Assembly (NCBI GenBank): GCA_965285935.1
Contig: OZ260662.1
Location: 25,420,001-25,484,000 of the forward strand
Source of the DNA: Ophelia neglecta
Taxonomy: Eukaryota
Length of the DNA: 64,000 nt
Direction of reading: 5' to 3'
This document shows, piece after piece, positions 1-64,000 of the stretch (within the stretch, counting starts at the first letter, position 1; the number at the start of each line of letters is the position of its first letter). Made by a program: the position numbers and the translations under genes. A model generated the notes under the pieces. The model made no database searches. It had not been told where the DNA came from and saw only the letters and a program-made list of their open reading frames with translations.

Positions 1-957
1 TTTTCCAGGTTTAGAGTATTAACCTTTTCCTCCTGGATACTACTTGAAGAAAATGAATACCTGGTAGCACAGAAGTTGGTAAGGGATTAAACAGACAGAC
101 ATGCATGTCGTCTTTATTCCAGTGTACATCTAAGCTATCCAACAGATATTGCACACTAAATTGAAAACTACATAGCTTATTCACTTTCACAAGGCCCAAA
201 TGCTGGTGCTGGTGCAGTGTGCCGCATTCACTTAATTTGACATTCCACATTTAATCATATAAAATCAATCAATAAAGCAACAGTATTTTAGTTATCTTTG
301 CGATGCAGTCTATAACTTCACAAAAAATTTAAGTTTGCATACACCGAAGCTCTGCAGCATGTTTTAAAGTATGTATTGAACAGCCTTCAGATAAGCAATA
401 TGTAAATTGCATTTGCAAATTTGTGTTTAATTATAAGCTTTTGGCTTGAAGTTTATAAAAAATAAAATTATAACATTTAGTATATGGACCCGCATGATAA
501 TTATCAAAGCGAAACCTTTTCTTTTATCTCATGACTTACCTTTAGCTATTAAAATGGCAAATAAATTCATTAACTACAAATACATTGAGGTGAATGGGCT
601 AAAAAAAACATAATTAGCTATAAAAATAAATGATAACCGTGTCGACAAATAAAGTGAGGTGCATTTATTTACTGCAATTGGAGTTAAAGTTGATCTAGTC
701 GATAATATTTAAGTTTGTCAATATAATATCAAAAATACTTCTGATAATCAAATTGTAGGCCTACTAATGCATTCAGGTTTAATTTTAATCTTTCATTGAC
801 ATCAAAGGTACATTTTATTCTAAACAGCTTGTCAATTTCCAAAGTGTAAATGAATTTCTGACAAAATGAAATGACAAGTTCTGAAAGATCATTCACAACA
901 TGTTGCTTGAAAATAAAATTTGGAGTACATGTACTATCTTTGACAACAGTGCCACAT

Positions 958-1384
958 GTCAGAAAACCTGTGCTAAAATGTACTCTCACTGTCAGTAAAC
1001 CTGAGTGATAATATACCCTCACTGTCGGTAAACCTCAATATATTCTCACTGTCAGTAAACCTGAGTGATTATATATTTGCACTGTCATTAAACCTCAATA
1101 TACCCTCACTGTCAGTAAACCTGATTGATAATATACACTCCCTGTCAGTAAACCTGAGTGATAATACATGTATACTCTCACTGTCAGTAAACCTCAATAT
1201 ACTCTCACTGTCAGTAAACCTGAGTGATAATGTACTCTCACTGTCAGTAAACCTCAATATACTCTCACTGTCAGTAAACCTGAGTGATAATGTACTCTCA
1301 CTGTCAGTAAACCTCAATATACTCTCACTGTCAGTAAACCTGAGTGATAATGTACTCTCACTGTCAGTAAACCTCAGTGATAAT
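958..1384. repeat. Minisatellite of alternating ~27/33-bp units (60-bp higher-order period)
   Basis: Core TACTCTCACTGTCAGTAAACCT followed alternately by CAATA or GAGTGATAATG; lines at 1201, 1261 and 1321 are near-identical. Confidence 0.95.
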
Positions 1385-1425
1385 TCAACACGTTAACTGC
1401 CTGATGAGACAGACACTGATCTAAC

Positions 1426-4400
1426 CTTTAGATTTTCCGTCTCCTGTGAACTTGGCCAGGCCAGAGTTCTTGGCGATCTCCTCCTGGGCCGTCTCATACT
1501 TGGGATTCTCCATCACCTTCTTTGCCTTCTGCTGCTTGGCGAAGTCTTGTGGGTGGTGGAATACGAAAAGGTTCGATGATCCCAACAAAACTCTGTCAGG
1601 GACAAACAGGTGATATACATGGAATTATTTATATGCATGATATCACTAACCATCCTTGTGTGGGATGTATCTTTACACATGAATTTATGAACACTATTCA
1701 CCATTTACAATGATAATACTTTCTCAATTTTCATATAGTTTAAATGGGATTGGTAAAAAAATACAGAACACAGGTGCATCTGGAAAAAAAATTGCTTCAT
1801 TTAAGATAATTATTTATTGATCTTGCTCAAAGTATTAAATTCCATCTCACCCTGGAGATCTGTAACACACAAGGTGATGAAGCAAATGAATCTTTTTGGA
1901 TGAGAAAACGTGTACGTAGTAGTCAATGGCAAAATTATGATTTTCACGCAGTCTCCAGACACAGATTAACCTGTTTGCACGGCTATACAATTGCTTCAAT
2001 GGTCACCAGGTATGAGAGTCCATTAAATGTGATATAGGTGAGGTCATGGGGTCAGACCGGACAACAGCTTTCTCAAAGTTTGATCGGAGCATATATAAAA
2101 ACTTAAATATGCATATCATTTCTGCGGGGAGGCCTCCAATTATGTGGCCTCCCCCAGAAACCCGTTTCATATTAAGAGAGACAAAGGTACCTCGATCCAT
2201 CCCTGATCCTCCTGTGATAATCTGCCTCCCCCCCCCCACCCCTTATTGTTCTCATAAGTTAACTAGGCCAACACTGTCGGGGGGCCGACAGCAAGGGGTA
2301 TATCCGCGAATGCGTGCAATAATCGAATGGGGAACACGGCATAAGGCGAGGTAGTGAATATGGTAGTTTTTAGTTGGCACAAAAGATAACAACCTTAACT
2401 AATTTTAACTAGTTAACTTATTACACAGTACTAGTTAACTTATTACACCGATTGTAGTAGGTTCTATTTGACCTCAATAATAAGGCAGGTCATTAATAAA
2501 GTTGGTTCCAAATGACCTCAAGAATAATGCCAAACCACCTTAACTAATTTTTTTCAGGTCATTAATAAAGTTAACTAGTTAACTTATTACACAGATTGTT
2601 TATAGTTATTACATGAATCATGACACAAAACTTCAAGCCAATATCATCTATACTTTGGAATATTTGATAGAAAATGTGTTTTTGACATAATTTATTTCAT
2701 TATTTTACCTAATTAATAATTATTAGAAATTCACCAAAATAAGTCCAGTTCTTTCTCTCAATAAGGTCTAAGGCTGTGTAAAATTAGAAAAAGATGTATC
2801 AAATATCTTTTGTGTTATTGCAGAAAATGCGTTTCTGACGTAATTAATAATAATTGTTTAACTAATTAATAATTATTGGATTTTCACCAGAATCTAATCA
2901 GTTCCTCCTCTCAATAAGATCTATGGCTGTGTTGAATCTATGGCTGTGTTTTATATCTGCATTTCGTAGATATAATAATGAAGATATCTGCTTGATGCCG
3001 TATCAGCTGGCCACCTGTGAGGTAAAAGCTTCTTACTACAGGATACAATTTTCACCGTTTTTCACCACATGTTGTGCAAACTGGACGAATTACAGAGGAA
3101 TTTATAATTAAAACCCAGATTTAACCTCATATGGCTGGCCAACATATATTACTGAGACTTGTGCCTGCTTGAATGGTAGCCATATTTCTATATTAAACGT
3201 GTCTTTATGTACATTCAAAAACTGCCGATAACCGCTTGGCACCGACTGACCAAATTTTTTTTTTTAGCAATAAGTTAGTTTATTAACAACAACAACATCA
3301 GTATACAAGGTAAATAGCAATGAAAACAATGACACCTGAAGCAAGATATGCTTATATGGGTCTATTTAATATTAAAAGTTAAAGTTAGAATACTTCTGCA
3401 AAATAATATTGTTATGGGAACCACTTTATACTGCACCTGTCATTGTGGTGGAGCTCCTTTTTGCTGGTGATGGCATTACCATTCAGCAGCACTTTGGCTC
3501 CTTTGCTGGGGATCAACATCACCTTGTTATTTTTAGAGTTGTCCACAACGGCATGTTCTGGCTGGATTCTGAACCAATTAAAAAATAGTCTTTTCAGAGT
3601 AATAATCACGTTTTATTGTATAAATCTAATTTACCCTTAATTAATGAATATCACAATTAAATGAGTGTTACAATATTTGGGGTATTATGCTCTTTATACC
3701 TATCAAGGCATTGTCAAACCATGAAGTTTTAGTTCTGATCATCCCAACCCATTTAAAATTTATGCTGCCAAATTTTGTGACAATAATCGCAAACGTCGCA
3801 CATTTTTGGTTTCATTATGTAAAGGATTTTATAGACACATGTTTGCGAGCTCACCCTAGACCAGACAAGGCAATCTCGGGTGCCTTCTCCGCCTTCTTGC
3901 TTCCTATCCTCGTTTTACCTGAAGAAAAAGCAAAATAAATATGGGAACCCAAGTTGCATGCATATGTTATCATTTAATTTTTGCAATGACACACAAAATA
4001 GTAGCAAATAAGCAAAAACATTAACAATTACAATTTACTACTTTCACATGAATATTGCCACAGCTCCTATTTGCCGGATGAAAGATTCACACAGTCCCAA
4101 ATAAATGTCACATCAATTTCTCTGCTACTAATATAAATGTTATTTCTTTCATGCATTAATCTTGAATTTCACAGAACTTTAGGCCACTTGCAACATTTAT
4201 CCCTTTCACATGGTCATTAAATTTTTATATTATAAAATTACACAAATCACATGACATAGCTAGTATACAACTTGTACACAAGTCACCTGACATGGAGTGT
4301 ACACTGCTTACCGTTAGGACAGAAGTGGCTAATCATGCCAGTTAGGGCAGCATCCTCATTGAGATTCCAAAAATGGGGCACAGATTTTTTCTGCTCGTCA

Positions 4401-7400
4401 TCCTTCTTCTGTGCTGCAAGCTCTTTCTGCAGAGAAATTTGTTAAAATAATAACACTTCCTGTTCTATCCTTGAACAACTTTTCATAAATAGAGTGTGAA
4501 AAAAATGAACACATGATAGTAAGGTAATCATTCATAATTATCAGCCATATTAGCCAGAGCCGAAACAAACCAACAATCTCTGATATACTGCCATAGAGGC
4601 TCTACCAACTGAGTGACTGTGGCTGGCAATCAGCCTACCCCATAGGGCGGAAAGGCATGAATCCGACAGCAGCAAACGTAAGAGGTGATGACCTAAAAAA
4701 TATTTTGTGTCACTGCCGTTTATGATGTGACACTGTATGAGCCGAGTGTAGACATACCCTGAGTTCTTCTTCTCTCTCCTTCATCTTCTCCTGCCAGGAC
4801 ATCTGCATGGCCTCCATGTCTTCCTGGTTCTTTCTTAGCTGCTCCTCCATATCAGCCAGAGCTGAAACAAACGGTAAAAGTCAGAGGTGGTTCTTAAAAT
4901 GTCATATAGAGCCGAAACACATAGTACAGGTCAAAGGTCATTCTTAAAATATCAACTAGAGCTGAAACACACAGTACAGGTCAGAGGTCGTTCTTAAAAT
5001 ATCAACTAGAGCCAAAACACACAGTACAGGTCAGAGGTCATTCTTGAAATATCAACTAGAGCCAAAACACACAGTACAGGTCAGAGGTCATTCTTGAAAT
5101 ATCAACTAGAGCCCAAACACACAGTACAGGTTAGAGCTCGCTTTTAAAATATCAACTAGAGCTGAAACACACAGTACAGGTTAGAGATCGATCTTAAAAT
5201 ATCAATTAGAGCTGATCTAAACACATAGTACAGGTCAGAGATCGTTCTTAAAATATCAACTAGAGCCGAAACACACAATACAGGTCAGAGGTCATTCTTA
5301 AAATATCAACTAGAGCCGAAACACATAGTACAGGTCAGAGGTCATTTTTAAAGTATCAACCAGAGCTGAAACACACGTACAAGTCAGTAGACGTGCTCTC
5401 CATTATACTCTTGATTGTAAATCTCACTCAATCTAAATGCATACAATAGTCAGTTTCTGTGACTATAATTAATGTTATTAATATTCTACTGGTATTCTAT
5501 AATGAATTACAGAACTACATGTTCTGTTCTTAATGTTATGATATTAACAGAAGTATACTTTGATAGTCTTTGGATAGCCTTTACTTGAATTAAGAAACAC
5601 TGATGCAAAATGGATATTGAGTGAATATCCCATTATGACAAAGCAATGCTCAACTGGCCTGAAATAAGAAAATATGCAAATGATGTTAACATAGTTCAAT
5701 ATAAATGGTGAATACAACTCTTTCTGCTATAGGTCATTTATTTAATATTATTCCATGCATGTAGTTATAGCATACTACAGTTTGGGCATACACTTGTTGT
5801 ACAGGTATACTAAGTGTTATGATTGACATAATTTAGGTCCATTAAAACTAATATATCACTACAGAGAAACCTGTGCTGAGCAACCCTCAGTCAGGTCAAA
5901 TGTGGTGTCTCATATAAGGTGGTCTAAGGAAAGGGAAAGCTAATTAAGTTTTTAAATAGAATCAATATTAAGAAGAAATCTTTTGTTTATACTTGGCCAC
6001 AATTACGTTTATAGTAAACAATGTAAGCTACTGGCATGTGTATCAATCAGAGCCACAGAAAAATCAGGCCTACCGGCCATATAACGTTTAGTCAGGAGTG
6101 CCAAACCACAGATAACTACAGTTTTCTTTTAGGTCATCTGCAACAAGTGGCAATAATTTTCATAATTATATAGTAAACAAACTGGGTTTAATTTCAAAAT
6201 AATCCCACATTTTAACATAAATAGCAAATGAACACAAAAATCAGATTAGGATTACTAATTTCTAATTGTTCCTCAAAATAAGCATGATTATTAACTGTGC
6301 TGTCAGAAGTCATTTTAATGATGTGGGCACTGAGAGGGGGGGGGGGCAGTTTTAGGTGGAAATGATATCTGTCAATAAAATCCCTGTTTCTTCCCAAGGG
6401 TGGAGGAACTTCTCTACAGAAGAGCATGCAGAGGAGTGGGGGTCAATGGGTCACTCTGCACAAGCTGCCCTGTACTAACACCTTAAGTTTATAATAATAT
6501 GCTGAGTTGTGTTTTTTATAACTCCAGGTACATAGAATTAAAGCTGAATGATACTTACATGTACGTCTTAATTATTATGTACAACTTAACCAGGTTGTGA
6601 GGCGGTGCAAACTCTGATACGGGGACCAACATCTGGGACACATACACCAAGGACTCAGGATACAGGGACCAATCACCAGGGCCTGGGAAAGATATAAAAA
6701 CACCATACTAACATTCACCTTCCGAGTCTCCCTCGGCTCCACCGCCCCCCTCCAGCATGCCGGCCGGGATCTGGCCACCCTCTAACATCTTTTTCAGCTT
6801 ATCGTTCTCCTCTCGAAGCTCTCTGATCAGCTTGTCGGTGGGACTCTCATTCACTGTGGCAGTTGTTTTGATGGCCTTCGCACGATCAGCTGCAAATATG
6901 GTTTTGAATGCAAAATGTATTAAAATTTCTAAAAGTTTGCTGTTGCATAACTCCTTTCCATTTTAAAGGACTAAATAGTTCTTTCTTAACCTAACAAGAA
7001 ATTGAATTCATCACTGGAGAATAAAACAGGAAAAATACATACCAAACCTAAGAGTAGATAAGGTCTCTTCATAGTTGATATCAGCTGGACTCAAGGCAGC
7101 AATCTATATGGAAAATAAATGGTTGGTAATTATATAAGCCAATTATGTGGATAACAGTAGATAATAGACACACCACTGGGGATTATGGTAGTTATTGGCC
7201 AGGCACTAGGGATTATGGTGGTTACTGGCCAGGTCATTCGGGATTATGGTAGTTATTGGCCAGGCCACTAGGGATTATGGTAGTTATTGGCCAGCCCCCT
7301 ATGGATTATGTTTGATATTGGTCAGGCCACTGGGGATTTTGGAAGGTATTGGCCAGGCCACCGGGGATTATGGTATTTGTTGGTCAGGCCCCTGGGGATT

Positions 7401-10400
7401 ATGGTAGTAATTGGCTAGGCCACTAGGGATTATGGTAGTTATTGGCCTGGCCACTAGGGATTATGGTAGTTATTGGCCTGGCCACTAGGGATTATGGTAG
7501 TTATTGGCTAGGCCACTAGCGATTATGGTAGTTATTGGCCAGGCCACTGGGGATTATGAGAGTTATTGGTCAGGCCTCTGGGGATTATAGTAGTTATTGG
7601 TCAGGCTACTAGGGATTATGGTTGTTATCGGCCAGCCTCCCGAGGAATTTGTAGTTATTGGCCAGGTCAATAACACAGTTACAGGTCAGGCCCTTGCAGA
7701 TTATGGGTGTTTTTACCAGCAGCGTTCAATCTTTATAATTAACTCCTACAATATCTATAGAAGTTTCACATTAATATAAAAAAAATGTATTTTGTTCAAA
7801 TAGCCAATTCAGAGTGCTGATATAGTAAATATCCCACTCAATTTAGAGAGTGTATATCCAATTTAGAACTTGATTAGAATACTGACCATGACAGTTTTGC
7901 TGTTTCCTCCTAGAGCATTCTTCAACAGCTTCGTAAGAACAGAGTCTCGAAACGGGACTGAAAAAAATGATTTCAACATAAGGCTATTTGATGTAGAAGT
8001 TGTATGATGGGAAAAAGTAATTTTACACAATGCTGCCCCTACAAATCTCTGATATAAACAATAGTACTCCAGTTGTGAATTCATAGCCATAAATGATTAT
8101 TGGCTGCCACATATGTTCAATTGCTAGTCAAAGTGAGAGTTCAGTCATAAGTATGTAGTCAACTTTATATCAATAATTCTATCTATTTACATTTGCAGTA
8201 AAACTAAAATATACAGTAAATTTCATGAATTCAGTCAACCTGGGTTTTAAAACTTAAATCGTCTGATTAATTAACATATTGCTTTAATATTACTTCTTCC
8301 ATCTTACTGGCCAAATCCATTGAGAGGACAAACCCATGCAAATAACTTTAATATACGAGACAAAGCAGGCAAACTGTAACTGCATACACTACTTTTCTTA
8401 AGACTAATAATAATCTCATTCAGTTCTAATAAATTGTACTTATGGTCACCTATGAGAACAAGGTTACATGCATAATTAGCAAGAGCATACAAGCTTTTTA
8501 AATTATTTATTCATTTAGTGAATATTTGATATTAATTCCAATCTTTGTCAGTCATTCCTTGTGTTAACTAGTAGGCCTATATTCATTCGGTGGTACAAAT
8601 GATGATAGGACAACCTTAAAATATGACATTATGTGATCACGTGACAGGTGAAAGGGCTGTCCAAGAAAACTGAGGGGAAGGGATAGACAATTATTAAATA
8701 CAAATGTCTCTCATATGCCTAATAATGGAAAATAACCTAATAATAACCTAATAATGATGCCAACACACCAATCTCTCTGTGCTGGTGGTCCAGCTTGTAT
8801 TTAAAAAACTATTGTCCCTACTTGTATAAATCTACCCCTGCCCACTCCTGTTTCTATGACAGCCCTTAGCATTTTTCACCTACCATGAGAATGACCTTTA
8901 ATAGGTAAATGAAGGAATATATTTACTTTAGTAATGAATAGAAAACAAAATTGGTGACACTTCAATACATGAGCCTAGAAGAACTGGTCATAGGAACATT
9001 GATTGTTAAAAATAATTTGACAACATTAGTCACTCATTTTGTCATTTGTTGCATAGTGAATGGCACTTGGATCATAATCAAAACAATAATAATATTTTTA
9101 AATATACCAGTATCAAACTGGTTTGCTTATTGGTTGCGCCTTAATGTCCTGAAGGTTTTTTCATGAACAGATTATAGTTTTAAAACACAGAAAATATCTT
9201 AGCAAAAACCAGGTACCCTCTGATCACCTTTTATATGATAAAACTATGGAAATAATTAAGAGCAAAGCGCACATATCATAATGGATATGGAACCAAAAAG
9301 GTTCTGATGACAAACACTAATAATGTCAAATTGGAATTATCAATATGTGATATTATTTTTTTATTACCATGTAATCCCAGACCATTTCCCAAATCTCATA
9401 CATCAAAATGTCACATGTTTGTATCTAACACCCTGCTTAATTAAATCATTTTTAATATTTTGATAAAAAGCAGTCGAAATACAGCATAAATGAATTAATT
9501 TTAATAGTCAGTTACTCATGTTGATTCTGAATAGTAAATTAATTGACAATAGAGGAAATCTTTCTGAAATAACCATTGTTTCCATTAACATCATAGGAGC
9601 CATATTTTGTCACAATTTGCAAATCAACCTAGATTAAAAGTCTGGTAAATGCAAGTATTAAAAAAAACTCTGCAGCTCTTTGCCGCTTTTTAATTAAAAT
9701 ATCAAAGTTTGGAACTGAAGCAAAAAATGGCACCATTACATGAATGAGGTTTACCTGTTTGAATACCAAAAAGGATTGACAAGTATGTAGCTATAAAGGT
9801 TAATTGCTTTCACAGGTATCGTATGGTTAATATTTCACATAAATGTACACAGTTTAATGGATTGTACAAATGACCTACCCATGACCTTCTTGTTGCCACT
9901 GGACTGGTCGGCCAGGGCCTTGATAACATTACCCAGGGTACTTAGCGACTGGTTGATAGCTGAACCCTCTTTGAGACGATCTCCCGTTGCCCCTGTCGAG
10001 TCTGCTCGCTCGCTAGAAACATGATCATTATTTACCAGTTACTCAATTAAAAAACATTTAGGCATCCAAAGAGGAACCAAGGTAAAGATATATTAGAAAA
10101 CTGAAGAAATATAATATTTCTTATTTCCTAAGACTAAAGGAAGCATTCTTCACTATTTAAATACATTTTAAAAGCATTCAATGTGCTATTATTTCATGAT
10201 ATTGTGACAATACAGACATGGACTATATAAGGCAGGCCATAACAAACATACAACTAGACTACTGAAACCAGACACTTAGTGGTTTTTCTGCAGACACATT
10301 TACTGTTAATTTAATTTAACAACCAAATTTCAAATCATTCATTTTTTTTGCATAGTGTGAGGGAACCAAATGCTATTCTGTCCACTGAGGAAGGAAGAAA

Positions 10401-13400
10401 GACATCATTCTCCCAGAAAGATCACGCTGCTAAACTCTGAGTAATGATGTGTAAAACATGTGTCTGAGCTTCTTCAAATGTTACGTGTGTAACGGAAAGC
10501 AATCAAGACTCACCTTCCTGCCAAGTCCACCAGGTTGATACTTGAAGTCTTCGTCATGCTCTGACCAGCCGCATTTGGTGTCTTCTGAGTGAAGTTAATG
10601 GCTACGATGGTATGGGCACGACTAAGGAATAAACAGATTTGAAAACTAAAATAAAGTAAAAGTGTCAATCTTCATTATATTGGGCACCTTCAGCAGACAT
10701 AACCTAGGCCAAGATTCTGAAAGAATCACTCACTTCAAAATATCTATATTTTAAATAAACCTAGTGCTTTTTAGAAGACTAGCTAAGTAGTACATTTGGA
10801 CTGATGTATGGTGATTATTCCATATACCAAGAGATTAATGTTATTTTCTGATACACTACATCCATTCACTACACTGGAGAGTTGCTCGGGTCCTGACCTG
10901 CTAGTGGCGTTCATTTGAGTAGAAGCTACCGTCCTGTTTTTGGTTCCCTCGTTCATCTTGTTGTCAATTTCTTTATAACTGTTGACTGCCACAGACAATA
11001 AAGATTCCACTGGAATAAAAATATATCATTTATTATATCAATGGACAACTGTGCCTCAAATTTCATAAATTATTGGCCATTTTGAAACCTATAATTAAAT
11101 AAAAAAGCACACTTCTTTTAGGTTTCACCTGGTTAATATTTATGGTTGGAGTATTGGCTGGAGGATGATAATTACCATAGAATCCTTTCTTTGGGTTTTG
11201 TCTGACTTTTAGACCTCCTTTGACGTTTAAAGACTTGGGGTTCAGTAAATCTCTGACCTGCTCATTGTAAATCTCCAGCATACTAAATGACACCTGAAAA
11301 AACGACACATGACATATTTATAGTTGAAATATCTATATATCTTAATTCATTTTCATCGGTAAAACAAATTTCATCTACTACAACCACTACATTTATGCTC
11401 TGTAGGACAAATTCCATAGTATACACATAAAATACAGTAAGATAATAAATCAGAGGATTTGATCATGCTGAACCACCAAAAACACAGAGCACTGAACATT
11501 CTGTTAAAAACTTCATTATTGTTTAAATGAAAATCTAATGCACAAGTTAACAGGGGCTAATTACAAAAAATAAGAAATAGGGAACTTGTAAAGAAGTTTT
11601 GAAGACTTTATTGCTTTTTGCCACAAATAAGTCAATAAAGTGAAGCTCCAATTTAGCAACAACTAAAATATCCGAATTTGAAATGTATAAAAGATGTCCA
11701 CCTGGGACAAAACAATTGTACATCTAACTGATTGTATATTTCTTTTGCATAGTAGAGTTGAGTTGAATTCCTACCTGATATTCTTCGCCCTTACCAGCAC
11801 TGGCTCTCTTGGCTTCAATCGCCTTGAACAACTCATCACAAGATATAGGCACAATACCTAAAATAAAACAACATGATATATAGACCCCATACCTCAACAA
11901 CAATAAAAACATGATATTATACAGGCACCACCCCTCAAAGACAATAAAAACAAATCATCAGCACTATGCTTGAATGAAAACTGAAATGTAGGCATCCAGG
12001 TACATGTTCATGTAGATGTAGATACAAATGACATTATTTGCAAATAATAATTAAAATGAACAGGAATGGGGTTTTCTAGCATTACTTCTTAAAGGTACAT
12101 ACCATAGAATGTTATGTATCAAAAAAGGTATCAAAAGCCTTCACAGTCATGAAGTGCTCCCACAAATAACATAAAGACTGTGATCATGATGCTCAGCTTT
12201 CAAAAAGGTCAAGGGAAAGTTCAATGTCATTTATAGATTCATTGCTAGTAGTTGTCAATACAACTGTTGTGCCTAGAAGCCACCAAGAGGCATTAAGAAA
12301 TCAGTTTTCTTAACCAGTAGGTCATGGACCAGTAGATTTTTTGCATATGACTTCACACTAATGGTCCCATCTACCTTACCCAATTAAGCAACATAACAGC
12401 ATATAAAATGTAAAAATCAGTTTGACCCTGAAAACTAGGTTAAGGTCAATTTCAGGGTTCATTGTAGATTCCATGCACATGACTTTCTTTTACAGGTTGA
12501 CATATAATGTTATAACTATCTTGCCCAGTTAATCTACCAGAAAAGCATTGAAACATCTCTCATTTTCTCAACTTGGGGAAAAAAGGGGAAAATCAAATTA
12601 AAGCCTGACATTTTGTTTTAACCTCTTGACATCCTATTACTGGTATAAATCTTTACATTAAATTTGTTTTGTCTATATTGCACTTTCTAGTTAACAGATG
12701 ACTCTAGAGTGAAACCCTAGACAAGTGAAAAACATTGAATTAGCAACAATTTTAAAAATTATTTCAATCATTAACCTAACATAAATTTCATTGAAAGGAG
12801 TGTCAGGGCAAATCTAATGTAAATATAATTTGATGGACAAATGGACGAACGGCAGACGGACAGACAGCAACATGAGAGTTTAACTGGCTTTTATAAAATA
12901 ACCATTTATTGACTCAGTATGATTTGTTGAAATGATTCCTTACATCTCACACAACCGAAAAAGTTGCTTGTTATCTTCAAAGAATAGTTTACCTTACACT
13001 GTTTTCAATGATACCGGTATACATTAATTCTTTTTTATTTTGGCAGAATCAATTAAGGTTTCTTGTGTTTAAAAGGACTTGGATTTATATACACCTGCCA
13101 TTATTCATTATTCAGATTAATAAACACTACATTATCATTTAATATTTATTATTAGACCATCTTTTTTTCCAATTTAATTACTTTCATATTTTGAAACAAT
13201 ATAAGAAAACAAATATGCAACTTAACTCGATCTTCTTAGGGCTGATAAACACTTTGGCAGAAATGTGATTCAGTATTATTTAGAAAGTAGGCGTTTAATA
13301 CAATTAATTGTATGTAGTCCTCTTAAATCATGAATAATTGCTGTAATGCACAAGCAGAAAGGGTTTAAATCTCTAGTTAAAACTCTAACAACTGTTGGTA

Positions 13401-16400
13401 CAACTGCTGATTTAATACAGGAAGTTAGAAAGAAATCAATTGGGATCAATAATTTAAACATGTCTATGTTCCCCTTAAACAACAACATTGATTGTCTTTT
13501 TGCGGAGTAATTACCATTTGCTGCCTTCAAAAGGTTACATTTAGGTAACTAGCAATTTTAATCTATACCAAGCATTTACACTATTATAGCAAAATAAAAA
13601 CACATATCATGCATATAAACTGATTGATTGATTCCATGCATATATGAAAAAAGTATATGAATAAAAAGCATTGAGAAGCTAGCATGGCCAGAGTAATGAC
13701 AGACATATATTTGTTTCCAAAATTGTGCCTCTAAATGTACACTGGGAAAAATAAAATAAATAACAATGCAAATATTTAATTTATTTATTATAGTAAGATG
13801 TGACAAGTCATTTGAAAAAGGGCAGTTGACATAATGGCCGAAAAAAGGCACTGCAAAATTAATAACGTTAAATAAGTGGGTACAGATAAATTGTTTTCTG
13901 CCTTGATATAAGAAATAGTTGGAAACAGGCAGAACTAGACTGTTTGTACCCCACGTTGTCAAAGCCCTTTTTCTGTATTACTTAACATGTATCTGGGACA
14001 TGGTTTCTCATTTATTCTCATTTATCTTTTATTTGAAAGATATCAGGAAATACTTCAGGAAATCAGTAGACATATTCGAGGGGTACTGACTGGCATTGTG
14101 TTCTGTCGTATGCGCAGTGACCTACTTAGAAAACGAGAGAGGATCACTCGAAAAAACTGTGTTGAATTGTGTTGATTTCAAGAGTCATGTCTGCCTCATA
14201 TGCACAAATATTAATTCCTAAATGAATATAGTTAATAAATGAAGTTTGGGGGGATGGCAATGAAAAATTTTCAGCAAATTTTAACCTCCCCTCCTCCCCC
14301 CCCCCCCCCCGGAAAGATTTATTAATAAACCATGATACCCCCCTCATAAATTTTGACTTTATTAAAGGCCCGGGGGGGGGGGGGGGGGAGAAGCTTTGCC
14401 TTTTTACCACCAACATACTGAAATTGCAAGGACAACACATAAAAAAAGGTTGTAAAATAATTGAATGCCTCTCCCAAATTTTTTTTTTGGCCACTCCCCA
14501 ATTTGCATACTCCCCATTCCCTCCCTCCCCTATCCAATATGGCCGTCCTGTGCCATATTAGGGCCAAAAGGTACAAGTGGTGCGCACCGGCGGCAGTGGG
14601 CTGAACTGATTGTGCAGAAGGATTATTTCTCAGGCAAAATCAGTAATATATGCTCTTTGCCATGGCTATATAGTCCAAAAGAGGTTCAAATAGTTTGATA
14701 AGAACTCAAATGATATTTTCCTGGGTAAAGACAAATTGATTATATGGTTTTTAGATTTGATTTCTAAAATATTTTACACTTTAAACACCAACCAAAACAA
14801 AGCACCAGAAACATTTCCCCAAATATGTGTATTGCTTTTGGTTGCTTTCTGTTTTAGACAGAAAACAACAGGAGGACCACTTGAATGGAAAGTTTTGAAA
14901 ATCATTTTCTGTTGTTTTCTGTTGGTACCACTCGCGTGGCCCTAGTGTGAGAGTTATATATGCTAAACATAATCTGTGTATCCACATTCAGTGGCTGAAA
15001 TGTCTGTTGTGGTCAATGTTATGGAGCCCAGAAACATGAACTGATATATACTGTATGACTGCATGGCAACAGCACTGCCTCAATGATCACTTTATTAACT
15101 GTATAGCCTTAGAGTAATTAAATAATTTTCAAAATTACATATTAGGATTATTAATTAAAGTTGCATAATTGTTCTGCAAATGCCTGGTCATCAGAGGATC
15201 CAGTCCGTGATAAATACCTCAAATTTAAATTAATCTCCTTGTCCGGTTATGTAATTCATTGAACCGGTACTTTGCCAAGAAGTATAACAAAAAGACTCTG
15301 GTCACAGTGAATAACTAGAGCCAGGCAGCAACAAAACCCTAATGTCATTCAAGGAATGGCATGTTAGTGTATCGTACCAACATACAAATAGAAACCAGAG
15401 TACTCAGTAATGGTGTTCACAGACTGTGACCACGGGTCAAACATATAATGCTTGTCAGCCTGTTTACTGTCCACATGTGTACATAGAGCTGGAGCTAGTC
15501 AGTGTCGTAAAGTGTAATCCCCCACAAGGTGACCGAGCTTTGACGTCATCTGACAATAAGGTACATGTGTTTGTGTCCACAAAGGCGGGGGAACGGAATT
15601 GTGTTTTAATCAGTGCCTTCAGTCATTACTGAAAAACACAGTGCAAGCCCCCCCCCCCCCCCCCAATGATTCTACTAGCTTAATGCACTGAAACTAAAGC
15701 AAGACTGAAAAAAAGGTCATTTTGCTTGTAAAATGCTAGCTATAGAATGAGCTGCTAACTCCTTGTCAAGTTTGAGAATTCACCATCACTGCCCCCCCCC
15801 CCCCCAGCATCATTATGATATGTTAACATCTGCTTGGACTAGGCCCATATGACTCAGTTTGTTAGCCAGTTACTGTAGACACTGTTCCAATACAAAATCA
15901 CACAATGCCAATATATTTAAATACCAATTGCATAACTCACACAGCTGGCTTATCCTTCATGCACTCAGTACAACCTATTTGTCATAATCAATCACTCTTG
16001 AAGCCCATTCACAAATAGTATCTGAACAGTATTGTTTATTTATAGCTGGATGCATGATCCTACATACAAAAAATGTAGCCGCTTACATTATGTGACCGAA
16101 GAAAAAATGAAACAAATCCCTACTTCATTTTCAATGCCTAAAACCCTGAAAACCAAGCAAAAAGGGCCACAATGGAAAGATTTTGTCATAAAAAAGGAGG
16201 GTGAGTGTACAAAGAATACTGTAGCCAATAAGTACAAAACGCAACCTATGATTGGTTATTTTCCTTCATTTTGACCAATCACATCTAGCTTTTCTAATGC
16301 CATTGGTATACAGATTAATTATGGCAAATAAGCCTGCGTTGTGTTGTCTGGTTATTGTCTATCAAGAAACCAACATTAATAGCTGGGTATTTTTGAAAAA

Positions 16401-19400
16401 TGTCTATCTTGGACTAACAGGAATCTCTGGTAGTTTTATTTGAGAAAATAATGTGGTTCCATCTTAGAGGGCCAAGGGATCAGGGAGAACTGCTACGCTT
16501 GTTTTTGAGTCCACATAATATGTTAATCTCAGAATCCTAATTTTAAAAGAAAAATTTCCTGTGAAATATTATATGTATTAATCGCAGGAGTTTATTTCCT
16601 TGGAATTCTAATTTCACCAACATTAATTTCTGCTATTTTGGTACATTAATGAAAATCACAAAATTAAAGTACTGCAAAATAAATGACTGTTACAGTATAT
16701 TGACTGGAGTCAATATATCACTGTGGTATGCAAGGGATAAATGTGCCGAAAAAGCAGGATAACAAGGAAGGACATGAATATGGTGTTATTTAGTTGAAGG
16801 TTTTAATACAATACTTTATGACAATACTTTCTCACCTTTGTTAGTTCCATAGCCCACCATTGAGTATGATTTTCCTGAGCCAGTCTGTCCGTACGCAAAC
16901 AGAGAGCAGTTGTAGCCCTTCCAGGCATTGTCCAATACGCCTCGTCCCAAATCGTCAAACACTTTTTGCTAATTTGGAAAAAGATGAGTTATGGTATTAA
17001 AAAATATTTGTCAATGATCTGCAGCGTTTCTAGCCTATGAATAGACAATAACAACCCAGAAGATATTTGGCCTACAACATGAACATTTGGCTACTTTTTT
17101 ATATGTACATGTACAGCTAGTCTATAGGCCAATTTCGATTCCAAAACAGTTAAATTTGGGGGGAAATTATTTTAATAAATGTATGTATTGTTGTACAGTT
17201 ACTAAAACTAGTAAAGGTTTGTAAAAAAATTAGGCTCTCTAAAAAAAATTTGGCTTTCATATTTTGAGAAATAAAATCAGTCTATCAAGATCAGGCATCT
17301 CTCTTGTATATTTGAGGCTACTGCATAAAATAATTGGCTCCCAACATTTATTCCTGCTCCAGCCCCCACCCACCACCCCTCCCCTAACCCTAAATGAGCA
17401 TGTGTTACAATGACTTACATGACTAACACCCATTCAGGACAGAATAACGTGTCTTTGACATGAAATTACTTTTCACTTATTTTAAAGCTTTTAGACTTTA
17501 CCTGGTCAGCATATTTGCTATTAGTGGGTTCCAGGTAGCCATCAGCCCGCTCCTTGAAGCTGTCATGTGACCAGTACGAGTAATCAAAGGCAAACTTCTT
17601 AGGTTCACCCTTCATCTGTTCAGGATCTTTAATGGTTGTGGTGTTACCATTCATATCAATGATGACCACTGCATTTCGCTTCTTTTCACGGTCATTGTGC
17701 ACAGCAGTTAAGGATCATTCTATTTCAAAGCGGCATCACATATAAAACTTTGTAGATTCTCAGAGTTTTGTTCACAGATTGAAAACAATTTTTATCCTGA
17801 ATTTAATAACTGCTTGTAATCAAGTTTCATTTCATTTAAAAAATGTTCATCTTTAATGTGTATTACCATCACAACATTACCATAGATGGGCATAGATTAT
17901 TCATAATACTATAAAAGATTACATATCAGATGGTATCCAGGGACAGAAACTACAGCTCTAATTCATGTATCGATTTCAAGCAATTAGATGACCATCCATG
18001 TAGGTACACAGACAGGGGGTATTATGTTGTTAACATAGGGTTTATCAACTAATGGCTGAATCAATAACAACCCACAGCTATCTGCTTATATAGATATGTA
18101 TACTTTCATTGGGAATGAATCAATGGTGACCAAACAAATAAAAAGTAATATGAAATTATAGATTTTCCATATTCACTGAGCAACCAAGAGACCTCACACA
18201 GGTATACACACTAGAAATGACGGTGGTGTGTGTTTGTTGTATCTAAATATCATATGCCATGTCAAGTTGGTAAACAGAGTGGTCAAATGGTTTTGTAATG
18301 GGCCTTACTTATACATACAAAACACTTGATAGAGATCCAAGCTGTGATAAAACAAGACAACAATGCACATAAATGAGAGATATATTAGGTCAGGATGAGA
18401 ATTTATTATAGAATTCCATCAAAACTGGAACACTTAATAATTTTATGCAATTGCACTGGAAGTAATCAAGCTACATCGTTTCTCGTTGATAATTAATCAC
18501 TCTATAAATGTTATCGCTAGGAACATGATGTCTACTTACTACTAACTAGACTTATCTAAGCTGAAATGCGTAAATCATATCATATTTATTATCACTGTCC
18601 CTACAAAATATGCACAGCTGACATGATCTTGTCATCTGACCATTTGTGATAAAGTAAATTGAGGATTTTTGCCATTTACAGAGAGTTGAGCTGCTGAACA
18701 GAAAGTACGACTGATTCTCAACTGTCGGTGGATCAAATGGGGATATTGCAACCAATGTACAAAAAACGGTGTTTGCGTACATCATTTAGTATGCTTTTTC
18801 ACCATAAGAGAGTCCCCATTTTAATCTTTGTTTGAAAAAATTATAAACATGTACTTAATCTGCATACAATTGATCACAGCTGGCTACAGGACTATGCCCC
18901 TGATTTACTAGTACATGTGGCTGGTAAAGTTTGGGAGTAGTGACCTCAGTCCTCAGCTGAACCTTTCAATATTTATTCCATAAACAAGAGCATATTATAC
19001 ATTCGTGGAAATGCTAGATAGCTGAAAAAGGTAAACCATATTCAACTTGTCAAAAGTTTGCCAAGCTTATCTAATCTATAATAATCTAAAATATCATAGA
19101 AATGTTCCAAATTAACTATTTCACTGCACTGATTTTATATCCACAGGGGATGGAAGATTTAAAACATTTAGGCTCACGAGAGTACAGTCCCAAGTAAAAA
19201 AGTATTGTAGTTGTGTCATGCTAAACATCGAAACCGACCAAAACTGACATAAACCAAGTATAAATATCAGAAAAGGGGTGCCTAGGCGGGATCATTTGTA
19301 TGTTTTAAATCTAAAGATGTCCTATCTATAAAGCTGTCCTTTTTTTGGATGTGTTTTTTCTTTCTTCTAAATTATACGATTGCTGCCCCACATCTTTGTT

Positions 19401-20480
19401 AAAACTTTAAAGAGGAAGTAGTCAACTCTATAGAGCTGTGCTCATGCCTGATCTAAAGGGGTCATTATACACAAAAGGATGCACCACTCATATCACAATA
19501 ATAAGTGATATGAAAATGTCATAAAAAGGAAAAAATTTGCCAAAATAAGAATATCAAATGATTAGGAAGCAAATTTATACCATTGGGTTATATACACAAG
19601 TTGTTATATGCCCTAAATACCAATTGCATGCTTTTGGTCAGTTTTTGGTGAGTTTCAGTAGGATTCAATGTTTAGAATGACCGTTGTAGACTACATTTCA
19701 TGGAGGCATGGATGGACCCATCATGGACAAGTTTTAATAAAGCATCCCTCCGCCAAACCCTCCAAACAAATTTACAATGTATCATTGAGAGGAAGAACGG
19801 GACATAGGTGTATCATGTCCCTAATCATTAAAAAAAACTCTGAACATACCAAATTGCATAAGGGGAAAGAGCAAATACAATCTGGTACATGTTCGAGAAC
19901 AGAGTAGACTATATTCTGAATTGATGAAATATAGTCTTTAAATAAATTGGGAAATGAGTCTTTATATGAATGTGATAATAACACTCGTTCCAGCACAGAT
20001 TTAGATGAACATGTGAAGCCCTGGCCACAGACGTTGGGCATGTTTGCGATTCCAAAACAAAAACAAAAGTTCACATAGCCCTATATGTCCGAATGGGAGG
20101 CATAACATGGAATAATTTAGACAGTTGCGCTTAAGCAAATTTATCGAATAGTTTGGCAAAAAAAGAAAAATATGTGCTGACATACATAAAAATGTTTTGT
20201 TATGTGCAATAAATAATAAAATCGTGACTTTAATAGTGTACTATTTTTGGAACTTGAATGCGAGTGTAGTCCTAGACAACCACATGCGACAGATGTCAGA
20301 CTGTGAAACTACATGAAAGTAAGTGTAAACATTCAATCGCTTCTTAAGAAAAGTTATATACGAAAACAATGTAGGCTAATGCACTTATCTGCAAATGTCG
20401 AACAGTTTTTAGTGATCATATATTACAGAAAAGGATATGAAAGGCCGGACCCTCACTGCTACTTTGACTGCCTCCGCCAT
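1426..20480 (-). CDS. KIF28: Kinesin-3 family motor, KIF28/KLP-6-like (motor + neck coil + FHA); 3'-partial, continues beyond left edge
   Basis: Phase-consistent exons (minus): 20439-20480, 17502-17696, 16836-16968, 11775-11857, 11176-11293, 10898-11009, 10514-10621, 9879-10012, 7887-7957, 7043-7103, 6719-6889, 4758-4861, 4312-4426, 3855-3918, 3437-3568, 1426-1592 (~603 aa). Motifs: [30 protein letters not shown]-loop [28 protein letters not shown], switch I NATSSRAH, switch [36 protein letters not shown], then PHFWNLNED...IQPEHAVV...LHHNDRVLLG (kinesin-3 FHA region). KIF28 subfamily call is from recalled similarity, not a search. Confidence 0.9.
2400..2935. repeat. Degenerate interspersed repeat with internal ~153-bp duplication
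   Basis: ACTAGTTAACTTATTACAC occurs three times (2408, 2430, 2575). TAATTAATAATTATT...CTCTCAATAAG(G/A)TCTA(A/T)GGCTGTGT occurs at ~2709-2780 and ~2862-2932. Confidence 0.55.
4855..5385. repeat. 50-bp tandem repeat (~11 copies) abutting the kinesin exon 12 acceptor
   Basis: Unit AGAGCTGAAACACACAGTACAGGTCAGAGGTCATTCTTAAAATATCAACT, with GC(T/C)(G/A)AAAC recurring at 4861, 4911, 4961, 5011 and onward. Confidence 0.95.
7173..7666. repeat. 31-bp minisatellite (~16 copies)
   Basis: Unit GGATTATGGTAGTTATTGGCCAGGCCACTAG in kinesin intron 9. Confidence 0.95.
17697..20438 (-). other. U12-type (minor spliceosome) AT-AC intron, intron 1 of the kinesin gene
   Basis: Minus strand 5' end ATATCCTTTT (from 20438 down), branch site TCCTTAAC (17714-17707), then 10 nt TGCTGTGCAC ending in AC at 17697. 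Splicing restores the conserved VRVRPF|NDRE; no AG acceptor lies at the exon boundary. Confidence 0.93.
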
Positions 20481-22203
20481 GTTGTAAACTGTTAGTGGCT
20501 GTTCTGTCAACCTCTTCACTACAACCACCCCTCCGAAAAAGAATTTATATTATGTATTGTGCCAGCAGGTGGGGGCACAGTTTATGCGACCAGAGCGGCG
20601 GCAGTGCAGTCTGTTGGGAAAATGCATAACTAAAAACTTTGTTTCTTTTCAATATCCATACATGTACAATCATTTACATGTATACTATCTTTTGCGTTAT
20701 CTCTTAATCAGTGACTTATAAATGGATTTAACTTACCCCATGTAGTGTTTGTATGTTGCATCTTTCTTTTAGACTTTTGAGTACACCATTTTATGATAAA
20801 CATGTGCATCATTATCTGGAACCACTAAACTTGGTTTGGTTGTTCCAGATTATATATATATTATAACACAGAGCAAAATTCCTAATTTACTCCATCACAA
20901 ATATTGATTTCTTTTGATTCAAGGCACAGTTAATTTGACATCCAAGGGAAAAACTAATTCATTGCTCGGTACAGTATATTTGGAAATTTAATAATCATGT
21001 TGAAAGTTTACATAAAAAACATCTCACATTATCTACTCATTTAAAGCCAAGAAAAAAAGCATTGTTTTTCATTTTATTCATGTAATTCATTTTATTCATG
21101 TAAATCAAAGATATAATACGTCCACTGAATGTAAGAACAGTTAAAACAAGGGCTTCAATACTTAAGGATCATAAGAATAAGCAAACCATGCAGATTCTAA
21201 AAAGACAGGTTTTGTTAGCAGACTGATTTTGCTATTTGTGAGAAGTGTCTGGGGGAGGGGAAGGGGGGGGGGCTTGGAACACCCCCACCCACTCCCCCTT
21301 GGAGGAGCAGCACAACTATGGAGGGACCTATTTAGAAAGGGAGGGTTGTATGTGGGAGAGGTTAGAAAATGTGTCCCCCACCACCACCACCCCCTCTAGA
21401 TTTTAATTAGAATTAACCCCAGGGCATTGACAAGAAGTCATCTAAATTTCTGGCTTACAATTCACTTCACATCTTTATACTAGATATAAAAACGTAATAA
21501 CAAAATACATGAAATCATTCCTCATTTTAATGTCACAAAAACATTATTATTCCATGTATATACAAGAGATGAGGACTTTCACATTTTAACTCGTGATAAT
21601 TGTCTTTCAAGTATAGAAAGTATAAATACAAAAACCAATATACACAAATGGCTTAATAATTACAGTTTCTGTCTATTCTGATAACACACAATCACAAACA
21701 TTGTCAATGGATCAAAATTAATATAGAAAATACCAGTACTATTTAATTTATGCTGGAACGATGGAGTCTAATATAACAGCTTAATAATCATATCAAAAAT
21801 ATAAATATAAATTGGAATAACAACAATATCTTATTTATAAACACTAGGAAATAGTCAATAATATTACTTGGCTAAATCAAGCAGGTAAATAAGTAGTTGT
21901 AAAACATGCACATAAGATTACTGATACTGGCAGGGATGGAATTAACTACAAGGAAATTTGGACCGTCATATATTGCTGTTCCCTCTATATACTTGCATCC
22001 CTTTGGGTTGGTTGACTAGGAGATTTTACCTTACTTGTCTGACATTTATTTGGTATCAGGGCAAAAAACATGCATAATGTGTCACATGTAAAAGTACTTG
22101 TGTCAACATTCTGAATAAACAACTGTTAGCCCCGAAAACAGGCAATTATATATTCTTTCACTATTGGTTGTCAGTTTCTCTGTAGCTCTCTTTAGTAGCT
22201 TTG

Positions 22204-25200
22204 TTATTTGGATTCTGTAGATCTATGTCCCACCCATTTGGGTGTTGACACTGCTAGCGGGGACACTGTGTCCCTGCTAGGGGTGATGACAAGGGGAGGG
22301 ATCCTCTGATCATAGCCATGCTGGGCAGTGTCCACCAGGCACCTCTCACTGGTACCATCAGCAAACTGGCACAAAGTAAACATATCTTTTGTATCATCCT
22401 GACTATCAGAAAAATTCAAATTCTGGCCTTGGGTAATACTACTTACAATAAGTGAACAGTTGTCGAAGTCATTTTCAACTTTCACATTGTCTGTGTCAAT
22501 GCTGTTAGAGATAAAGATGGTGGTTTCTTCAAACATGCTGTCCATGGATGAATAAGTAGCTTCTAAAGCATCGACGTCTGGCTTCATATCTTCTGTTTTT
22601 ATAGTATCCTGAGACTCCAATAGGTGGCTCTGCTCACCATGCACATTTTGGATTTTTGGCTGGATGAGATGAATTCCTTTTGGGAGAACTTGTTTTCCTA
22701 CAGTTATCAAACAGTCTGCAGACTTTCCTTGAAGTGGGGTTATCAATGCTGGAGCTTCCACTGAGCTAGCCTCAGTAGTATTCACAGTTCCTTGAAGACC
22801 ACAAGACTCCGCGTGCACATGTTGACGGGGAGGTGTACAACTGTCTGCTGGGGTTGTTTGTGCCAAAACATTTGGTGTCAACACCTGCCCCGCGCCTGCC
22901 TCTGTAGGTTGATTCTGAGATACTGGAGATGTATTCACATGTGTCGGCATCCTGGTTGCATGGCTCACCACGTCTGGAGCTATCGCAGGCTTTAATGATT
23001 TGGCTGGCCTTCGCATTTTCCGCATTCTAATATAGTCTGGAGGAGGTTTACCTTCCCCGTGATATCTTCGTCGATGCATCTGTGATTAGAAAAATGAATA
23101 TAACACAAGAAATATCAAAATATGATAATGCAAAGATTAATAACTTTGAATTTAGTATTCCGTACAATATTTTACTATTTGACTTGTAGGAAACTTAATA
23201 ATATTAATACTTCGAAAGCACCTCACAGAATCAAAATTATCCTGTGATTAATTATATAAGGTGGGAGGGGGGGGGGTAACTAGTATAAAGAAACATTTAG
23301 TCCAAGCTGTAAGGGTATATTCCAATTGGTCTCCCCAGAGAGCTCTCCGCCTCTGCGCCTTAGAGGATGCAAATGGCATAGGTTCGGCCCGGAGGGATTG
23401 CAAATGGAATATGTTCGGAGAAACCTCACTCATCGCTCAAAATTATAAATTATAATACACATTATTTTCAGGAATAAATTTGCATTTGCTATTTAATATA
23501 CTACTTAATTCATGAAAGTTATTTTCCGTATAAAATATCAATCTTTAAAGCATGTCTAAAATTCGAGGCTTAATATTGGCAGTAAATAATTCACGGAATT
23601 TCTGGATAATGGTGTCTTCTGGGAAAACTCTCTGGGGACACTCACCTCTCCAGGGGAGTGCCCGGAGAGATCCAAAGAGGCTTTCTGGTCTGTTCCATTT
23701 TCATTCGCGAACTTATGGCTAATGGAATGACATTTCTATCGGCAGAGAGATATCCCGACATAAACTAGAATATACCCTATGCAATCACTAACAAGTGGGT
23801 TTTTAAGGCTATTTAAACAGATTAAACCTTGAGATTTCCCACTGAGTGGCTCTTTCTGGTGGCACTGTTAGGGTAAAAAACAAGGGTGGGTTGGCAAGTG
23901 GGGAGTGAGAGAGGACAAGGGTGGGTTCTCTTTAGGATATGGAAGCTTATTACAGTAAAGTTTTAAGAAGCATTACATACGCTGTAATAGTCTTTTAAAC
24001 GGAAGGCAATGTCACACTCTTCACACTTGTAGCGCTTTTCAACATCCCCATGAACTGAGCTTCTGTGGCGTCTCAAATTAGTCCTAAAAGGAAGTGCACT
24101 TAGTACAAACTAGTAGCTTAATATTCAGAATGTATGTAATCATGATAATTTTATCTGGACACAAATAATATACTAGTCTATGTTTTCATAAATTGTTACT
24201 ACTATTACAATTACAGCTCTTTACTATCATATACATTATATGCTTCTGCAAACAATTTTGTAGAAAATATTGGGAGGTTTCATCTCTTCAATTCAGGCTA
24301 GAAGTGTCACTAGAAAAGATTAATCTTGGGTGCCTATAAATAAAGTATTTCCTACTTTACAAAAAAAAAAGAAGAGTAATGAAGTTTTGTTGGGTAAGGG
24401 TTAGTGGAATTTTTTTTAGATTTTATTTAAGTTTAGTTAGGTAAATAAACAACTGTTGCTATGAGAAGGAAAAAGGTTTCTTTTCCAACACCCCCCCCCC
24501 CCACCCATATTACTAACTGACATAATATGTTTCTAACATACCTGTAAAGGTATGCCTTGTCACAGTGAGTACACTTGAAAGCACGTTTCTCTTCATGAAC
24601 AACTTGATGATCCCTGAGACCGCTTGTAGATGTGAACTTTTTACTACACAACTGCAAAATATTAAACATGTTTTAGGTATATGGAAGTTACTGACACCAT
24701 TTTTGTTCTATAGCATTAAAATTATGAACTTTGTCATTTGGTACCAGTGTCTCAGGGAATTCTAATAATCAGTATTAGTAATTTTAATTGTTCATTAAAT
24801 ACCAGCTAGTGAGACATACCTTGCACCCAAACTCTTGTTCTGAGTGTTTTTTCTTGTGTGAGATGAGAGTTTCCACTTGCTTGAACTTCTCTTGACATAT
24901 TTCACATTGGTAATCACGTCTGTCGCTGTGAATCTTGAGGTGGGCGGTGAGTTTGTGACGTGCCTAGCAGAAAAACATAGGACATAAATAAATATTTAAA
25001 TAAAGTTTATTTTGACTCAATAGATCCATTTGGAGCATGGAATGCGTAGCAGTTATTACATTTGAAGCTGCTGGTAACAATTCAGAGGAAATAAATCAAT
25101 AGAACAAGTTTGAAATTTGTAAAAAATTGTGCCACAGCCATATGAGCTTGATAATGGTAGCCAAATATTGGTTGATATTTTAAACTCAATTTCCCCTATT

Positions 25201-28200
25201 CAAGTTATTGATACCAAGCACCTTAAACTTAGCCAGGAAGATGCCTAATGACACTTGATTAAACCAGCAGTGATTCATTTAGAAATTTGATGGCATGTGT
25301 CCCCGGACTCAATGATGAAAAAAAAGGGTCCTCACTGTAGTTTTGAAGCCATCATTTAGAAATTAAGTGTGTCATGGGTCTCACTTCAGGGAAAAAATTT
25401 GAGTCCTTTTGGAAAATTACGAGTCAAAGGACTTGGGACTCATTGTTAAATGAATCACTGAACCAGGTTCAATTTTAGTAGGTGAATTAAAAGCTCCAAT
25501 ACCCTCCTGAGTCCAAGGTGAGGAGGACCAAGGACAGGCTATCATTCCTTCTTGGAGACAAAGTTCCTTAGCTTGGTTTTGACCATTTTGCCCATGTGTT
25601 TAGAGGTCAACCCAGACAACACTAGCTGGTTATAATACTTTGTGTATACGTATATCTGGATTATTTCTAACTGACATTTCATATATATTATTTATATTGT
25701 TGCGTGACTGGTGGGTCAGCAAAAGTTCAAAAAGGTATTTTAAATTCAACCAGTTTTATTTTAACAGCAATAAACTATGGTCATAGTTGGGGGTTTCTTA
25801 TGGCTGGCAGAGGCAAGGCAAGGCGCAATACTTAAATTTTCAAGTCCAGAAAATTTCAAGTCCCGAAACTTCAAAGTTAATAAAAATTTCTAATCTATTA
25901 CTAAAAGTCCTATATAGCTGTGATTTCTAAATAAGCTCGCATTTATATGGATGGCTGTAAGTTCCTAGTTGACAGTTCAATCACAGTTCTTGGCAAAATT
26001 CGAATTTTCGAATTTGGTTGAAAGTCAAACTTGAATTTTCGAATGAGGTATAAACTCGAATTTTCGAATGCAGGTATAAACCCGAATTTTCGAATGCAGG
26101 TATAAACTCGAATTTTCAAGTGCAGTGTTTACAGCCAGGACTTGAATTTTCGAGTTCTGACAGCTGAGTAACACATTTCTGTGAAAATTCTGTCAAGTTA
26201 CCAAACAGAACCAACAGAGCGAAAGAATAAACGTAATAAACGTCAACAGTTCAATTTGAATGTAAGAAACTGAAATATTCAGTATACTCAGCCTAGGCTG
26301 TATATTTGAAGCCAATTTGGCTTTTAAAATGGCATGTTTACCAAGTGAAGCGTCAGAGACAAACTTGAAAATTCGAATTACGCGCCCCCTTTTATAGTTT
26401 TCTGGCCAGCAGACGGTGCTGATATCCTAGCAACGCCACTATGATGTAGGTCGCAGGTCACATAAATTACGTAACACAAGGCCCACGAGATTTGGCACAA
26501 TACGCCAGTATCGCGGTAAAATGTACCTATTCATGTCGTATCTACTAAATTACGAGTGATAAATAAGTTCTTTGTCACCGGGAACCATTGCTTGCTTCAT
26601 GCCAAGAAATACACTAAAAGTTACGGCACCATCATGCAATGTTTAGTTAAGTGGGCCAAATGCCGGCGGCACATCCAGTCTTCTGTCAACGATACAGTTT
26701 GGAGCTACAAAGTTTGTTACAGCAATAAAAGTCTCAAGTGTTCTCGCTCAGGTAACAACAGTTTATTAAAGGTCATGAAACACGGTACACCACAATATTT
26801 TAACAAGTTTTCTTTGTAAGATCAGGCAGAAATGTTGTTCACTGTTTTATGGTGGACAAACACAACTAAACCTGAGCTTTGCAATGTAAAAAGGGCATCA
26901 AAATCCTTGTTACAGAAGAACTGTGGTAATTAAAGAGATATAATGTAAGCTCTTAATGGATACCAACTGTAATTTTTCAATTGAAAAGTTATTAATTCCA
27001 TGATTATTAATGTTCATATCACAAGGGAATGTGTATTGTAGCAGGGGCTGATGGACTATGACCAGCCTTGTGACGTCTGCTATGGACAAAAAATAGACTA
27101 CTAGATGGAAGGGCCCTGAACATAACATTTGGCGCTGTGGATGTGATTACTTCTGTCTACCAAAACTTTTACATCATTGTCTTGTTACAGTAAATTACAT
27201 CCTTGATGATAACTTAATCCTGTCCACTTTGAGCGGAGAATATGTAGTATAATTGTATTATTCTGTTGAACCATTACCTTAAACGCCTTATGGCAGATGT
27301 CACAGGTGAAGTTGCGTAGTTCTGAATGGGTCATCATGTGACTACGAAGGTTGTGCATCCCATGGAATCTCTTATCACAGATATTGCACTGGTAACCTTG
27401 AAAACCTATATAGGTACAAAGAAATAATATCATATATCATATCATATCATATACCCGCTATACTCATTCCCTTGTTTTCTGTCAAACTCTTGTCATTTCT
27501 GTCTAATGTTCCCAGGTATCTTTACAATTTCAACTGAAAGCAAGTTGAATACACTTTTGAGGGTCACTAAGCCTAAACAACCTCATGTACCAGCACTGTT
27601 AATGAGGATTCTGGCTCTGCTCACAGACAACAACAAAATGGCTGTGAGCAAGTTAATAAGATACATGCTATCTCACACAACTCAGAGTGAGGAGGAGACC
27701 ATGATCTGTGATTGTGCTGCATTTAGTTGTTCTGATACTATGGGCTCTCCCTTGTTTGATACAAGTACATATGTAACTAATGATTTACATTTAGTTTAAA
27801 TTTAAACACTTGTATTTAACACATAATAAACTATAATAATTCTGATTATGCCATATGGTACAATATGCAGGAGGAACCTTGTATCTTCTAAGAATATCCC
27901 ACATTGAATTATATGACTTGACTATCCTCAGTGTAGATAAATTAACAACATACCGAGGGGGCCCTCCTGTCCATGTGTCTTTCTCTCATGGATCTTCAGT
28001 TGACCAGACGTAACATAATCCTTCCCACATGTAGAACATATGTATGGCTTTAAGTCTCCATGTACTGCCCTCTGGTGGTACTGGAAATGCAAAGACTAGG
28101 AAATTCAATGCTTCATAAAATGTACCACAGTGTAAGGTTACTAACTAGGTGCCATACTTATAGTAGCTCTATATATATTCTCTATAGTTTACTGATACAT

Positions 28201-31123
28201 CTTTAAATTCATAAAAATCCTCTAGTTCAAAATGATATATATACAAGTATACATTTAGTTCTTCATACATATATATATGGTTCAAACCTACAGCTGGATT
28301 GTCAGTGAAAAACTAAGAGAATCTTAAGGAGGCTAATACCCATTCATCTCAGCCCTTCCCGCCCACCCCCCACAGCCCCCATTTAGCTTTCTATCAAATT
28401 AACCCACCTTTAAACTGGATGGATATCTGTACGTTTTAGAACAAAGTGAGCAATTAGAACATGCAGCAGTTTTAGGTTTTTTATCATCTTCGTGATTCTT
28501 GGAAACAGATGTCCTTCCCTTGGCTGATGGCAGGGTGTTTTGCACGTTGTTTTCTCGGCTAATCGCGGCTGATTCTGTCGTATTTTCTCTTGCAGCTGCT
28601 GCCGATGGTGAGGCTGGACATAATTGTTTTCCTTGAACATTTTCCTCCTCTGACAGTCCAGGAATCTCTGTTTGATTATCTCCATCACCTTCAGGAGGAA
28701 TATCCTCTAGAAAGGGAAACAGAACGTATACCAACAAAATTCTACTGAATCCCTTAAATAGCTCAACAGATTTAATTAAGCACTAGTCACTTGATACATC
28801 TAGACTCTATGTTTATAAAGTTTACATTGAAGGTAACATTTATACAATAAATTTAATAATTTTTCCAACATTCAAAGATTATTCATAAATGATTTCTAAA
28901 AATGCATTTATAATGTGTTTAATTATTCAAGTTACATATATATTTCGTATTAATGCTACTACAGATCCTGGAAAGACAGCCAATAGGTCCCAACCAAGAT
29001 TCTCCTATTGCAAAATGTTTAATCCATTTAGACATACATATTTTACTTCAAGTTAAAAATGAATGGCGTTTTTGTTCTCCTATATGCATTATTTGAATAA
29101 GACAAATATCTGACAAACAAGTTTATGAAAAGTCTGTTTATCCTATAAATACCTGATCGTTTAGCAATTTTCCCGTTTGGTCTGCAATGGTTTCTTTTGT
29201 TCCTAAACCACATGGCAACTTGTTCTCTTCTTATCTTATACAATAAGAATGAAATCAAACGTTAAAATGAATCCTTTAATTTAGCCTACATGAACATGAA
29301 TTAAAAATATAAAATAACAGAAATGAAAAACTGTATCGCTCAACTCTCACCACACCAACAGTCTGCAGTCAACCTTTTTAAATGACATGAATATGTAGAT
29401 GTATATTTACTGTACTACTTTTGAAGAATGATAGAAATTCTATGAAAATGTACACACTGTATATACCCGTTATACTGTACACATACTGTATATCCTGGAC
29501 ATGTATATCTCCACACAAATTCTGATAATTATGTCACTTTTATTCACTGAAATTAATTTAAAAAAAGTGACCCGTACTGTAGTGTACTTGTCATTACCTC
29601 GTGCCCCTGTTGCCATATTTGAAAAGTTATCAAATCATACTGGTCAGCTGAGGGCAACCGATTCTTGGAAAATGCTTCACACAACATAGCTTTAACACCA
29701 GCAGAAAGCCTTAATTGTTTTTTGGCCTCACCATTTCCTTTGGGGTCAGTTTGAACTGACCCCATTAGAAGCTCATCCATTAAAGATTTGCCTTGAAAAT
29801 GAAAAATATGTTAAACAGTACCGACTACATTGTTTCAATCCTGATCAATATCTTGCATTAATTAGCAAAGACAAATAAAATATCTTTTAAATAAGCAGCT
29901 AATGGATGGAGAAAAATAAAGAGGATGCAAATAGTGGCCAAGACATTTTAGGTCATACAATTGCAATGAAATAAAATTCAATAATTCAAGTAAAAATGTA
30001 CTGCATAATATTCTTCTCTTCCTGTTTTACATTTTTGTTATATATATCCTTGGAAATATATATCCATACCACACATTTCTCTGCTAAGTATAAAAAAAAA
30101 TAAACCTACCCAGTTGTTTGTCAAATCTGAACACTATGAGAAGGAGACAGAGTTTTTCAACCAGTGATTTACCAATAACAGGGAACGGACTGTCCCTGTA
30201 CTTCTGAAACACATTGTTCTTTTTCTCCATTCTCAAGAAAATTTGCAGGCATTTAAGGTCAATTTTGTTCATTTGAAAATATGACATTGTCAATGCTCTC
30301 AGTTCATTCTGAGGAGTTCTGAAACAAATATTTATAAGGTATTAACATTAGTAAGCCGATAGAACGTGTTGATGTCATGTATTTTTACCCGGTATATACT
30401 ATAGGGGGGGGCAGGGGGGTGGGGGGTGGGCGGTGGGGATGGATACCGGGGTATCAACTCCCTGGATGCAGTTTACAAAAATCAAGGAGATCCCAAGTCA
30501 CTTTCCATTAAAAATCATGATGTTCCTTGTAATTGAAAATAAGTAATGTCTGGCATCCTGATAAACTGAAACAATAAATGCCTAAATACAACCAAATAAA
30601 CACAGCATTCCCCATCAAATCCCCCTTTATATTAAAACACCAAACTGTATCTGATTATGCCTTTAAATAAGAATTAATTGCTATAATACTTATTATTCAT
30701 TTTAAATTCACTTTGTTCATTATTTAATAGACAGACAAGGAGTAAAATGTTCTTAATTTCTACTGAAATGAACATCTGATAGAGCAGACGTCTTGTTTTG
30801 GGAGGTTGCAGACTTGTATCTAATATCACTCACCTGACCATTTGAGAGAGCAGACCCCTGGTTTTAGGAGGCAGCTGACTTATGTTTATTTTCAGTGCTT
30901 TTACATCTACCAGCTGATCCAGAACATTGGCACCAATTTCTTCATTCAACCCTTTGTCCTTTATCACTAATGGTTTATGTCCTCTTGGGGTGCTTGAATT
31001 ACTTTCAGCAGACACCTCGCTGGTGGGATTTACTGAATGTTCACTATGATGGTCTGTGGTATATGGTTCTGTCAACGGACCACCATATTTCTTCCTTTTT
31101 CCACATTTCACAATTCCATCCAT
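22204..31123 (-). CDS. Atypical homeodomain + 8x C2H2 zinc-finger transcription factor (~832 aa)
   Basis: GT-AG exons (minus): 30834-31123, 30173-30318, 29598-29791, 29153-29234, 28408-28706, 27954-28080, 27278-27405, 24820-24963, 24542-24651, 23981-24083, 22204-23079; total 2499 nt in frame. Homeodomain-like LCEAFSKNRLPS...EQVAMWFRNKR; eight CxxC-x12-H-x3/4-H fingers from CSLCSKTYRYPSSLKYHQRAVH to CEECDIAFRLKDYYSMHRRRYH. The start codon and N-terminal exons are less certain than the finger exons. Confidence 0.82.
23312..23778. mobile_element. Probable non-autonomous TIR element (MITE-like)
   Basis: Imperfect terminal inverted repeat AGGGTATATTCCAATT / AACTAGAATATACCCT with a GC-richer interior. 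No clean TSD. Confidence 0.45.
25268..25460. mobile_element. 193-bp MITE, CAGTG termini, 6-bp TSD (hAT-like)
   Basis: Perfect 14-bp TIR CAGTGATTCATTTA / TAAATGAATCACTG, flanked by direct repeat AACCAG (25262-25267 and 25461-25466). Internal GGACTCA/TGAGTCC motifs. Confidence 0.8.
25803..26409. mobile_element. Degenerate DNA-element-like repeat with CGAATTTTCGA arrays
   Basis: ~26-bp tandem AAACTCGAATTTTCGAATGCAGGTAT at ~26000-26153. Weak inverted similarity of the ends (GCTGGCAGA...GGCGC...AATTTTCAAGT). Confidence 0.4.
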
Positions 31124-34081
31124 GCTGAGATCATTGGCTTTCCGAGCAAGTCTTTTAAGTTATTTGTATCACTTCAAGTAGGGACTTCATAGCCAGTTGG
31201 GTTTTTAAACATGATAATTCCTAGTCACTCCGTCTCATAAACAAACACTAAATTGCTTGAGCTTTCTGACATCTTTGTTTAGTCCCCCAGAGATCTGGTG
31301 GATCTGCAAAAAAAAAAATTGATATCAAGAAATAGGAGCTAGCATATGGTTATTCCATTCTTCTATTGCTGAGAGTGTATGGGCAAGCTCAAGAAGTCAG
31401 AACCCAATGGGAAGACCTTGTTATCAAACGATATTTCATAACTAGTGGGAAATTCAGCAAATGATGATTGACTTAATTATCAACATTGCAGTGGTGCCAT
31501 GATGACATGTGTGATTTACCCAGTTATTATAAATATAAATCAATGGACCCCTTTTATTACCTGATTTAATTGGATGAAATTTTTTATATGTTTAATTACA
31601 TTTTTCAGATACAAAATTTTCCAAACAACATAACTAGTGCTAAACTAAATATCTGACCATCATGCATCAGAAGCTTTGTAGTTGATGTGCGCATTTTAGT
31701 TCCCTTGATTATCATGTGAAAGTACTATAACATGACACCATTTTTTTCCTGGTTTTGATTTGGGTCCTTCACTTTGAATATGCTCAATGTTTCATAGCAC
31801 TATTAATCTTTTATTTCTCTAATTAGTTATGTTTTGAGCATGTTTAACAATAGATATCTTGTACATGATCTTCCAGGCAGTTATTCACCACTGACTTGTA
31901 TACACTGTTTACAGTATCATTGGCAGCATGGACTTGGAAAAGGCTAAAGTTGGGAAACTAATATAAGCAGATCAACAGCCGGTTGATGCTTAATTCTTGA
32001 TTTTGATATGGTGCTGCATATTTAGGATGTTGGTCAAGAATTATTATGTGACTTGCTTTAATACCCCAGCGTGGATAGAGAACTAGCTTAAAACAGAGCA
32101 AAATCTTGAGCTCCAAAAACAAGCCCAAGTTTAGGCAAAAAGTGCACAAAAATCGACCCAGGCAGTGCCTCACCCGCCCCCAGTACCAAGCTGGTCGGTT
32201 GGACCTAGAAATGGCAAATAACCTGCTAGAAGGGATCTATGCAAAACAAATACTGAACACTGGCACAGACATTGCTGACAAGTTCAGGCCATTAGGCAAT
32301 ACCTTGGAGTCGAACTTCAACTTTAATATGTACCAAACTTTTCAAATGTTGTACTCTCATTTTCAGATAAACTTATGACAAGAATATATACCAATTGTGT
32401 TTTAATACCAAAGATATTTCATAATTCAAATACTTAAAATCAAACAGTCAGTAATTGCTAGATAATAGGGGCCTGACAAAGGCTGTTAATCTCCTTGTAA
32501 TCTGCTACCATCGTTAGCAAGTCTGTGATCTTGGCATTTGACAATGTGAGACCTATTGCAATCTTTCCATTTTAACCCTTATGATCTCTATGATATGAAT
32601 GTTTGTTAGTATGTTTGTTTGTTTGCAACAACTACAAGTAGTATAATAATGCAGCCAGACCGGGTCCTGGTCAGGCTTTCAATTGTTGTCATTCTGGTTA
32701 TTATTTGTCCCTGTTTAAGATGCCAACTATTAAGTGTTTGGTGTGGCAACTGGCAGTCTTATATAACCTGAAGTAAAATTCTACACAGGGACACTACATC
32801 TAACCTCTGCAGGACACATGACACTGGGTACCAGAGTCAACAGGGCCAGCCTCTGGGCTCCAGCCACTGGCCAGGGACACCAACCTTTAGGGTGGACTCT
32901 ACCTACAATGATCTTCCATCTCTGCCAGTAAATCCTACTTTTATTATGTGTACTGTATTCTTTTTAACAAGTACCCACCCCCTCCTTTCTGTCAGAATCT
33001 TTCCATTTTGACTATTTTCACTACATTTGTGGGGGGCTTTGGGCATAAACATGCCACATAAATGTTGAAGCGCCTTTGGCGCTTATTACCCAGAATACAG
33101 TAATTTATTCATTATTTAGGGAGTTCTCATCATTAATTTTCATGACCCACTCCAGGTATGAACATGGATCTCTATTGGGTGTATAATTTGGATGGTCACA
33201 TTCACATTCTTTCCAATTCTGTAACCAACATATTGAGCTCTTGTGGAAGGTTGTCAGCCTAGTTATTAACCTTAGAGGAACAGGGTAGCACTTCTTCTCT
33301 GAACATAATATGAAAATGTTTGTCTTTTGGCTTTATATGAGAAATGTTTGCACTGAATTTGGATCTTTTCAGCGACTTTGCGGCCGTCACTCTGCACTGT
33401 GCCTAGTATAGTTTACCACTCTGCACTGCACCCAGTAGTTTTAATGATACCTCAGTAGAAAAACCATTGCTGTGTTACTGCAGCGCTAGGGCTGTAGTTT
33501 GGTTTCTTTAGTCACTTGCTCACTAGGCTTTTGCAAGGCTAGTTTGAAGCTAGACCCCCCCCCCCCCCCCACTCCTTCACTGATGGAACTAAAAACCCGT
33601 GAATGCTTCCCCCCCCCCTTGTCATTGTCAAAAAAATTTTGGCCATGTCGCTTCCCATTTTAACCGCCCCACCCCCCCTCCCTCCCACACACACCGGAAC
33701 ACTCCCAAACGATTCCCTCCCAAACAGCTGTAGATTTAGACCACACAAACAGATGATGAAATAGGCTATGGGAAAGGCATCCCATTTCAATGAATTCGAA
33801 CCTAAAATGAGCAAACATCGTTCAGTATAAATTACATGGATACCACTTTTGTGTTAGTTTACCGAAACAGCAACAATTACAAACTGTCACTTGAAAATGG
33901 TCCCTTAACTGACCTACCGAATGCACATGCATTAATTCTAAAGAATTTTTTTTTTCGTCCGTCCACTTGCAAACACAGGAGAAAAATAGAGTGCGTTACG
34001 CTCTAACGTGGTCTAAAAGCAACGATAAGAAAATATCACTATTATTTGAATATTTTGTATACAGCAATAATAAGACGTTAC

Positions 34082-34290
34082 CTATTTCAAAAAAGTGGAA
34101 AATAAATGCCTTTTATTACACCTTTATCACAAATTAGCTAATAATAGGCTTTCTTAGTTTTAGTCGTGCTAACAATCGCGCACGCGCGAATCGGCCGGAT
34201 GTTATAGTCTAGTCGTGCTTGGTTGGTGTGTTTGGTAGTTTCGTGCCGATATTCATAAGTGTCTATAGAAATATTTTGCGAAAGCTTCAT
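34082..34290. promoter_or_regulatory. Probable bidirectional promoter between the HD-ZF gene and DDI1, with an NRF1/Ewg-type palindrome
   Basis: CpG-richer segment just upstream of the DDI1 ATG (34292). CGCGCACGCGCG at 34177-34188 fits YGCGCAYGCGCR. A minus-strand donor (AG|GTAACG, 34082/34081) and an acceptor near 31304 suggest a non-coding first exon for the HD-ZF gene. Confidence 0.5.
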
Positions 34291-34291
34291 C

Positions 34292-37200
34292 ATGAAAATT
34301 ACAGTAACCACCTTGGGCGATGACATTTTCACGCTAGATGTTAGCGAGGATATGGAACTGGAGAATTTTAAAGCCCTTTGCGAGTTTGAATGCGGCATAT
34401 CATCCACCGAGATCGCTGTTGTTTGGAATGGCAGGCCGCTTCACGATGACAAACGTAAATTAGGCGACTACGGCATTCATGACGGGGAAGTTTTGTTATT
34501 GCAGAGAATCAGTGGAGCAATGGGCCAGCCGTCAGCTGGGAGACCACAAACCACCCCACAGACACAGCCGGCTACTGGAGCTCCTACCATACCTGGATGT
34601 AAGATATTCAACTGTTCCACTGGTTCCAACCGGGGGGAGAAGGGGGGGGGGTAGGATTATGGTCTCAAACTAAGTGAAAAGGTTGAATGTAAATTTACGT
34701 GAGTGTTGCCAAAATCAGGCCTAGTTTGACACTATTATATGACACCTTTTTAACAGGGCTTAATCAAGCATCAATGATCGTATTAAGCATTATGGTATGG
34801 CAGTGGTTACGTTCGCGGACGTTCCGCCGACGTAACATGCAGGTTATTTTCACGGACCTTCCGCGTGGGGAACTCGCCGGTTATATTTGCGGACTAACGT
34901 TACTGTTGTTCGTTGCTGCCAAGGTGTTTGAGGTACCGCCGATTTAGCCATTTATCACTATTTATGCGGACTTCACATAGCACGCCGGCTCGTTTTAGTT
35001 GCAGGTCGTTACGATCGGAACTGATTAGGTTAAATACATTGCCCTCAATAACATCATATCTTTGCTAAAAAGCAGGAAGCTATGTGGTCTGATTTAGGCG
35101 TAAGCTAGCTATTTGGTTATCTTTTTGATAACAAGGTCCTCTTTTGCATGTGCCGGGGATCAGCAATTATTTGATCAATAAAAAGCAGTCCACTTTTTTA
35201 ACAGTGGAATTTATTTATATTAGCTCGGGGAGCGAATGTCCATCCAAGAAAAAATGACTTAAAGCAACACCATATTTAATCTCCCCATCTAATTCCGTGT
35301 TAAACACAAGGCAAAGTGCTGTGGAAGTTTATGATTAAGAAATGAATGCTTGGCCATTTCGTCAATGCATCTATGACAACATATGATTAAGACGTAAATA
35401 TAATACACGTAGGAAGGAAGAAATGGCGCAAAACGCAAATATATAGGATTCATATAACTAGAGCCGCAAATGTCTTCGTTGTACACAACAATCCTTGCAA
35501 CAAATTGATTGCAATCGTAAAGTTGTTTAACAAAAACTGTGCGAACAAAATCATTTTCCTTGTCCAAGTAGGCTACTATAAACCACAACGGCTTACCCGT
35601 CAAATGATTCTCTGCTTTTTTTAGTATCAATACAAATTGGCATTCCATGTTCTTGAACCTACCTCCCCCCTCCCCCCCCCCCCCCCATTTCGATAAATCC
35701 ATTGGAATCAACTGCGATCAGCCTTTCAATGGTGCCATACATTTCAATGTGCTCCAGTTTCACCCTTTGATCTTACCGCCACAACTGAGTTCTCATGAAG
35801 CTTTATGAGCACGTGTTTTGACCGGGCGTTCTCCAGCGGAGGATTCACGGACAAACATTTCATCTTCATAAATATGCAAGCTCATTTTTACGTGGCTATA
35901 TTTAGAATGATTAACATAAGCTTACAAGGAAAAACATTTTCCATAGTTTTTTTTGCTGGTAGGCAGGCCGGCAGGCCTATGACTGGGCCTATGTTTAGTG
36001 TGACAGGGAGTGACCTCACAGCATGGAACAGCTGCCATTTGCTATTTCGGAACTGTACACACTGGAAAGTACCAATTAAGTTGATGCTGTCCCTCCTCAT
36101 AACTGTACAACTAGGAGAAGTGAACGCTTATGGGGCGGGGAGGAGGAGGAGTGGTTATTAAGTGCACCGAAACACATAGCCGCGACTCAAGTCATGTCGT
36201 AAGGGATTCGGATACCTTGCCGCTAAGAATATCAATCAGTGTAGAATAACCTGTTGTCGATTCCGCGAGATTATATCAGATATAACCTTGCTCCCAAGAT
36301 CAGTCCGCGAAAAAAAACCTAACGCCCTTATCAGCTGACATCGCAAAATTCAGCGGAAGGTCCGCGAAAATAACCTGCCGCCAAAATCAGCGGTAGGTCC
36401 GCGAAAATAACCTGCATGTTACGTCGGCGGAACATCCGCGAACGTAACCACTGCCTTATGGTATTATGCCTAAATGAAAATTAAAGGCACATGCCTGTTT
36501 TTACAATTATGTTGTCTTTTTTTCACAGACGTAATATTTCATGATATAAAACAAACTGCGGGACCAAATTTCAAGATTGTTACACCCCACACATATTCTA
36601 TGGGAATTGATTTCGCAAGATAAACTGTGTAAGCTTCCAAGATTCGCCCAGCAGCAGAGCATCATTTTTTTTTTACGAGGTATTTTGGCCCCAAAATATA
36701 GTCTGAGCACAATTTTTGTCCAGGAAAACGCTATAGGACATGAAGTCCATCATTGGACCTGCCCAGGCTGAGGCTGTTGGGCTACTTTGTTCAAATAAGG
36801 ATACAACCCCTAGCTTTGTGAATTATCTGGTTCATTAATGACAGCAATTTCTGCAGTTCCAACAATCCTAAGTAAGAAATCAAAAAAATAGTCTATTACA
36901 TTTTCTAAATAGGTACTACTGAATATTTTGCACACAGCAAACAATTTCACCCACTTCTCTTCAATGTTAGTTTCTTTGGGAGAAGAGTTTGTTTAAAAAT
37001 GAGGTAGAGAGTTCTGTGTAGGACCCATATAAAGTGGCTTAGGGCTCCTCTACTTTGCAAATATGGTTATAGATTATCCCAGAACCTAGTGGCAAAGGGA
37101 ATGAGTTAGAATATGATTATACCCATGGAAAAATAAGACAATCCAGGTGTTTTGGTTAATATTGGCCCTACTTCTTGGCTGGGAGGCAAGTCAAGTAACC

Positions 37201-40200
37201 AATTTATGTTGAATTTGGTATTTAGCATGATTGATTTGTGGTCTGACAGGGTAGGCCATCTGTGTTCTCTTAAAAAGGCATTTCATTTTGTTGTTCTGGC
37301 CTCAGTGAAGGCTATTGCAGTGTCTGATTGTGTTCTAGTTGGTTAGTCAGTTCTTTATGCAGTTGTCAAAGCAGATCTATCATCTATGTTAGCAAACCAA
37401 GCTAGTGTTGGACAAATTGGAATTTAGCTCCTTTCTTCGTTCCAGCTTTTGGGTTGCTGGTTTAAATGTATTAATATGTATATGGTACCAGTACAATGAA
37501 ACCTGCCTTAAAGGCCACCTCTATATTCAGATCACCTGTCATTTCAGACCACTGATATGAAGACCATTTTAACATTAACCATCAAATAACCTGTGTAAAC
37601 AGACTACCTCTATAATCAGACCAGTATTTTCCAGTACCTCGTATGGTCATAATCCCAGGTTTAGCTGTACTGTAGTTAAGACCTAATATTTGATGCTATT
37701 GTGCTATATTTTGACAGTCTGATATAGATAAGTGCTGTTAATAGCTGGTATCATTGATGATAGACCCTTGACTTGTTTCTGTATCTTGTATGTATTGGTG
37801 GGTATTTGTGCCCTGTCTAGACACTCAAGGCTGGACTTTGTAAGTTATAAATAGTGTTTTTGTTGTCCTACACTGGAGATCTCTTGTTTGTTTTGATTCC
37901 AGTCCAATATACTGGTACTGTTGTTATATAACCTTAATGATCATGACCTGTGTCCAGTGAAGGCTGACACAGTGACTGAGAACCAGGGCCACAGCCATGT
38001 TTATCATATTGGTAACAGAGCCATGGACACTTTTGAATTTTATACAACATCATCACTTAACTTTATAACTCTGGCAGGATGAATATCATTTCATCTGTGT
38101 ACATATCCAACCATAACGTTAAAAAAAAAGAAATTTTAGAACTTTGCAAACTACATAAAAAGGGTTTAACTATGTTTTATGGAATCTACTATCTTGTACT
38201 ATTATACATGGAAGAATAAAACTTTATGTATTATCATCTTTATTACCTGTTATTCTAATCTAATTTATGTGTTGATATGATATTTATATATGATATTTGC
38301 CATTCCAGTTCCGATGATAGATTTTGGGAGTATAGAGATGCCGGGGGGAGCTGGCCCCTCGCGTGCTCCCAGCCAGAGACCTGCGGCCAGTGGGGGTCTC
38401 TCCGACGACCCCGCCACCCTGAGAGAGATGCTCCTTGCTAGCCCCCATGATGTAGCCCTCCTCAAGGAGAGAAACCCACCGCTGGCTGAGGCACTACTCA
38501 GTGGAAGTCTAGGTAAAAAACATGAAATAACCAACCCCTGCTGTTTACAAAGTTATAAACAAGTTCTGCTCAGGTGCAATGAAAAATGAAATTAATTATT
38601 TACTTACTTAAAACATTTTACGTCATGATGTGTCATTAATCCTTATTTCCTGAATTTCTAAATCTCAATCGTATATCTAGTACAAAAGCCATATCATAAA
38701 AGTGTATTTTCATTATGCCCAAAGGGTTACAAGTTTGCAAGAAAAAATAGTGGCACTAGTGAGGGACATATGTCTAGCACACATTCAAACATAAGCTTAG
38801 AATTCCGCTGAACAGTGGGGTGGGGGTGTCAACATTTAGTGTTATGTTCTGTTATGCCAGAGTGTGTTCCATCAGGTGTTTGTTGAACACAATTATATAT
38901 TAGATTTGTTTAATTATATCATAATGTCCTTGGATTAAAACAGTAGTTTATATGCTGTCTTAAGACAATTTATATATGATTAAGTTAATTTATGTACCAT
39001 GTCATGCAGGGAGCAAAATAAATAAAATCAACATTACAAACAAAATGGACCAGTTTTGAAATACGCCAGATTTGTACATGATGTTAGCTAATCAAAATGG
39101 TGTCAAGGATGTTTACATTCAGTATTACCTGTCTGAACAGATGTCTCTAGAACATGGGATGTTTTGTTTAGGGAAGGATGTTTCAATACACAAATGATAA
39201 ACAGCTGGCTTTTATCATGCTATGCTGGTGTATATTTTGTGTATAGTTGGTCAGGCATTATTCAATATGACCTAAAAAACAGTACATTGTAGTTTGACAA
39301 TGTGTTGAGAAAAAATAAACCAATTAAAAACTTTGAAATTCATAACAAGACATATGTATATCATATTGAAGGAATCCATATGTAAAAAAAAAACTATAAA
39401 CATGCTGCCAGTAGATGTACATTGATGACAGATTGACTTGACAATAAGTGTGTCAGTCTAGAGTAAGTTGTTTTTGTGACAATGTAAACTTGTAAATTCT
39501 GCTTCAATCTTTTAGCTTACTAGATAACCTGTGATTGGCTGAGCAAGCTTCTTAAATTAGAATATTCAAAGCCACAATCAGAATGGCTGTCATATATAGT
39601 TCTGGTGCACTACTCAGGAAATTTATCAGATAGTAAAAATAGGTATTTTGATTGTGGGTGATTGAGCGGACAATGAAAGGGGATGGGGCAGGGTGGGACA
39701 AGACATTGGTCTTACAAATTGGGAAAATAGTAGAGCAAATACTGTGAGGTAGGAGGTAAGAATACTTAATGAGTGTATACATGTATATATACTACGTCCA
39801 TCACTGCCAGCCTGGATCTGGTATTTTGACCATTCGCCAGAAGTTTCCCAAATGAGATGCAGAACTAGTTACATCTTAACCCGAGCAGCTTCTCAGTCAC
39901 CCAGAGCCCGGTGAAACAATCGTAGCGTGTCACAAAATCCTGAAAACCTGGGTGACCGAACGATAGATCATTTCATCATCCTAGTTGAAACACCATTGAA
40001 ACATTCATCATGATTATATTTTATTTCAGAAAAATTCACTGATGTGCTAAAAAAGCAGCAACAAGAAAAAAATGATCGAGAAAGAGACAGAATACGTCTT
40101 CTCAATGCAGATCCATTTGACCCCGATGTACAGGACAAAATTGCCGAGGAAATCAGGTATATTTTCTATTTTTTAACAACTAACATCTATATTATGGGTT

Positions 40201-43200
40201 GTTCTGTAGACATTTGACGAGAAGAGCGAGTCAAAGTGTTTGTCTTTTAATATGACCTTTGACCTATGTCCCATACCTTTACTTTTATTTCCTAAAATAT
40301 TTGGCATGTTTTGAATGACACACTTCAGTGTTTTCCAATCAAATATCTCTCAGTAATATGTTATTCTCCAATTAAGTAACAAGACTTAATATGCAAAGCA
40401 CCATACAAGGCTATAAGATAAAATTGAGTGGTTAATGTGTGTCCGTCTGTCTCGTAGGTTGAAGAACGTGGAGAGTAATATGGAGACGGCCATGGAGTAC
40501 GCGCCTGAGAGTTTTGGCCAGGTGGCCATGTTATACATAGATTGTATGGTCAATGGCCATCCTGTTAAAGCCTTTGTGGACTCAGGCAAGTCACTTACTT
40601 TAAAACATAAATATCAGTCGGGCTTTTACCGGCCATAACTGTCCAGTACTCAGTTCACAATAATCTGCAGGCCATCCCTGGATTAAAAACGATGGCATAA
40701 TGTGATCCTTATTTGATCTGGTATACAGTGGTCACTGCGATGTAGGGCCCCTCCAATGAAGGGCCACCTGCGATGGCAGGCCACTTTTTGAATGCCCATG
40801 TCCTATCTTTACAATGTTAAAAATGCCTCTGGTGAAGGGCCACCTGCAATCTAGGAACACTTTTCCTTGGATATAGGGGTGGCCCTACATCACAGGGACT
40901 ACTGTATTTTCTTTTATTTGAAATGGAATACTTTACAAACATGTAAAAGATCTAAATTAGAATACTTTTTTTAAACAATATTAAGCTACTAGCAGGCTAG
41001 TAATTATAAAAAGAGGATCTTTATGTACAAAAATCTTAGAACTTAATATAATCTGACCAATGATAGTTGGTTAGGAGTTTATAAGAATATTTAATGTGTA
41101 TAAAATGTGACTTGTTGGTATTAGTTAAATGTAACAATTAGAGTTTGATTTCTTTTGCCTTTAATAATTAGCTTTACTCACTATATCTGTAATATTGTAT
41201 GTAAAATTTTTGTTTAGTTTCAAGTCTCTTTTGTATGGTGTTAAGGCCTTGAATCTGTTAAGTTTGTGTGACTTTAAACTTCACATTTAATTGAGTGTTC
41301 TTGTGTAGTTGAGATAATTATCTCCGTATATCACTGTATGGTGTTTTGAGGATGTGACATTGCATGGCCACACTGGGAGGTGGGGTGTTAACATCTATTA
41401 AACCCTTCCATGTGTGTACAGCTGTATCTCTCTGTACACTACATGTGTACAGTGTCATGGGCTACAGTCTCCCAAGCTATGCTACATTAAATGCATCAAG
41501 CAGAATGTTGTTTCAGGACTTGCAGCCTCAAGTTTTTGACTGACGAGTAGTATGAACAACATACAGTACAAAGGTAAATAATACTACTGACTATACACCT
41601 CCAGTTGACCTGGTAATCATGAGTATTTTGATTTACCAGGAGCCCAGATGACAATCATGAGCCAGAACTGTGCAGAGCGATGTGCCATAATGAGACTAGT
41701 CGACCGGAGATGGGCAGGCATAGCCAAGGGAGTCGGAACACAGAAAATCATCGGCAGGGTTCATCTATGTAAGCTTGCTGAAAACACATCAAAATGATAA
41801 ATTATTTTCACCATAGTAAAATGCATATAAGTATATTGTCGACTATATTTAAAGTGTAGATTTTAGCAATAATAATTTATTTATATTTATTTATATTCTA
41901 TAAATCTCAGGTCAAATAAAGATTGGTCCTGATTACCTGCAGTCCTCCTTCTCCATATTAGAAGATCAACCCATGGACATGTTGTTAGGGCTGGACATGT
42001 TAAAAAGACATCAGGTAAACCCATCATAGTGTGGCCACGAGAGTTGAACTAATAATGTCAAAAGCATAAAATTGATGCTGGTATTTCACATTGAAATGGC
42101 AGTGCTATAACCAAACAGAAATTGTTCTCTGAGGACAACAAACTGATTCTTGTGGCAATACCAAATGTAGTTTCAACAACAAATAATTTCTCAGAATTAC
42201 ATTTTTAAATGTTATCTCTAATGTCGAAGTTCAGACCCAGCTCAAGTATGATCAGAGTTCCTTAGGCATGCCTTTGTTAATGCTCATTTAGTGTTGTCTT
42301 GACCTGCGAGCCAACAAGCTGGTGATAGGGACGACCGGTACGGAGACCCCCTTCCTGAGTGAGGGCGACCTGCCCGAACACGCCAGACTCAACACCCAGT
42401 CATCAGAACCCTCCATGGAGGAAGACAGACAGTTGGCCGAGGCTCTGGCCAAGTCATCTTCAGAATCATCAGGTAAACATCATCCTAACTACCCACACAC
42501 ACCCACTCAGATTAATACTGTAAACTAATTCAGGGACTTATGTCCCTTTTATAACTAGAGGGTAAACAACGTACAGATATTATTAGTAATTAGTCTTAAT
42601 TACCTGTTTGAAACAAACTTAACCTGCTTGCCAATTGTTTTGCAATTGTTAAAATTTGAAAAAAAATTCTGTATGCACACTGTTCTGGCCTAAAATATGT
42701 CAAGGGGAATGTCAGAGGTTATAAAATAAATTTTTAAAAAGTCTACTATTGCATGGCCACACTAAGAGGTGGGGTGTTAACATCTACTAAACCTTTCCAT
42801 GTGTGTACAGCTGTATCTCTCTGTACACTACGTGTGTACAGTGTCATGGGCTACAGTCTCCCAAGCTATGCTACATTAAATGCATCAAGCAGAATGTTGT
42901 TTCAGGACTTACAGCCTCAATTTATTGGCTGACGAGTAGTATGAACAACATACAATTTATTATCAGTATAAAAGCTACTTTAAGAAAGACACTGTGAACT
43001 TACAACATTTGAAACCAGCTTGTCTGGGAACCAGCTTGCCCTTGTAAAGGTTCCTGTCACCACAACCCCCACCCCTTCCCTTCTTTTTTATGTGTTATGA
43101 TCATATTATCTTGTTTTCAGGCTCCAGTGCTGGCCCCTCAGGGACGCCCAGTTCCGGCAGCAAGCCCTCCTTTCCCTCAGCCCCCCCCCCTTCCCTCGAT

Positions 43201-43727
43201 TCCTTGTATGTATTATGACCTTATTATCTGTGTTTTCAGGCTCCAGTGCTGGCCCCTCAGGGACGCCCAGTTCCGGCAGCAAGCCCTCCTCTCCCTCTTT
43301 CCCTGAGGCTCACATATCCCAACTCATGTCACATGGCTTCTCTAGGCAGCAGGTTGTCGATGAGCTCACTCGTGCCAACGGTAACTGCTCACTCTCACTT
43401 CGTTATACTACTATTTGGTAATGAATGTGTTTACAGTCTCTGTATAACTGTTACATAGAAATTGATGTTGCGTGGAGTACGCTAGTTTAATACACGGCCC
43501 AAGGTGTTTTAAACCATGCCAATCTAATGATGATAGCCGGTATGCTAAAACAATGTTTGCCGTCAAGATATTGCTTGACAGAAATATTTAATTAAGAAAC
43601 ATACCATATTTTTAGAAAAGAATATTGCTTCATATACCAGTATATGCCTATCTGTTTCTATTTCTTAGGAAACATAGATCAGGCCCTTGCCGCGCTGTTC
43701 GCCAAGTCAATCCAGTTCCCGAAGTGA
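34292..43727 (+). CDS. DDI1: Protein DDI1 homolog (DDI1/DDI2): UBL, helical region, retroviral-type aspartyl protease, UIM, UBA; ~459 aa
   Basis: Exons: 34292-34598, 38309-38512, 40030-40156, 40458-40585, 41640-41768, 41911-42014, 42292-42472, 43240-43380, 43669-43727 (1380 nt, ends TGA). [36 protein letters not shown]; [17 protein letters not shown]; [35 protein letters not shown]; [19 protein letters not shown]; [14 protein letters not shown]; [16 protein letters not shown]; [41 protein letters not shown]. Confidence 0.96.
34799..36455. mobile_element. 1657-bp non-autonomous DNA transposon, ~66-bp TIRs, 9-bp TSD (MULE- or Merlin-like)
   Basis: TIR GGCAGTGGTTACGTTCGCGGA(C/T)GTTCCGCCGACGTAACATGCAGGTTATTTTC(A/G)CGGACCT at both ends with ~3 mismatches. 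TSD TTATGGTAT at 34790-34798 and 36456-36464. Subterminal TCCGCGAAAATAACCTG repeats; no transposase ORF. Confidence 0.92.
37494..37667. mobile_element. Degenerate TA-flanked MITE (Tc1/mariner/pogo-type)
   Basis: TA|CAATGAAACCTG ... CAGGTTTAGCTG|TA, with repeated GGCCACCT/GACCAC motifs similar in style to the 40726 element. Confidence 0.55.
40726..40904. mobile_element. TA-flanked MITE (Tc1/mariner/pogo-type), family shared with 62101-62262
   Basis: TA|CAGTGGTCACTGCGATGTAGGGCC ... GGCCCTACATCACAGGGACTACTG|TA; a second copy is in a CEP104 intron. Confidence 0.85.
41360..41568 (+). ncRNA. Intronic H/ACA box RNA, predicted scaRNA guide for U1 snRNA pseudouridine 6 (copy 1)
   Basis: Basal stem GCATGGC (41362)/GCTATGC, H box ACATTA (41484-41489), 3' hairpin ATGTTGTT...AACAACAT, ACA box (41563-41565). 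Pocket strands TCAGG (41513-41517) and AGTAT (41549-41553, starting 14 nt before ACA) pair with U1 AUACU[UA]CCUGG. Ends ~70 nt before the 3' splice site. Confidence 0.8.
42749..42957 (+). ncRNA. Intronic H/ACA box RNA, predicted scaRNA guide for U1 snRNA pseudouridine 6 (copy 2)
   Basis: Near-identical copy of 41360-41568 in DDI1 intron 7. H box ACATTA 42873-42878, guide strands TCAGG 42902-42906 and AGTAT 42938-42942, ACA 42952-42954. Similarity between copies stops right after the ACA box. Confidence 0.8.
43085..43290 (+). repeat. 119-bp-period tandem duplication of the DDI1 intron 7/exon 8 boundary
   Basis: TGTTTTCAG|GCTCCAGTGCTGGCCCCTCAGGGACGCCCAGTTCCGGCAGCAAGCCCTCCT occurs with exon starts at 43121 and 43240. 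Confidence 0.95.
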
Positions 43728-43996
43728 GCAGCCTGCGTGCAGCCGCGTGAATGTCGATTGTATTTGTAATGTATTGGTGTGTCTGCAAGCTGGAAATACT
43801 TGAAAGTGTGTGCAAAATGCTAGGACATTGTTTATTTTAACTGTTTTCCGCAACCTAGATTCAAATGAAGGCAGGTACAAGTTAATGTTAATGTGTTTAA
43901 AGGAGATGTGTATCCAAGTATTCTGGTTAGGATACAAGCAGGTTACTACTTAACAGCATTTTGAGCTCCAAGGCTATTTCAATCTTATTCTATTTG

Positions 43997-44002
43997 AATA
44001 AA
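43997..44002 (+). terminator. Candidate DDI1 polyadenylation signal
   Basis: First AATAAA seen after the stop codon (~270 nt), followed by T-rich sequence. Other AATAAA hexamers lie further downstream. Confidence 0.4.
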
Positions 44003-45679
44003 CACAGTGTAAATGATATTTTTTCATCAAATGTTATTGTTTCAAGCTATAATTGGCTGAATTTATTCTTTTTTATCAGATCCCAAAAGGTGAATAATAA
44101 TCCTAAATCAAGTGAATTATTGAAGATTTAGGTAATACAGTATCATAAAGATGGCAATCTCTGGAAAGACCGAAATAAATGTTGACTGTTAAATATTGCA
44201 GAATTCCCTAAACCTAGGACTTCATGTTCAAGCATTTCCAAAACCAAAAACTGTAGATGAATTTGTTGGAGAAATATTCTGAATATTGTTTAACATTTTA
44301 CATTATTGACAGGTGATAAGGGTGCAAGCAGAAAGCTGAGGTTTTGTGTATAAAAATAATGACTAGGTTGATGGTTAATTATCAGTCTCAGTAGATGGTT
44401 TATCTGTTGGAATGGTGGCTAATTAAATGTCTCAGTATACAGCAGGTTATCGGTTGTATAATATAAATGTAATATCATGATATCAAAGAAAGCATTCTCT
44501 TAGAGGTTTTTAACTTCTTGCACAAATTAGTAAAATTCATGCATGTATTTGAGTAACCTCCCAACTGCCCTATGATCCAACTCGGTTGTCTTCATCTTTT
44601 CATACCTTCCACTGTATTATGATAGAAATGTTTACTCCTTATTAACATCATTTATTGCTCAATATCCAAGTAGTATAGTCCTAGCCCTGGAAACGTTTGT
44701 GAAGTGGACAGTGCAAAACCATGACTGATGTAACAATGATGGCATAAGTGGAGTTGTGCATAATTCTGGGTACTACTAGTATCTGTTTTCATTTGCAAGT
44801 GGTCAGCTTTCCAATTGAGCCTACATTTAGTGCTGCAACCTTTTAAACATTAACACATTCAATAATGAAGGGTAATTCAATAAGATATTGTTTATTGTTT
44901 AATTAGGAAGGCTTGTTATGATGTTTACTTCCACACAGTGTATATGCCAGTCTTTGAGTGAGATCAGGTTGACTTTCCTACTTCACTTATTCAGGGATAT
45001 TATAATAGTACTTTTTCTGCTGTCCAAAATATGATGTTGATGGGAATTATTTTGTCAAAAGAAGTATTGACAATTAATTATACACATGATGATTATTGAG
45101 GAGTTCTACAATAAGTCTGATGTTAATATACAGTCATGTAGTGTAAGAAACAATTTCTCATCATGAAATAAATTGTACTCCACTGATTCTTTTATTGATT
45201 CTGCTTGGAAAAAAATGTCGCTAAGAAATTTTTGCTGTCTGGAAAATAGGGCCAGTCGGATATGTTTCATACTGCTGACCAACAACCACTTTTCTTACCT
45301 CCAAAGCTGATTGCAATTAAAAGGCAGTGGTAAGGCTGGGATAAGTGGGGCTACTTTCAGCTGTTCATATGGGAATTTAACATGGGAATGATGTTTTTAA
45401 AGCCCATACTTAGTGCTTGTTGAAGTAATCAAAACAAAACTTTCAGGGATGATTAACATTTTATAGGGCTTTCCATTCAGGTAAATTTCACATTTGTGTG
45501 ATAGCTACAGGTTTCGCAATGAACATGGAACCGCTGCAAATCTGTAGTCTAGCCCCACATTCAAGTGCTGACTATTGGTATGCAGTGCTGTCACCTCCTT
45601 GCTAGCAGGCTGAACTAGAATTATTACATCATCCCCGACTGACCCTATTCTCAAACCATGTTCCACCATATGTTTTCCT

Positions 45680-45755
45680 GGTGGTGCTGCTGGAAAGTAG
45701 TGCTGCTGTTCTAGAGTAGTGTGGTGCTGCTGGAGATAGGTGGTGCTGCTGGATT
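45680..45755. repeat. Short degenerate tandem repeat (GTGGTGCTGCTGGA)
   Basis: Four imperfect copies of about 20 bp. Confidence 0.7.
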
Positions 45756-48700
45756 GCAAATTCAGATGGAAAGTAGAGCTATAGTAGAGAAATCACACAC
45801 ACAGGAATTATTGTGCGAACTGAAAATGTTTGCTCTTGTCATGAAGCAAGTGGTTGAATTTTGGGGAATTTGGACTTACTAAAGTTACAGAAATTGGAGA
45901 ATCCAGTGTGAAATTATTAGCTAGGCCTACAAGACTTTTAACATAACCTTGATAGTGACCTACAAGGATCTAGAGACAAATTATGGTATATATTTTTATT
46001 TCAAAATAAAACTTATAGAACTTGTTGAAGAACTATAACTTCTGGAGAGACATAATCGCATGGGGGTTAGGGGAATTTTCGACTCTTGTGATCAGCCATT
46101 TTTTTTCGCCTTGATCTGGAAATTTTAGTCATAATTATATTAGACCCTGGATTTGAGACAAATGATTTCAATTTACTGTGACCTAGGAATGTTCGGTTAA
46201 TTTACATGTGATTGGAGAATCACTCATTCATGCTATCATAAATAAAGAGGAGGAATGGCTTATACCAAATCACAAGTCCAGATTTCAAATGTCCATGATT
46301 AAGGATGTGGCTCTTTTATAAACTGGGAATGGGGACCTCCAAATTTGATTGAACTTAATTTATAAAACAGAAGAATTAATTCTACTTGACTGATGTATTG
46401 GGCTTTGTGGTTGTCCGGTAGCCCTGCTGCGGCTGGATGAATTTTTTTGGCTTTATCTAAGCAACTAGATACACATGGAAACCATTTGGTTGTTTTTGGT
46501 GTCTACTTGGGGCTGAGGAATCTTTTTCGGGAATACTTTTCATGAATTTTGTACTACTACTGAAGTACTAAAATGTTTTCCACCACTCCCTGCTACACAT
46601 TTTAGCAAAAAAGAATAATGAGTTCGGCACCGAAATGGAAAGGGATAAAGTTCCTATGCCTGGCTATTCAATGATTAACTTCTGGTTGAAATCTGAAACA
46701 ATTAGCTATAATGGCAATGGATATAAAAATGACATACATTGTAATGCAGTCCATTGTAATGCACTTATTTAATATGGCAGTTAGGCCTAAAATTACTATT
46801 GGGAGGGTTGAGAAAAGTGTATGTGGTGATTCAAATAGTGTTTTGAACTTGACCTACAATTTAATGTCAAATGGATAAAATAATGATTTCAACCTATATT
46901 TTAGCAGTTAGAACCTAGATTGGGCATCCGAAAACATTTTTCACATTTTATCCGGTTCTCCCATTTGACATTGGTGTTCAATTTCAAGGTTAAATTATAA
47001 AACAAGGAGTTCAGCCTTTACTTAAGCTGTTAGAGCTTAGAAGTATGTTATAAATTTCTCAATTCTTTCAGAAATATCCAATTTGATCTCCATTTTTATT
47101 TTGAGGTCTCATTACCACAATGTATTTCCACCATTATCTTAGCAGCGACAGCCTTGCACTTGACTGAGAACCTGTTTGAACACTACATCTTTTGCATCTT
47201 ATAAAATTCTCAAATTACCTTGTTTAATTTTCTTTCAGGGTAGAGGAATGTCCGACAAACATTTTTACTATCCCTTTTAATTGGTGGGGGGCATGCGCTT
47301 CTCAATGCCTTGTTTAAAACTATTTTGATATTGATATATAAATTAACATGTAGATAGATAGATGTATGAAAGAGTTTCACGAGTATCTAGCTGAAGTAAT
47401 CTTTAATAATTAAGCAAAATTGTAACATTATTTACAAATATAAAAATATATAACAACATTGTGACATTTCCATATTAGACTGAAAAACAGTCGTGAAACA
47501 GGGCGGCAAATTTTGTAATCGTCAATTACTGGCCGTGGGCGGAATTCTAAAGATTGAATGGTTTTCAAGTTGAAAAATAATGATATTGCCGAAAAATGTG
47601 CCTAGACATGCATAGATCTAGATAAAACACCTATTTTGTTTCAACAATTATTTTGATTGTATTAATGACAAGTTTGAAGTTCCTTTTATGATGGTGTATA
47701 AAGTCTAGATACATAAAGAAATTGTGAAGAGTCAGGAACAATTTGGTTTTCAGAGAACTCTACAACAGAGTTGTCCCTTTTGGGGCAACACTTGGGGAAT
47801 TGGTCAACAGATTGGTAAGCAATGTTTTTAAATGGGTCTTGTGACCTAATTAACAACTTGGTGACTCAATGAAGCACTAACAGTGTACATTACATATACA
47901 TGTACCTTACACAATCAGCCTGCAAGTACTAGTTCCACATAAAATACAAACTGAAATCCACCACACACACCAGACTGCAAAGCTGATTTGTCAGACACTA
48001 CTTGATGAGGTCACAGGAAGTATCATAGCTGACTTCTCTACTGGCTTTTCTCCTTACTCTCAATTGATACAGAAACCAAACCATCAAGAGAGTGCTTGGT
48101 ATTTTCAAATTCTCATTTGAATCAAGCGACGAATACCTTTTCTTTAACGGGACGTGTTTAACTGCTAAAAATACACTGGTTTTACCTTACACTCATTGCC
48201 TTCACTGGATGGAATATAACTCGTGTGCAGTGGCCAACTGGCCATCTCCTTGAATTTAAAGTTTACTAAGCTATATGTCATGTACACTATTAGCACAATG
48301 TAACAATCTGCATAAAATTAATAAAATTACACAACTTGGTGTTCACAAATGAAACATGTACATTAAAATAAGTCATTTTTTACTAATAGAGCTACCGAAG
48401 CGGTGACACATTAACAAATTCATTGATAATAGTACAAATGCAGGTACAGAGGCCAATATTTTTAATGACCTTGGCAATGGGTTATGCAGCAAGATGATTA
48501 ACGATTACGTTACTGTATTTAAAATTATATTACATTTGGCAATTAAAGATTCTATTTAATTGAGGTCAGTTCATTAAAGCTACTTATGCTAATTAAACAG
48601 GTCTGTAGATGATTGCTATCATACTAACTAGAAAATGTATATAATTGTGTGCGTATAATTCTATCAGCCAGGGTTTACAATGAAATTAATGTACACTAAC

Positions 48701-49329
48701 TATCTTAAACACTCAAGAGTGTTTTTATCATCTAACTAAATAATTTGTTTGTATCTTCATATTGTTGTTTTAACTTTCATTATCACATTTATAAATAAGA
48801 TGGTTCTAAATGCCCATTGAAGGAAGGAATTAGTTTCCAGCTAACATAGAACATTGACAAATCTTACATACAGTAAAACAAAGAGTATAAGAGACATTAC
48901 AGTATAAAAAAACTATGCATTATTGCTCTCAGCACCATACAAATAGAAGCCATTTCATATGAAAACTATTGTATAGTGCAGAAAATGGGTTGAATTTACA
49001 AAAGCATTGAAAAAAATGCACATTTTTGTGAGATGATGGATAGCTTACTGTATACTAGCTATTAAAAAAACTACCGGTATGTGGAAAGCAGGTTATGTTT
49101 AAGAGATTCCAAAAAATGACAATAACTTAGTGCCGTAACGATTCTGTTGTGCATTCTACTATAACAATATTGTCTAAAATTCATAAAAATTATGTTATCG
49201 TATAGCATAGAAAATACATGTACCCTCTTTTGTTGAAGATCAGAACTTACAACACATCACATGACAATTTCAGTATACCTAGAATACATGTAAATGAATT
49301 GTCCCTTTAAATAGCTAGCTGGGTGGATT

Positions 49330-52300
49330 TTATTTGCGAGGCGTAGCTTTTGCCCCTGTTTTAGTGCCTGTCTTTGATGGTTGTGATTTGCCTCCTTTAC
49401 CCTGGCCCTTGCCTGAAAAAAAAGAAAAAATATTGGTCAAAACATGTTCTATCTAAACCATGTACAAGATTACTTTCAATTTTAAAAAAAGCACTGTAAA
49501 TCCCTTTAATTTAATGACTTATCCATCAGGTCATGCAGTGACATGTTAAGATTCATTGTGTTTCAATGTATTCCATGTGGTATATTAATTATTAAGTTCA
49601 TTTCATGTAAAAAAAACCTTTGAATTAATCAATCTTAAAGAGTTTGATCCAGTAAAAGCCTGGTACCCGGTCACCCTGAGGTAGGGTTGACCTTTTTTCC
49701 AAGCCCTGTACCTTGTTTGTTCAGCGCCTGTAGTCTGCGGGGGTTCTGCTTACAGCCGTCCTTCCCCATTAAATGAACCTTCCACCCTTCTTCACCGTTG
49801 GAATGGTTCTGATGGCACAGGGGACAGTGACTCTTGTTGGGCTCGGAGGCTGAAAGTCAAAATAAAATATAGTACACAATTATGTCAAGTATCCTGGTAA
49901 TTTGTTTCACTACTTATTTATTGCATCGGGCATATCTTTTTTTTTTATATTTAAGTATATAGGAACATATTTTTTAAATTCTAAAAGCTGCTTTATTCTG
50001 CAAATGACTTATCTGGTAATTGAAATGTTGCGTTTTCCTCAAGAGGCAATCAGACTATTTTATAGCCTGTTATCAGAAACTAATGCCTGTACATTAGGCT
50101 GTGGTAAGTAACACTTACGATTACAAGCTTTGTCTGCCACGTGTTGGTCAAACTCAGACTTTGGTATGGCCTCGCTGCACCTCGGACACTTGGCGAAGTC
50201 CTCTTTGGACTCACACTCTGTCAGCAAGTGATCAGTCAGACCAGCAATCTCAACCACCTGCAAGTATATACCGTATAGACATATACACGTGTAGGTGGAG
50301 CTTGTAGCTGTCAGCTCCCTTTGTGCCAGAGGGTGTTGCTTTCTCTTCACACACTGCTTTCATACACTGTTTTTGCGAGACACCTAAGCATAGAGGGAGT
50401 CACCTCTGCCAAGAACGATTATCTATCAGTTGAATAATACACTTCATTGTACATAAATGTTGTCAAAAAATAAGGGGGAAGAGTGGAATATATAATCACT
50501 TAATTGAAAGAGTTTAGGTTCATATAGGTTTATACAAAGTTGGGTGAGGGGGATGACATTTCCCTCTACTGCCTCTATTCCAGGAAAGTGAACTGTTCAC
50601 TAGGAATCTGAACTGTTCACCAGAGTAAATGTGGAGAAAACCCTGAATTCAAAGGTTCATGTACTGTATGCATCTTCTATTGATAGGCCTGATTATTTTT
50701 TGTCTCCTATTAACAGTACAAAGGAATGAAAATGAGATGTTTAACAGGTCTATAGCTAGGAAAGAAGACATTTTATATAACAGGTGAACAGCTAGAGAAA
50801 TAAGACTTTTTATATCTGTCGCTTGTTTCCTTACAAAACAAATACCTATTTCCTGTTTTGACAAATTGTGCCATTAAAAAACATATATGATGCAAAGAAT
50901 AACCTCACTGTGTGTGCTCTAGGAGACAGACATTACCCACCGCCCCGAATAACAAATAGCAAATATTTAGCCACATACTTTCAAAACTAATGTACAGCCA
51001 TACTTATTTCCCCAGTGCAGGCAACAAAATATATACCTAAGACATGACCATGGCATGGAACATAACTTACTTGATTCTGATCAGTGATGCAGTATACAAG
51101 AAAGTTAGTGTACGCAGACGGACATGCAGACAGAAGTATGTCCTATTTTCAATGTACTAGGCCATCACAAAACCATATGTTTTAAAGAGAGGGGCTGTCA
51201 TTACTACACAAAATATTAGAAATTAAAAACATTGCAGGTGATATACATGTATAAGGCATTCACAGTTGAAGCTTGCAAAAAGGGAGAATATAGAAAAAAA
51301 ATTGATTATTTATAGTATAGCCTGTTGTATTTGATACAATAGAACTTTATAAACAAGGCAGGAGAAATGGGACATGTTTTATTCAAGGGGAATGCTAACC
51401 TGTTTGCAGTAGGAGCAGCGTTTTAACATTGGACAACTCTTCCAGTAATGTAGATCCAGGCCCTCTTCAGTAAACTGATCATTTTTCTCGGCACAAAATA
51501 TACATGTCCTGGAAATGAATTATTAGAGCTGTAGGGTTAAACAGATAATAGAGAACTATCCATTTTATCAAAGTAAATACTTAATCTGTAGTCAATCCCC
51601 ACTGTGAGAAAATATAGATTTCTAAAAGAAGGGTTAAAATGTGGTATTCATGAATATGATCCACACCAATGAAAAAGCAAGGGTTTGAGAGTATTATATT
51701 TTGAGTCATCTGTTTTTACTTGTCAATCTGGAAGAGGGACTCGTCATCCTTCTCCTGCTTTTCGTCTGCAGGCTTCTTGGTGACTGGCTTCTGTCCGCCA
51801 GCTTTCGCCTTGCTCTCTTTCTTCTCCTAAAAACGTATTAACAAAATTAAATATAACCTGGAAGCTGTTTTGAATAATGCATGCAGGAATCTATGATCAC
51901 TATACCCATAGTGGACTGGGTCTGGGGCATCAATGTACGATGTATCTAGGAGCTTTGGCAGTTAGCAATGGACCAATCAGCGATTTGCATTGACAACAGG
52001 TCATTGAGTAAACTTTCGAACTATGAACTTTAAAGTTAATCTAAAAATCTATTTTATAGAAAATTAATCAATTCTTCCTGTGTCTCATCAGGTTGTATAT
52101 AATTATCTTCCTAAATATTGGAAGCTACACTATTCTGTAATTGTGCTACACAAAATAAATACAAAAGTTGAATAGCCCAATCACATTTATTGGTGGCCGT
52201 GTCTGGGTATTTGGGGGTAGGTTGGCTCAAGGAAAATTCAATTATAAATGATCATTGGCCAATGAGTGCCATGCATCATCGATGACAGTGATTCCTAGCA

Positions 52301-55300
52301 CTACTTTTGGTTTGGCACATCCATATTATTTTTAAAGTAACTAAGAAGTTAAACATTCAAAAACATATTGGGGGGGGGGGGAACAGATATGACATGCAAC
52401 TTAGGGTATCCTCACGAATCAAATCATTATGACTTTACCATTACAATGCTTACTAAAACACAATACCAGTTAATATATCTCCCATCCAAACACTTGACAC
52501 CAATAAACCGTGCAAAATGCAAAGAGTGATAGATCCCATTTGTAATATTCCTGACAGATTTAATAATGTAAAAATAACAAGTGTTGGTGCTTTTAAACTA
52601 TTGTGTTGACAAGAGAATGTTTGAATTAATTCAATATTTGTGAGGCTACCCATTTTGTTCCTAGATTGTGTCTGACTAAAACCCTGATATAAACTGCAAA
52701 ATGCCATCAAAATAATGTATGGTGTAGAATGGAATACCAGGTGTACAAATAATTTGTCTCTACACTACAATAAAACAGCTAGTAGTACCAAGACCTAAAG
52801 TACATCATGCAATATTCAACTGATAACCGAAATGCACAAAAACACCAGAAGGAAGTATTATCCTAGTGAAACATGCCAATAAAATCCACCAAAGTATACA
52901 ACTACCGATTTCTGAAATGTATTCTGCCGAACTGGACCAAGTTTTCTCTGGGGAGACGAAAGTTAAAAGTAGCGATGGTTGTGAAAAATTATCTTTGAGA
53001 AACAGTAAGACTTGTATACAATCAACACATGTTAGTCAGTTTAGTACAAATGTAATTGGATTAGCACAAAGACAAAGAACTTAAGTTAAATTGCCTGAAC
53101 AGATCTTCTATAAACTATGAACTGTTTTGACCTAGGATTAGATGAAGTGTACTTCTTACTTACAGTCTTGTTAATGGAGACCTTAGGTACCTGCCTGTCA
53201 CCTTATTTATATCATATGTCAATTTTACATAATGAGATTACTCATTAGGAATGAAAAATATAAAATCCACACATAAATAAATATACCAATGATAAACTAT
53301 TATCACATACACTGGGCAGATCTAGGATTTAAAATATAATGGTAGAGGGGGGTGGGGTCAGCACGGTGTGGTATGGGTGGTCCCCCAGAGGGGGGGGGGA
53401 GGTTTTATCTTTTAGGGTGTGGTACTGGTGTCCCCTCTTATGGTTTGTTCCTCCTTTCAAGGGGTGGGTGTGGGTTGGGAATGTTATCTGTAGGGTGTGG
53501 GATGGGGGACCTCTCCCAGATAAGAAGATAGTAAGGCTAATCCCCCAGATACCCTAGTGGCAGGGGAGATCCATCCCACACCCTGAAAGCACTCCATTCT
53601 GGAGGAACTTGGTGGAGACCAAGGATGGGGGGGGGGAGTGAAACAGGGGCTGTGGGGTAATCCTATATCCACCAGCGCATGTTCAAGTACCAAGTACCAC
53701 CTCCGATAAGTAGAAAATTTTAATTTTACTGAAACCATACAGTTTTACAAAATTATCCATAGACACAGCACCACACCACAGAGAAAGATGGTGGCAAATA
53801 AAAGAAAGAGGCATGTTTATGAATACCTTTTTTGGAGGTTCTTCCTTAATAGCTTGTTCATCAACAGGCTAGATGGTAAACAGGAAGGCATAAATTAAAA
53901 TGAAAAGCAAAGCAACTACTGAGACAACCTTGTGAAATTATTGTGATTAAGAGAATTTCAGCCGTAATATGCTCAACTGGAAAAAAAAAAGGAGTTCAGA
54001 AAAATATATGTACAAGCCCCAGATTGTTCAAGATTCTTAGATTCCTCCTGGCTGAGAAATCAAGAAAAATCATGACAAATCTGCAGATTTCCTTCTGTAC
54101 ATATTATGTAATTTAGGGATAACAGATGTTTCTTTTTTTGGCTATTACATTCTGCTCATACATTTACTTGAACACTTCCTTCAAATGTGACGACATTTTA
54201 ATTATATATCAGAACAATCCAACCCTGAAGTGGCTGGCAGGTCATGTCACAACCATTTCACAAGATTGGAAGATTAGGGTCTGCCTCGTGACCAAGTTAT
54301 GAAGCAAACTAGTGATTAACACTAAGTAATTTGCTATGTTACGGTAGACATAAATATGAATTCAAACAAATTTGAAGGGATGAACAAATGCACAGTTTGG
54401 AAATTCACATAAAAACACAATATTCTAAAAGTCTTTTTAGGAGAGAGACAAAAATTGTTCTATTTGATTTAGAAAACAATTAATATTGAAAAATATTTCT
54501 TGTGTAGAAAGATAACAAATTCTATCTATCAATAACTATATATCCTATGGAACTGGGCCACCATTTAATGCCGCTTTTTAACAAAATTCCTTTACTATAG
54601 GGTATAATTCAGTAGCACAGTAATTAGAAAGGGATGCTTTTAAATGTCACTTTGCAGTGTTATAGGCATTATTTGAGGTCCAGGTTATTCACATACCTTT
54701 TGAGACTTAAATTTCAAATGAAGATCCCTGGTAGACAGAATTGGCAATTCTACCAAATCACCGTCTGTTACAGCCCAGTACAAGACCAAGATATTAAATG
54801 GCCACCAATCGAGTAAATTTTGTATTATTTTCCCCCCCAATCTATTACCATATATAAACAATGTTATATCCTTTTCCTCTATTACAATAATATGTTTTCA
54901 AAGAAAGCAGTTTAAGCTCAAGGTCAAGATTAGCAGACGCCATAAGTTTAACTCAAATCATAATGCGGGATTGGCTTCAGCAATTGTCTAAAGAAGGAGA
55001 AGGGGGGAAACCTGGCTCTGACCCCAATAAAGGAATATCACTTAAAGCGACATCAGTGGTTTGGCTCAATCCCTACGGGTGAAAGCAAGTTAAAAATGTA
55101 TTATGTTGTTGAGAGAGTTCTACATGAATAGCATTTTACAACGTTTGACAACAAAAGCCTGAATATGAAGTAACTGTGACAAACATACAGCCTTTCCTGC
55201 CGCCATGTCTTTGAGCTGGGCCAGTTGCTGCTGGAGGGCGTCTATCTCTTTCTGTTTATTTTTCTCTGCCGCTTGCTGCTCTTTCTGCAAGGTCACAATG

Positions 55301-58300
55301 TTAATCAAACATTTCTATACATGTATATGCAGTTTTCAGCATCCAATTAAATGACATTGAAACATTTACTACATAACAGTACTTATTTATTTGCATCATA
55401 TGTATATATATATAAAATTAAGTCTCTCTTCCTAGTCTTTTTTTCTATCATGGTATAGTGATCTAGTTCATTTAAGTAACACAACTCTCCCAATTTGAGC
55501 ATCAATCTAGAGCACCCCTAATGCAGCTTTAGATTGACACTAACATGCCTGTACAGTGACACTGGTGTAACCCTAGAAGGGTCTAGTATACCTAAGTAAC
55601 ACTAGTGTAACCCTGGGAAGGCCTAGTAAACTTTAGTGACTCAAGTGTAACCCTGGGAAGGCCTAGTAAACTTTAGTGACACTAGTGTAACCCTGGGAAG
55701 GCCTAGTAAACTTTAGTGACACTAGTGTAACCCTAGGAAGGTACAGTATGTTTACGTAACACTAGTTTAGCCCTAAGAAGGTCTAGTATACTTAAGTAAC
55801 ACTAGTTTAAGCCTAGGAAGGTCTAGTAAGCTTTAGTGACAGTACTTTACACTAGGAAGGTCTAGTTTACTTAAAAGAAACTAGTGTTACCCTAGGAGTG
55901 GTCTAGTATACTTTAGTATGTATACAGATACAGATGGAAATGGAAGCTCAGGGTCATTTTAGTGACCCACTAGAACCTCACTAAGTCTAATATATTATTC
56001 TTCACTCTAGGTTTATCTCACTAGTTTTCACATTTATACATTATTACCTTGATTTCCTCTTTAGATGGCTTCCCATCAATTCTATCAAATGCTTCAAACA
56101 GTTGCTTGTAGAGGACATTCTTCCTCGTTTTGTCATCGTCAGGTGGTAGGAAGTCTTTCACTGGCGCCCCCTTGTCTTTATACAAAGCCACAATTATCCT
56201 CTCAGCCTTCTCACGAATCTCGCCAGCAGTGTGTTGTAATGCCACGGTACAAAACTTCATCATGTTCTCCAGGCTCAAACCACTGGTTTAGATCAAATTA
56301 AAATCAAATTAGCTAAATTTCACCCCGCAACCAATAATTACATACAAAGTCACTAACGGTACAGTGGCAACTAAATGTCTTGTAAACATACATCTTGAGT
56401 GAAGCAGACGGCAGAGAGAAAATAGGTCAAGCAGGTGGAAGCAACTGGAAAAAGGGCGGGGATTAGAGTGGCAAGTGGCTCACGGCAGATGGGCCAGCTG
56501 CCGGGAGCCTACTGCCCATTTGCTGAAAGTGGCTGGGAAAGTGGAGGATACCTGCAGGCAAACAGCTGGCAAACAGAAGGATGTAAGAGGGGGGATCAGA
56601 ATCAAAAGACTGTTTTAGTAACAAAACATTAATTTGCCACTGTATATGTCCTACCAGCTTCTTCCACAATGCAATGGCTTAACTTAAAATTATTGTAAGC
56701 AGATTGTTCTGTGGCTTGAAAATAAATAAAATATGCTGCAGAGTCCCCATACAAAATAAAACAACCTGTATGGATAAACCCTGGATGAATTTTTGATCAC
56801 TTGTAAAATTGATGACACAGTTTGTTTTGCACTGGTCCTTGGCATTCTATGTTTATTGGCTAAGATGACTCACTTATTTTCCAGTCCGTGCTCCTTGTAG
56901 AGAATATCAACCATTTCCGTCCTACTCAGACCGAGGCGTGGTGCCACGCTCAGTTTAAACGGCTCCACACACTTCAGTGGAACTGTCATCAATGGCTGGA
57001 GCAGAGAAACACAGGATTATCCCAAAAGGATTGTAAAACAGCAGATTATTTTCTTTACTACTATACCAGAAAAAACATGGGAAGGGGTTAAATGGATTTT
57101 TTTAGAATTTGTATTATTTTTTAAAGAATAAATACACTTATATTCTTACCCAGGCTAAAGGGGAAATGAATATAGGTCTATTCTATGAATAGACCAAGAT
57201 TATTATCCATCCAACACTCTAAATCTCGTTACTTAGGACTGGGTATCACTGAATTATTATAGAAATGGTATATTTGAACAATGTTATAAGGAGGCTTCAT
57301 TTCAAGGTTTTCAGTGAATAAATTAATTAGACAGTACCTTAACTTCAGGAAACTTGGATTCTTCAATAATAAATGCTTTAGCTGCATCTCTTTGACGGAC
57401 AGCCTGGAAAAAGTAATCACTGATGTGTTTTAGACAAAATAAACTTAAACAAGTATAAACAGGAAGTGAAACACAGAGTTAGAACTGTCCTTGGTAGGAT
57501 CTCTCCTATACTACTTACTGTATCTCCTATTTTACTTACTGTATCTCCAGTTTTCTGTATCAAGTTTGGCATGGTTTTGTCAATGACATACACAATATCC
57601 GACTTTGGAATCCTGTAAAATGATTCATAAAAGTGTCATTATTATCAAAAATCCCTAGGAATATCTGAAACCATGAGCAGACAGTGGGATTATGTGCTAG
57701 AGACTTACTTGTGTTTTGGCACGTATTCTGTTAATATCATCTTGAGCAGGTTCAGTGACGCTGTAAACACCTACGGAGGAAAACACATACATTTTAGGAA
57801 TAGAATTATTCTATAATCAACAGCAAATTGTTAATAATTAGGTGAAAATGGCAAACTAACTATAAACTTTCTGTATCAATTGCCTAATAATACAAATTAA
57901 AACGAATTTATTTATCATTGAGTTTAACACTTAATCGACCCAATCACATAATCACCTATTAAATGCCTAATTAAGGTTAACACACAGGTCCAAATTAGTA
58001 TCATCTCTATTTCCCTGGAATGCTTATCATTCTAGGTGAGCTACTATTAAGTTAATTACAGAATGCACAATACCATATTAACACCATGAGATATTACACT
58101 GGAAAAGGTTATTTGAGCATGGCATTGCTTACAATCTATAATATCATATTTAGATCCAAACAAATTACAGCTGAAAAGCTTAGACATAAGGCTACCATGA
58201 ATTATCTGATAGGCGATACATAACTAATAAAGGATGCACTCTTAGTTTTTAATAAGCTTGGGCCATAACTTAATGAAAAGTCTTATGTAGGAATTTTGTA

Positions 58301-61300
58301 ATTTCAATAAACTGTGAATCCCAAAGTTTGGCACAATAAATACATTATTTTCTAGACCTGAAAAAAAGACAAAGCTGGTCTTCTGTTAGAGCTAATTCAG
58401 TACTTACAGCCAGGACTTTATCTTTGACGCCCCTGTTGATGAGGAAGATGGCCGCCCGGATTTTGCTTTTGGCGTCTTCCTTGTCTGTGTTGGGGTCTAA
58501 CTCAGACAGTAGTCTGTATACCTCTAACAGGGCATCTTCCCGATATGACCATGTCTTGGAGTAGGCCTTCGCTACCTGCAAGAAGTATGTTAAATAAGTA
58601 CATGACATAATAATTGGACAGCAGTATAAACTGACATTTTTCATATGACCACGTGCGACATTCATGATTTCGAATTTAGAGATATAGAGGTGACATATGG
58701 CTGGAAATTACTAGCATGCTTAGGAGATAGACAATTTAAATTTAGACAGCAAAGCGTTGAATATTGCTTGCTGGTTGATGGCTCCATCCGTTAATACATT
58801 ATTTAAAAAGTTTTTGAGGGAGGGCTATATTCCAGATATATTAGGGGAAACTATGACTGGAATACCCTTTCTACCGCCCTCTTGAAAAGTCTTGGTATTC
58901 AGAATATTAGAGAGGTGAGTTTTCTTTACAAACTGTTTAACTTGTTAATGTATGTTTGGCTTTTCGCCTTCTAGTCTGGATGATAAATTGACCTATGGTG
59001 GCGAACATCATGTGTTAAACCCAAAAACTAGTCACAATAACTATTTACTGGCATTTTTCCCTGCCTGGGAATAATTGAATAATTCTAGCTCTGAGGGGTG
59101 AGAGGCCAACCAAAGTTCTCTGAGATATTTAAATGGACAACATGCATAAATAATTTTGATTATATTGATTATTTATCTATGGTGATCACTTCCGACTTAC
59201 CAGTGCTAACCCAAACTCATCAATGACGTGGGCAGCCTCCCTTTGATCCTGATCAGACAATAGCTCCGGCTCGCCTGTCACATTACCTAAAAAAACATAC
59301 AATGTTATATAATAATCACCATACTAATAACAAGGGATGAAGAAAATATGGCAGTTAATACCACTTTCATCTTTGATGGGTGTCACAGGACATGAGATAT
59401 TTTGGAAAACTTGCTAAATTTTATACTACAGGCAGATGGGGAAATCTGTGAATCAAAAAGCCACTATTTTGAAATTTAGGGACATTGCGATGTATTACTA
59501 TCCTGTGCACATTATCAGAACTCTAATCGGATAATTCAAAAGTCCAAAATGGAAACAGAACTCTTTTCTCTGATTGCATATTTAAAAGTCGAAAAATGGA
59601 ATCAAGGAGGGGATATTATTAAGTGTTTGACTATAAAAGTAGGTGGCATATCTACTTCTCTTTAAGGTATGCATCACACTGCTAGAGTGGACTGCGTGGA
59701 GATACTATATCAAATACCAGTATTCTCAATACAGACTGCTCTATTCTTGAGAATACTTTCAAAAGACTTTCATACCGGCCTGCTGTTATTGATTTAGCTA
59801 TAGAGCTATTTACTCACCCGAGGAGGAAGGCTCCTCAACTGTCGGTGGAGGTAAATCTTCATCCTCCTCAGGCCTAAAGTGTCATCAGAAGGTTCATCAA
59901 ATTAGCAATCATTGAGTAATTAGTAGCCATAAACTGAGACAAACTCTATAAGTATGCATGATTTGTATCCTAAGTATATGTTAGCACTTTTTAAGGAAAA
60001 AAACTCTTTTAAAACATCAATGAATATCGTTTGTATTTAAGTGATGTTTAGTTCAGGGAAAAAAGCTACAAATTGGTTAGAAATATGCATATATCAGGTA
60101 ATAAGGACGTGTTCATTATCAATATCCAGTCTTGAGAGATCAGAATATAGGAAATGTACTACTGTATCAAAAACATTTAACATTATAGAAGGTTTGTCAT
60201 TTGAGGTTAAATGTTCCTTTAACTGTAAAGGCCAATGAGCTCACATTTCCTTCGCCAAATTATGGCTAAATCAGGAACTGAAAAACTTCTCTGGGTTCAT
60301 TCTTTAATCATTGCCTTCCACCCTCATTACTTAGGGTGAGTGTTCCCTCTGGTGTGTGTTTCTTTTAAATAGTCTGCAGTTTGGACGTTAAACACTCCAC
60401 ACACTGACAGAGGTCTGAGTAGTTTGGTCACAAACAGGGGTGGGGATAGGGCTTAATAGGGTGTTGTTCATATCATTAGTGGCGGTCAGAAATAGATTAG
60501 CTCTCCTTGTACAAACTAACTTTATGTTGAAAATAGTGTGTTTAGGAATAAAAATTAATTCATGAATGCATTTAAATTAATGCAGCCACAATTTTTTTTA
60601 CAGCAGGTCATCTTTATTAGGTAAACTACAGATAAAAATATTGTAAATTGCAGTTATATTAAAGTGGATGATATATATTACTAATGTGCAAATGTATCCA
60701 ACCAAAAATATCTGTTAACGATTATCAATCAACACAATGAAATAGTAATATTAAATAAAGAAAATAAATTGTTGCATATAACTAAAATCACAGGATTGAA
60801 ACACATTTAACATTTACAAAGGCAAGTGAATAAGAAACACTCATGACATGACATTTTATAAATTGATCCCATCTATTCATTCTTAATAACTATTTTATAA
60901 CCATGTCTTTACTCTTAAATGATTCTATACCTAAAAAAATACACTGACAAAGCAACAAAAGAAAATTTAGTAAAACAAGAAAATTTGTGCACAGCACACA
61001 AAATAAGTGAAGACTCTATTCCTAGTGTTATTCTGCAAGGAAGTATCAGACATAAATATACAGCACTTATGGTGTAGGCAGCTAGACTTTACCCTCTTGA
61101 CATAAAATAAGTGCCATCATGTCCATAAAATCTGGATATTAAAATATCTATCAATGGGAGACAGTCTATCATAAACCAGGAAGGTCATTTTCAGGGGGAA
61201 ATTTGTATCAGGGATTGTAATTTGTAACACAAAAAGGACAAAATAAACAGTAGTGTAAATCATGAGATTTCGAGTGCAGTAAATTGTTGCATATTTCCAG

Positions 61301-64000
61301 TTGACAGCAAAATTTTCAAAAATCGACTCTACGTAATTTCCCTACTTGGCACTTCTTTCCCCGGGAAGCCCCCTCCATCTTTAGTGTGTTTCGTTAAGCC
61401 CCAAAAATCCAAAATCCCTCCATCTTTACTCAGTCACGGAATTCCATAGAGAAAATACATGGCAAAATATGATTCACCAAATTTTGGTGTTCAGGAAAAT
61501 ATCTGCCTTAACCGTAGCCATAGGTCTGCAGAGAGAGAAGAGGCCTTGAGAGGCCTAGATAGGCTCCATGGCACTTGTTTCATAGTCATCTAAGCTGATA
61601 TTTTCTCCTGGCACCGTGGGGATATGACCATATAAGTGTTGAAATCCACGTAAAACCTCAAACAACAACCCTGCTGGGAGACCTTGCAGAAAGTCAAGAG
61701 AAATAGTGTCGTCTAAAAATAAACTTTGAAATTCAACATAATCTTAGCACTAATTGACACCTCGTGGCAATTTTGCCAACTTACTTGTGGACTGGCAGCG
61801 GTCTGTCGTCATTGTTTGGTAGTGGTGTGACGTCTCTTGGGGTATCTTTGCTGTATTAGTGACATCAGAGACAGGACTTAACTCTCACATTTATAACAGA
61901 TATAGCATTAATCTACTGTGAATGCTTTGTACATTATAAAAGGGTTAGTGATAGCCTATACCCTGCTCACAATCTGTTGTGAGCAACATACTGGCAAATC
62001 AACTAAAAGCAATATACTGCATGTATGCTACTACTTAAGTTAACTACATGTACTAAATGTCTTGTGACAGCTATGATAAATTTTAGATGAACTAGATGTG
62101 CAGTGGTCCCTGTGATGTAGGGTCACTTCAATGAAGGGTCACCTGTGATAGCAAGACACTATTTGAAATTAACATGTCCTATTTTTTCCATGTTAAAGTG
62201 CCTCCGATGAAAGGCCACTTTTCAATGAATATAGGGGTGGCCCCACATCACAGAGACCACTGTATACCAGTTAAAAAAAAAAGCACTATTTCAATAATTG
62301 TCATTGTTTCACAGAATATTTCTACAAAAGTAGTCGGGCAAAAAAGTTTCCAATGTTAATTTTCATGCATTTTTTTATTCAAAATACCTTTAAAAAATTG
62401 TTTGAAAACTGTGTAAATTTCATCGGCACATTGTTTCAACCAAAACATTAACTACCATGTGCAGTGAATTTATAGTTTTACAGTAATTATATTTTTGAAC
62501 TCATTTTAATCAGACTTAGAAACTAAGCAACAGATGAACATAAGCCTTAAAACATAGATAATTGACATTATAAATAAATTATGTCTAGGTGAAAAGAAGG
62601 GAATTTTAATGCAGCTTATATATGGAGAACCGCCAATTAGAGAGCACCTTTTTTTACAGGCAGATCTAATTAAATAAGCCTATACTATCATGAATGGCTA
62701 AAGGCAGATAGTAAAATGGCCGCCACTCACTTTTTGATGGCTGGCAGCGGTCTCTCATCGTAGGGAGTGCGGGAGGACTCCATGCCGGGTAGGGGAGTAT
62801 TAGACATAGGGGGTAGCTCGGCCAGTCTGGGAGGGGTCAGCTGTCTGGTGGACTCTGTCAAATCAACATGCCAAATTGAATTAGATATTCAAATGAGCCA
62901 GAGAGGTTTTTAAGACTCGAAGAATTAAGTTTTCAACTGCAACTGCTTGTTATTGAAATTCATTCAATAGCTACCATCTGCTTTAGACAAGTCAAGAAAA
63001 CGTCATCATTTTGATTGTAGTATAATGGGCAATAATTAATCAAGTTTTTGGCACAATAAGTTTTGTAATAGTGATTTCACATCAGCTTACCATATTCAAA
63101 CTTCTGTGGCTGGCGAGACTAGAAAAAATGGAAAAGTTAAAACAGATTAAAAATCTTTCTCATAGATGGAAAAAAAAAAAATGAAGAGGTAAGTAGGCAG
63201 TCAGGACTTTGTACCTTTTTCATATAAAAATGATTTGTATCTGAACAGGATTCTTCTGTATTAAGTGGACAGCCATAGTGAACGAACTAGGCCAGCAGCT
63301 TGTCATAAACACTTCATAAAAAACTAGAAGTTTACATCCCTATGTAGCAGAGTTGTTGTTGTTGTTTGGGGTTTTATGTGGCTTTCAACACTTATCGTTC
63401 TTATGGCCACAGTGCCTACTTGTGACAGTGGGCTCAATGCCCTCTTTAGAGTGCTGCCTCACTGGAGTACCTGCCATAGACACCAGACAGAGAACCCCAC
63501 CCAGTCACATTATACTGACACTGGGTTGACCAGTCCTGATACTACCCCCGAAATACCGGGCGCCTGGCAGGGGAGCTATCAGTACCTTTTTTTACGTCTT
63601 AGGTTTGAAGCGATAGAGGTTCGAACCCCGATCTCCCACTTGCGAGGCGGACGCCCTAACCACTCGGCCACTCTTTGGTGGTTCTTTGTAGCAGAGCTAA
63701 CAAATAACACATAGCTCATGCCCATAATAGTAGATAGCAGTGAGCATAGACGATATCACCTTTGGTACATGGAAGGAGGCACCTGTCCCCGGAGATCAGA
63801 TTTTTAAGACACTATTATTGCCAGTGGTATGAATGTGATCTGGTCTTACCCCAGTCATTCCGAGCAGGTCATGTATCTCTAACTGTTTATACACCTGCAG
63901 TCTGTACTCGTCCATCTGAACTTTCTTGAGTTTAGCCTTGTCATAGTCCTCATTCTCCACAGCCTGCCTTTTCTCAACTTCAAATTTTCCCAGCTTTTCT
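49330..64000 (-). CDS. CEP104: Centrosomal protein of 104 kDa (coiled coil, TOG domain, C-terminal C2HC zinc fingers); 5'-partial, begins beyond right edge
   Basis: Exons (minus): 63850->64000, 63091-63118, 62731-62854, 61785-61850, 59818-59873, 59201-59286, 58408-58575, 57709-57770, 57540-57612, 57338-57403, 56874-56995, 56048-56282, 55189-55284, 53827-53868, 53164-53190 (tentative), 51720-51826, 51400-51508, 50119-50257, 49712-49849, 49330-49412. Motifs: EKLGKFEVEKRQAVENEDYDKAK, YDERPLPAIK, YSKTWSYREDALL, RKNVLYKQLFEAFDRIDG, CIFCAEKNDQFTEEGLDLHYWKSCPMLKRC, QVVEIAGLTDHLLTEC, HCPLCHQN. Confidence 0.95.
53310..53678. mobile_element. Degenerate G-rich MITE-like element
   Basis: Imperfect inverted ends CACTGGGCAGATCTAGGATT / AATCCTATATCCACCAGCG around a G-run-rich interior. 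TSD not resolved. Confidence 0.45.
55553..55918. repeat. 40-bp minisatellite (~9 copies)
   Basis: Unit ACACTAGTGTAACCCTGGGAAGGCCTAGTAAACTTTAGTG in a CEP104 intron. Confidence 0.93.
61611..61669 (+). mobile_element. 5'-truncated 3' tail of the same SINE family as 63353-63686
   Basis: GCACCGTGG...ATAAGTGTTGAAATCCACGTAAAACCTCAAACAACAAC matches the SINE 3' end in opposite orientation. Confidence 0.7.
62101..62262. mobile_element. MITE, second copy of the 40726-40904 family
   Basis: CAGTGGTCCCTGTGATGTAGGG ... CCCCACATCACAGAGACCACTG|TA, colinear with 40726-40904. Confidence 0.85.
63353..63686 (-). mobile_element. Full-length tRNA-derived SINE (Meta-core-like) with (AAC)n tail
   Basis: Minus strand A box TGGCCGAGTGG, B box GGTTCGAACC, core GGACTGG...GTGTCAGTATAATGTGACTGGGTGG, tail AAACAACAACAAC. 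10-bp TSD TGTAGCAGAG at 63343-63352 and 63687-63696. Confidence 0.9.

Follow-up and report, generated by a model that had tools for sequence, protein, structure and literature searches.

The start of the motor domain in a KIF28/KLP-6 kinesin-3 gene of Ophelia neglecta is split by an AT-AC intron with U12-type signals, at a codon where the break is common to many animals, and judged by its sequence this intron is very likely excised by the minor spliceosome. The gene lies on the minus strand of the 64,000-nucleotide stretch of genomic DNA that was analysed (the window, to which plain positions refer). The intron (17697..20438, minus strand), placed by its donor, branch site, terminal AC and the gene model, is 2,742 nt long and of phase 0, and separates a first coding exon of 14 codons (20439..20480, minus; ATG at 20480), referred to here simply as the first exon, from an exon 2 of 65 codons (17502..17696, minus), which was placed by homology and the gene model, reads NDREKKR from 17696, runs from NDREKK to YADQ and is followed by a GT-AG intron. 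The 14-codon exon, presumably the first motor strand with the RxRP motif, is joined to exon 2 in 89 of the 120 listed homologous proteins, and it is from this homology that the RPF-NDREK junction was inferred. The initial annotation, in which a phase-0 AT-AC intron of 2742 nt joined the 14-codon exon to NDREKKR, was confirmed in its coordinates, ends and frame.

The U12-type 5' splice site has the consensus RTATCCTT, to which the start of the intron conforms. On the minus strand, the intron opens with ATATCCTTTT at 20438 and closes with TCCTTAACTGCTGTGCAC (...GCAC) at 17697. The donor ATATCCTTT (20430..20438, minus) is recognised by sequence and by predicted duplexes with U11 (-5.6 kcal/mol) and U6atac (-9.2 kcal/mol), and the branch site TCCTTAAC (17707..17714, minus), with the likely branch A at 17708, by sequence and a predicted U12 duplex with one A bulged (-7.4 kcal/mol), all three energies being given with no shuffled control. 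The terminal AC acceptor (17697..17698, minus) has no distinct polypyrimidine tract before it, just TGCTGTGCAC standing after the branch site, while most other introns are pyrimidine-rich at the end. The branch A lies 12 nt from the intron end, the A counted, inside the optimum of 11-13 nt which, together with the defining U12-type features, is given in PMC3584512. The ATATCCTTT donor occurs once on the minus strand of the window, and in 100 dinucleotide shuffles such a donor arose 0.76 times and a branch-plus-AC motif 2.9 times per 64-kb strand, which corresponds to a chance per site of about 1.2e-5 and 4.5e-5, respectively. Such motifs are not rare alone, and the evidence is therefore their exact placement at the breaks predicted by homology rather than their rarity. 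The assignment to the U12-type class made earlier for this intron is thus borne out by the donor, the branch site and the missing pyrimidine tract.

Animals usually retain a minor spliceosome, and the suggestion that the organism keeps one was supported by a genome search, in which matches above the Rfam cut-offs comprised two U11, two U12, one U4atac and four U6atac genes (one U6atac weak). U2-type AT-AC introns carry a U2-like donor and a pyrimidine tract, neither of which is present in the window intron. Though this subclass exists (PMC3584512), it is very improbable that the AT-AC intron, real as it is, belongs to it and is removed by the major spliceosome, given that the donor and the branch site fit the U12 pattern, which recurs in 30 loci, and that the four kinds of minor snRNA genes are present. 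In excision of this kind, the donor would be recognised by U11 and the branch site by U12, U6atac would next take the place of U11, and the AC situated 12 nt past the branch A would serve as the acceptor, producing RPF-NDREK, a course of events drawn in part from PMC3584512. On retention of the intron, the frame stops after 23 codons, so that production of the motor likely needs minor splicing, as was supposed in the initial annotation.

The hand-built model of the gene has 13 exons and 482 open codons, with 11 GT-AG introns besides the AT-AC one, the further kinesin exons (1426..16968, minus; rest of the motor, neck and FHA domain) being separated by GT-AG introns throughout. A spliced alignment that included the neighbouring stretch gave 870 stop-free codons and 23 introns, 22 GT-AG and one AT-AC; the 27-nt exon that it places at 6481-6455 is doubtful, and leaving it out keeps the reading open. 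The gene extends past the first base of the window, and the 870-codon model ends without a stop. An N-terminal kinesin motor followed by an FHA domain, as the gene model has it, is the KIF28/KLP-6 architecture; the FHA match is weak (E 0.001, on one exon of the window gene), and a Pfam domain search with exons 2 and 3 alone returned no match. The Kinesin, FHA and KIF1B domains are present in a Capitella protein that is 81% identical to the model, the closest among 41 hand-picked named homologues, with which the model also pairs in a quick tree (SH-aLRT 91), built without KIF1, KIF13 and KIF14 outgroups and with 10 rows less than half filled. This affinity to Capitella makes the animal a likely annelid. 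Among the exon-2 protein matches listed, most of the top named ones are labelled KIF28, KIF28P or klp-6. The Aplysia orthologue scores 884 bits against PDB 7WRG, which we take to be C. elegans KLP-6, versus 402 bits against KIF1A, and matches 7WRG far better than KIF13B or KIF14 too. By way of this orthologue and the homologue labels, the window gene is placed nearer to KIF28/KLP-6 than to KIF1, KIF13 or KIF14, and its initial description as a KIF28-type motor agrees with the top named homologues, the Capitella protein and the Aplysia comparison alike. Beside KIF28/KLP-6 kinesin-3 (7WRG, titled 'Kinesin-like protein'), the window protein has nothing unusual.

Among splice junctions tried for the window gene, the GT-AG options with an open frame that keep VRVRPF or NDREK all add ISFS and delete at least NDREK, and no GT-AG or GC-AG alternative leaves both that segment of the motor which comes first and the residues behind it intact. 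Tandem repeats, seen from translation only, occupy the kinesin introns at about 980-1400 and 4830-5400, the latter set appearing to duplicate sequence around an exon acceptor, and high-copy repeat pieces were indicated by contig depth and loose ends at 20813-20851, upstream of exon 1, and at about 19120-19720, inside intron 1. Elsewhere in the window, the upstream gene or genes at about 22200-29800 (minus) encode several zinc fingers of the C2H2 type along with a stretch that weakly resembles a homeodomain (E 0.017), and a DDI1/DDI2-like gene at about 38280-43450 (plus) matches the Ddi2 HDD domain and the aspartyl protease.

The exon-2 protein search gave 135 matches, 120 of which were listed and underlie all counts of homologues. 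Besides the 89 proteins joined at the RP[FY]| junction, 12 begin at an internal Met that lies 14 residues inside exon 2, another 14 include translated sequence from the end of the intron (the residue before N being H in 8, Y in 5 and K in 1) and 5 are otherwise odd. An H or Y before N accords with an intron that ends in AC or AT. Among the named models alone, nine start at the internal Met, four read through the intron end and one skips across. The warning that such introns would leave gene models truncated or mis-annotated therefore holds for 12 internal-Met starts and 14 read-through models of the 120, as judged from protein sequence only. The internal-Met starts, together with a GT lying 12 nt inside the intron that could be joined in frame to AGs within exon 2, are also what could be said for a GT-AG junction or for initiation at that Met, the AT-AC signals then being incidental; such a product would, however, lack either the opening segment of the motor or NDREK, which are kept by 89 of the 120 listed homologues and by the solved relative 7WRG, and the signals stand at the exact homology breaks in many loci, which leaves this explanation hardly any probability.

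The comparison of intron position and type among orthologues, as proposed in the initial annotation, found AT-AC introns at the same codon in many animal loci. The best 80 of 265 confirmed metagenome matches were examined, and 30 of them carry an intron at the identical codon. Both ends are visible in 21 of the 30 (16 distinct loci once near-identical copies are merged): 19 are AT-AC, one is AT-AT (L028:1001-2241, with an AC 3 nt further as the alternative) and one is GT-AG with a U12-type donor (L048:840-1070). The 3' end alone is on the contig in the other nine, all with AC, which brings the introns ending in AC to 28 of 30, and a branch-like motif stands 11-14 nt before the intron end in all 30. 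As to the rest of the best 80, six loci are genomic, carrying intron 2, and have no intron at the AT-AC site; in two (L080, L100) a GT-AG intron lies 6 nt further downstream; 40 are uninterrupted with no trace of intron 2, being transcripts or intron-poor genes; one is broken elsewhere, and one is too short. One locus (L042) is 98% identical over exon 2 to a Paralvinella protein, and two others (L047, L059) cluster with Pocillopora in the quick tree. The same-site intron is present in two separate KIF28 clades, one of them holding the Pocillopora-like loci, which suggests that the intron likely arose before KIF28 was duplicated and before corals and bilaterians diverged; this age is modestly supported, since the quick tree has many short rows. 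By this distribution, the AT-AC intron is to be regarded as inherited rather than new, with no special regulatory role required.

In addition to its excision by the minor spliceosome, the intron might have been retained as a rate-limiting switch on the amount of KIF28 per cell. Its long conservation, the adjoining start codon and the early stop on retention speak for such a switch, as does the proposal that slow U12 splicing is rate-limiting (PMC3584512). However, six genomic loci are without the intron and others have altered ends, and much of minor-intron evolution is perhaps neutral, as the title of PMC10639083 has it, so that we consider the switch unlikely. Loss in the six genomic loci and the GT-AG intron 6 nt downstream in two loci and one paralog show, moreover, that the intron is not indispensable.

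The kinesin locus is highly polymorphic. Three sequencing runs, compared as contigs from one sample, revealed a second allele in two of them (X1 and X3), with the branch site TTCTTAAC (window position 17713) and one base changed after it (17705). The TTCTTAAC form recurs in a metagenome locus (L043), and its predicted U12 pairing is weaker (-5.3 vs -7.4 kcal/mol, with no shuffled control). Among the differences listed, none touches the AC or the core of the donor. The run contigs cover the intron in the manner of DNA, with no exon joint, and are uninformative on expression.

The genome search with exon 2 recovered paralogs, while that with exon 3 found the window only; the family in this genome comprises four intact-looking members and one broken tandem copy. 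A distant paralog at C1:125.32 Mb has 879 open codons and carries, where the window gene has its AT-AC intron, an AT-AC intron 3,774 nt long, placed at the identical codon. In the paralog at C1:42.85 Mb (G000:C1:42849829-42846258; L022), which is KIF28-like with an open motor domain, a GT-AG intron stands at NQ|R, two codons (6 nt) further downstream than the AT-AC site, an intron placement as in L080 and L100; it makes a near-intron pair with the AT-AC intron and may represent either a shift of the AT-AC site or a separate gain. The paralog at C1:120.41 Mb (from G000:C1:120,406,869) has 831 open codons and 22 GT-AG introns, besides a first intron of 405 nt with AC-AC ends (G000:C1:120406917-120407321, in L019), which starts with ACATCCTTTT and ends with TCCTTAACTCCTTTGTAC, its U12 donor being otherwise perfect and its branch site perfect. 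GT-AG or GC-AG alternatives were also tried for this paralog, and every one likewise impairs the start of the motor, in its first segment or just past it. It stands on a long branch in the quick tree (0.98). A partial tandem copy of it (G000:C1:120422388-120436190; L021, L026) is broken within the motor by a stop and a frameshift, and pN of 0.029 against pS of 0.095 between the two is a sign of past purifying selection on their sequences. Exon 1 of the broken copy was not found within the stretch examined, so that the AC donor cannot be dated from that copy. The C at the second base of this donor, known from the assembly alone, may reflect an error or a rare allele, or else mark a gene on its way to decay. 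We tentatively entertain, with somewhat more doubt than confidence, that the AC-AC paralog functions as a kinesin gene and that its first intron is a substrate of the minor spliceosome, as the U12 counterpart of GC-AG.

Compared with the U12-type AT-AC introns of animals, the window intron is alike in the donor, the branch site, the lack of a pyrimidine tract, the branch distance, the ends and the accompanying minor snRNAs, but differs in its phase 0 and in a gene missing from the mouse and human lists. AT-AC makes up 21.8% of the conserved animal minor introns and AC-AC 1 of 73,671 (column summed) in Table S1 of PMC10639083, and that paper places on average about 22% of all minor introns in phase 0 and notes minor-intron enrichment in molluscs and a brachiopod. 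Kif28 and Gm1305 are absent from eight supplement files of PMC6717393 (mouse and human lists), in which Kifap3 was found, and Kif28 does not occur in one supplement of PMC11347168. Titles and abstract openings retrieved for AT-AC U12-type with kinesin and for KIF28 with intron contained nothing on the window intron, and no paper was found on a KIF28 minor intron or on kinesin-3 and the minor spliceosome, though survey databases may list the intron. Likewise, no paper was found on AC-AC U12 introns, and AC-AC is missing from the main text of PMC4176328. The window intron is a sound, old and ordinary case of an intron type already known, and what is added are an intact paralog with AT-AC ends at the identical codon, the AC-AC paralog and a third paralog whose GT-AG intron lies 6 nt downstream.

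Public KIF28 models in which the motor start is lacking or garbled at the AT-AC intron can be corrected. If the AC-AC paralog is spliced, the second donor base would be variable in a natural minor intron, and the AT-AC, AT-AT, GT-AG U12, lost, +6-nt GT-AG and AC-AC states would form a natural series of minor-intron type change. In evolutionary terms, a single codon here holds an old AT-AC intron of phase 0 that has met with several fates.
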